Origin: Lepidodermella squamata
Lineage: Eukaryota > Animalia > Gastrotricha
NCBI GenBank assembly: GCA_047495785.1
Contig: JBLDXI010000019.1
Span: 1,736,001 to 1,800,000 of the forward strand
Direction of reading: 5' to 3'
DNA: 64,000 nt
In this document: positions 1 to 64,000 of the stretch, in pieces
How positions within the stretch are numbered: position 1 is the stretch's first letter
How the letters are laid out: each line of letters starts with the position of its first letter
Translations under genes and position numbers: made by a program
Notes under the pieces: model-generated
Seen by the model: the letters and a program-made list of their open reading frames with translations, nothing else
Database searches by the model: none
Told to the model about the DNA's origin: nothing

Positions 1-2310
1 AAAGCTTACCAATGCAAATGAGAACACATAGCAGGCTTAATTCCTGGTAATTGCGTATTGTCTGAAAGAATTGATTGCCCACACGTCTGAGATGATTTAC
101 GATATGAAAATCTTCGCTGCTATTAGCGTTCATGGAATAGGTCCCACTTTCTTGATCCAACGACATATAATTGGGTGTTTGGGTTGACATGTCAAAACTT
201 AGAGATAATTGAGCTGCTAGGATCGGGAAGAATGCGTCCAGGTAAGCTAGCGTTCTCTCTTGCAGAGACATTTCTGTCGCACCTTATAAAATAATTTACG
301 TAGAAAGCAAATTCGATGTATTTATCGATCACTTACCTGGTAGCTCCCGAATGAACTCGCTGATTGCTGTGATGTAAGGAAGGAAAGCCGAAGCGCGGAG
401 ACTCGTGGCTTCGTATGGATCGATGTCAGATGGAAATACGATCTTAACTTCCAGGATAGGTTTGAGCTTCGAAGCCGCCGCTAGAGCTCTGTCAATCAAC
501 CAATCAGACGTAAAGTCTTGCTCTGGTTGTGAATGTGAACCGTCATAATTTGCGATGAGTATCTCGAAAGAGCCATTATCCTCGGCTGGAGCTGTCACCT
601 CGAAGATTTGCTCGCTTGAAGATGGGTCTTCAGTAGAGTAGGAGTACCTCCTCAAGGCTCCAGAATCTTCGCTAAAGGTCGAAATAAGGTTGTCGATATC
701 TCGCCGTGTCTCATCGGTGTACCGGCCGAAAGAAGTTTTAGACCTAGACATGCCTGCGGCAAGACATCTTTGGACACGGCAATAACGGCAGTTGGATGTT
801 ACTTCACAGAGTTCGAAACCATTTTCCAGCTCGCCAGCGGTAGGCCTTCGCTTGCAAACGTATTCAAGCCGATGCTGCTTTGAGCTGTACCGTCGAAAAA
901 AGAGCTTGCACCCCTCGCAAGACATAACCCCGTAATGGAAACCGGTACCTTTTAACATCAAATCCTTAGACAATCCATGGATTCATTTCGTAAAACTTAC
1001 AAGGAGAGCCGCAGATTTTGCATGGAATTTTGCCGAGGCCGAAATGGCAGTGTCTTTTGATCTCTTTCTTCTCAATCTGATTCGTGGTGGAGCGACCTTG
1101 TTTTGCTCGTTCCAGCACTTTCTTGCATTTAACCAAGCGGCAGGGGCGGCATTTTGCTATGTCGAAGTCCTCGCCGTGACCTCCATCGCATGCTGCTTCA
1201 TCAGACACGCCTGTCTCGTGATATCTCCAGTAAAATTTCTATGCATAAAATTACGGCAGTTAGTGGACTGAGCATCGGTTGAATAGGGATGTTTTACCTT
1301 GCAGGCGCCGCATAGAACGGTGGCTTGTAGTTGCTTGTCACGATGGACAGCAGACAAGGGGCGCATGCATACTTGGCATGAGAGATCAGGTATACTCATT
1401 AACTTTGATCTTTGAAAGCTTGTGGTAAAAACATAGATAAAGAGATATTTCAACTCCTGATGTGTGACAGACGAAAAGCGAAATGAGGGGAATATTGATT
1501 GAACTTTCACTACAAATATATCATGTTTCGTGGTTTAAAATCTATCCATTAATGAAGTTTCTTCTCCTGCGCGATCATGGAAAGGAAATGAAGAATAGAC
1601 TATGCCCTTTAAAGCGTGCTTCTGTAACAGTTTGAATCATTTGAGAAGAGTGTAATTTGAAGTTATTACGAGCTTCCAAACCCACCCCTACTACAAAATA
1701 CTATGATATTATTCAGCTGCATTAAAATACTACAACAATTATCAACGAGTACTCATTTATATAGAGGTCGGTTCCAGCTAGGAATATGGGTGGACATGAT
1801 AAAGAAAGCTGAAGCATATGCTGCTCGTAACTCATGATAAAACTATTCATCAAAAATGAATATGTAAAATAGGTGCTAGCTCATAAAATAGGTTAATTTT
1901 CAATCATATACTCGAAAGACTCTCATTCATCCTTGTACAGTCTGATTAGAAAAGCCGCCCAAAGACCTCTTGTTTCTTCCATTTATGTAGTAAGTTCTGA
2001 TGAAAGCAAAACACTTATTTACATAGGCAAAAAATGGCACAATAGAACCTGTTTGTATTCAACAACGAAACACGATCTAGCTATACGTCTTATGACAGCG
2101 GCAAGATTTTTCGGCCACTATTTTCCATTCATAAAAAAATTTGCAAAAAAACAGTATTTCATAATTTTTGTTACAATAAAGTTATGAAGCAACACCAACA
2201 GCCCTAGGTTTCTGCTATATCCCGAGGCTCAAGATTAGCTCGTCAGAACAATTCTACAGCATTTCGAGGGAAATACTGACGGGCACTGGCTTGAGCTAGA
2301 TTACGAAACA
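1..2310. repeat. Segmental duplication block 1a (homologous to ~15391-17270)
   Basis: Colinear nucleotide similarity including introns and upstream non-coding DNA, e.g. gcatagaggtcggttccagc-like and cggccactattttccattcataaaaaa-like tracts in both copies. Boundaries approximate. Confidence 0.85.
10..1399 (-). CDS. Two-DBD nuclear receptor, copy A (last exon lies beyond the left edge of the window)
   Basis: Exons 1399-1298, 1238-1001, 948-337, 282-10 with GT-AG introns of 59/52/54 nt. DBD1 CQVC-x18-CGACKKFYWR...C-x3-H-x8-CRPCRLVKC; DBD2 CKIC-x13-CEGCKLFFRR...CRYCRVQRCLAAGM; LBD signature FIRELPG...RTLAYLDAFFPILAAQ...QELSLLCVLI. Confidence 0.88.
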
Positions 2311-2705
2311 GCCATATCAACAAAATTTCCTTATCTCGACCAAATATGTTGACCGGTTCTGCCCGCGATAGGAAACCGCTAGCTTGCAATAGGATTTGGT
2401 ATTTATAGTTTTCAGTCCCTCAGGAAAGTTTGATTTGTTGCTTTAGAAATGAAGCTGACTCTGGCCAATAATACGTTGCTACGATTCACGTTTCTTGAAT
2501 GGCATTTAAGCTGTTACGTCTATGAACGGCACCTTGACTGACCGGGGAGGGGTTCCAGTCTAACTTGCACATCGTGCATGAAACCTCATATTAGTTAAGC
2601 CTAATGCGATTACCTCTGATGTTTATTCCGCTTAGGTATATTGAAAATAAACAAAATTTAAGATTAAATGAAATTCCTTCAGTCAAAGGTTCAGCCAAGA
2701 AATGT

Positions 2706-3717
2706 TCACTCAGAAGGCGCGATTAGTTCTGGCGGTAAGTTGTCGGCAATGAATTGCTCAAAATCAGCCAGCTGCTGCGGATCTTTGAAGTGATTACGCC
2801 AATCGCCAACTTCGCCTTTCCGAATGAATTCCATGTCCTTTCGGAAGATTCCAATTTTTTTGCCATGCGACCAGTTGTAGGAATCATTTTTCCTCATTTC
2901 ACCAACACTGGTCGCCTCTACGATACGAGTTATTGCCTCTTCATCGAGCTGCTTACCAAGAAATTGGGCAATTTTTCGAATCGCTGATCTGGCGTCCTGA
3001 AAAAATCTGTTTAGCACTGAGGATTATAATACTAAACTAGCCTACCTTTTTGATGTCTTCATATCGCAAAAGAAGAACAGGTTTTCCACTATTTGCGAAC
3101 TCGGCATACGCTTTTATGTGATCCGGATAAGGACCACATAAAATTTTTCCAGAAATAAACTTTCGCGCCCATTGCTCGAACGTGTCACTAGCTACCCAAT
3201 GTTCATTCGCCGTCGCTTTCATATGGTAGAAGTAGGAAACCGCAACATCTTTAGCATTTCGATAGATGTAAATCAACCGGCCGTTCAAGGTGTTTTTCGG
3301 TAGTAGCGCTGGTGGCAGATGCGTCATGAAAATGCGCTGGCCCGGCCTGGACGCTAGTTTCTCCAAAGCCGACGGATGAGGAGGTTTCGGAATTTCGAAC
3401 AGCATCATGTCTTCTGGCGGGTAGGGTTTGTCGAAATTGCCGGTTTCAACGAGGTAAACCATGTTATGCAGCCAGTGCGTGCCGCATTTTACGAAACTCG
3501 CCACCGTTATGTCACCTTGCCTGACTGGAAAGTCGTAAATCTGCGGCCAGTAAATTGGCATGAACGCGGGCAGCCAAAAGTTATTGAACAAAGCGATCGG
3601 AAAGCCTTCTTTGCTGTTATTCAGTGGAGAAAATGTCTCAGCAAACTTCCCTAACATTTTTGACATTTCCGCTTGGCTGGGGAGCTCTGCCATATTTCGC
3701 GAGGAAGTTTCATTCAT
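2706..3717 (-). CDS. Cytosolic PAPS-dependent sulfotransferase (SULT1-like)
   Basis: Two exons with a 49-nt intron at 3045-2997. 5'-PSB loop SFVKCGTHW, catalytic-His region FMTHLP, 3'-PB YRNAKDVAVSYFYH, C-terminal FIRKGEVGDWRNHF. Confidence 0.93.
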
Positions 3718-4361
3718 TTTCGTTGAAAAAGCACAATTTCAAAGAATTAAAGCGAATCACGCAGAACTGTATCATAAGTTATTAAAGTTTTATGGCCGGC
3801 TTATGAAGCGTTTTATACCCACCGAGTTAGGACAATCCACGCTTGGACAATCATTTATGAAAGTTTAATTATGTAAAGTTTCTGGCGGACGCTCAACGAG
3901 TGCAGAATGCTTTGTTCTAAGCGCGCTTTTTACTTGATGGCTACCTTGTCAGTTGCCATCAGACGTCGACTGCAGCGAGCGGAGCGTGGTTAAAAAACTC
4001 AAAATGCAAGAAATGTCATTATTTTTATCTGGAAGTGTAACGTGGTTCTATTACGGACGGAGTAATTTCGGACACTTTTTTAACATATTAATTTCTGTCA
4101 ACCCCGAGACTTCAGGATAAAATAATCCTTTATTTTAGGTTACCCGGGTTCCATTAAATAGTCAACGAAGTGCTACGCGTTATTTTAATTTTCAAAAGTG
4201 TGAAATAACTTTAAATAATCGTAGATGTTTTCTAAGTAATGTTTTCTCTCCTTGGCATCCCCCTGTGATGCCTTCATATAATATTATTATCCAAATGTCC
4301 ATAGCTGCTTAGTTAGTAAAACATATTATAGTTTAGGTTTAATTCACCATCTTTACCATTT

Positions 4362-6718
4362 TTAACGAGGCCAGAGGAAGATCAACCCTGATGACGTACC
4401 GGTTAACCACGCTAAAATAGCTAATGCCGTTGATTTCAGCTTAGCTTCGTCTCCAAAAGCAACTGAAACTAGTATTGCAGCCAAAAACATCGTGATCAAG
4501 TTAGCTGCTGAAAATCTTAATCGAACCAGCTCTTTCAACCGATCCTCCGGTCCGTCGACATGACGCAGGGCATAAGAAAACCACGAACTGATAACCAGAA
4601 GAAATCCATTGACAACTACAACGGGTCCGATCCAGTAGGTCTCTTCACTTGAGAGTACAGTCAACCGACGAGCTATTGTGTAAATGTCTGATTCAATATC
4701 GTAGGATTGTTCTACAATATGATCTTCAATTCGGACATTCTGCTGATCAATCATAAGCCAAGACAACAAGTATGCTACTCCACCCATGAAAAAAGTCAAA
4801 AACACCTTATTGGCGGTCCCTGAAGGCTCGCTAGCGATGATTTCCTTGAAAATCTCAGATGAGCTGGTCACCGATGAAGATTTCCTATTAACCATTGGCG
4901 TTACTAGACTGGATCGTCCATTGTTTGAAGTAGCTGCTACTATTGCAACGTTAGGTTTGCGAAGTGTCGCTCTCACTTTTTTAAGATTCAGACGGGAATG
5001 GAACAGTCGTCCGAAGAATACACTCTTTTTGAAAAATAATCTTGATTCGTGCAAGGATAATGCTCAATAAATCTTACTTGATAGATTGTGACGCCAAGGA
5101 ACGCAAAAATGCGAGTTGCGAAGTAAGCCACATCCGGCTTGACTAATTCATGAACTAGGCTTAGGAATATTGAGGTCAAACAGAGTGAACAACTGGCTAA
5201 AAATACAGCGATTGAAGGCGAGTCAAATTTTCGCCCGAAAGTCAGAAGTATAAAATGAGATGTAGCCGAGAGGCAATTAGCGGCAATCATTATCCATTGG
5301 AACTCTGCCGAGAGGTTCACCTTCACGTCCTTTTGAATTTTACTGTCTCTGGGAGGTTTTCCGTCAGCTGTTGTCCAGTATGGAGCCGCATATTTTTTCC
5401 GCACGGAGTAACTAGAGTAATTCTGCGCAGATGCATTAGCAGCTCTGCGGAAGGAGCTTAGAATCTGCTGTCCATTCGCCCTAGTCCACTGCACAGCGAC
5501 GAATAGGTCGTCATCAACTTCAAGTCGCGACGAATACCTGAACCGACCCATTCGTAATCCAATGTAATCCACTTTCGCCATGGATTCATTGACAAGTTGC
5601 ATCACCTCAGAAGGGTTTGATTTGTAATCTCCTATAGTGAGATTTACAGATGCCAGACTGTTCTCAGTATTTACTAGGCTTTGAACTGCTGCCAGAGCTC
5701 CGTCATGACACTGAAACCGCCTGTCGTAATCAGCCGGTTTAGTCCCTGGTTTCCCGCTCACTTCAGCCCATTTCATGTCAAAGCGACGATCGAACTCGGT
5801 GGTATCATAGCCAAGAGTTGTGGCTAACCCTGCATTATCAGGATCCTTCGATGACCAGCTAATCCAAAACGAGATGACATACTGCTCTAAAACCATTGCT
5901 TTCGAGCATTGTGGCGTAACCATGTCTGGTAAAGCTGATGGTTCTGTGTATAGAGCAAAGTATAAGGTGAACGCATAACGTGGGCCCTTCAACCCGAATT
6001 CATAGGCTTTGCAAAGGAACTTTAAAACCAGAGGTAAAGCTGAGATGTAAACATCAACGACTCGAACATCTTTCGCTAGTATCGTTTGCATAGTTGCATC
6101 TTCAATATCAGGGACTACCTCGAAAAATGGAACTTCAAACCCGTTAGCCAGTGCTTCTTTAACCATCATCTGACCGCCTATGTAGTCTGCGTCGTTCTGG
6201 GTCGAACACAGGAGGCCAAATCTGTTCCATCGACCTATTTCTCGTATGAATCTGAGCCGAGAGTAAAGCATCGCTTCTGAACCAGCTCTTGTTCGGTACA
6301 TGTTAGGGTAAAGTTTCCGGTTGCTGGTCAAACTTGGGCTGTTACATCCAAAAGCAGAATGAACCATGTTCAGGTTGGGTATCACTGGTCCCAAGGATTT
6401 GCAACCTCCGGCAAACAATGCTCCGACTAGGATAGGCGCAATAATCGCGTCCTGTTTTTGATTGATAAGAAAGTTCACCACTGCTTGAACTGCAAGGTTG
6501 CTCCCAGGGCCTTCGTCGCGATAGATTGGCATTAAATTGTAGCCTGGAATGAGCTTTCGGGCGTTGGCTGCCTCGATCGCTATATCAACTTCGATTAGGC
6601 AAGCTTCTCCTTTCTTAGGTGCTTCTCCAGTAAAAGGGAGTAAAACCAGCATCGACATATTTTTCATCGCCGTTGCCCCGGCTAATAGAATCGACAAAAC
6701 AAAAATATCTGAAATCAT
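4362..6718 (-). CDS. Divergent class C GPCR, GABA-B-receptor type (Venus flytrap + 7TM, no Cys-rich domain, no C-tail)
   Basis: Signal peptide and ANF/VFT motifs (EAANARKLIPGYNL, SPSLTSNRKLYPNMYRT, GRWNRFG, FLCKAY). A 53-nt intron at 5077-5025 joins TIYQ|SVFFGR in TM3. Seven hydrophobic segments, ending GLIFLWPR*. Confidence 0.87.
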
Positions 6719-7185
6719 GATGCTTCAAGTTCGTTCCCCGATGAATGAACGCGTTCGCTCATTTCAAATACGTGTCCTACAAGCAATAAAATACAGGAAG
6801 ACACGCACGCCGCCATTCTCTTCCGGTGCAGGTTCGATTGTTGTGTTTTATGTTCAAGAGGTCGGAGAAACACGTATAGGTGTCTCTCAAATCAGCAAAA
6901 AGCCTCCTACCGCAAATACATCCTGTTTTTCATTGGAACAAAGCGAGATTTTTTATTTAGGCACAAAGGCATAACAAAATTTAATTCAAATGGCCAGTGT
7001 ATTGGTCTCGAAAGTCTCTAACCAGCGAGTGGACGACCTTGCTGAAGGACGCACACCGGCCCGGTATTCGAAAGATATGCGATCGATACGCATCGACCCC
7101 GGACCTCAAATTTGCGATCAATTCGATGAACTGAGAGTGGCGAAATTCGTCGCCCTTCAAGCATCTCATCAACGCCACGTGATAT
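6381..7185. repeat. Segmental duplication block 1b (homologous to ~17306-18110)
   Basis: Near-identical sequence covering the GPCR 5' end, the intergenic spacer and the nuclear-receptor last exon. Confidence 0.9.
6981..7185 (-). pseudogene. Orphan 3' part of the last exon of nuclear receptor copy C
   Basis: Encodes YHVALMRCLKGDEFRHSQFIELIANLR...GHLN*, identical in protein to the C-terminus at 17909-18110. Homology stops abruptly at ~7185 and no upstream exons are present. Confidence 0.88.
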
Positions 7186-9087
7186 AACCTCAATTGTGGT
7201 TCGCTTCCAAGTCACGGCGCGTGTGTAACTGAGCAGAGCACTTAACCCCTACTGCTCCGGCTGTGTGGCAGCAATACCCTTGGCCGCCGATCCTTCTCGT
7301 CTGAACTAATCACCTCGGTCAGGTCTAGGTCGGTCGGTATGGTGCCAATGGAGTTTGCAGTGTCGCACGGTGCAAAAGTTCTATGGTGCAAAAGATGGAA
7401 GCGGACGCGGACAGCAATACCCGTTGATCTGCGACATCACACCCTCTGGTTCACACCCTATACGGCCCAGACCGGCACGGGCACTGCCGAACACCGCCGA
7501 ACAACGTGGTTAAAATTAGAGCCGAACAAAGGGGTCAAATCGAATTGTACTGACTTGTTCGGCTGTTTTTGGAGAAAATTCAGCTATTTTTGCATCATTT
7601 AGTTCAGCGGTGTTCGGAGAAAAAGCGTGTTCGGACTTGTTCGGACTCGCAGTCATCAAATTGTTCGTTGTTCTTCGCCTGCTTAATTTTTGTCACTGTT
7701 CGGGGTTGTTCCCTTCAGAATGTTCGGACTAGTTCACCGTTTCTACTCCTACGGCAGTTTTGTAATAAAATATCAATTTTTCCTCCGCTTTCGATTTATT
7801 GAAATGAGCATTAAGCGATTTGTAATAAATAATAAATCCATGAGTATCAAGAGGGTCATAGATGACCACAAATCACAGATAATTATTACAGGAATCATAA
7901 TTGCATCATAATTATTATTATTTGCTCGACCTTGTAGTTCCTCTTCAATGTCTTCTTCAGTGTTATTGATCCGATTCATCTCCATCGTCACACGCAGTCA
8001 TGCATTGCCTTCATCTCCGCCACCATACTTTGCAGCGCCCACCTAATTCGAGTCAGTTTTCAGTTTTCGCCATCGGCTTTCAGATTTCGCGATACGAATT
8101 CCGAGGTCTTCGATTATCTTGATGGGGTTGCTGCTTAGCGATAGCCGACTCTAAATGAAACACTGTAATACTAATCATCGAGGAGTACAGCTGTTGGTTT
8201 CCCATCTCAAATACCGATTGAAGTGAGATGCGGCGTTGCATCGTTGGCTATTCATCGTCTTGTTGATCGTGAGACCATTCTGATCGCGTCGCCAATATTA
8301 CATCTGATGAAAAATCAAGGCAAAAAGGATTAAATTTGCTGTAAAAAAAATTTCCTTCACAGTTGATGAGCTTATCAGTATTTCCTGACTAATTGGGAGC
8401 TTCTGCCTAGTCAGGCTAGGGTCCTTTCTTTTTTCTAGGATTGAATTTTTTGAAGTGCTATTTAAGGCAGAAGATTGGCTTTTGAATTGGGTTTTTCAGG
8501 GTTACCTTGCCCCCGATTGAAAATTCGAAGCTTGGCATCGGCAAACAATTCAATTTATTCAAAATTATGGGGGAAACGTCGCTATTTATTATTAGGATAA
8601 GGCCAATTTTGCTAGAAATTTGAAAACATTTTTGGTCTATTTTATCTGTTCGCGGATATTTAATTTTCTATTCTGAAATTCCATTTTATTTAATTTAAAA
8701 CAAAATAAAACGGAATTTCAGAATGAAAAATCAGTTGTCCGCGAGCAGATGAAGTGGATCCTTTGTAAAATCATGAATTATTTCCTTCGAAAGAGCACGG
8801 CCGCACGCAATGCAAGAAACAGACAGACCTCTACCGGCCTAAATGGAGCTTCGCATGAGGCCGGAAAATATAGTTTAAAATCACTGTTTCGACTACACTG
8901 TAAAAAAGTTCGCTATTTAGCAATTGGTATTTTGGACGGCCGGTTATTAAGAATAAAACATAAAACAATTTCGAATCGCTAAAACCAGAAAGCTAATTAA
9001 AATAATAGGTGATCGGGGGTTATTTATCCTGAGTAACATAGGGCAAAAGGGGGTTTAGGGTCTCGAAAAATATAGCACTAAGAAAAC

Positions 9088-9853
9088 GGTCGCCTGACAT
9101 TTGAGTACCGCGACACTTGCGCCGCGACACATCCGCCCCGACAATTTAGTACCGACATTTGCGCCCAGCTTTAACTTGCGCCCGACGACACTTGCGCCCA
9201 ATTACAAAAATCATGAATTTATTTCAACTTGCGCCCAAGCTGACGACACTTGCGTCCAAAACACTTGCGCCCCGGACTCAACCGTCGCCGAAATAAAATG
9301 ACTAAATCGATAGAAACGAGGGAAGAGTGGAGGCTGAAAATCTGATGGCCAATTACTTTTTTTTATGCTATTTTCGGGTCCACATTTTACCTGTTATTTC
9401 GCCGACTTCCATATTGAGGGGTAACGCTAACGCTAACAAAAACGCTAACGAGAGACTATATAACTCAGAGGAAGTCGGGGAAGTAATCCTTGGGGTTCTG
9501 CGAGTTGTGGACCAGTCGACCCCAAAATGGCATTGAAAAATGGAAATTTTCAGCAAAAGTGAAATGATGCGAGGCAAAGAAATCACGCAAACGTTAACAG
9601 CGAGTAAATTCGAAATATAAATGGGCGAAAGTGTCGCAGGATTATTGGGCGCAAATGTCGTGGGCTGAACTCAAGTGTCGCCGGATGCATATCTGTCGTG
9701 TGTGCAAATGTCGCCACTGAATATTTTAATTTGGGCGCAAATGTCGCGTACCCAAGTGTCGTTTTTAAAACGGGGCGCAAGTGTTTTTGGGCTCATTTGT
9801 CGGGGCGCAAGTGACGGGGCTTAAGTGTTGCGGTACTCATTTGTCGGCACACC
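9088..9853. mobile_element. MITE with 8-bp TSD and ~15-bp subterminal tandem motifs, nested in the 7466-12184 element
   Basis: TSD AAGAAAAC at 9080-9087 and 9854-9861. Imperfect TIRs GGT...GACA..TGAGTACCGC.ACACTT. GACACTTGCGCCC-type motifs on the left and their reverse complements on the right. Confidence 0.85.
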
Positions 9854-10012
9854 AAGAAAACCGGTCTTTCATACTTTTTACACAAAACCCAAAATTTTGG
9901 TAATCATCGCCTCAAATTTCATTCTCTAGTAATTAGAAGCTTCAATTTAAATTTTTTGACCAAGTAGAAGTCCTAAATAATACCCAAGTAAAAGTCGGCC
10001 AAGTAGCGTCTA

Positions 10013-10161
10013 CAGGGTGGCCAAAAAATTCCGCAGAGCAGAGCGGGAATTCGATGCGCATCATTTTAATGAGGAGTTTCGAGAAATTGAGCAGTTCCAT
10101 TAGCAAAAGAATGCTTGAAATTCTTCGAATTCTTAAAACTCCTCATTTTTTGGCCACCCTG
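10013..10161. mobile_element. Tc1/mariner-type MITE (149 bp)
   Basis: TIRs CAGGGTGGCCAAAAAA / TTTTTTGGCCACCCTG, flanked by TA on both sides. Confidence 0.85.
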
Positions 10162-10621
10162 TAAATAGCTAACTTTTTTTATAGTGTGGTCTGATTATAT
10201 GATTTCATTCATTAAATAGGGAAAAAATGTTGACCATTTGAATTAACATTATACCTAGATTCAAAAGAGTTGTGATTTACTGGCAAAATGAAATTTTATC
10301 GAATAGTTTCCTACCTCAAATAATTACCCCATCGAATAATAATTCAAATGGATATCGCGTCCAAAGATCAACAGTAGCCGGCCTCAAATAATAGCCACAA
10401 CTCGCCTGAAATAATAAGGAATCAATAAGAAGACTGCGGAATCTCTTTTGGAATAAAGTTTGGGTGGTCCAACCTGGCAAGCCTGAGGAGCTACTCATAT
10501 CAACTATTGGGCTTGATGGAAGTGATCATACCCCATCGAATAATAATGGGGTCTTGCCGTGATTTGTTTGTTATTTTTTTTGATATCATTCATTTTTTCC
10601 TTTTAAATATTTGGCTCCGAA

Positions 10622-10819
10622 CAGAGATGAGAATGGGTCAAAACATCGACCCAGGACCCGAGGAGACCCATGCCGGGAGGACCCAGGACCCAACTTTTAT
10701 AACCCAAGTGACCCATAAATCTAAATTTCGTAATTTTGAAGCGGATTACTCGCGACGTTGTTTTTATGCATATCACGCTTCATTCTCATCGGCAATCGTC
10801 AAAAAGTGCGAAAAATTCT
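10622..10819 (+). mobile_element. Truncated left half of the hAT-type MITE seen complete at 29142-29547
   Basis: ~200 bp near-identical to 29142-29340, starting CAGAGATGAGAATGGGTC. Confidence 0.88.
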
Positions 10820-12533
10820 AATTATAATTATCTTAAAATTATTATTATCTAGGAAATTCCGCTAGAAAGTCAAGCCATAATTTTCTGAAACCTATTTTGA
10901 CCCTATTTTATTCGAGGGCTATTTTTCCTATACTCGAAAAATAGAGAAAAAATGGGGCAATTTTTCGAACAGGCAAACGAGGCCGGCAATTACTAATCTA
11001 GAAACGTCATATTACCATGGCGTGGGGTAACTTGGCCGGGGGGTATCTAGGCCGTAAAAGTCGCCTTCTGGACGATTTCACGTGAAGAAAAACGTTTTTT
11101 TCACGGAGTTTCTTTCATAGGAACATTCCTTGCCACCTGACCTACAACTTCCTTAGTTCGTTTTTAAATTAAAGAGAAAGGTCAGTATAAACTCGTTCAT
11201 TTGCACATTTTTTCTAGACTCGCATCATCAAGAGGACGTTTTATTCCGAATTCAAGGCCTAATTCGTAAAATTCATCTATTCATGGCGAGTTGGAATTTA
11301 GATTCCTACATACTTTTTAGCGGTTTTCAATAGCCCAATAACGACTGCCATTCATACGAAACTTCCGAGATTCTTCACGAAAAAAATTCCTCCGACGAAA
11401 AAACGAGGAAATTAGACAAGCTCAATTTCGAAATTCGAACTGGTAATTTAAAATAGAGCATTAATGATGAGCCTGATTCGGCTTACCTGTGCAACTGATA
11501 CTGGCGAAATTGTAGAATCAGGTTGTTGCCGCAATCCGACTTGATCCATTTCGTCACGGTAGACTGATTTCAACGCCAAATTCGGATTTCAAATCCGGCC
11601 TCGCTGTTTTGGGTTCGGAAAATAGCTGATAGCTTAATACAACTACTCATCTACCTGTCATAGGCGTTATCACAAAGTTATTGCACTGAAAAGGGTAGGT
11701 CCAAGTTGCTTCTATCGTGAAATTGCTTGCGCGGAGAAGTTCTCTAAACATACAGCTTCTTATTTCTGTGTGTATAGATGAAAAATAAATGAAATATCGG
11801 ACAAAATGGTGTCGTATTCAAAAATAAAAGCTTCGTAATCACTTTTCAACAGCTTTTTCACATTTATTTAGTGTTTTTCACAAATTTCACCGCCAGGAAC
11901 AACAGGGAACATTTTCTTTCCTGTTGTTCGATTTTGTTCGCTATGCTTCGTTACGTTTCAGATCAAGGAACAACTCCGAACATTTATTTTCTACTAGTTC
12001 GCTGTTGTTCGCCGTACTTTTACACGTTTAAAATCAAGGAACAACATTGAACAAACGCTAGCAGTTGTTCCACTTAGTTCGGAGTCTTCGATCGACATCC
12101 GAAAACTGTTCGGCCCTGTTCGTCGCTGTTTTTCTTCAAAAAACGTTGTTCAGCGTTGTTCGGCAGTGGCCGTGCCGGTCTGGGGGCGCAGCAACCCGAC
12201 ATCCTCTGCCTTCGGCCAGTAATAGCCACTAGAATAACACTTGAGTGTCTGTGATAAGTATGACTTACTATGTGCTACAATCATGCATATGATAATTGCA
12301 CGCCAATAAAGTTTAAGTTTTTTTTCAAGTTTTAATTACTTTTCCACCGAAATTGCGAGCTTTTTTATGATTCAGCTGAACATCTGCGACCCATGACGTT
12401 CCGCTCTTTTTTCGCGAGTAGTCTTAAATTTCTTAAATTATGTCTATGGATTTGCTGGATAAAATACAGAAAATTCGCCAAGCCCCACTTTTCACTTGTT
12501 TCCTTATATTATATGCAAGTTTTGAAAACTCAT

Positions 12534-14237
12534 TTATTTTAAAAGTAGTAATTTCTTAAAATAACAAATGTATTGCTTAATAAAGTCTTTCCCTAAAGGA
12601 TGGGCAATTGTAACGGTGCTAATGAGCAGTCGATATGCCTGCGATCCAAGACGAAGATTGGTCATCAAGTTGTTGAACTGAGAAATTCGAAATTCGTCGC
12701 CATTCAGGCATTGCCTCAATGCATCGGTGTACCTTATTCGCCATGCATGGATCTTCTGATTATCCGAAAGCGCATCACTACCTGCGAAACTTGAATTTAC
12801 AAGGCCGTAAAATGATGGATGACCATCAACTTACCAGCTCCGAACCATAGCAAGGCGACCAGGATACAAAATTCTGGGAAAGTAGACACGGTGCTGACGA
12901 ACTGATTGCCGACCTGTCTGAGATGGTATTCAACGACAACGTCTTCACCGCACACTGCATTTCTAGATTGCGTTCCACTTTCGCGATCGAGGGAGAAATA
13001 GTTAGGGGTCTGAGTCGATACGTCGAATTTGAGGGAATATATCGCAGCCAACATTGGGTAATATGAATCCAAGAAAGCTATCATGCTATCATGAACAGGA
13101 ATTTCAACCGTTCCTTTATAACATGTATGGAAATTAAATAAAAACATTGGACTAGAGTGAAATTACCTGGTAAAGCTAGAATAAACTCTCTGATTGCCAT
13201 TACAGATTCTAAGAGTGAAGAGCTTCTGACCTGTGTCGCCTCCTCCATGCTCGTCCCAGGAGGAATAACTATTTTCTTCTGTAGAAATATCAGCCTAAAT
13301 AAGCTCGTCTATGAAAGCTGAATGGATAAATACTTCAATAATTGGCTCCAGCTTCGCAGCGGCCGAAACAACAGAGTTTGTCAACCACTCAGTGCTGACA
13401 GAATCCATGGTATTCAGAGAAGAATTGCTAGTGACCATGATTTCCAATGAACTGTTATCATCAGCTATACTTGTTACTTCAGTAACGCTCAGTGGGTTGC
13501 CGAACGGTGAACAGCTTTGTGAAAGCTCTCCTGAAGTCTCGAAGTAAGTCATCCTCTCGAGTTTCCGTCGAGTAAGGTCAGTATATCGACCAAAAGAAGT
13601 CTTCGACTTGTCCATCCCAGCGGTGATGCAGCTCTGAACGCGGCAATAGCGGCAGTTGGAAATAACTTCGCATAGCTTTCCGGATTTGGAGCCTTGCTGT
13701 TTGCAAGCGTATGGCTTCCGATGTTGCTTCGATATGAATCTTCGGTAGAATAGCTTACAGCCCTCGCAAGACATTACTCCGTAATGGTAGCCGGTACCTG
13801 AAAGACATAGCTAATGCTCGTATCGAGAAATCTAATCAATTATTCAAACTTGGCGAACCGCATACTTGACATAGAATTTTGTTAAGGGCATAGCTACAGT
13901 GCCGTTTTGTTTTTTTCTTGCCACGAGTATTTGTTAGTTGAATTGAAGTTGATTTTAACCCTTCAAGGATTGGTTTGCATCTTGCTAGGCGACACGGTCG
14001 GCATTGCGTAATATCGAAATCTTTGCTGTGATCCATGTTGCACCTGTCGTTAGGAAATCCAGTTTCGCTGTATCGCCAGTAGAATTTCTAGAAACAAACT
14101 TAAAATACAATTAATTTGCAGCTCAACATGAATACCTTGCAAGCACCGCATATATTGGCAGTTGGTTTGCCTTGCAATGTGCCTAAAATAGGCCTGCTAC
14201 AGGCTTCGCATGTACCGGTTTCAACGCTGTATGCCAT
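12534..14237 (-). CDS. Two-DBD nuclear receptor, copy B
   Basis: Six exons; first introns 14135-14088, 13849-13798 (weak GTTTGA donor), 13333-13279. DBD1 CEAC-x16-CGACKKFYWR...CNMDH-x8-CRPC; DBD2 CQVC-x13-CEGCKLFYRR; LBD FILALPG...EFCILVALL...RISQFNNLMTNLR...HPLGKDFI. Confidence 0.85.
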
Positions 14238-15088
14238 TATCAGTATAAATTTCACTAGAAACAATTCCAAAGGCTCCACTCTCCCCAATTACTTAATCAG
14301 TTAGGTGATGAGAGCCCGCTTCCTTGAGTAGGTTATTGCTTGCGTGTGATGTTGGAATCATAGAATATTTCTTGGTGCATTCATCCCAAGTTTTCTGAAT
14401 ACACTGTTAGGGTAGGTAGGGACTTATTAGGAATGTTCTTGTGAAGTTGAAAGGTAAACACGTGAGGCTTGCGAGTTGTTTCTTAATGATGCGAATGTAA
14501 AAAAAAACAGCTCACCACTCAGTTGCGTGACCCCTCGGCAAGAAACAAGCACAAATATTAGGTCGAGTATCAGAGTGCGATCTTGGATCCTCGAGCTTTC
14601 GGCTTTCGGGGAGCTGCCGGGGATGGCCGAACATCTCCCTGTAAGTCGCACACTGTTAAGTCCTGCTTTTTCGCGGCGCCAAATAACTACCATTCAAAGG
14701 TGTAATTGCAATTTGGACGCTTGAAAACAAAGTACACGAATTTCGGACAACTTTTTTTTGACAGAATCGTTAGAGTAAGACAAAAGACGCTCAGCATTTA
14801 GAGCCAGCCGCTTCCAGGGCGGCTACATGCTTTTTGTTCGTAAAAACGTAAAGATGCGAAAATCTTCGTTGAACAATTGATTATACGGAAGTCACCTTAC
14901 AGCCAAGTTTTCCTGCGCAGTATACAGTATACTCTCCTTCTTCCCTCTCTGATCTTTACAATCATTGAAATTCTTAGATGAAAATTGCAATATCGTTTTA
15001 TTAAATTTATCGCTTCGCGGGAAAGCGAACCCATGCAAAAAATGCATATCTCCTGTTCTTCATTCTGGCATGGCATACAGAATTTTCT

Positions 15089-16270
15089 TCAATGTTCGAC
15101 ATCATAGCAGACATAACTCCTAATATAGTCTTTCAAGAGGGAATGGGCGACGTGATCGAATCCAGAACATCTGCCGGGAAGCGACCGCCGGAGTGATCGG
15201 AAAGCTGGAACACCAATACGAAGGCTACTCATCAGCTCGTGAAACTGCGATAGCCGATACTCATCCCCATTCAGGCAGCGGACAATGCAAACTTGTAACG
15301 ATCATGCAGCATTGTCAGCTTTTCATTCTTTGAGAGAGTTTTGCTACCTGGGAAAAATTGTGAAGTTGGGAATTATAGAGAATTAATATTCACAGCTTAC
15401 CGATACAAATCAGAACGCATAGCAGGCTTAATTCCTTGAAGTTGTGCATTGTCTGAAAGAATTGATTGCCCACTCGACTGAGATTATTTGCGATAAGAAA
15501 ATCTTCGCCTCTGGTTGCTTTCCAAGAATACGTTCCACTTTCCTGATCCAGCGATATATAATTAGATGTTTGGGTTGACATGTGAAAACTGAGAGAAAAT
15601 TGAGCTGCTAGAATCGGGAAGAATGCAGCTAGCGTTCTGTCTTGCAGAGACATCTCTGGCGCACCTTATAAAATAACGTATACGTGGAAAGTAATTTCAA
15701 CATATTGATCGATCAACTTACCTGGTAGCTCCCGAATGAACTCGCTGATTGCTGTAATACGTAAGGAAGGAAAGCTGAGCTGCGGACTCTCGTGGAGTAG
15801 GAGTACCTCCTTAAGGCTTCAGAACTTTCGCTGAAGGTCGATATATTAGCTAGTCGATGTCCCGCCGTGTCTCATCGGTGTACCGGCCGCAGGAAGTTTT
15901 CGACCTAGACATGCCTGCGGCAAGACATCTTTGGGCACGGCAATAACGGCAGTTAGATGTTAATTCACAGAGTTCGAAGGTCGCTAGTTGTAGGTATTCG
16001 CTTGCAAACGTATTCAAGCCGATGCCGCTACTTTCCTAAATTTAACCAAACGGCAGGGGCGGCATTTTGCTATGTCGAAATCTTGGCCGTGCCCTCAATC
16101 GCATGCTTCATCAGACAATCCTGTCTCTTGATATCTCTCCAGTAAAATTTCTATGCAAAAATTATAGGCAGTTAAGTATTGAGCATCAAGTTGAACGTTG
16201 ATGTTTCACCTTGCAAGCGCCGCAAAGAATGGTGGCTTGTAGTTTGTCATGATGGACAGCAGACAAGGGA
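15089..16270 (-). pseudogene. Pseudogene duplicate of nuclear receptor copy A
   Basis: Colinear with 1-1360 but lacks the start region, has internal deletions (equivalents of ~410-635 and ~880-1115, the latter removing DBD2 finger 1), a 9-nt deletion in the LBD exon and frameshift/stops in the last exon. Confidence 0.88.
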
Positions 16271-17305
16271 CCTCAATGAGTAATATTGATCGAACTTTCA
16301 CGACAAATATCATGTTTCGTGATTTGAAGTCATTAAAGAAATTTCTTCTCCTACGCGATCATGGACTTATGGAAACGATGCCCTTAAAAGCTTGCTTCTG
16401 AAACTGTTTGAATCATCTGAGAAGAATGTAATTTGAAGTTTTTACGGGCTTCCCAACCCACCACTACTAGAAGCTGCTATAATATTACAATAAGCTGCAT
16501 TAAAATGTTACAACAATTATCTACGTGTGCTCATTTGCATAGAGGTCGGTTCCAGCAATCAGCTAGGGAGAATATAATAAAAAAAGCTAACATATGCTGC
16601 TCGTAACTCAGGATAAGACATTTAAACAAAAACTAATTAAATGAGAATACATAAAATAGATGCTAGCTCGTAAAAAAACAGGTAAATTTGTAATCATTAT
16701 CTTACATGAAAAACTCTCATTGATCATTTACAAATTGTACAGTTTCTAGTTTCTTCTATTAAGTAGGTTCTGATGTATGGAAAAAACTATTTACATGGGC
16801 AAAAAATGGCATAATAGAACACGTTTGTATTGAACAACTACACACACGCTCTAGCTACGTCTCACAACGAGTACAACGGCGAGATTTCTTCGGCCACTAT
16901 TTGCCATTCATAAAAAACATTAGCCAAACAAAGTTATGAAGCTTCAAGTAAAAATCTAAACAATTATTGATAAAAGCCAAACTAATAACTTGGGAATGAT
17001 AAGAAAGGCCAGGATTGAGACGATAAGAGCATCGAGAGTCATTTTCGATCAATGATTTGAAGCAAAATTAATTGCGCTCATATTCTGATGCTGATGATCG
17101 CAGCTTCAGATGGCCGGAAAACTGTCGAATACCGAGTTGAGCTTGTTCTAGCTCTAGGTTCTGCTTTTACTGCTTGTACGATACCCCAAGGCTCAAGATA
17201 AGCTAGAGTCAGAGAGGTTCTACATCATTTCAATTGAAACGCAATGGCTTGAGCCATATTACGAGACAGTCTCATAAAACTATGAACTATATGTTCAGGT
17301 TAGGT

Positions 17306-17650
17306 AGCACCGGTCCCAATGATTTGCAACCTCCGGCAAACAATGCTCCGACTAGGATAGGCGCAATAATCGTGTCCTGTTTTTAATTGAAAACAATCAT
17401 CACAGCCTGTACTGCAAGGTTGCTGCCTGGGCCTTCGTCGCGATAGATTGGCACCAAATTGTAGCCGGGAAGGGGCTTTCGGGCATTAGCGGCCTCGATT
17501 GCTACATCAACTCCGATTAGGCAAGCCTCTCCTCTCTTCCTTTCTCTCCTCTCCTTCTCCAGTCAGAGGGAGCAAAACCAGTATCGACATATTTTTCATC
17601 GCTGTTGCCCCCGTTAATAGAATCGACAAAACAAAAAAATATAATACCAT
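17306..17650 (-). pseudogene. 5' fragment pseudogene of the GABA-B-like GPCR at 4362-6718
   Basis: Matches 6381-6718, with an inserted CT-rich tract at ~17527-17560. Truncated after about 110 codons. Confidence 0.85.
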
Positions 17651-17908
17651 GATGCTAAAAGTTTGTTCCTTGATGAATGAGCGTGTTCGCTCGTTTCAAA
17701 AACTTGCTACAAGGAAAATACAGGAAGACACGCACGCCGCCATTCTCATCCGGTTCAGGTTCGATTGTAGTGTATCGTGTTCAAGAGGTTGGAGAGACAC
17801 GTACGGCTGTCTCTCAAATCAGCAAAAAAGCCTTCCACCGCAAATATATCCTGTTTCTCATTGGAACAAAGCGAGATTTTTTATTTAGGCACAAGGGCAT
17901 AACAAAAT

Positions 17909-20239
17909 TTAATTCAAATGGCCAGTGTATTGGTCCCGGAAGTCTCTGACCAGTGAGTGGACGACTTTGCTGAAAGACGCGCACCGACCTGGTATTCGAA
18001 AGATATGCGATCGATACGCATCGACTCCGGACCTCAAATTTGCGATCAATTCGATGAACTGAGAGTGGCGGAATTCGTCGCCCTTCAAGCATCTCATCAA
18101 CGCCACGTGATAATACCGCTGTAGCTCTGAGATCTTTCCAGTTTGTGGCAAGCTATTGCTACCTGAAATCAAGACTCATGAAAAGGACTTCAAAATAGAG
18201 CGATCAAAAACAAACAAGTTCCTAGGCCAATAATAGCGCACAGAAGGGCGAATTCTTGAAAATTGAAAACCGTCTGCCCAAGTTGGTAACCAACAGCGCG
18301 AAGGTGATTTTCGATGCGGAAATGGTCGAGATTTACCATGGCACTAACGCTCCACGTACCGCTCGGCCGATCGAGGGAGAGATGATTCGGAGTTTGAGTG
18401 GTCGCGTCATAACCGAGTGAAAGTTGAGCCGCAAGGATTGGGTATAATGCATCGAGATAGGCCACAGTTTTCTCGCCAATTGAAAGCTCGCCCACTCCTG
18501 CGCATAAAATATGCAGATTGACTGAAAAACCCTTAAACTCCAAAGTGTTTAATGAAGCCTGAAAATAGGGTTCCAATCATTATTTTGCTCAATAATGACT
18601 TTTCACTAATTTATTGAAATGTTTGTTCTAACCTCCCAATCAAAGATCAAACGCTCACCTGGTAGAGCGGAGTAAAATTCGCCGATTGATTTCAGATGAG
18701 TGAGACACGCCAAGCCCTTCGTTATGGCAATATCTTCCGTAGACATTCCCCTCGTAATGACAATATTCACCTGAAAATTTAGCATTGCAACTCCATTGTT
18801 GCTATTTACTTCAAAATTGTACCTGAAGAATTGGCGCTAGTTTAGCTGCAGCGGCTGACACCTGGCCAATCAGCCAGTCTGGGTCAAAATTTGACGTTGA
18901 ATAGGATGTTGAGAGTTCTATCTCTAAAGAACCGTTATCAGCTGCAGGAGCCGTCACTTCGATAATTTCACTCGAAATTTCACTCGAAGAGGCCGATGCG
19001 TCGTGACCCAGACTCGAATAATTATCGTCCGAATGAGCGGAGGTCGACGTGCTGGGCGATGAGTCATTAAAAACTGGGTCACCGCTATTCGAGTGAACGC
19101 CCGAACTAGTAGAAGGCCCTTGGTGGCTTGAAGAAGAATGGTCTTCATTGGAATTTCGCTTAATCAGCAGCCGAATTTCAGCCCGCGTTCTAGGACTGTC
19201 TGCATCTTCTTGATTTTCAATAAATTTATCGATTTCGTAGCGAATCTTGTCGGTATACCGGCCATTTATCACCTTATCCTTGTCCATGCCAGCGGCTAAG
19301 CAACGCTGTAGTCGACAATGGCGGCAGTTCGACGACGGTTCACATAATTCTTGACCTGATGATGGACTAAGTTCGTTGTTATTGTTGCTTTTGACTTGAT
19401 AACACACGTATTCCAAGCGATGCTGCTTTGACAAGTAACGGCGGAAGAACAGCTTACAGCCTTCGCATGACAAGACGCCATAATGAATGCCGCTACCTGA
19501 ATTAGGAAATGACAAAATCTTTTGTACTTTGGTACACAATCGTCAAACGACCAGCAAAATTTCCAAAAAAGTACGCTGAACCTTGTCGCCATTACTTGGA
19601 TTTCTGGTTATTGATAAAAAAATTCCTAATAATTTAAAATTTTCGATAATAATTTTCGAGCCGATTTAAACTTTAGTTACGCAGTAATCACGAATTGCTA
19701 CTTATAAATAAAAAAGTTAATTTAATATTATTTAATTCAATTGATAATTTCCTTTAATTTTTTGATTTTTTTCTACTAATAATTCTACTAAGATTTTATT
19801 TAAATTCCAGGCCAAACAAAAGCGGCTAAGAGACATTCAAGTTGGAATTACTTACTGGAAAAACCACAAATTTTGCAGGGAATTTTGTGAAAATTAATCT
19901 GCCGATGTCGCTGCCGCCGTTTCACCAGTTTATTCTCTGCCGCTGCACATCGGGACTGTGGCTTTCGATCGGGCAGTACTTCCTTGCATCGAGCCAAACG
20001 GCAAGGCCGGCATCTCGTGATTTCAAAATCAGCTGGATGATCGCTCGAACAACTTTCTTTGACATTTCTCTCGCCATAGCGCCAATAGAATTTCTGATGG
20101 TTAATAAAATAATAAAAGAAATGAAAGAATTCGCAAGCATTACCCTACAAGCATTGCATATGGGCGGTTGACTTTTTTCATTTGGCCGAACGATAAATGA
20201 GCGATGACAGACAGAGCAAATATCATCGGGTTTAGACAT
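17909..20239 (-). CDS. Two-DBD nuclear receptor, copy C
   Basis: Six exons. DBD1 CSVC-x16-CNACRKFYWR...CSSDH-x8-CRPCRLARC; DBD2 CKIC-x13-CEGCKLFFRR; Ser-rich hinge; LBD FYSALPG...KTVAYLDALYPILAAQ...QEFALLCAII...HSLVRDF. Confidence 0.88.
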
Positions 20240-21445
20240 CTAAATTTAAAAAATTAGGACAAAACCCTATTACCCTGCCAATAATCAGTAATCGATTTCT
20301 AATCAATCACTGATTTCTCGAATTAATCGATTGTTTTATGTAAATGAGCCTCGCTACTCGAGGTGTATTTAGCATGGTCACAGGTGATCAGGGATCTCGA
20401 TATAACTCCATTACAAACAGGGTGTGTGATCCGCGTGAACGCGTCGTAACGGAATATTTAAAGGAATTATTCGAAAATGAACCTTTTAGATGCAAAATTC
20501 GAGTTCCGTTAAAGCAAAGTTTGGTAAAAGTTTTATACTCGCATGCTGAATTTTTGCAAAAAATAATAAATGACGACGGAAATAACTTTTTGCTTGTGAA
20601 CTTCGATACGATTCGAACGCATGCGGTGGATTGCTGTGGGGAAACGTGCGCCCGCACGAACGTGAGTTGTAAATTGCGCTCACCTCATTTCAGACGTTTT
20701 GCGGAGCTAAATTGCTCATTCATAAGCTGCTTTACCTGATATAGAGTTTAGCAATATCATGCTTAATTCTTCTAATAAATTAATTCTTATTTTAGGAGAA
20801 TTAAGGATTAGAAGGGTCTAGGAATAATTAATTCAAAAGAGACAACTGCGTTATAAAATTTTATTTAAGGAAAACATGAAACTTACCTGTATTAAAATAG
20901 CGCACTTGAAACGCGACGTATTTGTCATTTGCTGATTAACCTGCGAGGGAGTTGCGAATTAATACTAATTAAGAGCCCAGGCAGCTTTCGACATGGCTTC
21001 AGCGCCAGGCAATAAATAGGATGAAAATGTATTCTTGCAAAAAAATATCCAGATTTTCAGGAAGACGTTGTCCTTGTTTTTTAGCGATGTGTTCGACTTT
21101 AATTGGGTGACGCAGTTATAGAAGTGAAAAAACATGCATAAGCGGTCTACTCCACAGCATCATTTTTTCATGCGCCCAGCCTCTCGTGAAATTTTACTAT
21201 GCTGTGATAAAATGAAAAAAAAATCGATAAACCAAGTGTGCACTTTATTGACCTTATTAGGTTACTTGTAAGCACACGTTTTTGTCCGTAAATCGACAGG
21301 AATTAAGAACGTGTCGTGATCTATAAAAAGCCAGCAGCAATAAAACAAGCCTCTCTCAAATGATATCAGCGTTTATTACAAATGATATAAATAATTCTAC
21401 TTCGAACGACTGAAAAACACAGTAATAAACCTGGCACAATGTCAG

Positions 21446-22243
21446 CTATGAAAATATAGCAATCGCATTTGTAATCAGAGTCTCGGCGATGTAATTTCGA
21501 ACAGCAACAGCTAAACTTGCTTCATAGACGGCCAATTCGCTATTTTTCACCTGGTTAGTTATCGATTCCATGTCGAATAAATTCGGCGTCCAGGCAATGG
21601 CCAGAGTTACAGGGGTGACGAGGCCTAGTGATCTTTGCTCGGTTAACCGACGCAAATGAATGAGTAGCAATTTAGCGATTTCAAAATTAACCGCCGGCAA
21701 TTTTTTAATAGTGTTGCGCAATTTTTCACTCGATTTCGATTTCGCATTCTCATTCGACGCCGCGACTAATTCGTTGTAGAGCGATTCGGGGAAAATCGCA
21801 TACGGCAGTTGGCGGATTTGCTTTTTGAGCAGCGACGCGACGGCTTTATAGTCGAAATGCGCCTGGTCGGGTTCGATCAACGGCTGTTCGCCGCGTTTTA
21901 AGGCGGATTCGTACTTTTCGACGATTGAAGACTTCCCGTTTTGTAAATACGCACCTCTAAGGAGTTCATCCTCCGCCGCCGCTTCGATGGTATCGATACA
22001 CCACCTCGCGATAGTCAGCGTCATCTCTTCGACAGACGACCGGCGGACGTCAATCGCCGCGGCGTTTTGAGCTATTTTTTGAGACTGTTTATTCACGCAA
22101 ATACCAGCGAGCCATCGCCGCAGCTTCGTCGACGGTGAACTGAGTGAATTTTCGCCGATTATTTCCGGCGGTTCGGTAGATGAAACAGCCGCCTCAATCG
22201 ACGTCGGATGATGCTGCTGGTCATTTGGCGTACCCGGTGTCAT
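21446..22243 (-). CDS. Single-exon RhoGAP-domain protein lacking the arginine finger
   Basis: AVASLLKKQIRQLP, LPAVNFEIAKLLLIHL and LAIAWTPNLF match RhoGAP blocks. The GxYRxxG block reads GAYLQNG. Confidence 0.85.
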   Translation of the reverse strand: MTPGTPNDQQHHPTSIEAAVSSTEPPEIIGENSLSSPSTKLRRWLAGICVNKQSQKIAQNAAAIDVRRSSVEEMTLTIARWCIDTIEAAAEDELLRGAYLQNGKSSIVEKYESALKRGEQPLIEPDQAHFDYKAVASLLKKQIRQLPYAIFPESLYNELVAASNENAKSKSSEKLRNTIKKLPAVNFEIAKLLLIHLRRLTEQRSLGLVTPVTLAIAWTPNLFDMESITNQVKNSELAVYEASLAVAVRNYIAETLITNAIAIFS

Positions 22244-24022
22244 AATTTAAATTTAAATTTCTAAAATTTAATTATTTATGATTTTTTATGTAAAAAAACA
22301 CAATTATTTTAGTAGCAAAGAAAGCGCGCGTTAGGTGTGAGAAGTGTGAATTTCAATTATGGAAAATATTTCCCGTCACGTGAATTACTACTGACAAGTA
22401 TCAAGGATCTCTCTATAGAGAAATGGCCTCGCTTTTTTCAAATATCGCTTCAAATACGCAATAACAAAAGCGTAACAATAAAGTTCGCCGATTTCTAGCT
22501 TCCGTGACTTGGAATTTATCCGATGTGCGAACTTTATTAAATATCACGCATCTCATTTCGTGGCCAAGTGTTCGTGCCAATGAAACCAGCCTAAAATCGA
22601 GGCAAAAATTGAGAAAAATGAGAAGAGGGCTTCAAGAGACGATGCCCTAGATGCGTGTCGGTGCCAATAAATATGAATATGAAAATAAATTTCCCTACTC
22701 ATGCGACCACAATAATCATTTTCATATTTATGAGAAATTAATTTTTTTTAAGTTTTAAATAAATCAGGGGACAAATTTCTTAGTTTTTGGCGGAAAAATC
22801 CAAGCTTGAAAAAACTGGCCGATTTTTAAGCCAATTATTGGAAAATTTGGCTTATCAGTGTTACGCTTTTCGAATAATGTCCGCACCTGGCATAGGTAGT
22901 GTCTCTAATGAAAACTGATGTATCAATTATTTAGCTCAACAACGAGGGTTACAGAGAAGAGCCGGCGCCGACGCTAAAATCCGATCTAATTTACCGCTTT
23001 TAAAACGTGTGCAAAGGTTAAATCACTAGAATATATTATGAATGAAAGCCCAGGGGTTCCGGCATCCGGCATGAGAGCTATAAAAAAACGCGAGAATTTC
23101 GACTCGCGACCTCTTACAGCAAAAGTACGAGGCGAGACGAGTGAGTCGAGAAAAAAGCACAGGAAATGTCTATGAACTCGAAGCCAAGGCGCTGAATATA
23201 TCGCGTCCACTTGAGCCCGGACCTTAACACGCAAATCCAACCTACGATTCCTATGATGTAATAAAGAAATCAAGCATCAATAACCTCTCGAATAATGCTG
23301 CACCTATATAGATTTTATTATCATCAGCAGTGGAAATACTTATATATTTTTTGTGCATTTTTTTAGTAAAAATTTTACACGGCGAAGCGCACCGCGAACC
23401 ACGCATTGGCTTGCCGGCTGACGGCGCGCTTTCAATTATTAACGTTGAAATGATATTTTCAGCCGTAGACAAAAGTATTCTGTGAAAAACTGCTGCATGC
23501 TATTACCGATTCGCCTGCCATGGATGATGAGTTTTTTCTCTCCATAATGGCATTGTATGACGCTGTGGCCAGTCGAGTGAGACTATCATCAGTATATTAT
23601 ATGTATTTTAGCTGTGATAAAAAGTTCGGTGATAAATTGAATCATCGAAGAAACGATGCGAGCCAAATTTGGCATTGAAAGCATCAGAAGGTCTACTTAT
23701 TGTTCGATTTTTGTCATATAAAATAGATTTTTGTTGATATACTAGAATTATCAATATTGAGACAAATGCGCAGACAGGACGGCCGTCTTTATCAATATAC
23801 TGATTCGGGGGAAAAAACCAACGCCGAAGCGAAAATTGATTATTTTTGACATTTCAGCCAAATCAAGCAGCAAAAGTTATTCAAGGTAAATAGAAATGAA
23901 AGTAGGGATCTTCTAATAAGGCGAGGAGACGAAATAACAATAGGTCACCGAACAGGTTTCCAAAACTATCAAATATTGAAATTATTTGTAAACATTTTAT
24001 AACTTGTCAGGAATTTAACGAT

Positions 24023-24466
24023 TCAGCCAAATTTGTTCGTCTGCTGAATGATTGACGTTTTTTCTGGTTCATTTCGCATGCGGTTTTCATTTTCCGAGAC
24101 GGCGGCACTAGTCGATGTCAACTTTTCGTGGGAAGACCATGACATCGCGTCCGAGTCAATAAAACTCTCGATCTCGGCTGAGTTTTTCGTTTCGGCAGCA
24201 ATTATATGTCCCTTCGTTTCGCCAATTTTATAGATCGCAATTTCGAGTTCGTTCCCGTTGAATTCTCGAAGTTTTTGACCTGACGGCCTTTTCTTCCTCT
24301 TCAGGTCACGAATGCGACAGGCTCGCGAGACAAGCGATAACCGAAGTGATATGTGATCTTCATCTTCGTTTAGGCTAAATTCAGTCTTCATCAGTTCTCG
24401 CTGGTGACTAAGTGTGGCTTTTATCCAGGCTATCAACCACGAGTATCGAACTTTAACGAGCCGCAT
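24023..24466 (-). CDS. Probable terminal exon of an unidentified or degraded gene
   Basis: 147-codon ORF preceded by an AT-rich intron-like tract with an AG acceptor near 24475. Upstream exon-like blocks at 24610-25080 do not give a clean frame. No family motif recognised. Confidence 0.3.
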   Translation of the reverse strand: MRLVKVRYSWLIAWIKATLSHQRELMKTEFSLNEDEDHISLRLSLVSRACRIRDLKRKKRPSGQKLREFNGNELEIAIYKIGETKGHIIAAETKNSAEIESFIDSDAMSWSSHEKLTSTSAAVSENENRMRNEPEKTSIIQQTNKFG

Positions 24467-25283
24467 GCTTGTTTCTAAAATTTGAAAATTAAAAATTCAA
24501 TGAAAATTGAAAATAGCGGTCCCAAAAAACTATCAAGATGGATTTAAAAAAATAGATAAGAAACCGAAAATCATCCCTAAAAAGAATTTATTAATAAATG
24601 CCACCTGAATCATTGTAAAATGGCCGAATACCAAGGCTGTTCTTGATGCGCCTTTACGTTAAATTTCCACATAGCTTCTTGTTTGTTTCTTTGAGTGAGT
24701 AACGAGTCATGATTACGCAACACAGTTGTATAGCTGATTTTTCGATATTGATTTTCTCGACAACGAAATCGATATTCTAAGTATCGATTTTGCGAATCAG
24801 TGATTTTCCGATCATCATCAGAAGTCTTCGAAGCCCACATTGAAAAAGTAAAATAATGTTTCTACACCTGAGAGCTGAACCTATAAAAAATAGCCCATCA
24901 GGGTCATGAGGAGTATCAGTAACAATGGAGATTAGAAGAGGCCGAAATCACTAAGAGCATTGCCCGGACGCTTAAATTATAGGATGGAGCCTTCTTTTCA
25001 GTGCTGATGGAAATGATATCTAATATCTGGTTTTGGAATTTTGGTTCCAATTCCTCATAAGAAATATTCTGATTTTCGTCCTGGAAATTTGGGTGTATCA
25101 GCTATAACATTTATTATCGATTCGATTCGTTTGCTATGTACCATTTCAGATTACTAAAATTATAACTGAACGAGGCTGAAAATATTTGATTTATTACTTA
25201 AGCGGAGCTGGAATGTGATCATTGGCAGCTAAAATCGAAGCATTACAAAGATTAAACTAAAGAGATTTCCGAATTATCCGTAA

Positions 25284-27020
25284 TCAGGATTGCGGTTTGG
25301 TGAGAACCTCGGCCATTTCGGCCAGGACGAACTGCAAATCCGGGTCGTCGGCGTTATCTTCATAGATGCAATCATTGAATGAGTGACCCAGTTTCGATCG
25401 AGCGCGAACATCGGCGCCTTTTTTAAGGAGCACCCCAACGGCATCGATGTGGCCAAGCGAGGCAGCTATCATCAAAGGCGTCCGGCCGTGAGAGTCGCGG
25501 ACATTCACATCGGCACCACGAGACGTGAGAAGGCTCTCCAACGCCTCGGCCTCGCCAAGCTTAGCCAAGCGAAGTACATCGCCCTAAAATTGAGGGTAAA
25601 TATTATTCAAAAATTTGAAAAATTGGGAAAATAATTACTCTTTGATCCAACTGATCCAACACCTAAAAATGGAAAAGTAAAGTGTTTTGAAAAAATAGAA
25701 AAATAATTCATCTTACGTTCTCCACAACAGCTAAATCAATTCTTTCATCGGGCACGTCTCGCAACAGATTTAGAGCCAGTTCTGTTATTTTTGGCGAATA
25801 TTTCCGAACAGCTGGAATTTCTTGAAGAGGAAGATTAGAGCTTGACAAGAAAAAGAGCTGATAATAAAAATCAATCCATGACAAATTTCTTACTTAATTA
25901 TCGATTTTTGCACCTGTTTTGGCGTCCGTCCCGGAAACTAGGTCAAAAGGTAATTTATTTAATTTTATTAAGACATTAAGGTGGAATGGGTGATTTTTAC
26001 CGGCACTCTCAGAACCAACATTTCGTAGAGAATGACGCCGATGGACCAAGCTTCGGATTTAACGGTGTACCTGTCCTCAGGTTTGCCTTTCACATGCAAG
26101 TGCCCAGCTGTTTTTGGCCGAAATAAATCGCACATGGTCTCGGGCGGCATGTAGGGTGACGAATAAAGCGGGCTCAGGCAGCAATGGAGAGGACCGGCGT
26201 TGCAGTGATTCTCAGCCTTCCAAAAGGCGCCGGCGTGTCGACTGGCATGAGATCGATTTCTAAGTGAAATTTTGAATGGAATATCGAAATTTTGAAAATT
26301 AATGAAAAATTACTGGAAGAGCTTGGGAGCACCGTAATCGCCCAGTTTTATCGAATCTTCGTCCGAGACTATGTAAATATTCTGGAAAAATATAAATAAA
26401 AAATAAAATAAAAAAATATTTATTCAATGAATAAGGGATAAGAAGGAATTTTTTGACCTTACCTTTGGCCTCAGATCCCTGTGAAGAATGTTATGCTGAT
26501 GTAAAAATTGAACTGCCTGAACAAGTTGTAGCATGTATCGAACAAGTTGCGATTGCGGGAAAGCGCCGCGAAGTTCGAAATGCTTCTGAATCTTCGAATT
26601 TAAGGTCTTCTCGAAATACTCCATTTCAAGGTACAAAAATGGACTCGATTCGACCATGGCATTGATCCGAACGAGGTTTTTATGATAAGGAATTTTAACG
26701 AGTAACTGAAGCTCTTTGAACGCGGCCAACGAATCGGCTGGTTTAGGCGAGACGGGCGATGAAATTTTGCGCATAGCAACAATTTTCGCGTCTTTTTTCC
26801 GCCTCACTCTTACGACCTCGGCACATTTTGTGCACCGGCTTTTGCCCAAAAGCTCCTCGACTGACCAGTCATAATCGTCCACAGTCATGACCCGGCGCCT
26901 TTCCAGGGTTTCTAAAAAATTGAAATTGAATTGAAATTAAATTTGAAATTTTCAAAACAGACTTTCATCGACTGTGAAATCGCTGGTGACGTCCAACCGA
27001 GGATCGGGTGCGATTTCCAT
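25284..27020 (-). CDS. NEK-like pseudokinase with C-terminal ankyrin repeats, paralog 1
   Basis: Multi-exon gene starting MEIAPDPRL. Motifs LLGKSRCTKCAEV, VAMRKI, LHRDLRPKNI, KLGDYG, YMPPE, SEAWSIGVILYEML; ankyrin GADVNVRDSHGRTPLMIAASLGH. Confidence 0.88.
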
Positions 27021-27327
27021 ATTTTCTCAACTTTTTGGTTTTGGTATTATAGCTTACACTTAAAACAGGTAAGTGAGCGGCCACATTTTTTTCTCGCCCC
27101 TCGTTTAATTTTTTACGAGCGCAATTTTTTATTGATTGTTTGATGTTTATACTACAACTTTCACCTCGCTCCATTAGCCGCACAATACGCGTTGCTAAGC
27201 AATATAGGCGCAGGTCGATAAAAAAACTATCGAAGAAATTTGGTATAAACGCGAACTACACCAAGGCCTCCAATTAGGCGTAAAAAAATTATATTATCCC
27301 ACCATTTTAACGTAGTTTTTTTAATGA
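27021..27327. promoter_or_regulatory. Putative bidirectional promoter between the two kinase-ankyrin paralogs
   Basis: 307 bp between divergent ATGs (27020 on minus, 27328 on plus). Confidence 0.7.
27191..27203. promoter_or_regulatory. RFX X-box-like motif GTTGCTAAGCAAT
   Basis: Near-palindrome, one mismatch from GTTGCTAAGCAAC. Lies ~170 and ~125 bp upstream of the two ATGs. Confidence 0.55.
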
Positions 27328-30247
27328 ATGGCTCAACACGGGATATTGTTCGAAACGGATGAAGGCAATGCGTCTTCCGATGATGGCGTGACGGTGGAAG
27401 CTGAAGAGCCGCATGTCATCGATGAAATACCGCCATTGAAGCAAACGCTCGTCATTGATAGTAAACGCGATGATTCATCACCCGCGCCTTTGACATCTCG
27501 CAGCCCGAGAAAGCATCAGGCCAAGGTGACGCCGCGACCTTGCACCGCCCCCGCGTTGGCTAATACATCGAAATTGCTGAAAAATTACGACTGGCAACGG
27601 CAGAGTTTGATTGGGTTGAACCGGTGTAGTCGATGCGTTGAAGTTGTGGCTGTGCCGCGGAAGGCTGATAAGAAAATGGTGGCGGTTAGGAAGATAACGA
27701 GCCCGATTCCGATGAAGGCCTGGCCGGCTGATGTTCACGAGGCGTATAAGGAGGTGAAAAAACTGACAGCTCTTCCGGCGCATCCTAATCTAGTCACTTT
27801 TCGAGCAATGTTTGAAGGCGATTTTCAAAGTTTGTCATTTTCAGGAATTTTTTTAAAAATTTAGAAAATTATCAATAATTTGAGGCTTGACCCTTGACCG
27901 ATATTTTTATTTAATCTAGTGGATCATAAAAATCCTCAGCCGTTTGTTGAGATGGAGATGTACCGAGATGGAAGTTTGAACGCGAAGATTCAGAAGCATT
28001 TCGAACTTCGAGGCGCTTTCACAGGTCGTCAAATAGCCTTCTACATGCAGCAATTAGCCTCTGCCGTAGCATTCCTCCATGCTAACGGAGTCCTGCACCG
28101 AGATATAAGGCCCAAGGTGATCCAGGAATTATATTTATTTCATTTTTTCTCACCTTTTTGTCTATTTTAAGAATATTTTCATTTTACCTGACGATGCGCT
28201 GAAACTTGCAGACGTGGCTTGTCCCAAAGTTTACCAGTGAGTTTGTCCTCTCTAACTTTTAACCAAATATTTCTAAAAAATTACAATTGGTCTAAGTCTA
28301 GAGTCTAGAATTTCTAAATCGATTTGTGTTTGCAAAAATTGAAAATTTATAAAATTATATTCTTGGCTTCTTTTTCAATTTATCAGTTTCTACAAATAAA
28401 AATCAATTTTTTAATAATAAGTTATTTTGCAGCAAAATTCGATGTGAGTAATGATTTTGAGTCCTCATTGATTTGATCATTGCCATATCATTGCATATCA
28501 TAATTTTCAAAATTATTTGAAATTTTTGAAATTTTAAAATTCATTTATTGTTATTAAATAGAAATCGATCTCATGCAAGTCGATTCACGGCTGCTTTTTG
28601 GCTCGCTCGGCGTCGGAACGAAAAGAAAGCGAACCACTGCTGCCTGAGTTCACCTGGCTCGTGGCCTTACAGCCCGCCAGAAATCATGTGCGAATTCCAG
28701 AAGCGAGCCGCCGAAGACATTCACCAATGCGACAACAAGTTGTACACTGGCGCTTCTGACGTTTGGTCGATGGGCGTTACGCTCTATGAAATGCTTGTCC
28801 TAAAACTACCGGTAACAAAAACATCGATACATTTTGTTAATTGGTGATTTTCCAAGTGGCCAACCAAATTTAAGGTTCCCGAACAAAATTTTAGGCTCCA
28901 GAGCTAGATATTCCCAAAATACCTATAGTTTGCAGTTTCAATTTCTGTTCAAAATTTGAATTATCTTTTCCTTCGATTTTACAAATATCCCTGATTTTTC
29001 CGATATTAGAAGTCTTGAAAGCCAACAGTGAACATATTTCTACCCTGCTGATGATACCATATTAGCTACAACAACAAAATCCCAGGATCCTTTTGGGCAT
29101 TAGCGATATCGCAAAGAATTTGGGAATTTGTATGCCAGGGCCAGAGATGAGAATGGGTCAAAAAAATCGACCCAGGACCCGAGGAGACCCATGCCGGGAG
29201 GACCCAGGACCCAACTTTTAAAGCCCAAGTGACCCATAAATCTAAATTTCGTAATTTTGAAGCGGATGACTCATGACGTTGTTTTTATGCATATCACGCT
29301 TTATTCTCATCGGCAATCGTCAAAAAGTGCGAAAATTCACTTTTACATGTCTTCTAGCTCAGAAAGCACAGACTAAATCAAAAATGGACACTTTTCATGG
29401 CTTGAAACAGCAAAACTTGCGCCTGCACAATTTCGGGCTCTGTCAGGCGTGGGTGATTGAAAGTGACCCAGGACCCACGGCAATTTGTGGGATAAGGTGA
29501 CCCAAATGACCTGTCGACCCATTTAACCCGACCCATTCTCATCTCTGGCCAGGGCGCTCTAGAGCTGGAACCTCAATTTTAATGGCGCAAATATTCCGAC
29601 TCAAATCAAACTTAATATTCAATTTCTCCCCTTATAGTTTGCGGGAAGAATTCCCAAACAAATACAAAAATCGATTGCCGAGTAAGTTTTACGCCTTAAA
29701 AACGGAGAAAATCATAAGATTTCAAAAATAGTGCCGCTCCGCTCGCTCAGCTCTATGTTCCGGCTGTTAGGACCTACTCTGCTGAAATCATCAGTCTAGT
29801 CAATCGAATGCTATGCAAAGAACCGTCAGAGCGAATCAAACCTAGCGAATTGGAACAGGTTCGAACGAAGTCCAAAACAATCGTATTAAATTTTCTGTTT
29901 TTCCTCAATATTCATAGACTTTGAAGAAGCAAGTTCAGAAAATGGATTTGCTGCAAGCTTCAAGTGACGGCAGCTTGGATCGAATCAAAGAGCTGGTGAA
30001 ACAAGGCGCCGATATCAACGACCAAGATGTAAATGGCTACACGGCTTTGATGCGAGCTGCCGAAGCTGGACATGCTAATATCGTGCAATTTCTTATTCAA
30101 AAGCGAGCCGATCTACAGGCGAAAACTCGCAGCGGCGGTACGGCTGTTGATTGGGCGAAAAATGACAAAATCAAAGACTTGATAACATCGGCTGCTTCGG
30201 GCCAGAACCAGGCTTATTCTGTTAATCCACGAATGCGAAATTACTAA
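27328..30247 (+). CDS. NEK-like pseudokinase with C-terminal ankyrin repeats, paralog 2
   Basis: Multi-exon. Motifs LIGLNRCSRCVEV, VAVRKI, LHRDIRPKNI, KLADVA, YSPPE, SDVWSMGVTLYEML; ankyrin GADINDQDVNGYTALMRAAEAGH. Shares several intron positions with paralog 1. Confidence 0.88.
29142..29547. mobile_element. Complete hAT-type MITE (406 bp) in a kinase intron
   Basis: TIR CAGAGATGAGAATGGGTC / GACCCATTCTCATCTCTG, perfect 8-bp TSD GCCAGGGC, repeated GACCC subterminal motifs. Confidence 0.93.
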
Positions 30248-31162
30248 CTAGAATTTACTAATTTATCGATTCTGAACATGCAGCAACTCCGAAAAGTGAT
30301 GCCAGTTCGGTTGAATTGAATATTAAATCCGTGAATTGATAAAAATTTGCGACATATTAATATTTGTGAAATTCCGTACAAATTCCGTTCAATTATAACG
30401 TCTTATAATAATATCTTGACTGGAATTGATGACATTTTTTTAATGTTTCCTTCACTCAACTTGAAACTTTGCAGCTTCTAACTAAAAACTAAATTTGAAC
30501 GACTTACTATATAGCGATATGTCTTAAAACTCAGTTTAAAAGCTCAAACACAGCGCGCAGCCAAAAATATATTGGTGATTGGTGTAACCTTGGATGTAGC
30601 GTGCTGACGACCAAATGGCCGTTACGCAAGGCTTTATTTTGCGTTGAAAGACTTGGCATATTGGCGAGATAGAAAGGCCCGAGGCCCCAGCGCCTTCTGA
30701 CGCGCCTTCCGACGCGCGAAAAGTCAACTAGGTCATTAAAATTTAATTATGACCTGCCCGACCAGAATTACAGAACCGCTTTCTCCCTTTTTTCTCTACA
30801 CTGGAAAAGCTGGAGAAAACATTCCTGTCTCATTTAGATACTACGGCACGAACGAAATTGTTTTGCAAGGCAGCGTTATTGTAAAAGGGCCTCAAGTTGT
30901 TTCCTTACCTTGGCCCCTAACACCTCGCACACTCGGCATTATTGAGTGATGGAAGCCGCCATACCATTTTCTGTTCAAATTTTTTACACTAGTGGCTGCC
31001 GCTCCTTCGTTATAGGTTGTATAGGTGTGAAAGTTGGTGACGTTCGAAGCTTCGAGCCATGGTGCCATCATGAAGTTTTAATAGCCTCTGAAGCTAAAAA
31101 TAGACGAGCCACTTGGGAAGATGGGTGAAGGGGGGCATTCTTTTTATACTGAAAAGAAAGAC

Positions 31163-34100
31163 ATGGCTCAAATAATTCTTCTGACAGCGCTGCTGTGCAT
31201 CGCACCCGTCACTGTTGAATCGGGGACCTTTTTCAAGCGCATCTCAGGAGTCAAAATGACGCCTGCAGCTGGCAGTGGCCTTTCGAATCTGAACAGCTTC
31301 ACAATTCCGGGAATCACCACAGCAAGGGAAGAATCGATATGCGCTTCCTTATGCGGCGCCGATCTGCGTTGCGAAGCGGTTCAATTTCAAAAAAGCAACA
31401 AAGCATGCACCTTACTAACAACATCCCCAGATGGCTCATCGATGATTCAAGCTACTAACGATGCAGATTTCACGACATTTTCTTTGAATTGGCAGAGCGC
31501 CGTCGCTAAGACCAGCCAATGCACATCTAATTCTAAAAACTGTACATCCGCTTGGTATTTTGAAGCAATTAACCGCTTGGCTAATCAGGCCGTTTGCGAC
31601 AACCCGAATTTCCCGATCGAAACTCTCGAATACGATACGAGCTACGTTACAGATATAGCATACACGTCAAGTTCAGTGACGACTAATTCGGTGATCGGGT
31701 TGCCGCTCGACGCTCCAGCTTTCGTCCGGATAACTGCTGGCCATCTATCCCGCGCTTGTCTAGCCTCGAATGCCGCCGCAGGGAGTTGGTTCAGGGTCGA
31801 CCTCCAGCGATACGTTTGGCTGATGCAGTTCTGGTACCAATGCATGGACACCTCTTGCCTACCGCAGTTTTCGATGGAATCAAGCTTTGACGATGTCTAC
31901 TACAGACCGATAACTGCTGGCAATGGCCAGCCACAGTTGATAAATGGTCAACCCAGTGCGACTGTTACCTATCGCCGCTTTCTACCGGTTCTCCTGCGTT
32001 ACATCAGAGTAACCTCACAAGTAGCAAATGGCACTCTGTACTGCGCGAATTTCCGATTCGATGGTTGCCCTGCAAACTGCATGGAGGCTCTTGGAATCGA
32101 AAGTGGGGAAATTTCTGCGAACCAAGTCAACGCAACTGGAACTCCTCTTGCCACCTCCTTCTTTTTTCGCTTGAATTGGGGCCGGGCTGGTACTAACAAT
32201 CCATCCAACTTGATTGTTAATCTCGGCAGGCAGTTTATCGTCAATGCTCTGGAGGTTCAAGGTTGCAACAACATGACAGCCTGGGTTACGTCATTTTCGG
32301 TACAATACAAATCAAGGGATGTTGACGCATGGATTGACTTGACTGATACTCTTGGATCACTGGTTTTCCCAGGAAACACGAATCCAACAACAGTGGTCAC
32401 CATCAAGTTTCCTAAATCTGTCACCGGGCAGTTTTTCAACATAATACCAAAGGGGTTCTCCAGCGCTGTCTGTTATCGTGTCGAGCTTTTGGGCTGCAAA
32501 AGTGAGTGCAACTTTTTAGCTAATACGCTGATTTTAATTGTATTCCTCTTATAGCAATCCCGAACTACATGAGAAACCTAGCTTTGAATGCAACGGTGAT
32601 GACCCCTGCTTTCGATGCAACCCCGATGTCAAAACTATCCGATCCATCCAACCTTACCAAATTGAGATCAGTCAGAAGGCAGCATATACAGAACTGCACC
32701 CGCATAATGCCGAGTGCTCCCGGAGATCGACCATTTGTTACGCTTGACCTTGGAATCAGCACAACGGTAACATCGGTCGACTTAGTGACACCTGGAATAC
32801 CACCTCTCTTCACCCTGAATCCAAGTGGGATATGGCTGTTCGACTACTTGCGTGGGGGCGATGATTTATCGGAGAATGGCAATCACGCGATTATTTCACC
32901 TCAGTTAACCTACGGACCTGGGGTAGATGGCAGGCCATTAGGATCCCTTCAGTGGAGTGGAGCCGAGCGATACGTATTGATCAGGACAACTAATATAAAT
33001 GTAACGGATACGAGAAATGGTTGGACCTATGCGATGTGGGTTTATTATTCGACCTCATCGTCCAACGTATTCTTGATGCGCAACATGGCGAAAAATTCGT
33101 AAATTTAGATATCTAAACAATTTTGCCCTAATTTAACAAAATTATTTTTCATTGATGAAGCACTTGGAGGCTGAATATCAAGATTGCAGCTAACAGAGCA
33201 CTCACGGTTGACTACACGAGCAGTTCTAACACATCGTGGCAATGGCCGAGCAACACTGTGCAAGTGCCTCAAAATCGCTGGTTCTTCTTCGCGTTGACGG
33301 TTGATTGCGCGAGCGGGATCTCACGCATTTTCATCGACAACTATGACCGTGCCATCGCTCATGTCGGATGCGCTGCAGATGCTTTCCAGGTCTCACAGTA
33401 CTTCATGATTCACGGACCTTGGACTGGCAGGATCGCGTGCGTGCAGTTCTACCAAAGAGGTCTTGATCATTCCGAGATCGAACAGGCTAGCCTTTGTCCT
33501 TGGATGAGTATTTAAATGAATGATATTGCTGCACATTCTGTTTAATTTATAATTAATTCCCAGCCCCGGCTCCTGTTGCTTTATTCCCACTGGCTTGCTC
33601 GCTCAATGATGTGATGGGGCTTGGGTTGGCCCTTAATGCGAACGGCAATCCCCAATGTTCGAAAATGTTTGGATTTACTTCAACGTATGTCTACGAATTT
33701 CAATAAAACACTTGATTTATTAATTATCGATCAAAGGGCTTGGAATTTACCGACGGCTTCAGATTTTTTGGACATTCCGATTACAACTGCTCCGGGGAGT
33801 GCAATGAATCTAAACTCCTCGTTCACCGTCTTGCTCCACATAATGACATCAAACACAACTAACAACATGTTCCTGGGGTGGTTTTACGGTACGAACAACG
33901 CTTCAGTATATCTACAAATTGCGAGCGGATACTTGATTGGCGGGATCCGCTGCTCGAATGGCACTACTGCGGGCACCCCCATGACCAAAAAACCAATGCC
34001 GGGTTCGTGGGCTTATGTTGGCTTTGCGTATCACCCTATGAGCGATCCACCGTTTCGCGTATATCTTGATGGCGAAATGATTTCGTCAATTGCCTCGACG

Positions 34101-36703
34101 CGTTGTACATTGCAAACAGCCACAAATACCTTTCGCATAGGTCCATCGATGGCGGTTGCTTGCCTTCAAATCTATTCAACTATGCTTACAAGAAGGCAGA
34201 TATATTCGCTGAAAAGATGTCCTCTGACTTCTACTAACGATATGACTGCGATCTACAGCTCACCGTTTGACTTCGCGTTCGGCAGAGGCTCAGTTGTAGA
34301 CAGCTCTAATCCGATTGATACAATGGCGGGTACAGCTAAAAGTAGCAATACATTTCCGTACACAATCGAGGACATTTACAGCTCGTGTTCGTTGCCAACA
34401 ACTTCTTACTATTCCTCGGCAGCGGCAAATGTGCTGTTAGGCGGAGGCTTGGGAAACATAACGTCATACACAGCCGCAGTCTTCTTCCTAAACCGTAATA
34501 CGCCCAACAACAGCATAATGCCGATTCTGAACCTTGGAGAGGTCGGCACTAATTACGCGAAGTATAGCATCCAGCTTCAAACTCCTAATACGGTCAATTT
34601 CGAGGCATGTATGAATGTTAGCGGCGGTGGTACTTGGTATAGGCCTTCGATTTCGAATATGTCTATACCCATCTACGCTTGGCGACATTACATGATGTCG
34701 TTTGACATGACGCCGGGTTCGATGAAGTTTGACGGCTACGTGGAAGGATCCCAGATAATGTCGACAGCCATCCCGGATTCTAGGCCGCTACTCCTTTCGC
34801 TGATGAACATCGGCTATGATGTTTACTACGGGTATCGCATCAATGGAGACTACGCGTGCATGTCGATTTTTCAGGGGTACTTGAATCAGTACTTTGCAGC
34901 CGAATTAGCTACTCAATGCCCCGGACCTACCATGTGTAAGTTCATCGGTAGGGCTTGGATCAAACTTTACTTCTATTTATCCAGTGCAAGGCCACGTGTG
35001 CGAGACCGATATCACTACTAGAGCGACAATCAGCTCGAACAAAATCTGTCTTCGATCACCTGCGGGTGTAGCTTACAACGGTATTCGCCTGAACAATCGA
35101 TGGGTAGGCGATGCGAACACCAATGGATCATCCGCATGCTGCTGGCAGCTGGACAGTAGCGCCATCGGTGACTTCATACAAATTGAATTCCCCGAGCAAG
35201 TTGTTTTGTCGTCAATCGGCACTCAGGGCGATTACTCTACTGGTTACTACATTTCGAGCTATCAGTTCATGACTATAATAAGCCCCTCGAACAATCCATA
35301 TGTGTTGAATAAAGAGCAAAGTGGAATTAAGGTGGGTTCAGAAACATCTTTACTGAGAATAGCATCACTGGCATTTATTTATAGAATTTCACAGCCAATT
35401 CAGATGCCGACACTGTGGTTTGGAATTACTTTAGACCTCATGTGTTCGGGCGGAGATTCCGGCTTTATCCGATTACCTGGTTTGGCGCGATATCCTTAAG
35501 ATTGTCTGTGCGCGGATGCTTGGGTATTTATTGCATTTGTCTTGCATTTGTAGTGCTTTCAAGTTATGTATTATTTGATCTACAGATTTCTCTTGCCGAT
35601 CGGACTTGATGGATTCTATTGGCGAATTAGCTTCAACCCGCAATGGTGGAACTACAACTACCATCTGGCCCAATATAAACAGTCCAATTGATTGGAATGC
35701 TGCTAGTACAGATCCAGAGCCTTTTTATGGCGTCAAGTTCCCGGCTACTAAGGTCGTAACTGCCGTATTGGTTCAGTGCAGTGTAAGTAAAACTGCCTGG
35801 GTATCGAAGTTCCACCTGGTTAGTAGCCTTGATAATAGCATTTGGGTACCCTATACTCATCCAAATAATGGCTCTCGATTGCGAATTTTCGACGGCCCGT
35901 ACGCAGCGATGAATCCGAATCCGAGAATCAACTATCTGAAGCCTGTTATCGCAGCACTTGCCATTAGACTGTATGTTGATGAATTCGTATACGTCGTCTC
36001 AGCTAGAATAGGATTCAAAGGATGTTCATATTCCGAAGTGCCTCTGGTCAATAGAGGTGTCGATATTCGAGTCGGGGAAACTGCACCTGTCTCCGCGGCA
36101 GCTAGCGACGCACAAAACTTGTGCGGTATCGCGGGTGTTAAGAACACCCAGCTTTCTTACAATAGCCGGGTTTCAGTCCCTTGTATCAGGCAAATTTCGG
36201 GCCGATACGTAACGATCGTGGGTTCAACCAACACAACACTGGAACTTTGCCACATCGGAGTCTATAGTGATAACTCAACCGATTTAGCGCAGTACAAAAC
36301 TGTGTATTCAAACAATAATCTGACAGCTGCAAGCCTTCTCGCCTTGACATCCCCAGATGTTCCAGTTGCCAGTGTTTTATTGACTTCAGGTTGGCTGCAA
36401 GTTGATTTGGGAGTTCCGGTATTCGTCTCCAAAATCATTGTAGCAACTAATGCTAACGGAAATTGGCCATCAGATAATGCTGTTGGCACCTTGCGGCTGA
36501 CCTTCCGCGTTGGCGATTCCGCTGGTTCTTTACTAACCCAAAACGCCGTTTGCGAGGTTTGGAGTGATGGTCTCAGGTCGCCTAACGTTACCCCCAATCA
36601 AATGATAACGGCTCATTGCACGCCGCCGATTCAAGGCAGATATGTTAGTTTAGAGAAAGATGGCAACGGCAACATGTACTTCGCTCGAATAATGGTTTTC
36701 TGA
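31163..36703 (+). CDS. Secreted mosaic lectin-like protein, copy 1 (SP-PAN-2xFA58C-split F-type lectin[3xLamG-2xFA58C]-F-type lectin)
   Basis: Signal peptide MAQIILL; PAN (CASLCGADLRCEAVQF...CTL); discoidin motifs (CMEALGIESGEI, WVTSFSVQY, FPGNTN, YRVELLGC); LamG motifs (WTYAMWV, WFFFALT, IACVQFY); F-lectin motifs (NLALN, WLQVDLG, GRYV, LELCHIGVY). ORFs joined by ~50-60 nt GT-AG introns. No TM segment. Confidence 0.88.
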
Positions 36704-38688
36704 TCTTTTGGAAATCCAACAAACCGATGGACATTCATGTAGGCGTGATTTTCGTGGAAATTAAGTTACGATCAACATTTATAGAAGTAGATTCAGGCTG
36801 CGTTGCTGCGTTGGGCTGGGTTTATCCCAGGTATGGGTCGGGTACCGGCTTGGTTTTTCAAAACCCGCCCAATTCATTTTTGTTACCATTTCTTTCATCT
36901 CGCCATTAATTTGACACAAACCAAAGTGACATTTCAGTGAGTTGTTGATCAACTGGAGGGAACAATTATTTTTAACGGCTCCGCCCTGGCCGGCTCGCGT
37001 TTACAGATATTTACTGACGGGCCGGGTCGCGTCTCGATTATTACACCAATAGTTAACCTGATGGATTCAAGTTTACCCCGAGGCATTTTGCAATGTCTAT
37101 CTTGCGCACGCTGCTTGCCTCTCATGACGGCCAGATCTCCCAGAGCAGCCAGATCTCGCTCGATGACGGTTTAATATGCAATTCTTTCGTGTTGCGGGTC
37201 TCCTGAAAATGGCAATTCTATGAGTATCAGTCTCATCTTCGCTAAAGTATAGCATTTGCCAAATAAGCATATATATTTATATTGCTTGAATATCATGTTC
37301 TGTCTGACGATTAATGATTATGATTAATAAAAACTTACATGATATAGCAGCAATTCAATTCCCTTTCCATTTGGTTCTGAAGGTAAAGACCTGAGGGGAT
37401 GAAATATTGGCATAATGGAATCGATCGAGGCAAACGGGTTATATTAAAGGCGACATAAAAATGTCCCCGCAAACCAGTTTTTCTGGTTTCCTTGATCCCA
37501 GTGGTCCCAGTGGTCGGTGGTCGAGGTTTGCTGGAACCAAACTATTGGTTTGCTGGAGGTTTGCTGGAAAGGCTGTTAGCTGTTAGGAAGGAGTTTTAAA
37601 TGCAAAAAGTTTGAAGCTATTAGGGGCGCTTCAGTAACCCAATTTCCAGAAGTTTGCGCACAGTGATTCTTGGGATGCAAACGGAAAATCGAATTATAAC
37701 CTGCAGACCTTCATTCATGATACAATCATTAACAATTTTTATACTAGTTGTAAGACGCTCCTCGAGAGTTTTTATGAGAATTAAGGTTAAATAGGTTTGA
37801 GGGTTAAATTCATTGTAATTTCGACGCACGGAAAACGCGGCATGTTTAGAATCACAAATTGATTTATTAACGCCGTTTTCGATTGTTTCACGTTGTTTGC
37901 TCAAATTCAAGCCGCTTGGAACATCGCTACGTGGTGAAAGCAGGGGGCGGCATCCCCTTACAGCAGCTGGTTACATTTTATTTAATATACGTCATATCAT
38001 CAATTAGTAAGGAAAATGAGGGCGTTTAACATTTTTAGCTTCCAAAAAACGTAGCACGCAACAAAAGTTACAATAAGTTTATAAATATTCTTTAGCACAA
38101 TAAAAATTATTTGTTCGCACTGAACGTACTGCTAATAAAAATTTAATAAGCAAAGGAAAAAGGAAGACGCAGACTCGGTCAATTCGGTGCATACATTATG
38201 TGTCGACTAATTCGAGGTTGTTTCCATGAGCTAAAAAGCTGAATCTATTGTTTTCCAACGCGCACCGAGTGCTACATTTCACAAGCATGTAAAGAATTTG
38301 GTGATGAATTGATAAATCACTCTTAATCCGCCGAAATTTCAAACTGCAGTCCTCTTCACTCTCTTTCATTTCCCTTTCCCTATCCCTGCCAGTGTTCCAA
38401 GTGCGGGGGTTATGGGGGTGGCGCGTAACCCCTATTAGGGGCTGACCCAAATAATGAAAGGGGTGCCGCTTACCCCTTTTGGAATGCAAATTTTGAATGA
38501 GAAAATCAGTCTACACCATGGATAAATTTGAAATGTTTCATTCTCAATGACAAAATCGCTAACTTCAAGTGTAGCTTTCGATGGTTACATAGTGCGAATC
38601 AAAAACATCTTGGAGTACTCCAATTATTCGCGCGTAAAATTCAAAATTAAATTGTTTACGCTGCGGATTTATGAAAACAAATTAGATA

Positions 38689-39005
38689 TTCTGAATCAGC
38701 GTGAAAAGATAGCCTGGTGTGCAAATATTCGCGCCAGTATATTCAAAACTGAGGGAGAAATAGTGTAAAGTAAATGTCCATTTTAGTGAGCGCGGCCGTG
38801 CGCGCTACGAATTCAGCTAATAGCTCCCTCGCAAACGGGCGCGAGATTTTACCGGAGAAAAGCGCTCGCATTTGACGTGCGCCTGGAAGTCACGCATACA
38901 AAAACGAGTTTCTTAACCGTCTCATTTCTCCCTCAATTTTGAATGTAATCGCGCGCAAATTTGCACACCAGCCTAAAGCCTAAAGCTTTTCACGCTGATT
39001 CAGAG
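38689..39005. mobile_element. MITE with long imperfect TIRs and TA TSD, ~230 bp upstream of lectin copy 2
   Basis: TCTGAATCAGCGTGAAAAG...GGTGTGCAAAT...TTCAAAACTGAGGGAGAAAT is mirrored at 38922-39005. TA flanks on both sides. Confidence 0.8.
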
Positions 39006-39232
39006 TATATATCTTCAGTTAAACTCCGATTTCCCGTCCTTATATTTTCCGTCTGGTGGGAAATCCGGGTATGCAAAAGATAAGGGGTGAAAATCTTCCC
39101 CGCATCAGCATCGAATTGCATGTTGCATGTAAAATGACCCGGATTTCCCGGATCACTGCTCCCTGCATTAAGAGTCTTATGTAACAGGGTCTGTTAAAAG
39201 TTGAATCAAATGCTGATAGTTGCTAACTGAAA

Positions 39233-42200
39233 ATGATTTTTTGGATTGCAATATTGTTCAATTTGGGTTTTGTCGATTGTGGCACCTACGTGAAGCGCAA
39301 CGTCGGCTGGAAAATTGTGCCGACTGTTGGCAGTGGTCTTTCAGATTTGAGTAGTTTCGTTATATCGGGCGTTACAACAGCTAAGGAAGAGTCAGTATGT
39401 GCGGGCTTGTGTGGCACAGACCCGCTGTGTCAAGCTTCGCAGTTTCAGATAAGCAGCAAAGCTTGCGTTTTGCTGACAATATCACCCGACGGTTCTTCAA
39501 TGGCTCGGCTGACTAGTGACTCAGACTTCATCTCGTCTACTATCAGTGGGCAAAGCTATATCACCAAGTCTAATCAATGCCCTCCGACGGTCAAAAAATG
39601 TGTCTCGGCTTGGTATTCTAACGCTATTTTACGGTTGGCTGCCAAGCCTTCATGCGATAAGGACCTGAACACAATGATCGAACCGTTTGATTATGACACG
39701 AGTTATGTCAGCGATTTAGCTTACAGCTCAAGCTCGGTAACAAACAATATCATTCTCAACCTGCCACTAGATGCTCCTGCTTTTGCTCGCATCACCGCTG
39801 GTCACCTATCGAGGGCTTGTATGCTATCTAACTCGCCCGCCGGCAGTTGGTTTGAGGTTGATCTCCAGAGATACGTTTGGATGACTCAATTCTGGTACAA
39901 ATGCTTCGACAGCTCTTGCATTCCTCAGTTCCGCATTGAAACCAGTCTGGACGATGTATATTATGCCCCAATAACAACAGGTCGAGGGCAAGTGAAGGTT
40001 CTTATTTTGGCTGTATGATCAATTCTTTATATTGAATCATTTTCAGCTGTTGAATGGAACTGCAGGCTCTACAATCACCTATAAACGGTTTTCTCCAGTT
40101 TTGCTGCGATTCGTTAGAGTGATATCAGCGGTCGCCAATAGCAATGTGAACTGCGCTAATTTTCAATTCGAAGGCTGCCCGGCCACATGCATGGATCCTC
40201 TTGGCATCGAAAGTGGGGATGTCCCGTTTAGCCAGGTCACTGCTCCAGGCACATCAGCCAACTCGTTCTACTACCGATTAAACTGGGGCATTGCAGTAAC
40301 CAACAACCCGAGCAACCTGATAATAGATCTCCGAAAGCAGGTCATCGTGAACGCTTTCGAAGTTCAGGGATGCAAAAATCTGTCTGCTTGGGTCTCCAGC
40401 TTTGCTCTGCAATACAAAGCGCAAGATTCGGACAGATGGATTGATTTAACTGATGCTTTTGGATCAACAACGTTTCTTGGAAATGCGAATCCAACGACAG
40501 TAGTTACAATCAAAATCCCAAAGCCCGTAACCGGGAGATTCTTTAATGTTATACCAAAAGCGTCTCCGAACCTACTTTGTTATCGTGTCGAACTGTTGGG
40601 ATGCAAAGGTGAGCATTGAGAAATTAATTGAGGAACACTTCTAGCCATTTCATAATTTAGAAATTCCAAATTACATGAGTAACCTGGCTTTGAACGGAAA
40701 TGTCACAGTCAACGGTAACACTTTTGATACGAATCCAATGTCTAAACTTTCGGAGCCTGCTGTACTGACGAAGCAAAGAACGATAAGGAAGCAACACATT
40801 CAAAATTGCACTCGAATACTCCCCGTTACGACCGGAGATCGGCCGTTTCTAACTGTTGATACAGGTTCGATCTCGCAAATAACGTCAGTCGAAATAGCAA
40901 CGCCTGGGTGGCCTCCTCAGTTTACACTGAACCCTCACGGGCTGTGGTTATTTGATATCATGCGTGGCGGAGATGATTTATCGGAGAATGGAAACCACGC
41001 GGTGTTTTCGAACCAGTTGACTTATGGTGCCGGTGTGGATGGGCGCCCAATGGGATCTCTTCAATGGAACGGAACTGAGAGGTACGCGCTGGTTCGAACC
41101 AACAATATCAACGTCATAGATCCAGCCAATGGTTGGACGTTTGCAATGTGGGTTTTCTACTCAACTGCAACTGGAGATGTATTTTTGATGCGCAATATGG
41201 CGAAGAACAGGTTAGATCAGAATGTATTGATATTTCACGAGCTTGATTTATCTCTTCGAAATTAGCATGTGGAGGTTGAATGTCAAAATTCTGGCTAGCA
41301 ATCGAGCTATCAAGGTGGACTACACGAGTAGCTCCAACGTATCTTGGGCCTGGCCGACTACCGATGTTGTTGTACCACAAAATCGCTGGTTCTTTTTCGC
41401 AATAACTGCAGATTGTGCCAGTGGAATCTCAAGAATTTTCATCGACAATTATGACCGTGCTATCGCTCATGTTGGATGCGCTGCCGATGCATTCAGAATG
41501 TCCCAATACTTCATGATCCATGGGGCATGGACGGGTAGAATCGCCTGTATGCAATTCTACGCAAGAGGTCTTGACCATTCTGAGATTGAGCAAGCCAGCA
41601 CCTGTCCTTGGCTAAGTAAGTCGACAAAAATAGGCCTGCAACATCAAACTTAAAAAACATTTTACAGCACCTGCTCCTCTGGCGATCTATCCATTCGCTT
41701 GCTCTCTGAATGACGTAGTCGGTTTCGGGCCGAGCTTCACTGTAAACGGTACATCGCAATGCGAGAAGATTTACGGATTCACATCAACGTAAGCATCAGA
41801 GCTAAAAATCGTGACTCATTTCGAAGTGTAACTCATTTCAGAGCACTGAGCCTACCTTCGAACTCGGATTTCCTTAGTATGCCGATGACAACAGCCCCGG
41901 CCAGTTCACTGAACATGCCTCACACAGCAACATTTCTCATGAATATCATGACTACATCTGCTACGAATGGCACAATTCTCGGCTGGTATTACAACTCAAG
42001 CAACTTCACTGTTTATCTAGGTGTTCGAAATGGGGTTCTGTTTGGCGGGTATCGATGCAGCGATGGAACCGGTAGAAATCTAACTTCATCACGACGAGTA
42101 GTGCCTGATGCATGGACGTTTGTCGGTCTAACATACCACTATCAAGCCGATCAATCTTTCCAAATATATCAAGACGGCGAAGTAGTGGCATCCTCAGCGT

Positions 42201-44781
42201 CGCCGCGTTGTGTACTGCAAACTGCGACATCTACATTCCAAGTCGGTCCGGCAGCAGTGACTGTAGCTTGTCTGCAAATTTACGCTACGTTACTGACAAG
42301 AAAGCAAATTTATTCGCTGAAACGATGTCCGATCACATCAGCTCCGGATATGCTTTCAACCTTCAGCTCGCCATTGGATTTTTCGTTTGGCAGAGGTTCG
42401 GTCGAGGATGCGTCCAATGCGCTAAATGCCAAAAATGGATCAGCTCAAGGCGCAAGTTTGCCGATGAATTCTTTGGATGATACGCTATCGCTAGGATCTT
42501 ATTCTGTGACTGCCAACAATTATTACTGGTGGTCGCAAGCCAACGCTTTATTCGGCTACGGCACAGGAAATGCGACGTCCTATTCGATTGGTGTCTTCTA
42601 CAATAATCGCGAGGCAGCGAGCAATGTTGTCACTCCAGTTCTGAATATTGGAGAAGCGGGAACAAATAATGCCAAGTACAGCATCTTACTCAAAACGGCT
42701 AATACTATTAGCTTCGAGGTTTGCATGAATCCCGGTGGTTGGTACAAGCCTCTCCTAAACGTATCAGTACCGCTGAGGACATGGCGGCATTACATGATGT
42801 CGTTCGATATGACACCTGGTTCAATGAAGTTCGATGGTTTCTTTGAAGGCGCCACTTCAGTGTCGACGGCACTTCCGAATTCAGCGCCTTTTTCGACATC
42901 TCATGGCCATCTGGGCTATGATGTTTATTACGGCTTTCGCTCGAATGGAGATTACGCCTGTCTATCAATTTTTCAAGGATATCTGAACCAATATCTAGCT
43001 GCTGAAATAGCAACCCAATGCCCTACCCCGACAATACGTAAGTCGAATTAATTATGCCAATTTTAACATATTATTCATCTCTTAAAAAGTGCAAGGTCAT
43101 GTTTGCGAAAGTGACCTAACTGCAAAAGCAAATATTGTAGGAACGGCTTATTCAGCTCCTTCCAGTGTTAAGTTCAATCAAATCCGCCTTAACAATCGGT
43201 GGGTCGGGGACGAAAATACTTCAGGTTCAATAGCGTGTTGTTGGCGTCTCGTAGATGCAGAGACGTTCGTTGGATTTGACTTCGGGGAGACCGTTTCGAT
43301 TTCGTCATTGGCTACTCAGGGTGATCATGTATCAGGATATTATGTCTCAACCTATCAGATACAGCATTATAGCAGCATGAACCGGAATGCATGGATTTTG
43401 AATAGAGAAGTCAGCGGTCCCAGGGTAACCTATTTCACCCTCAGAGGTGGTAACGTTAACACAAAAATTACTTCCAGGTTTTCAATGCCAATTTCGATGG
43501 TGATACAGTTGTTTGGAACTTCTTCCGCCCCCATGTCTTTACAAGGCAGTTCAGAATTTACCCACAGACGTGGTTTGGCGCCCCTGTTCTCAGAGCTATG
43601 ATACGAGGTTGCTTAGGTTGTTGTTTCTCATTTTTTCTCCCGGATTATTTTATCCCTAAACTTCAGACTTTTTCAACCGTGGTGAGCAGAACTTATGGGG
43701 CTCTGTAGAAAGCGTATCTTCTCGAGGTGTTGGATCCGCTGTAACTGTGAGACCAGATGTCAACTCAGCATTTACTTGGATCCCAACTGCTAATGATCCG
43801 GAGCCATTTTATCAGGTCAGGTTCGCAGGGTCGAGAATCATAACGGCGATTCACGTTCAGTGCTCCGACTCGGCTCCTACTTCGTGGATAACCAAGTACC
43901 ACATTCTAACCAGCCTCGACGGCACAATATGGGCGCCATATACCTACCCTAACAACTGGTCACGCCTCCGAATCTTCAACGGCCCCAATGCAGCGATCAA
44001 TCCCAACCCTATGATAAGTTACTTGAAACCAGCTGTTGTCGCTTATGCCATTCGGTTGGTTGTCGATGAGTTTTATAACGTTCCTGCTGTCCGTCTCGGA
44101 TTCAAAGGTGGTCCATACTCCGACATTCCGACAGCTATGCGATATTTTGACATTCGCATCGGGAATTCGACCCCGGCTAACACATCGGTAATCGAATCGC
44201 AACAGTGGTGCAACGCCAGGGTTCCGCCAGTGTCTTATAATGCCAGGGTGACATTCCACTGCATAAGGCCAGTAACAGGCCGGTACGTATCGATCAATGC
44301 AATGTGGGCGACTACAATCGAGATATGCCAACTCGGCGTTTATAGCGACAATTCAACTGATTTGGCTGCTTACAAAGCTGTAACATCAAATAACTCGATA
44401 ACAGCCACTAATTTACTCGCAATGACCACTCCTGGTTCAATCAATGCGTCGATCTCAATGGCTAGTGGCTGGCTGCAAGTTGATATCGGAATTCCTATTT
44501 ACATATCAAAAATAATTTTGACTACAACGTCATCTGGATCATGGTCGACTGATAACGCCATTGGGACTATGAGGCTAACATTCAGGGTCGGAAACTCTGC
44601 GGGTTCAGCCCTGGTTCAGAACCCTATTTGCGACATATGGACGGATGGTTTGCGAGCTCCGAATGCGATTCCTAATCAAATGATTACCGCCCACTGTACC
44701 CCGCCCTTACAGGGACGCTACGCCAGCGTGGAAAAGGATGGAACTGGTACCATGATTTATTCGCGAATTATGGTTTTCTAA
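39233..44781 (+). CDS. Secreted mosaic lectin-like protein, copy 2
   Basis: Same domain order and mostly the same intron positions as copy 1. Shared blocks DYDTSYV, RITAGHLSRAC, GGDDLSENGNHA, WRHYMMSFDMTPGSMKFDG; ends RIMVF*. Confidence 0.88.
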
Positions 44782-45540
44782 GCCATAATTCCTTAAGCAG
44801 TGACTGTTCAATTTCCTTCGTGTGCAATTTCATTCGTGTGCATCTAATCCCAGTGCTCCGAGTACGGGGGTAAGGGGGGCAAACAAATCCCCTGGCGTTC
44901 GAAAATTTCTGAAAAACGTAAGGTCCCCCCCCTGTTGATTTGCAAATTTTGGGCTCACAATGCTCGATTTACCCCCCTCAGAGCTGTACCTAGTCCGATC
45001 CCTGTCTAATCCTAGGGTCCAAATATTAAGTTCCAGAATTTTTAACAATTTTTGGCTTTTCGGTGTTTTCGTTTTTTGATCGATGCTGATGCCCTCCCTG
45101 AACCTTGGATTTTTTGTTTTAGCTACATGGTGCCCTAAGCTACGTAGAATAATTATCGATGTTGGGCTCCTAGTCGGCTGATATCGGAGAAATCACTGAT
45201 TTATAAAATCGATACTTGGAATCGATATCGGCTCTATAAGATGAAGTATAACTTGTAAGCTGACCATTTATAGCGCAAAATACGCGTAATATGAAGATCT
45301 ATCGGTTAGGCATAATAGCGCAACAAATAAGGTTCTAGTGAAGACATGAAATTCGAAAATCAAGAATCCAAGTGAAAGTCTAGTGCTGGAGTCTCAAAAT
45401 TAGTGCTGGAACTCTAAATGTAGGGTGCGCACTTGCCACACCCAATCCTAATTAAGTGACGAAATAGATTGTGATTGCGTTTCAGCTTTTCTGGCTATTG
45501 ATTTTGTCGACCACTTTTCGAATAAATTGAGTTTGCGAAA

Positions 45541-47283
45541 ATGTTGAAATTTACAACTTGTCTTATTCTCGTGTTGGGCGTGAAAGAATCGTTGACTGCA
45601 AACACGACCAGTCATGATTTTTGCCAACAGGCCATGACCAATCGCAACGGCAAAGCCTTCTTCCGAGACCCGGTTGATTGCCACAACTACTACCAGTGCT
45701 ACTACCTCAATGAAACATGGGTAGAGGGCGCTAAACACCGCTGCCACCCCGGTCAATTCTGGCACGATGAAATTCAACAGTGCGTACCCGAACGGCCGGA
45801 AACACCCTGCCAGGACCGGTGCCGTGACGAAGAGACCGCAACTCGAGGCTGTTATCCCGACCCGAATAATTGCGCGAAATTTTTCCGGTGTTCAAACCGA
45901 ATTTCCCACGCCATGTGCTGCCCGCATGGGACTCGGTTCAATGCCGACGGGTGCCGGTGTGACGAAGACCCAGGGTGTGTAACGAAATGCGAGAAAGACG
46001 CTGGCCCTTCAACGCTAGCCACGCCGCAAATTTGGTCGAATGACACGCATTGCATCGATTTGTTCAATAACACATTCTACTACAACCCGAGCCGCGATCC
46101 GGACGTGTTCTACCAGTTGAAACCCGATTCTAACAAGCTGTATGTTATGCACTGCCCGGCTGGTACCAGGTTCCAGCTTGAATCTTGCAACTGCGAGATG
46201 ATGAACCCGCCGATTCAAGTTTCTCCTTCCCGGCTATGCTGGCTCTATTTGCCGTTTGATAACGATTTTAAGGATTATTCGAATTCGAAATATCAAACTA
46301 TTCGAAATGGGTATACGGTGATTGATCGGCAAAATTACGCGCATGGCCATGGGTCGTTATATGTTAACAATGGGTGGATTGATGTCCCTGGCTTGAAGGG
46401 CATGGATTTTCAAAATTCTGGCTCTTGGTGCCTATTTTACAGGTGAGCAAAAATTCAACAATTTGCCGCTGAAAATTTTAGCAACATTTGGTCTAGTTTC
46501 AAAAAATATCAAATTTACAAAGGTCCAAAAAAAAGAATTTTTATATTGAAATTTTTGAAATGAGAATTTTGAAAAGTTCAAATTTCAAAATTCAAAATTA
46601 AAAATTTCCAAAAAAATTCAAAGTTTCAAATTTAGGTCTAATGTTTAGGAAAATTTAGCAATTTTTACAAAAGTATTATTTACAAAAATTCGAAAATTTG
46701 AAAATTTGAATTTTTTAGATGCCGATCCGGCGTTGAACCTGCTCATATATACGAATGCCGAAATTCTGGCGGTCTTCTTTCGAATCGTGGCATGACTTCA
46801 AGTGATTACTCAATCGCGATGGCTAGCGCGCCTTCCGGACCCGTTGCCCTGCTCAATTTAGCCAATCCTAGCGAGACGGTTGAATCGCGACCTGGAAGAA
46901 TCGAGCGATCCGGCTTCAATCAAATGTGCGCAGTTTACGACGGCGATAGTCTAGATATTTTCATCAATGACGTAAGTTCCAGCTTGAAGCTAACTTCGAA
47001 TTTAGATGAAACTTCGATTCTTTAGGAATTGAAAGATTCGAAGGCTACTAAAGGTGGTCGCGTCACTTTGAGCCAAAATCCTTTCTCGATCGGGCAAGAC
47101 TGGGTTTTCGGAAATTTTTCGGGCTTCATTGATGAAGTCTTGATTTGCAAACAAGCGCTCAGGGAATCTGAAATTACGGCTCATTTTCAAGGTCGCGAAG
47201 CTCTGGTTCGAGCTGGCCTAATTCCGGACACGGCGGACAACGCTGGAAATTCGACTACGGCTGCCATACAATCGGGAAATTAA
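45541..47283 (+). CDS. Secreted protein with three chitin-binding peritrophin-A (ChtBD2)-like domains and LamG (Pif/BMSP-like)
   Basis: Signal peptide; DPVDCHNYYQC...CHPGQFW, DPNNCAKFFRC...CPHGTRF, CPAGTRF; LamG LYLPFDNDFKD...FSGFIDEVLIC. Exons ~45541-46443, 46720-46971, 47026-47283. Confidence 0.88.
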
Positions 47284-47334
47284 AACTTCTATTTGAAATG
47301 AATAAATGTATCAAACTGAAATTATTCGTTATAG

Positions 47335-49084
47335 ATTGAATGGCATAAATTTCTTGAAAATAAAATGTTGCTATCAAAAAGTGGCGACGGCCTTTTGCGA
47401 TCGAGTGGCTGGGAGCGGGACAAAGTCGATAAAATAACCGAACACAACTTGCGATACCGAGCTGGCGCTGAAACGTATTGGCAAACTCCGAATTACAAGT
47501 GGTTCGGCCAACCCTGGCATAATTTGGTGCGAGAAAAAACCGGCTACTTACCGACTATGGCCCAGCCAAAGCCAGGCCGATTGCACTCGGGCGACATGAC
47601 AACGTGGGGCGACCGATCAACAGTACCAGATGTTTATTCATGGCTCAAACCTTCGCTAAATCGATTGAAGTAATTTTCTGAAAATTCTAGTTTTTGGTGA
47701 AATGATAATTTTCGTTTGTTGAATAGGAAAAAATGTATCGGACCTATCCGAGATCAAGACAGATGTGCGGCTTGTTACGCATTCGCTGCTGCAAGTGAAT
47801 TTAATTTTTTAAATATGTTTTTTTTAATTCTGCGTTTTGAAAGCTTGTGCCCACGCGGTGTATTGCGTTCGATCAAATGGCACGCTGTTGAGCCCCTTTT
47901 CAGTGCAAATGCACATCGACTGCTCGAGCAATAATGGCTGTGTAGGCGGGAACGCTCCGAATTGTTTTGACTACATGCTGAAAACGGGTCGCTCAAAGCT
48001 CGAAACCGACTACGAATATACGTAGGTGAACCTTTTGATAATGTCCAAGTCCAGAAAACGTTTAGAAAAATTTAAAACGCCATAAGAGTAGTAGCCATAT
48101 GGGTTTGGTAAGGGATTGACCGAACCCGAAGAAAACGGATGAAGATAAAAAATTGCTAAACCAGTTACCATCCAGGTTTTCTCCTGTTAATTTTAAATTT
48201 CTTCGGTAAAATCTTGGATAAATGATAGCAGATTGTCCAGATGGGCTTGATTTTCCAGGATTTTCCACGCAAAATTACGAAAGGATTTGAAAAGCTCCGA
48301 AAATCAACTGATAATTCATGAGATGAATTTCAATTTTTCCAACATTTTTCCACAATTTCCGAACACAAAGTTTCCGAACCAATTTCAAACTTCAAACTTC
48401 GCAAAAGTTTGATTGTTTTCTAAATAATAGATCCGGCAAAACTAAGCAAGCTGACGTTTGCAAGGTTCAGAAAATTCCTGGCGATTACGGAACTCCATTG
48501 GCTGACTGGACTTGCAGCGCAGCTTTGAATAATAAACTAGACATGGCGACTCGAGAGGCCAAGCTACAAGCGGCTATTTACGAGAAAGGCCCAATAGCTG
48601 TCACATTTTTCGCAGATGAAGCCTTCATGAACTACGCCGGTGGGGTCTATTACAACCCTAATTGTCCGGGTCAATTAACCGCAAATCACGTGGTAATAAA
48701 ATTTCCGATAGTAATTTTTTTTTAATTAATTATAATTGTTTTAAAGATTGTCGTTGTAGGTAAGATCTCGAAATTTAGTATGAATGAGAAAGGACGTTAA
48801 TTTTTTGCGATTGAATAGGTTGGGACACAGAGTCCTGGATAATCCATAACAGGTTGGTAAATGTACTCGGGGACCTTGGGAAATGTTAATTTTTTACAAT
48901 TTCTTTATCCTATAGCTGGGGAACAGAATGGGGCGAATCAGGTTTGTAATAATTTTTTAATTGCTAGCCAAATTAATTCGTTTTCCTAGGTTACGCTCGG
49001 ATCCGAAGAGGGCTTCCGATACCAGGTTCGGATTGCTTCATCCTATCAGCGCCCTGTTGGCCGGAACCTATTGTTCGGTCTTGA
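47335..49084 (+). CDS. Papain-family (C1A, cathepsin L-like) cysteine protease; 5' exon not evident
   Basis: I29-like propeptide (EWHKFL...KITEHNLRYRAG), QDRCAACYAF (Gln and catalytic Cys), NNGCVGG, ANHVIVVVGW (His), WIIHNSWGTEWGESGY (Asn). Several micro-exons. Confidence 0.85.
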
Positions 49085-49253
49085 GAGAACACTATAAATT
49101 AAAATGAAGTTCGAAACACACACGGTTCTATTGCGTGATCGGCGCCTGATTGCGCAACACTTTTATTGCAATAAAAACGTGACCTTTTACCCTTCTGAGC
49201 ATTCATTCCGAAATTTCAACGCTTTCAAAACATTCTTTATTTGAACTTGCAAA

Positions 49254-50686
49254 ATGAGCCTGCTTGATGTTAGTGACGCTTTCTGGTCGCGCCATATCTG
49301 GCTGCCATCCGACTGTACCTGGGACAACATGACCAACGACGACCCGGCCGTTTACAAGCCGCAGACGGGCGATCTCGTCTACGCCTTCGGACTCGCCTTC
49401 CTCGCTACAGCCGTTCGCTTTTTCACCGTTCTCTACCTGGTAAAACCCGTCGCCAGGTTTTTCCGCCTTGTCGACGACGAACCAATCACATCGACGCGGC
49501 ACTCGCAGCAAACGGTTTCTGGCGGTGTCCTAGAGGCGGTTTACAACAGCGGCAACCGGCACCCGTCATCGTCCGAGGTTCAATGGCTGGCTAATGAGTT
49601 GAATATGGATGAGGCGAATGTCAAAATTTGGTTCGCTAGTCGACGCCGCCAAGACAAGCCCCCGGTTCAGGAGCGATTTATCGAATCCGGCGTCAGGGCT
49701 TTGTATTTCCTCTTCATGCAAGTAAGTCCCAGTTGTAAATCAACTAAATTCAAAATTTATTGCAGCCTTGAAATTTCAAAAATTAACAAAAATTAACAAA
49801 ACATTCTGAATAAATCGCTGATTGAAATTAAAATTCGAAAATAATGAATTCGATTTGTTTAATTTTCTAATGAATGAATTACAAAATGCGCTGATTTGAG
49901 TTTTTGAATTTTTTGAATTTTTTTGAAATTTCAAATTCGGTTTGAATTTAAAATGTGAATTTAAAATTTGACCCTTGAATTTTCGGAAATTAAAATTTTG
50001 TAAATTGTAAATTAAAAAAATTCAATTTTTTTATTAATTTAAACAATTTTTTAATTTTAATTCTTTGAAATTCGATTTTTCAATTAAAAGCTGAAGTTTG
50101 ACTTTTGAATTATTTATAGCTTTACGGGCTGTACATTTTGTGGGATAAACCTTGGCTGAGCGATACCCAACAGTGCTGGACCAACTACCCCAGCATCCAT
50201 GTACCCGACTCGCTATTTTGGTTCTACATGATCACAACTGGCGCCTATCTCGCCAGCGCAGCTCGCCTCATCCTAAACCTGCCCTGGCCGGCTGATTTCA
50301 CGGAAAAACTGACGTATCACCTGATCAAGCTGTCGCTACTCGGCGTGTCATGGTCGGCCAACCTTGTCCTCCTCGGTTCGCTGGTTCTGCTGTGCCACGA
50401 TGGCGCGCCTGATTTTTTCATCGAGCTGTCGAAAATGGCGCGTTACCTCGGCGCAAATCGCTTCTCGCGGCTTTTCTACTTCATCGCAACTGCGCTTTGG
50501 TTCTGCTTCCGACTCGTCTTCTTCCCGTTCTATATCCTCAAATCGCTGCTCATTCAGGCTAAACTCGCCTTCCCGATTTACATCATCAGCAACGCGTTGG
50601 CCTATTCGATTCTTGCGATTCACATTTCGAAATTTATCGAAATGCTTGGCACGATTTCCGAGAAAGTTTTGCAACCGATTGCCTAA
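49254..50686 (+). CDS. Homeobox-containing ceramide synthase (LASS/CerS)-like protein with divergent Lag1p motif
   Basis: FWSRHIWLP...TW, Hox-like VKIWFASRRRQDKP, RFIESG, WDKPWL...CWTNYP, Lag1p region DFTEKLTYHL...LCHDGAPDFFIELSK. One AT-rich intron at ~49722-50119. Confidence 0.88.
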
Positions 50687-50772
50687 CATTCCAGTGTGAT
50701 TTAAAATCTTGTAAAAAAAAACTTCTCGATCAATTGTGAAATAAAAAAATCGACTTGTTGAATTTTCACGTT

Positions 50773-52837
50773 TTATTTATTCACGCCATAAATTGCCCGT
50801 AATTCAAGCCTATGCATCATTTCTTTGAGGTCTCGAAATTGCAGGAAAGCTTTGAGTGAATCAGGCAAATCGAGCTTTTCGCTGATCGCAACCGATCGTT
50901 GGTGATAGCCAGTTGGCAATCTAGTTAAAATCGCCATTCGGCATTGGTCTTGTAGCTTCAGCGGGAAACTCGACTCGACGGCTTGAGCAAATGCGGCGAG
51001 GGCTTGGTCGTCAAGTTCAGGGCTGAATCTTTGCCGGAAAGAAGATTTGTGAAGAGAGTCGCGGAATTTAATGGGGTTGAAGCTTGATTTTTGCCTCGCT
51101 GCGATAAGAAGTTTGATCAATAGAGGCCGCGCTATCGTTTCGAGCTCGGACGGAGACAGGCGAAATCTGAAAAATTCGAAGATTTTATCACTGACTCTTC
51201 AAGTGGAAGAAAAATTGGAAAATTGAAGATTCGATCGAATATTGATTAACGGTGATAAACAGAGACATGAATTCAAGCGCAACCAATTATATCAGTTGCG
51301 CAGACCGAATTTAGAAGCTCAATGAGCCCAACAAAAATCTTCAAAATTTTCGGAATATTTGTAATTAATCCGCAAAATTAAACAAATTAGTATAAAATAA
51401 GTCCTTGTTGTCATCAGTATGAAGGCCTGGCCCAATCTTGGTTCCAAAGAAATTGTAGAAAAATAACTATTTTGACAGTTTTTATGTATTTATAAGGCCC
51501 TAGGGAAGGCTAGTTTCGAGGAAAACTCCGAGGAGCTTTGAAATTTGGTTCCGCTACAGCAGGGTTGGTCGAGGGTCTAAAAGATCGGACCCCATCGGAC
51601 CCTGTCCGGAGTTGTAACCAGGCGCATTTTGAGGATTTTTCTGGTTACGAAAGAATTTTACCCTAAAGAAATGATTTATCTTCGATTTTCTCGCTAGTAG
51701 TTAATCTAAAATTCGATGGGATATTTCTGTCGGGAATTCACATTTTTTCATGAGCGGTTTCTTGAGGTAATTAGCCTAAATTTGACCTCATTATAAGAAT
51801 CTTAGTTTTCAATTTTCAAGTGATAAGGTGATATTGATTAATTATAGAAATTCGGAAATTCCTAATTCCTTGATATGCTTGAGACGTTCCATTCATTGAA
51901 TATATAGGTCGAGGTCATGGGTCCCGAGTTAGCGCTCTTAGGGGTCTCTTCAGTCGGATAGCAATATTGATGGATTGATTTTAAAAATTTGTAACTTGAA
52001 ATAACTTAGCTTGAAATTAAGCGGTATTCGTTAATAAGCAAGTTATTACTACCTATGGGAAAATCGAACTCACCTTCTCGAATTTTGATCATTTCGCGGC
52101 ATAGGGTACGCCATAATCGGCCTCGCAAAAAATCGGGCAATCAACGGCGGCACAATTTGTGACCCGAAATAATCATCCACATTGATAAGTGGGTCACGCA
52201 GCAACTTCGCTCCGGCCTTTATTAGCAATTTCACGGTCCTAAGGTGGAAAAACACGTGCAGGCAGTTGTCGAATTCGGTTTCGATGTTGCCGCTCCAAGT
52301 CTTCGTTGCCATCGCCCGAGCCAGCGCGTTGTCTTCCTCACCCATGCGTGACGCCACATTCACCGAGGCGTTACCGGTCTTCACTAATAAATGCGTGATT
52401 TTAAAATCTGACAACCGATTGGAGGTTTGAATCAAAGCCGTCTCGCCATCTTCATTCGCTGCATCAACATTAGCGCCGCTTTCTATCAAAAACTTGATTT
52501 GATCGATTTCCCACCGTTTACACGCTCGAATGAGTGCGGTATCGCCGGTGTCTTTATCGATAACATCGTCGATTTGAACTGAAGCACCACTTCGAGTTTC
52601 CACGAGAAGTTTCCGCACAACATCGTACCGGCCTAAGCTTAGCGCTTCGACAAAGGCCTTTTGCTTAGCCAGCCTAATTTCTTCCGGTTGGATGATTTCA
52701 GCCACGCTTTGCCGCTTTTCGCCGGCGCCCAATTCGGCGGCTGTAATTATCGGCGGATTATCGACGAAATTTGTCAAAAATTGCCACATTTTCAGCAAAA
52801 CTGGCGGCGATTTAATATCTAGAGAAGCTTTCCGCAT
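50773..52837 (-). CDS. Ankyrin repeat and SOCS box (ASB-like) protein; start codon uncertain (52837 or upstream)
   Basis: Ankyrins GDTALIRAC and GANVDAANEDGETALI. Phase-2 intron ~52073-51167. SOCS box PLKLQDQCRMAIL...LDLPDSLKAFLQF. Confidence 0.85.
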
Positions 52838-53527
52838 TTCGATGGGTGGAAAATGTAAAGAAAAATGGTCCGAGTTATGAATCGCTTTCATATCAATATA
52901 AAGGGATATACCGGCATTATTTGCTGTTGACATGCTTGTTATCAATAGTAAATAGCGAGTTTTAGTTGGAGATTTCATACACACTATCTTGAATGAATGA
53001 TGATGAATAGCATTTATTCAGCTGTTAGTCGTAGAAAAAATGCATACTACGTTTTACTACATATAATCCCACGCTTTTCTAATCGCTCATTCCAACAAAA
53101 CACACCTATAGCCGCGTGTAAGAGAAGCGGTGGTAAACTGACATTTTTCAGCTGAATAAATTTTTTTAAGGTGGACTTTGAAATCAGTGCAAAAATGAAT
53201 AGTAAAAAACGGAAGAAACGAGTTTTATTTTGCTTGCAGGCGAAATCTCTCTATAATCGACCAGTACATTTTTTTCCTGCATGGGATTTTTACACGTGCC
53301 CTAGCTATCATTTATCATAGGATTGTACTTATATAAGCGTTGAATCATTACGCATTAGTTTGCGCCCGACTAGCTTGTTTATAACTGGTACATTCAGGTA
53401 TTATTTAGCTTATATAGCCTATAGCTTTTATCTAGAATAAGGCCAAATAAATGCTGGTATTATGAATCATGTCGATTTATTCATTTCACAGGGTTGTTAA
53501 AGACGAAGGAGATCGAAATCAATCATA

Positions 53528-55115
53528 TTAACTGCCCTGGCAACTCGCCAATGTGTCACCGTAATAACTGTAAGATGGCGAGAATGAGCTGCATCTAATA
53601 CCATTCGCACATGCTGCATAGCTTGACCACTGGGTTCGAACCTATTTTCGAATGATTTTTCATCTCAAATTTAAATAATTTATATATTCTTACTGTGTAT
53701 AGAGGGCTGTCATTAGGCGCACAAGATCCTGGGAAATCTTGGCATGTTGCACCGTTGTTGTAGTAGCAATCGACCCAATATCCAACGTTGCAATAAGCTT
53801 TTGAAGCTCGAGTTCCAGATCCGGTTGCGCCTATTGTCGAGCAGCAGCCTTGATAACTTGTTGCCCAAACTGACGTTTTCTATTTCGAAGAAAAAATATA
53901 ATTTCATTATTCCGTAATCTTCCCGAACTGAAATTAACTGAGCTCGATTAATGATTCAACACAAGCTCATGGAAATCGACAGCTCGTAATATATGGGTTT
54001 CGAAAATTCGAAAAATATGACGCAGCATGGCAACTTATAGTTGTAACCGAGTAGGGTGCAAATAGCCACTTCCTATTTTCAACCTTCGAAAATCGAAAAA
54101 CATGATCCTGTTCAATGTTGCCCCTCGTGAAGTAGTGCCGAAAATATAATAGTTGTAATTTTTGCTATCTGTGGGAAAATATTACCCTAATATAATTTGC
54201 AATTTGCTAAATTTGCTAAATGTAACTAAATTTAATTCACTAAAAATTACCGGAAAAGCCCAATGGTAGCTCCTCGACCTCCTTATATTTAGAAAATCCT
54301 ATTTAGGGTGTCTACAAGGAATGTTATCTCCGCGCTGGGAAATCGTAAAAATTTAGGGAAAACGGATAAAAAATCAGTGCCTGGTGATGAGCTAGGACCT
54401 GCTTTATGGGACTGTCACCAAACTGCACCAAAGTGCATTTTCCCAAAAATAGTCTGGGCTTTAAAGGGAATTTAAATTGAAATTATCAAAATTGAAATAA
54501 ATTTTGCGAATAAATCCAAAATTCTGAAAAATTTATAATTTAAAAATTTAAATTGCATTTCAGCCTTCGGGGTTGATGACAACAGATTTCATTCCTACTA
54601 ACATTATCCGACGTTCCATTATAGTTGACGTAGCAGTAATCAGTCTGATCGACGCAGTAGATGACAACATTACCCGGCGTCATTCTCGAGTTGAACAAGC
54701 ATTTGTAGTATTTTGAAACCGTGGTTGTTGGCGGGCCTGTATACGCTGTCGTAGTCGTTGTTGGCATGGTCGCCGTTGATATTGTCGATGTTGACAGTGT
54801 TGTTGTAGCTGTCGTTGTTGTCTTAGTTGTCGTTGTTTTGGTCGTTTTAGTCGTCGACGTTGTCGTTGTCGTCACCGAATCGCCCGATGACGATGAACCT
54901 GAAGTTGTCTGAAAGAAATTTTTCAAAATTAATTTTCCTACAAGATTCAGGGCTTACGGTAGTAGAAGTAGGAAAGCAGCACTGGGCAAAAGCTGGGAAA
55001 AACCGAAAATTCAGTCACCTCAAACATAGGAAATTCGAACTATACCTTGGAAGAGAGTAAATAAAAGTAGAACTGCTAGTAATTTGTATTGGAAATTGAT
55101 GATAGAAATTCGCAT
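53528..55115 (-). CDS. Orphan secreted protein: signal peptide, Thr-rich mucin stalk, 12-Cys C-terminal domain
   Basis: Five exons assembled with GT-AG junctions: MRISIINFQYKLLAVLLLFTLFQ|AFAQCCFPTSTT|TTSG...poly-Thr...KCLF...YCVDQTDYCY|KTSVW...GCC...|VRTQW...ASCQGS*. Confidence 0.75.
54720..54875. repeat. Coding low-complexity ACN (Thr) repeat
   Basis: (GTT/GTC)n tract on the plus strand equals poly-Thr on the minus strand. Confidence 0.85.
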
Positions 55116-55912
55116 ATTTTCAGGTGGGTTGGTTCATGTTATCTCAATTTATTTTGTGAAACGTTTGATGAAGATTTTACTGGAAAGCGTGAGGCGTTTT
55201 CCATTTCAAAAGGGTGACGCTTTGAGGATCAGTGCGCTTTAATCCGATTACAACATTCTAAGAAACAAAGAAACCAACCTCACGATGTGAGCATTTTGAA
55301 AACTGTTTGAATCACCAGTTCTAGGTAAAACCATGGAGTGTAGGGTTCCAGCACTGAATCATCTCCAGCGCGTGATACGCGGCTTTCTCGAAATTTGAGA
55401 CTCCAGAAGAAGAAAGAAGAAACATCGACCACTGACCGGTGTGTGGTTGTTACAGACTTCGACCAGGTAGCTGCTATGGGATGACAGGATATTGAGGAAT
55501 TTCGGAACTTCCAGAATCTGTTGCAAGATTTAAATTAGCATCTTGTTAAAATGTTAGCAAGGGAAGAAAAAAAGCATAATCATACGAGTGTCCTAACAAG
55601 GGGAAAGCAGGAATAAGTAAGAGTTCAAGCACTTTCCAAAGACATAATGGAAAAACTTTTGCGAAAGGAATCGTCAGCAAGCTTCGCAGGTTTATTTAAG
55701 GTTATGTCGAGGCGATTTTTTTGTTTTTATTATGGACAAACGATGCCGGTCTACTCTCGTGAGGCTACTAATATCCAAATTGCTTGAAATATCACGTTAT
55801 TTGAGCATTCATCGCGTGGAATGAGTTGGGCGTGTTTTAACGGGAGTTAATTATAGGCGGCGTTAAAGATCCTTTAGTTTTATAACTGTAGCCATTTTTT
55901 CCAAACACTAAG

Positions 55913-58303
55913 ATGCGTATAAATTGTATTCAATTTACCGTTTTTGCTTTCCTGGTCAATATACACTGTTTGGAATTTTCTAATTCTTCTACATCCGCTA
56001 GTAAGCTAACTCCGCTAGACATCCTCGCCATGTACATTGCTACAGGAAGAGTGACAGATTCAGCTTGTTACATCGCCACAAAGCTTCTTGTCGATGACAT
56101 CAACTCGAGAAGCGACATTCTTCCGGATTATCGAATCAACATTATTCCTGTTGATGAGGATCTAGAGATGCGGAAACCAGATACATGGAAGCGATATTTA
56201 TTCGGAGATATTGGGTCCAACTTCAACCCTGCCCCTATTGCAATGCTGCCTACATCATCAGGCCGCTGCCAGTACCTATCAGCTATTCTTCATCATTTAA
56301 ACCTTGTCGGAATATCACCAAGCTGCTCCACTCCGGCAGTTACGGCGAACCGAAGAATTTACCCGAACTTGTATCGAGTTCGACTACCGGGAGATCTCGT
56401 AAACTATTCCCGGCTAAAACTCATAGAGCAAGTCGGAAAATGGAGGAGAATGGCAGTTTTAACCAGGTCCGATGTTCCGCGTGATTACGGCTCTGCCATC
56501 GAATTTTACAACGAGGCGACCAAACGCGGTATTCAAATCGTATTTTTCGAAGCGATTGACCCTTCCGTGTCCGACGAAGTCCTTGTTGGCCTGAAGCGTT
56601 CCGATGCTAGAGTTATACTTGTCGATACTACTTCAACAACCTTCACACCGCTTCTATTTTGTAAAATGGCTAAACATGGCTTTACAACTGATGGGAAGTA
56701 CGTTTTCCTACTTCAATTTGAGGCTTATGAATCTCCTACAATTCCGCGATCATACTTTTCCGCTGAATGTCCACCTTCTCTTTATATGGAGTTTTACTCT
56801 GTAAGCCTATTTATTGGGCAACTTGCGGACGCGCAGACGAATAATGGATTATCATCAGCTAATTTTGATCTAACTTCATTCGAGAAGCGATTCGACGATG
56901 CTGCTAATTTTACTCGTACTGATGACTACTTCAGACGGCATCAGTGCTTTGACGCGATGCTTCAAATTATCCTAACATTGGACAAGGCTGAGAAATCGAT
57001 GAAAGCCGTGAACATGTCCCTAGCTGACTACAAACTTCAGCCGTCACTAGTCATGATTCAGGTTAACAAATCAGCCTCGGAACTTGCCTATTCGAACCTG
57101 CGTTATGGGCAAGTTCGTTATTCAAGCCGGTTAGAGCTTGACAATTTTCCGCAATTCGTGCGAACGTTTGACCTGAAACAAAGACGAGACGTAAACATAT
57201 TTGGAATTACTTGCAGTGAAAATCGATCGATTTTACAGGTAGAAAGTTATGAAATCAACCAAATAGCCGCCTATGAATGGAAAACTAAAGATGGTCTCCC
57301 GACGAAAGATCAGTCAACCCGCATTGCTATCCCAAGCCAATCCGCGGTTGTAAACCATTCAATATGTTTCGCATTAGCTGTAGTTCTGATTTTTGGGAAA
57401 ATCTATGTTTTAATCCGAGAATGGAAAGCCAGTTCAAGGTATAGAGTGAGCTCGGCAACCGAAGAAGCCCTTTCAGATTTACAGAATGTGAGTCATAGTT
57501 CAAGTACTATAATGCCTTTCGAGCCGATTGAAACGAATGTTTCATACTTTTCGCTGACTAAATCGAGCCTCAACTCGAAGTCAAAGTTGAGCTTACCGTC
57601 AAACACTCAGAGATATAAGATCGTTATGATGTTCGCCTGCATTCTTCTTGACTTGGCAGCGAGTTCATTTTTCTTTGTTTCTGGCGTTGCGCCAAAGTCA
57701 TCCGGCTATTTTTGCGCATCCACCGCTGTTTTGACATCGTTAGGCATCTCGCTGATTCATCATTCTCAATTTGTATTTCTTCTTGGCAGTCATTGTGTTT
57801 TGAACTCGAGATGCTCAAAAGTACGTTTCAGTTCATTTTTCACCTCGACTTATTTCTTCACCGCAGGATTCATCATTTTCCTTTGCGCCTTCTGGCTTAT
57901 CGGAAGTGATCTTAGTCGACAAACAACGGTGTTCGTATCCTACGAAGCACCAAGCGATGTTTACACCAGCTCCATAGCTTCAATTTGTGCTATGCCTGGG
58001 ATGCATCCAGCTTTCATTGTAATGTGTGCACTCAATGCTGTGGTTTTACTTGGATCAAATTTCCTTGTGTATTCCATCCGTTCCTGTCGCAATGCGTGGA
58101 GTTACAATTCCTCTGTCGAGGTTTTACGCATGGGTTTGTCTGCAGTCATCGGCGTATCTCTTTTCGCAGTTTTTGCCCTCATTACGGCTGCAGTTCAAGA
58201 CTCCTTGTCAAAGCAAGTCGCCTTGAATTACGGATTTGTAATATACTCCCTTAACGTAACTTTCATTTACTTCTTACCCTCAACAATTCTCATTAAACAG
58301 TAA
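55913..58303 (+). CDS. Intronless divergent class C GPCR, GABA-B type, paralog of 4362-6718
   Basis: Signal peptide; DINSRSDILPDYRI, NRRIYPNLYRV, GKWRRMAVL, RRHQCFDA, RYSSRLELD, WKTKDGLPTKD shared with the first GPCR. 7TM ending FIYFLPSTILIKQ*. Confidence 0.88.
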   Translation: MRINCIQFTVFAFLVNIHCLEFSNSSTSASKLTPLDILAMYIATGRVTDSACYIATKLLVDDINSRSDILPDYRINIIPVDEDLEMRKPDTWKRYLFGDIGSNFNPAPIAMLPTSSGRCQYLSAILHHLNLVGISPSCSTPAVTANRRIYPNLYRVRLPGDLVNYSRLKLIEQVGKWRRMAVLTRSDVPRDYGSAIEFYNEATKRGIQIVFFEAIDPSVSDEVLVGLKRSDARVILVDTTSTTFTPLLFCKMAKHGFTTDGKYVFLLQFEAYESPTIPRSYFSAECPPSLYMEFYSVSLFIGQLADAQTNNGLSSANFDLTSFEKRFDDAANFTRTDDYFRRHQCFDAMLQIILTLDKAEKSMKAVNMSLADYKLQPSLVMIQVNKSASELAYSNLRYGQVRYSSRLELDNFPQFVRTFDLKQRRDVNIFGITCSENRSILQVESYEINQIAAYEWKTKDGLPTKDQSTRIAIPSQSAVVNHSICFALAVVLIFGKIYVLIREWKASSRYRVSSATEEALSDLQNVSHSSSTIMPFEPIETNVSYFSLTKSSLNSKSKLSLPSNTQRYKIVMMFACILLDLAASSFFFVSGVAPKSSGYFCASTAVLTSLGISLIHHSQFVFLLGSHCVLNSRCSKVRFSSFFTSTYFFTAGFIIFLCAFWLIGSDLSRQTTVFVSYEAPSDVYTSSIASICAMPGMHPAFIVMCALNAVVLLGSNFLVYSIRSCRNAWSYNSSVEVLRMGLSAVIGVSLFAVFALITAAVQDSLSKQVALNYGFVIYSLNVTFIYFLPSTILIKQ

Positions 58304-60235
58304 TCATGTTCGGGAGCGTTCGAATCGTGGGAATTAATTAATGACGCAAAAGGTATTGACCTAATAACAGCTAATAAAAGAAGGGGATTTGACCGCCGAA
58401 AATCACTTGTCCGACTACTAGAAAAAGCCGAAAATACAGCAGTAGCTGTTAGAATGGAGCTATTTGAATTTTCGTCCCAGTCGGGAGAGTCCAGGCCTAC
58501 TGTCTGGGTTTTTACTTGGTTTTTAGACCTGAAAGAGGCTCAAAAGAGGCCCGAGATTAACGCGCACCTTTCACAAATTTTGCCAGGCATGGTAGAGGCC
58601 AAAATTGGCCTGAGGTTTTGACGCATTTTTAGGGGTAGCCAGGTCCGATTAGGGCTTGAAAAATAACGCTAATCGCAGCAAGCCAAAAATAAACTCACTG
58701 GGGCGCGAATAACGGATTTTTACAGTAAGAAAGGAGGTGATAAATCACAGAGCCCCCCACCCCCCACTCTGACAAATTCGAGCAGCAGATGTCCTCAATT
58801 TCCCGAAGATCAAGCAGCATTCCTCCTTGAAATGACCAAACAATGGTGCTGCATTCGTTTTGGATTCCGTGTCATTCCATCAGCTTTCATTTCCGGCTCG
58901 ACTGGCTCAACGGCACGCTTCATCGAATGGGATCGATAACATGGTTGAGCATGAGATCAACATCTACCAGACATTGACCGGAAATGACCAGTGTTTATCT
59001 TACATTATTTATTTTCGCTTTAGTCAAGAAAACCTTATCGACAGAAGTAATTGCATAATTTATCCTTGTTGTGAAGCGATTGTAATGATTTGAAGAAGAG
59101 ATTAATTTCATGATTGTAATGAGATTAATCATGAGTCTTGTCAGCAACCACCGAGAATGACGTACATTGATTTGAGAGTAACGTAGATAAAATGAATCGG
59201 AATACAAGATATCGGCGCTCTGTTCCGAGAGTCATGACGACTTTAGCTTCGGCCAGCGGGAGATCATGAAAACTTCGACGACGAATGACGGGTGAACATA
59301 GAGAACAGAAGCAAGACTTGTGTAAAACTAGTAACAGTGATCTTGAACTGAGTTGAGTAGATACCATGGAATATATTTGCTCCCTTGTTAGACTTATCAG
59401 TAGATTTGATTCGAGTTAACTTGTGTTTCTCAGTCGCCAGCGGGTAAGAAATGCTTATTTTTTGCGCAAGCGCCAAAATGAAAACCTTGATAAGTTGATT
59501 TGTCAGCTGAGTTAAAAAAGAAAGCATGGCAATTTAGTTCGAAATTGGAAATAATTTTGGATTATTATGTGTTACCTAGGTGACCTATTGTTTCTTGCCT
59601 ATTTGTCCCTTTTTCGGGGACCAATTTCTGCTTTCTGCTTGCCTGATTTTATTTGGAATTTGGTCATTTGAGTGTCTCAAAGCTCAAAGCTTGTTTTAAG
59701 CGGAATGTCGCCTATTTAAAAATAATGATTTTTTCGTTTCAAATTGACACACGACACGCGCCTAAGGTTGGTCGCGTATTATAAGGCCCTGCTCATTATA
59801 ACGGTTGTGCCCTGTAATATTTCATAATTCATAAAATACGGTAAATTAAATTTTGGTTGCAGCAATAGGAAAGGCATTTTTGTTGAAGAAGGCGAACTCA
59901 ACTCACTGAATGCAGTGAATGAGAGGGGAGAGCTGCTTTTTAATTCTATGATGGCATTTTTTCGAGATTTCGAGAAAGGGGCCGTGTGACCGTAAAGGGG
60001 CTCAAGTACTTCTGCCCCTCTAGTTTTCTTAGGGGCGAGACTTAGCTTCAATTCACGCAAATTCATGCAAAGTTTGCCCCTCATTTGACCAAAGATAAGG
60101 ATAAAACTTGGGACTAATAGAGATGGACTCGAAACTTGATGATAAACGCATACAAAATTCTTCTGATCGACCAGCTGGAGGAAAAAAAGGCAGCAAAACA
60201 TCATTTCAATCAAAAATATTTGGAAAAAACTTTGT

Positions 60236-60790
60236 TCATCCGACCAATGTCTTTTTTATCCGACCAATGTCTTATTTCATCCGACAACCAAAAATGTGAC
60301 TAAAATCATCTGACATGAAATATCGATTTTCTCGATTTTCCCAAGTTCCATTTTTCCGTAGGGGCATACCACATTTATGCACCCTATGTTGGCCCCTGAA
60401 CCGGCAGAATTTTATGGTGAAAGATTCATGGCAATCCGAGTAGTCGCTTTTTTGCTGTAATTTTTGAAAATATGAAAAAGCAAGTCGGCTTGTTTTAGTC
60501 ACATTTCGATATTGACTCAGCATTTGGTTTGTGAGCATTCTTTAAAACCGTTCGAAGTCACGTTTCTTTCCAACAGCGCGGATTCTTTTTTTCTATCAAA
60601 AGACGTCATTTTGAAGTCCCGATCCTCTTAACTCATGGTTATGGAATCGGTAGCATAGCTGCGGATCGAATTCAGATAACTATCAGTTTCCTAGGCCTAG
60701 CGATTTAGCAGAGATGACGAAGGAAAAGATCCAGGCTGATCCAGGCTATCGTGTCGGCATTACCAAGTCACATTCCTGGTTGTCGGATGA
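60236..60790. repeat. 20-bp tandem repeat plus 25-bp inverted repeat; probable TE remnant
   Basis: About three units of TTCATCCGACCAATGTCTTT at 60236-60290. TCATCCGACAACCAAAAATGTGACT (60277-60301) is inverted at 60766-60790. Confidence 0.6.
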
Positions 60791-61562
60791 TGGAAAGTTT
60801 TGAGGGTGAATACACGATATCAATGATATTATATTTCAAGAGGCTCCTGTTAAATCATACTTGTGCTTGTCATATTCTGAACACAAAGGGCATTCCCGCC
60901 TACTATGTCTATTAGGTTCTCCTATATAGTGAGTGATTATGCCAGAGTCATTACCGAACATCAAGGATGATTGCACGAAATTTTATGGTGCACAGCCAGT
61001 CCATCTTTAGGGGCATTACGATTACGTAGTTCTATTTTATTGAACTCTAATCGATACTCCGATCCGTAAAAGGGATAGGGTAGCGCGTTGAGCATAAATA
61101 CATACAAAGTATGAGTTGCTATGTACCTTTGAGTTGTTGGACATAAAAATAGCGTTAGATAGCGAAGCATCATCCCGACGAAGAGAAAAAGCGAGCGATT
61201 TTCTTCAAAAGTCTGCATTTCTTATGCGATATCGAACTTTAATCTGCTTTGCCTCGGGCAAGAAATGCAATGACGGTAGAATTTTTCCGACCAACATGAT
61301 ATTAACCAAAGTTAATTAATTTTTCAAGGTGAGCCCGACGCCGGCAAGAAAAGTTGCCAAGCGATGCTACGCCTAATTTATTATTTCACCAGACAGTTTT
61401 CGAAATATATATGTACACAGAGCGGTTAAAAATTGTCCACATCTGCTATGATGTATCATTTATGACATTCGAAAACGGTTCGTCGAGAGAGCAGGGCCAA
61501 CTACAGTTTTGCAAATTTGCCACCGTCATACAAAGACAAAAGGCAGAGAAAAAGACACATAG

Positions 61563-64000
61563 ATGAATGTGATATTATTCGTTTTCCTGAGTTTCATTCC
61601 CGCCTCTTTCGGTGGTACGTTTTTCAAACGCTACCCAGGTAGCAAAATAGTCCCGACCCCGAGCAGTGGACTGGCTAATTTGAACAACTTCACCATAAAT
61701 TCAGCTGTAACGGCGAACGAAGAGTCGATTTGCGCCGCATTATGCAGTTCAGATGTTCAATGCCTCGCTTTGATGTACAAGATGAGTACAAAAGCCTGCA
61801 CCACGTTGAATGTCACGCCCGAGGCCTCAACAACTGCGATGCTAAGCGGTGATCCTGACTTCACAGCTATTGTCGTCAATTGGCAGGCTAGTCTTGCCAG
61901 AACAGGTCAATGTCAGAAGAAATACTGCAGAAACGCGTGGTATTATGATGCAATCAAACGGAAGGCGGATGAGGCAACATGTTGGAAAGCGGATGATTCC
62001 ATGGCTTACAACTGCCCGATTGAAACGCTGGACTACGACACGAGCTATGTCACGGATTTCGGCTATAGCTCCAGCCCGGTTACGACTAACACACAACTCA
62101 GCTTACCGTTGGAGCCTGCGAGTTTCGCTCGAATGACGGCTGGCCACTTCTCTCGAGCTTGTCTAGCTTCTGGCTCACCTGTTGGGAGTTGGTACAAGGT
62201 CGATTTCCAGCGTTACGTATGGCTGAGTCAGTTCTGGTACGAGTGTTCGGACAACTTGTGCCTTCAAGAATTCAGGATGGAAACCAGCCTTGACGATGTT
62301 TACTACCAATCGATTACAAGTGGTCGGGGGAAGCAAGTGGTAAGGATAAGAAAATCAACCTTCTCAATTCACGTTCTACTTCCTTTCTCATTCCAGAAAA
62401 TCCTGAGAGGAATTCAATCTGGGACTGTGAATTACAAAACGTTCAACCCCACACTTCTCCGTTACTTCAAAGTCACGACTACATTTGCGAATGGCACATT
62501 CTATTGCGCCAACTTCAAATTCGAAGGCTGCCCAGCTAACTGTATGGAACCTCTTGGAATGGAGAGCGGTGAAGTTTCGAATAATCAGGTATCGGCGCCA
62601 GGAACTTTATCTGCTTCCTTTCTATTTCGCCTGAACTGGGGTATGGCAGGGGCGAATAATCCGTCGAATCTGATCATCGACCTTCTGAAGCAAACTGTTG
62701 TAACTGCCGTGGAAGTGCAGGGCTGCAAAGTTCAAAATGCTTGGGTTACTTCCTTCTCTTTTCAATACAAGGCACGATATTCGGATGCATGGACAAACGT
62801 GGCTGATACAAAGGGATCGAAAGTATTTGGTGGCAACAACGATCCCACAACAGTTGTAACGATCAAATTTCCAAAAGCAGTCACCGGGCAGTTCTTCAAC
62901 ATAGTTCCAAACACTTTTTCAACTGCCGTTTGCTATCGAGTAGAGCTGCTTGGTTGTAAAAGTAAGCACGCAAGTTGAGAAATCTGACAATATGAAATGT
63001 GATTTTCAGATGCGCCCAATTACCTGAGAAATTTAGCAGTAAACGCTGCAGTATTGACGCCTTCCTACGAAACAAGCCCTATGTCCAAGTTTTCTGATCC
63101 CTCGGTTTTGACAAATCCGAGAATAGTGAGAAAACAACACATTCAAAATTGCACTCGAATCACCACGGCGACGACTGGTGCTCGGCCTTATGTTACCATT
63201 GATCTTGGCAGTAGTATGCCTATCACTTCTGTTGAAATAACTACCCCGTCTTGGCCTCCTGCAATGGGCCTCAACCCAGATGGCCTTTGGCTGTTTGATG
63301 TTCTGCGGGGAGGAGACGATTTATCCGAGAATGGAAACCATGCAGTATTCTCTTCCTCACTGGCGTACGGCCCTGGTGTTGATGGAAGGCCACTTGGAGC
63401 TCTGCAGTGGAACAATATCGAGAGATACGTCATAATCCGAACGAACAACATTCAGAAGCTAGACACAACAAGCGGCTGGACCTACGCACTCTGGGTATAC
63501 TACTCATCTGCAAACAGCGAAATATTTTTAATGCGGAATGCAGTGGGAAATTGGTAAGCCAGTGGAAAAACATATCGTTAACGACGCGCCAAAACAACCA
63601 CTTAGATGACTCATTCGATCGTACTTTTAGTCGCCTAACGTAATGGTGAAGTACGTTAGGCCTTTTGAACACCGATTTTTTCCTAATTTCGAACGTACTT
63701 TTCTCATAAAATCTATAAATAGTAAGGTGGTTGTTTTGGCGCGTCGCTAACGATATTGCTGTGCATATTTCGTGGATTATTTTTTCCAGGCAGTCGAAAC
63801 TTAACATTAAAATTGTAGCAAACACTAGAGCAGTTAAACTGGGGTTCACAGCGGGCCAGACTTCTCAAAATACGTCTTGGGTTTGGCCATCGGGGTCTGA
63901 TGTTGTTGTCCCTCAAAATCGCTGGTTTTTCTTCGCACTAACCGTTGACTGTGCCAGTGGAATTTCTCGACTTTACATCGACAATTATGACCGAGCAATC
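61563..64000 (+). CDS. Secreted mosaic lectin-like protein, copy 3 (5' part; runs off the window)
   Basis: Signal peptide, PAN, 2xFA58C, F-lectin N-half (NLAVN...PYVTIDLG...ITTP) and LamG1, colinear with copies 1 and 2. Confidence 0.88.
63572..63756. mobile_element. MITE in an intron of lectin copy 3
   Basis: ~33-bp TIRs ATATCGTTAACGACGCGCCAAAACAACCAC / GTGGTTGTTTTGGCGCGTCGCTAACGATAT. The equivalent intron is only ~55-60 nt in copies 1 and 2. Confidence 0.85.

Follow-up and report, generated by a model that had tools for sequence, protein, structure and literature searches.

Three intact, co-oriented genes on the minus strand of the window (the whole 64-kb stretch of DNA analyzed here) are probably transcribed paralogs of the two-DBD (NR7-like) type of nuclear receptor with both zinc modules rebuilt. 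The genes, designated A, B, and C, appear to be a variant of a rare and little-studied receptor class, with an extra remodeled zinc module (module 1) placed ahead of a normal DBD (DBD2). Module 1 may itself bind DNA.

Gene organization and transcript evidence

The three genes were delineated by six-frame reading and splice-site inspection. All of them contain introns and share an identical layout. Gene A (1-1399) is incomplete, as it is cut by the start of the window. Its exon 1 (1298..1399, with a GT donor at 1297) contains the start codon and the first finger of module 1 (C-x2-C-x18-C-x2-C-K), where the P-box begins as CGACK. Exon 2 of gene A (1001..1238, 238 nt) encodes KFYWRY, the motif C-x3-H-x8-C-x2-C-x4-C, a 34-residue linker, and the first C-x2-C of DBD2. 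Exon 3 (337..948) encodes the remaining part of DBD2 (CEGCKL; C-x15-C-x5-C-x2-C), a GM-x5-SFGRYT extension, the hinge, and the start of the LBD-like region, the core of which is located in exon 4 (1..282) and is truncated by the window start. Gene B (12534..14237) is complete, with 480 codons in six exons (14237-14136, 14087-13850, 13797-13334, 13278-13167, 13113-12835, and 12781-12534) and the P-boxes CGACKK and CEGCKL. Its reading frame closes at 1443 nt, and each of its introns is of the GT..AG type and 48-55 bp long. Gene C (17909..20239) is also complete, with 551 codons in six exons (20239-20144, 20093-19856, 19496-18823, 18770-18659, 18497-18216, and 18162-17909) and the P-boxes CNACRK and CEGCKL. 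All 13 introns inferred in the three genes are GT..AG introns, mostly of 48-59 bp; two introns of gene C measure 161 and 359 bp.

The zinc modules are distributed over the exons in the same way in A, B, and C. Exon 1 comprises 32-34 codons, with the ATG located 6-8 residues ahead of C-x2-C-x16/18-C-x2-C-[K/R] and a phase-0 GT donor at its end. Exon 2 is exactly 238 nt long in all three genes and encodes, in this order, KFYWRY, C-x3-H-x8-C-x2-C-x4-C, 34-36 residues, and the first C-x2-C of DBD2, whereupon exon 3 opens with the remaining part of DBD2. The P-box of module 1 is split between exons 1 and 2 (CGACK/K in A and B, CNACR/K in C), and that of DBD2 is CEGCKL in every case. These gene models agree with the initial annotation, which had described three genes with this tandem-module layout and these P-boxes. 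It was also right that the ORF track hides DBD1; the ORF list misses module 1 because intron 1 interrupts it. In the window, scans for Rfam families and tRNAs returned no matches.

On gene C, the contigs of the transcript-like run X1 cover exons only, with the introns absent. The joint across intron 1, which splits module 1, runs from 20093 to 20144 (50 bp, GT..AG on the minus strand), and the joint across intron 5 from 18160 to 18214. Loose contig ends fit intron 3. The joint between exons 2 and 3 was not among the listed joints; its sole support is that run X1 lacks intron 2. The "RNA" label of this run is a guess, and the variant letters in its contigs are those of a close paralog or a second haplotype. 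This transcript-like evidence comes from contigs, not raw reads, and is limited to gene C. Of the junctions, for which the initial annotation had proposed RNA-seq, three in gene C are confirmed by these transcript-like contigs, the exon 1-exon 2 joint among them. Within exon 2, a single open frame holds finger 2 of module 1 together with the first Cys pair of DBD2, which physically links the two modules. As seen from this frame and from the exon 1-exon 2 joint of gene C, module 1 and DBD2 are encoded on one mRNA.

Age of the paralogs and selection

Synonymous sites are saturated among A, B, and C (pS 0.66-0.87), so these genes are not the product of a recent burst, and a recent tandem burst was rejected as an explanation of the cluster. 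In exon 2, pN among the paralogs is 0.29-0.37 compared to a pS of 0.84-0.87. Constraint is weakest in exon 1 (pN 0.45-0.55, with 28-41% identity). Between haplotypes or strains, 18 of the 24 differences in the exons of gene C are synonymous (P about 9e-8). The module-1 part of gene C exon 2 contributes 10 differences, of which eight are synonymous and two non-synonymous (P about 2e-4), and the zinc ligands are all unchanged. A, B, and C are therefore old paralogs under purifying selection, module 1 included. The description of the cluster as fast-evolving and tandemly expanded did not hold, given this age, the purifying selection, and the other genes that lie between A and B. These intervening genes, a sulfotransferase gene and a class-C GPCR-like gene, are unrelated to the receptors.

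Two degenerate copies were found on the minus strand. The region 15110..16269 is a dead copy of gene A with ~84% DNA identity to it (dS 0.39, dN/dS 0.26). This copy has lost the start and the first Cys pair, carries an in-frame stop within finger 2 of module 1, and has two internal deletions, one comprising the linker and finger 1 of DBD2 and the other the hinge. An orphan copy of the last exon of gene C (6984..7217; 90% protein identity, one in-frame stop) belongs to a duplicated block, in which 6366-7184 matches 17291-18112.

DBD2 and the C-terminal region

DBD2 is firmly assigned by sequence as a nuclear-receptor DBD of the NR1-like type. Pfam zf-C4 (PF00105) matched exon 3 of gene A at 3.5e-13 (50.2 bits), of gene B at 5e-8 (33.7 bits), and of gene C at 1.8e-12 (48.0 bits), all above the Pfam cut-off of 21.1 bits, and a purpose-built zf-C4 profile scored 48.6-52.3 bits. 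The best solved relatives in the PDB were ROR-gamma (1.2e-12), NR1D1 (4.6e-11), PPAR, and RAR. Queried with exon 3 of gene C, a word search had no match at 1e-5; restricted to the DBD region, it returned one 172-aa zf-C4 fragment. The first finger, completed across intron 2, is canonical (C-x2-C-x13-C-x2-C), and the base-contacting helix C-E-G-C-K-L-F-F-R-R is retained. DBD2 would be the main reader of AGGTCA-type half-sites. In contrast to the first finger, the second finger (C-x10/15/19-C-x5-C-x2-C) departs from the canonical C-x5-C-x9-C-x2-C, and this altered spacing changes the dimerization (D-box) loop. DBD2 is followed by GM, five residues, and then S-F-G-R-Y-T (A and B) or I-N-G-R-Y-T (C). 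ROR and Rev-erb (NR1F, NR1D) have the CEGCK.FFRR helix and a GMSR....FGR extension in common with DBD2. However, these receptors contain one DBD with a canonical second finger, and their P-box has a glycine where a leucine is found here.

The DBD-like module, the DBD, and the C-terminal region follow each other in one frame, as had been claimed, whereas the C-terminal region, described earlier as a compact LBD, matched no profile. Searched exon by exon, the LBD exons of A, B, and C gave no Hormone_recep (PF00104) match at E up to 10, and a PDB profile search with the LBD-like exons returned no nuclear-receptor chain. The language-model look-alikes of the LBD exon belonged to no consistent family. 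The AlphaFold model of the LBD core exon, built from a 3-4 sequence alignment, was unusable (pLDDT 50.8), and Foldseek found nothing with it. The published LBD (Ti) signature specifies 9 positions, of which, by eye, A and C each match 3 and B matches 5; gene B also carries an AF-2-like F-I-K-Q-Y-I. The C-terminus may adopt a ligand-binding fold.

Origin and possible role of module 1

Judged from its motifs, module 1 most likely descends from the first DBD of 2DBD-NRs. Its eight presumed metal ligands are in order and invariant across A, B, and C. The order of its elements is also kept: a Cys pair, a loop, a C-x-A-C-K-K-F-Y-x-R helix, and a four-ligand second site ending in C-R-P-C-R-L-x-x-C. 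None of the three genes departs from the lysine/arginine or the arginine of the helix (C-x-A-C-[K/R]-K-F-Y-W-R). With 16-18 residues, the first loop is longer than the canonical 13, the P-box has lost its glutamate, and the helix has gained a tryptophan. An invariant histidine takes the place of the sixth cysteine (C-x3-H-x8-C-x2-C) and would presumably give a Cys3His zinc site. This module pattern is not random, because it is retained in three paralogs with saturated synonymous sites.

Profile searches bore out the earlier reading of DBD1 as a nuclear-receptor zinc finger weakly for its second half and not for its first finger. The second half aligned in register with the zf-C4 profile at 5.3-6.8 bits (3-10 of 500 shuffles did as well), collinearly over profile positions 24-61 in gene C, and local alignment to the DBD2 half gave z values of 3.4-5.1. 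Exon 1 scored no better than shuffles against the DBD profile, with nothing recognizable beyond the cysteine pattern. The exact exons 1 and 2, each alone, had no zf-C4 match in Pfam, a profile search of the PDB with exon 2 returned nothing at E up to 10, and an exhaustive search of 1.84 billion proteins with the exon-2 alignment profile returned no nuclear-receptor DBD. The sole match in the latter search, a five-fold repeat protein, was judged spurious. A scan of JGI metagenomes with exon-2 motifs yielded no relative, and AlphaFold on exon 2 alone (3-4 sequence alignment) gave an unusable model (pLDDT 46.5). The best three among the named language-model look-alikes were all zf-C4 clusters (0.81-0.84), which we take as a lead only.

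Among known receptors, 2DBD-NRA (NR7A) occurs in Spiralia and amphioxus (Wu & LoVerde 2007, 2023; PMC1810520, PMC10497141). The genes described here resemble NR7A in their tandem zinc modules upstream of one C-terminal receptor region and, as in the NR7A first DBDs, in the xACKK of the module-1 helix followed by F-[FY]-x-R. Finger 1 of DBD2 (CxxCG.[PS]S.G.HYG) is similar to that of NR7A (CxVCGAPSSG.HFG), and EGCK. followed by FFRR is common to both. A five-residue spacer leads from GM to a GR-containing grip box in both cases, although the 2DBD-NR consensus R-x-G-R-Q-[PS] (PMC10497141) is matched here only at G-R. The NR7A P-box pair is EACKK and EGCKG (or EACKG) (PMC10497141), in contrast to GACKK or NACRK and EGCKL here. 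None of the latter three is present in the published 2DBD-NR P-box table (PMC10497141), which upholds the claim that both P-boxes have changed. The spacing in both DBDs of 2DBD-NRs is C-x2-C-x13-C-x2-C and C-x5-C-x9-C-x2-C "with very little exception" (PMC10497141), whereas here it is C-x2-C-x16/18-C-x2-C and C-x3-H-x8-C-x2-C in module 1 and C-x10-19-C-x5-C-x2-C in finger 2 of DBD2. Moreover, unlike NR7A, these genes are without an A/B domain, and their module 1 is undetectable by Pfam. The inter-module spacer of 34-36 residues, counted from Cys to Cys, exceeds the 17-22 residues that separate the two DBDs of 2DBD-NRs (PMC10497141) by an uncertain margin, as the published boundaries are not stated and the spacer is ~27-29 if the domain end is set seven residues on. 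No DNA target of 2DBD-NRs is reported in PMC1810520 or PMC10497141.

The nematode 2DBD-NRC (NR7C) receptors, with up to seven copies in Aphelenchus avenae and highly variable P-box pairs (PMC10497141), are similarly lineage-specific, divergent, and present in several copies per genome. However, no listed NR7C P-box equals those found here, and the pre-grip spacer is eight residues in NR7C compared to five here. For the replacement of a cysteine ligand by histidine in the second finger of a nuclear-receptor DBD, a precedent is the CHC2 motif of parasitic flatworm receptors (C-x6-C-x9-H-x2-C), which according to the authors occurs in no 2DBD-NR (PMC10497141). There, the seventh position is replaced, whereas in module 1 it is the sixth.

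In the favored reading, module 1 would still fold around two zinc ions and, ~35 residues ahead of DBD2, would offer the protein another point of contact with nucleic acid, with altered specificity. The new DNA targets proposed in the initial annotation may follow from such changes. It is possible, though short of an even chance, that module 1 is a working, re-engineered nuclear-receptor zinc domain (enlarged first loop, Cys3His second site, G/N-A-C-K/R-K-F-Y-W-R helix) that reads a DNA motif distinct from every known receptor half-site. With the D-box loop of DBD2 altered as well, the genes would in that case belong to a radiation of dual-specificity receptors that is specific to the phylum and far exceeds the published maximum of seven 2DBD-NRs per species. 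In both modules the ligand spacing has changed, as have the reading residues, yet purifying selection has persisted, which makes this lineage a natural experiment on the limits of rebuilding the nuclear-receptor DBD fold and on the purpose of a second DBD. For work on binding and zinc coordination, the cluster offers three diverged intact genes with a dead copy as internal control. Rather unlikely, by our estimate, is that module 1 derives from a nuclear-receptor DBD but no longer reads DNA and persists as an N-terminal module, either zinc-stabilized or zinc-free. Its role might then be to contact other proteins, to mask DBD2, or simply to stand in for the absent A/B domain, and the genes would act as one-DBD receptors. 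The lost P-box glutamate, the lack of the canonical HYG core in finger 1, the non-canonical length of both loops, and the weakly constrained exon 1, which is not recognized by the DBD profile, would all fit a non-reading module. The invariance of the eight presumed ligands and of the basic residues of the recognition helix argues against it, as do the predominantly synonymous recent differences within the module.

We consider it very improbable that module 1 is an artefact of the gene models, with exon 1 a chance ORF, translation beginning downstream, and no complete module present. Exon 1 is indeed short and poorly conserved, and the transcript-like data are contigs, but a gene C contig has exons 1 and 2 joined precisely where the GT..AG intron was predicted. 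A, B, and C have all retained the ATG, the two Cys pairs, and, directly after C-x-A-C-[K/R], the phase-0 donor, even though their synonymous sites are saturated. An origin outside the nuclear receptors, as a treble-clef or zinc-ribbon domain (e.g., GATA-like) fused ahead of a one-DBD receptor, is also improbable, if less so. The first-finger spacing of 16-18 residues equals that of the GATA finger (PF00320; C-x2-C-x16-18-C-x2-C), exons 1 and 2 were not recognized as zf-C4 by any profile search, and gene C contains C-N-A-C. However, the GATA reading of finger 1 was rejected because the Pfam match was below threshold (E 0.05-0.11, 12.6-13.5 bits, cut-off 26.8) and confined to exon 1 of gene C. 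The core residues of GATA are absent here, and a helix and second finger of nuclear-receptor type come next. Past the fourth Cys, K-K-F-Y-W-R resembles the K-K-F-[FY]-x-R of NR7A, and the second half of the module, collinear with the nuclear-receptor DBD profile, ends in C-R-x-C-R-L-x-x-C as in DBD2. Descent from a 2DBD-NR first DBD is further favored by the overall arrangement, which is the known 2DBD-NR layout: two modules a short linker apart, with an NR1-like DBD2 that carries a PSSG-type finger 1.

Gene models and splicing

Models of the three nuclear receptor-type genes A, B, and C were obtained by three-frame reading of the minus strand and inspection of splice sites. Gene A (1–1399; >411 codons) runs off the start of the window with its 3′ end, and genes B (12534–14237; 480 codons) and C (17909–20239; 551 codons) are complete, with six exons each. 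All three lie on the minus strand and have an identical layout. GT..AG boundaries were present at 13 of the 13 inferred introns, which mostly measure 48–59 bp, with two of gene C at 161 and 359 bp, and the reading frame of gene B closes exactly. Exon 1 has 32–34 codons and a phase-0 donor at its end; its C-x2-C-x16/18-C-x2-C-[K/R] starts 6–8 residues past the ATG. Exon 2 is 238 nt long in all three genes. It starts with K-F-Y-W-R-Y, followed by C-x3-H-x8-C-x2-C-x4-C, a stretch of 34–36 residues, and the first C-x2-C of DBD2 (the downstream zf-C4 domain), the remainder of which opens exon 3. Intron 1 splits the upstream zinc module (module 1), cutting its P-box after the fifth residue. On re-reading of the exons, the P-boxes were the same as in the initial annotation, i.e., CGACKK (A and B) or CNACRK (C) in module 1 and CEGCKL in DBD2 of all three genes.

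Two sequencing runs, X1 (2015, presumed RNA; kept as contigs) and X2 (DNA), were compared over 15300–20300. At gene C, X1 depth was confined to exons, with none in intron 2 (19642–19808) or in intergenic DNA, while X2 covered everything. The X1 contigs link 20093 to 20144, skipping 50 bp bounded by CT..AC on the plus strand (GT..AG on the gene strand). This is exactly gene C intron 1, and for this gene the claimed joining of exons 1 and 2 within module 1 is borne out by X1. The contigs also link 18160 to 18214 (53 bp, cut +2), corresponding to intron 5, and loose ends at 18775 and 18821 run into the adjoining exon exactly as predicted for intron 3 (18771–18822). The exon 2–exon 3 joint was not among the X1 joints listed. 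The X1 letters match a further sequence, either a second haplotype or a very close paralog, which X2 contains as well. In X2, a second form at 19497–19855 skips 346 bp of intron 2 and differs from the window at ~10% of exon 2 positions, mostly synonymously, which marks it as either a very close paralog or a second haplotype of high divergence.

Two zinc modules of different character

DBD2 was recognized by Pfam zf-C4 on exon 3 (3.5e-13 in A, 5e-8 in B, and 1.8e-12 in C), and its best relatives among solved structures were ROR-gamma, NR1D1, PPAR, and RAR. Reading by eye across intron 2 (phase 1) gives a canonical finger 1, C-x2-C-x13-C-x2-C, which in gene B includes G-S-P-S-T-G-Y-H-Y-G. Finger 2 is non-canonical (DBD2 at 677–946 in A, 13526–13795 in B, and 19195–19494 in C, minus strand): it lacks the canonical sixth cysteine, expected five residues past the fifth, and a conserved cysteine lies five residues ahead of the seventh. 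The conserved L-C-E-x-x-S-N-C-R-[YH]-C gives C-x10/15/19-C-x5-C-x2-C, with a dimerization loop two to four times the usual length, a feature absent from the initial annotation.

Module 1 contains eight metal ligands in order, as presumed from sequence, and its end, C-R-P-C-R-L-x-x-C, resembles C-R-[YH]-C-R-[VL]-Q-x-C of DBD2. Against a custom zf-C4 profile built from 11 zf-C4 ORFs, its second half scored 5.3–6.8 bits, compared to 48.6–52.3 bits for the DBD2 control; these module 1 scores were matched by 10/500, 3/500, and 3/500 shuffles. The alignment of gene C was collinear over profile positions 24–61, and local alignment of the module 1 half with the DBD2 half gave z 3.4–5.1. The best three language-model look-alikes named for exon 2 residues 1–45 were zf-C4 clusters (0.81–0.84), which serves as a lead only. 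In contrast, exon 1 scored no higher than shuffles against the profile. Exon-by-exon searches of module 1 gave no Pfam zf-C4 match and nothing in PDB profiles at E up to 10; exon 1 of gene C alone had a sub-threshold Pfam GATA match. Among 1.84 billion proteins, exhaustive profile searching returned only a spurious repeat protein, a metagenome scan for relatives returned nothing, and the AlphaFold model of exon 2 by itself was unusable. The initial annotation of module 1 as a nuclear receptor zinc finger thus holds in part: the second half is probably derived from a nuclear receptor, whereas the first finger can be called receptor-like only by position, cysteine pattern, and P-box. Descent of module 1 from a nuclear receptor DBD is, in our judgment, likely.

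In the module 1 part of gene C exon 2, comparison of the window with the second haplotype or strain gave 8 synonymous and 2 non-synonymous changes (P ~2e-4), none of them at a metal ligand. Module 1 is therefore maintained coding sequence rather than a decaying relic. Across the gene C exons, 18 of the 24 differences listed are synonymous (P ~9e-8; expectation 0.23).

Relation to known two-DBD receptors and possible DNA targets

The catalog of two-DBD nuclear receptors (2DBD-NRs, NR7) lists P-box pairs EACKK + EGCKG for NR7A, LPCKS + EGCKK for NR7B, and variable pairs for nematode NR7C; it has no gastrotrich member and credits no species with more than seven genes (PMC10497141). The GACKK, NACRK, and EGCKL of A, B, and C are not in its P-box table. 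The module 1 helix C-x-A-C-[KR]-K-F-Y-W-R resembles E-A-C-K-K-F-[FY]-x-R of the NR7A first DBD. Zinc spacing in 2DBD-NRs is canonical "with very little exception", and their DBDs are 17–22 residues apart (PMC10497141). A CHC2 histidine ligand is known from flatworm receptors, but, according to the authors, from no 2DBD-NR (PMC10497141), and its position differs from that of the module 1 histidine. A literature search covering the years since 2022 gave nothing relevant on expansions of 2DBD receptors.

The reading helix of DBD2 retains E, K, R, and R, and the grip-box extension is kept; DBD2 is thus predicted to recognize AGGTCA-like half-sites that carry a 5′ extension, and its enlarged D-box loop points to a changed dimer geometry. 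The module 1 helix retains K/R and R, but has lost the glutamate and gained a tryptophan. Its site would differ, if it binds DNA at all; retention of specific binding by module 1 is judged somewhat less likely than not.

The "compact LBD" ascribed to the C-terminal region matched no profile. Searched one by one, the LBD-like exons matched neither Pfam Hormone_recep nor solved receptor structures. F-I-R-E-L-P-G / A-T-E-M-S-L-Q-E-R-T-L-A-Y-L is, by eye, reminiscent of the helix 3–5 signature, but fits just 3–5 of the 9 positions that the published pattern specifies (PMC10497141). The putative LBD assignment therefore rests on position and motif-level resemblance.

Age and arrangement of the cluster

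Synonymous sites among A, B, and C are saturated (pS 0.66–0.87), and non-synonymous divergence is lower (0.45–0.55 in exon 1, 0.29–0.37 in exon 2, and 0.23–0.34 in DBD2). The three genes are therefore old duplicates under constraint rather than products of a recent burst, and the initial proposal of a fast-evolving offshoot was not supported. Nor is the cluster a clean tandem array, as two unrelated minus-strand genes are interposed between A and B. These are a two-exon cytosolic sulfotransferase gene (2709–3717; Pfam Sulfotransfer_1 1.7e-29 and 1.4e-16) and a large class-C GPCR-like gene with a long extracellular-type ORF (4365–6718), whose 7tm_3 match is weak (29.5 bits vs a cut-off of 33.5) and whose 576-aa N-terminal ORF had no Pfam match.

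Searching the complete window by tblastn with every exon, together with a self-comparison of the window, gave no further receptor copies past 20239. A dead copy of gene A (15110–16269, minus strand; ~84% DNA identity) lacks the start and the first Cys pair, is interrupted by an in-frame stop within finger 2 of module 1, and has undergone two internal deletions. Its dS of 0.39 with dN/dS 0.26 relative to gene A suggests that it died some time after its duplication. X1 covers 15300–16635 at low depth (~1; 12 at 15801–15967), reflecting either weak transcription or cross-matching of gene A.

An orphan degenerate copy of the gene C last exon, with one in-frame stop, lies at 6984–7217 (minus strand). 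A block comprising the 5′ end of the GPCR-like gene and the last receptor exon is duplicated at 6366–7184 and 17291–18112 (88% identical). At 6366–7184 the GPCR-like gene has stayed intact and the receptor exon has decayed to a relic, whereas 17291–18112 pairs an intact gene C with a relic of the GPCR piece, indicating reciprocal loss after duplication. A 194-bp repeat (10622–10814 and 29142–29335; 96% identity, same orientation) may be a small mobile element. A long gene is present in three diverged tandem copies (31270–36701, 39328–44779, and 62015–64000) with 64–70% DNA identity.

Follow-up and report, generated by a model that had tools for sequence, protein, structure and literature searches.

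Three tandem genes with a divided lectin domain

The window, by which we mean the whole 64,000-nucleotide stretch of DNA that was analysed, carries three tandem paralogous genes; these genes and all of the features described below lie on the forward (+) strand. Gene 1 (31163..36703) has eight exons and encodes 1717 aa, gene 2 (39233..44781) encodes 1708 aa in the same architecture and is collinear with gene 1 by tblastn at 41–82% identity per piece, and gene 3 (61563..64000), placed by tblastn and open reading frames (ORFs), runs past the window end. The gene models were built from ORFs and GT–AG sites, and Pfam was run on the exon pieces. The introns of gene 1 (32502–32554, 33099–33160, 33508–33563, 33685–33736, 34936–34984, 35332–35384 and 35524–35585) are GT–AG introns of 49–62 nt at positions common to gene 2. 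Contigs of an independent-looking DNA run span the region with no rearrangement, seven single-base differences and two small insertions, the latter amounting to four extra bases within the 33099–33160 intron. Each gene has its own start codon and signal peptide, and the stop codons of genes 1 and 2 fall within the window. The sequence-only reading of this DNA, which spoke of copies 1 to 3, was thus right about the shared split layout, but the copies are three separate tandem genes, not repeats inside one protein. Each encodes a secreted multi-domain protein of ~1,700 residues, of an adhesion or recognition type.

The domain order in gene 1 is signal peptide, PAN, two discoidin-like domains, the N-half of an F-type lectin domain (FTLD), three LamG domains, two FA58C domains, the C-half, and a complete F-type-lectin-like domain. 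Each half is ~80 aa long. The N-half (32557..32793; aa 447–526), with its N-C-T-R-I motif and 'RPFVTLDLG...VTSVDLVTP' strands, comes directly after the second discoidin domain, and the C-half (36026..36268; aa 1493–1573), with 'VDIRVG', two Cys equivalent to C108/C124, 'GRYV' and 'LELC', comes directly before the complete domain. In gene 2 the halves occupy 40663..40905 and 44113..44346, and in gene 3 the N-half (63012..63248) reads on into LamG-1 before the window ends. The halves are separated by 966 aa in gene 1 and 964 aa in gene 2; in other words, they sit where they had been placed from sequence alone, ~950–1,000 aa apart, with boundaries now slightly extended, and the earlier observations of the same split in gene 2 and of the N-half break in gene 3 hold by tblastn and ORFs. 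The N-half of gene 1 and the start of LamG-1 share a single uninterrupted ORF (32524–33099), and the C-half shares one ORF (35579–36700) with the upstream FA58C domain and the downstream complete domain.

The gene 1 insert (32794..36025; 966 aa) spans six exons and consists of LamG-1, LamG-2, LamG-3, FA58C-3 and FA58C-4, in reading frames that, by the ORF map, are continuous with both halves. The Pfam profiles bear out the three LamG and two FA58C domains claimed earlier, with Laminin_G_3 matching the insert at three places and F5_F8_type_C at two. These domains reach the Pfam curated cut-off, LamG-1 and FA58C-3 scoring in pieces, being intron-split: Laminin_G_3 gives 24.3 bits for the intron-split piece of LamG-1 and 53.1 bits for LamG-2/3, and F5_F8_type_C gives 44.2 bits for FA58C-4 and 17.6 plus 13.2 bits for FA58C-3 across its intron. 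LamG-1 reaches 32.7 bits in the intron-free ORF of a homologous gene on a metagenome contig (L001, described below). Upstream of the N-half, FA58C-2 scores 58 bits with F5_F8_type_C. The idea that an FA58C–FA58C–half array is a duplicated unit, with the halves drawn from two ancestral domains, was tried and set aside: there is no signal either way, the four discoidin domains being about equidistant (≤32% mutual identity, E 5e-6 or weaker).

The complete terminal domain (gene 1, 36269..36700, aa 1574–1717; gene 2, 44347..44778) is unsplit and F-type-lectin-like, or galactose-binding-domain-like. It falls below the Pfam threshold (22.6 and 20.7 bits); against a canonical FTLD HMM the gene 1 domain scores 35.4 bits. 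Its AlphaFold2 (AF2) model (pLDDT 83.4) is matched by Foldseek to 3CQO (TM 0.72), 1K12 (TM 0.68), lectinolysin, SpX and CBM32 modules, and in this model the intact domain has a jelly-roll topology, with the CDR4-equivalent loop (residues 61–75) modelled at low confidence as a surface loop that joins two strands. For the last exon, comprising FA58C-4, the C-half and the terminal domain, AF2 with a three-sequence alignment gave a pLDDT of 36, which speaks neither for nor against a joined fold.

Kinship of the two halves

Are the two pieces parts of one domain? Sequence-based domain callers would not say so: neither half alone has a Pfam match, no single piece reaches the Pfam curated thresholds, and the N-half alone has no match in the PDB. 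The FTLD HMM used here was built from 10 canonical domains of fish, cnidarians and molluscs. The C-half of gene 1 scores 33.6 bits against it (positions 83–144) and that of gene 2 scores 28.7 bits (positions 83–143); by hhalign the gene 1 C-half aligns to template 85–148 with P 7.6e-12, and its best match across the whole PDB is the FBP32 fucolectin 3CQO (E 9.4e-5). The N-halves are weak singly, at −0.5 to 9.7 bits, with gene 2 at 6.1 bits (HMM positions 6–71) and gene 3 at 9.7 bits, scores that none of 1000 shuffles equalled in either case. Profile–profile alignment by hhalign places residues 55–78 of the gene 1 N-half on template 51–74 of the canonical FTLDs, i.e. on the strands immediately before the sugar-binding loop CDR4, with P 2.2e-4 and a score reached by none of 120 column shuffles, and the nearest clusters by ESM features are PF22633 (score 0.95). 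An HMM of the window's own intact domain was rejected as an N-half detector (−1 to 0 bits), whereas the canonical-FTLD profile and the profile–profile comparison succeeded.

The halves are collinear and non-overlapping, with the N-half ending at template column ~74, the C-half starting at column 85, and CDR4 as the gap. The N-half supplies the N-terminal strands as far as the one that precedes CDR4, and the C-half supplies those from the one that follows CDR4 to the C-terminal strand. The sequence-only reading had staked its case on the halves scoring, once fused, as one F-type lectin domain, and this they do: in silico fusions give 39.2, 40.1 (gene 2) and 26.9 bits against the FTLD HMM (none of 1000 shuffles as high) as a single envelope across the junction, roughly on par with the intact terminal domain (35.4 and 32.3 bits), whereas fusions in swapped order give a lower 31.4, 30.8 and 19.6 bits. 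By hhalign the fusion covers template positions 1–150 with P 4e-16, its score of 87.4 being the sum of those of the halves (21.2 + 66.3). At the level of sequence, both pieces descend from a single domain, each as one half of it. Synonymous sites are saturated between genes 1 and 2, and with pN/pS at 0.27 in the N-half and 0.50 in the C-half both halves are under purifying selection between the paralogues; no part of the protein evolves faster than the C-half, which has 41% identity.

What has been lost from the domain is its sugar site. The fucose-binding motif of F-type lectins is H-x24-R-x-D-x4-(R/K) (PMC5712786), and it is absent from both the split domain and the intact terminal domain. 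The N-half reads N-C-T-R-I in place of the canonical C-[ST]-H-T; the replacement of the triad His by Arg (CTHT to CTRI) is seen directly in the sequence, as had been noted. The break does fall, as proposed, at the loop of the R-x-D-x4-R fucose-binding segment, which is CDR4, the insert site being template columns 75–84. Because the His has become Arg and CDR4 has been swapped for 965 aa, no fucose binding would be expected. Around the calcium motif (h2-D-G-x), the N-halves have '...LSDPS...' roughly at the canonical 'A[VT]DG', in a low-confidence part of the alignment. In the eel lectin structure, Asp64–Arg131 and Cys50–Cys146 pair residues across what are here the two halves (PMC5712786); the Asp64–Arg131 equivalents are present in all copies, genes 1 and 2 have all four aligned Cys equivalents of C50–C146 and C108–C124 (AAA numbering), the structural disulfides of canonical domains, and gene 3 has the N-half Cys.

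The earlier suggestion that other genomes be searched for the same domain order bore fruit in one place: the metagenome contig L001 carries a ~32%-identical homologous gene of another organism with the same split, both halves kept, the same domain order and the same filling of the gap by LamG and discoidin domains. In place of C50 and C146 the L001 protein has Ala and Ser, a joint loss, and its C108/C124 pair is intact; with only two lineages to compare, the fact that the cysteines of the first pair are present together or absent together counts as a single event. Additionally, a SUEL lectin (~95 aa) interrupts the terminal domain of the L001 protein at the same loop, between the 'VTLVT' and 'VKVG' strands. 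Alone, the flanks reach 17.1 and 42.3 bits, against 58.9 bits when fused, and they are unambiguous host halves because this domain is unbroken in the window genes. An exhaustive phmmer search over 1.8 billion representatives returned P0002, from contig L001, as the only true kin, the other matches being discoidin-repeat or ordinary F-type lectin proteins; metagenome scans added no relatives, and word-indexed protein searches returned only the query itself. In the public data searched, the protein family is limited to this genome and a single metagenome contig.

Proposed folding of the split domain

We favour a discontinuous jelly-roll domain whose halves would close in cis around the five inserted domains and whose role would be structural rather than that of a fucose lectin; given the sequence evidence, we put the probability of this reading at roughly 0.6. 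Most likely, one beta-sandwich forms in cis from the two halves, and the five inserted domains would leave and re-enter their host via one loop on the former sugar-binding face, making a closed domain loop. In the eel lectin, the jelly-roll sheets comprise beta2, 3, 10, 6 and 7 and beta5, 8 and 11 (PMC5712786); since both sheets mix strands of the two halves, neither half should fold alone. In the paralogues of this genome, the split domain is probably pinned by a cross-half disulfide. Given the jelly-roll topology and the conserved cross-half residues, it is reasonable to suppose that the halves would close the five domains into a ring, acting as the clasp that the sequence-only reading proposed. 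Because the canonical fucose site is gone, with His turned to Arg and the R-x-D-x4-R loop turned into the insert, the split domain is probably a structural hub or clasp and not a fucose lectin, and ligand binding would pass to the LamG, discoidin, PAN and terminal domains.

Must the halves meet within one molecule? The sequence evidence of complementary halves would also serve for trans complementation: by domain swapping, an N-half would pair with the C-half of a different molecule to give dimers or open-ended head-to-tail polymers, and the split domain would help to assemble an extracellular network or coat. Cis pairing is not compelled by a spacer of 965 aa, the N-half would be exposed in synthesis long before its own C-half is made, and F-type lectins are reported as oligomers (PMC5712786). 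Nevertheless, we regard such pairing as quite unlikely: known discontinuous domains are generally cis-closed (PMC13114784), the L001 SUEL insert in the same loop is most simply seen as sitting in a cis-closed domain, and nothing in this analysis points to oligomerisation. Also rather unlikely, in our estimation, is a scheme in which the CDR4 loop is a reusable domain 'socket', holding five domains in the penultimate-position copy and a SUEL lectin in the L001 terminal copy, and in which N-half and C-half would pair between molecules, so that what was once a sugar-binding domain would polymerise a secreted lectin network by domain swapping.

The halves might instead be relics of an insertion-disrupted domain that form no joint jelly roll and are kept as linkers or as add-on strands of their neighbours (FA58C-2/LamG-1 and FA58C-4/terminal domains). 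The weak family signal in the N-half, the fast evolution of the C-half, the lost sugar-binding motif and a calcium-site motif that is not evident in the N-half would all suit decay; however, both halves are still recognisable at ~32% identity, pN/pS is well under 1, the Asp/Arg and Cys pairs that bridge the halves in the eel lectin are still present, and half a jelly roll, with its hydrophobic face exposed, would be unlikely to last without a partner, all of which makes relics an unlikely outcome. Very improbable, to our minds, is an error of the gene models, whereby the halves come from separate transcripts or the insert is removed as part of a long cryptic intron, leaving an ordinary unsplit domain. 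The models do rest on ORFs and GT–AG sites, no RNA run contains the locus, and the sole sequencing run that does is of genomic DNA, with no splice joints in it. Against such an error, the N-half reads into LamG-1 and FA58C-4 into the C-half with no stop and no need of a splice in three paralogues and L001, the insert holds no start codon with a signal peptide, and domain order is kept across two lineages; moreover, a 3.2-kb intron would be exceptional because all of the introns are 49–62 nt.

Nested domains in other proteins

Should the halves indeed rebuild a single domain, F-type lectins would join the families able to host inserted domains, and the locus offers a natural test case for folding, namely a beta-sandwich whose halves are made far apart in time. 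With closure in cis, the jelly-roll host would have to await ~965 residues before it could fold, which would be extreme for co-translational folding in the secretory pathway. The arrangement also indicates which loops of lectin scaffolds tolerate large inserts, which is useful for protein engineering, and it exposes an annotation pitfall in that sequence-based callers miss the two halves, Pfam finding neither.

Compared with canonical FTLDs, such as the eel agglutinin AAA (1K12) and striped bass FBP32 (3CQO), to whose profiles the fused halves align end to end, the split domain retains the C50/C146, C108/C124 and Asp64/Arg131 equivalents but is discontinuous and is without both the fucose motif and the contiguous Cys82–Cys83 pair. 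One survey of ECOD finds domain insertion of the A1-B-A2 type in 20% of multidomain proteins, with inserts that are consistently smaller than their hosts; nested and multi-domain inserts are also on record, e.g. Si3 of the cyanobacterial RNA polymerase (PMC13114784). As in the ECOD architectures, the host here is discontinuous and its gap is filled by autonomous domains; unlike the surveyed inserts, this one (~965 aa, five domains) is ~6x its host (~160 aa), an outlier against the reported rule (PMC13114784). The earlier claim of an undescribed architecture stands in part: the nested principle is already common (PMC13114784), but an FTLD as host and an insert ~6x the host are undescribed as far as a text search and F-type lectin reviews go, the reviews reporting tandem or side-by-side domain combinations only (PMC5712786 and another review). 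A text search of PMC13114784 turned up no lectins, no galactose-binding domains and no jelly rolls.

The L001 SUEL lectin nested in an FTLD is a close parallel, involving the same protein family and loop as the split in the window, with the differences that its insert is a single ~95-aa domain and its host is the terminal rather than the penultimate domain. Further afield, phospholipase C-gamma has a split PH domain that hosts SH2-SH2-SH3, and integrin beta subunits have nested PSI, hybrid and beta-I domains. In both, several signalling or adhesion domains sit in a loop of a small beta-sandwich or beta-barrel host, which recloses in cis; the inserts are two or three domains, far shorter than 965 aa, and the fold, domains and setting are other than those seen here. 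The split F-type lectin domain is a real and unusually large domain insertion, and an example of known domain-in-domain nesting.

Three tandem genes and a lectin-like domain in two pieces

ORF maps, intron positions common to the paralogues and a tblastn search of the window with exon pieces yield three forward-strand gene models: gene 1 (31163-36703, 8 exons, 1717 aa), gene 2 (39233-44781, 9 exons, 1708 aa) and gene 3, which begins at 61563, extends beyond the window end and is incomplete in the window. Introns in the region are of the GT-AG type and 49-62 nt long. The sequence-only reading had spoken of copies 1-3; each has its own Met and signal peptide, and the stop codons of genes 1 and 2 lie inside the window, and the copies are therefore paralogous genes rather than repeats in one protein. 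With a signal peptide and no membrane-spanning stretch obvious by eye, the whole protein is predicted to be secreted.

Pfam searches of the exon pieces give the order of modules: PAN_1 (24 bits), a discoidin-like region, a clear F5_F8_type_C domain (58 bits), Laminin_G_3 in three places, F5_F8_type_C twice more and, as the C-terminal-most domain, a region whose F5_F8_type_C and F5_F8_type_C_2 matches fall slightly under threshold. Because PAN, discoidin, LamG and lectin-like modules are all present, some adhesion or recognition function is to be expected from the module content. Conservation is highest in LamG-1, the first inserted domain (32794-33507 in gene 1; 40906-41615 in gene 2), with 79% identity and a pN/pS of 0.17 between genes 1 and 2. 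Its motif G-[LI]-W-L-F-D-x3-G-G-[DN]-D-L-[SG]-E-[NH]-G-N-H-A is nearly invariant, also in the homologous gene on a metagenome contig (L001), and may mark a functional centre.

Two pieces of about 80 aa match zero Pfam families when each is searched alone. In gene 1, the N-piece (aa 447-526, 32557-32793, forward strand) lies between FA58C-2 and LamG-1, and the C-piece (aa 1493-1573, 36026-36268, forward strand) is flanked by FA58C-4 and the terminal domain, a complete F-type-lectin-like domain. Three LamG and two FA58C domains separate the pieces, which puts them 966 aa (gene 1) or 964 aa (gene 2) apart.

Downstream of gene 2, at 45541-47280, is a gene that begins with a signal peptide; by eye, its Cys-rich region resembles repeated chitin-binding (peritrophin-like) modules, and its later exons look ConA/LamG-like in translation. 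Exons of a papain-family cysteine protease (47701-48722; motifs CAACYAF and NGCVGG) and a two-exon ceramide-synthase-like gene piece (49254-50686; a homeodomain-like stretch, then a TLC-type membrane domain) follow, the latter being a sign of a metazoan source. Two long single-ORF genes (4988-6718, reverse strand; 55913-58303, forward strand) combine what look like a periplasmic-binding-protein-like ectodomain and several membrane spans, as in class C GPCR-type receptors.

Evidence that the pieces are halves of one F-type lectin domain

For comparison with ordinary F-type lectin domains, a canonical profile was built from 10 domains taken from the representative search (Sparus aurata, Nematostella vectensis, Montipora foliosa, Solemya velum and Haliotis rubra). 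With this HMM, the scores of the C-pieces are 33.6 (gene 1), 28.7 (gene 2) and 20.6 bits (L001) over positions 83-144; the N-pieces reach between -0.5 and 9.7 bits, with a match that always ends at position ~71. When N- and C-pieces are fused in silico, a single envelope spans the junction at 39.2, 40.1 and 26.9 bits, respectively, scores that are reached by 0 of 1000 shuffles and are similar to those of the proteins' own intact terminal domains (35.4 and 32.3 bits); fusion in the swapped order, C+N, lowers them to 31.4, 30.8 and 19.6 bits. Local profile-profile comparison gives P 4.8e-4 (score 21.2) for the N-halves, P 2.9e-12 (score 66.3) for the C-halves and P 4e-16 for the fused halves, whose score of 87.4 is the sum of both and covers template positions 1-150. 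In a second run, N-half 55-78 falls on template 51-74 (P 2.2e-4) and C-half 8-75 on template 85-148 (P 7.6e-12). None of 120 column shuffles of the N-half alignment reaches its score (maximum 19.3 vs 27.9), and the reversed alignment scores 10.7.

Against the whole PDB, the C-half profile best matches FBP32, a fucolectin of striped bass (3CQO, E 9.4e-5, residues 224-288), followed by eel lectin (1K12, E 0.26); the N-half profile has no match there. A protein-language-model feature search with the N-half alone leads to PF22633 (F5_F8_type_C_2) clusters (0.95; the best 10/10 in the same family or clan), which we treat as a lead rather than a test. The C-half is thus strongly supported as part of an F-type lectin domain; support for the N-half is moderate, though consistent. 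The HMM fusion and the profile-profile results together argue against fused halves that are not one domain, and the proposal that the two pieces are parts of a single F-type-lectin-type domain is upheld at the level of sequence.

Where does the domain break? Template columns 75-84 are matched by neither half, and canonical domains carry N-R-D-G-T-Y-G-T-Q-R or S-R-x-D-C-C-P-E-R there. This is the R-x-D-x4-R segment of the fucose motif H-x24-R-x-D-x4-(R/K), which belongs to CDR4, a loop of the sugar-binding face (PMC5712786), so that the break is indeed at the fucose-binding loop. As had been noticed, the motif's His is lost as well: each of the three window genes has Arg there (N-C-T-R-I). When the intact terminal domain was modelled with AF2 (30 aligned sequences; pLDDT 83.4, pTM 0.81), the CDR4 equivalent, residues 61-75, came out as a loop of low confidence that joins strands 41-60 and 76-82; Foldseek relates this model to F-type lectins and CBM32 modules (3CQO, TM 0.72; 1K12, TM 0.68), with lectinolysin and SpX as further neighbours. 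AF2 on the last exon, with only a 3-sequence alignment, gave pLDDT 36, too low to speak for or against the split.

A second insertion in a metagenomic relative

An exhaustive search of the last exon against 1.8 billion representatives returned a single true relative, P0002 (an ORF call of 356 aa), which lies on the ENA metagenome contig L001 (ERZ23486764 scaffold_1507; 38% GC, eukaryotic genes); metagenome scans and word-indexed protein searches returned none further. The L001 gene is ~32% identical to gene 1 and has the same domain order, with the N-half and the entire LamG-1 within one ORF (1630-3066), and FA58C-4 and the C-half within another (5060-6295). Its terminal domain (5768-6585) is interrupted, whereas its counterpart in the window genes is intact. 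Scored with an HMM of the window's intact domains, the first part gives 17.1 bits (positions 5-66); a complete SUEL/rhamnose-binding lectin follows at 6008-6290 (Pfam 30.3 bits, positions 1-80 of 80), then a 59-nt GTAAGT...AG intron, and at about 6350 the terminal domain continues (42.3 bits, positions 78-143). Fused, the flanks reach 58.9 bits over positions 5-143 and are beyond doubt halves of one host domain. Since the five-domain insert and the SUEL insert occupy the same loop, this loop has taken up an insertion twice in the gene family.

A probable closed domain loop and its place among known proteins

We consider it most likely, at a probability of roughly 0.6 judged from sequence, that the two halves come together in cis as one jelly roll. 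The array of three LamG and two FA58C domains would then exit and re-enter its host via CDR4, generating a closed domain loop, and the host, its fucose site lost, would serve as a structural hub, probably disulfide-pinned in the L. squamata genes. In eel lectin, the sheets (beta2, 3, 10, 6, 7 and beta5, 8, 11) combine early and late strands, the disulfides are Cys50-Cys146 and Cys108-Cys124, and the salt bridges include Asp64-Arg131 (PMC5712786). By alignment, the N-half supplies the Cys50 equivalent (in N-C-T-R-I) and the C-half the Cys146 equivalent (in LELC or IEIC); the window genes have both cysteines, and the L001 homologue has Ala and Ser in their place. Additionally, an Asp in the N-half (T[LV]D[LT]G) and an Arg in the C-half (GRY[VL]) are retained by all copies. 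A single event of co-variation, together with two retained pairs, suggests but does not prove that the halves still belong together.

The halves could instead complement one another in trans, giving oligomers or polymers, which we regard as improbable, or they could be relics that no longer co-fold, a slightly better but still unlikely prospect. Synonymous sites have reached saturation between genes 1 and 2 (pS 0.71-0.86); the N-half has a pN/pS of 0.27 and the C-half of 0.50, as compared with 0.17-0.39 for the other domains. Values within or near that range indicate that both pieces are translated and constrained. An artefact of the gene models is very improbable. The N-piece and LamG-1 share one uninterrupted open frame (32524-33099), as do FA58C-4, the C-piece and the terminal domain (35579-36700), so that neither junction requires an assumption about splicing. 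The only public run covering the locus is genomic DNA, and its contigs retain introns, one of them, for example, spanning 34812-36111; over 31100-36750 it differs from the assembly by 7 single bases and 2 small insertions (4 extra bases), with both insertions and some of the single-base differences within the intron at 33099-33160, a pattern to be expected of alleles.

How does the split domain compare with what is known? F-type lectin reviews (2017, PMC5712786; 2025) report tandem as well as mosaic arrangements with CTLD, pentraxin, CCP, transmembrane and FA58C domains; by term search, the words 'insert' and 'split' are absent from the 2025 review, and a text search of the literature for F-type lectin domains that are split or discontinuous had no result. 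Domain insertion itself is common, occurring in 20% of multidomain proteins in a 2026 survey, and can be nested or multi-domain; in the same survey, inserts are consistently smaller than their hosts (PMC13114784). As read from the sequence, then, the split domain represents a real, conserved and unusually large insertion into a lectin scaffold, built on the already known principle of domain insertion.
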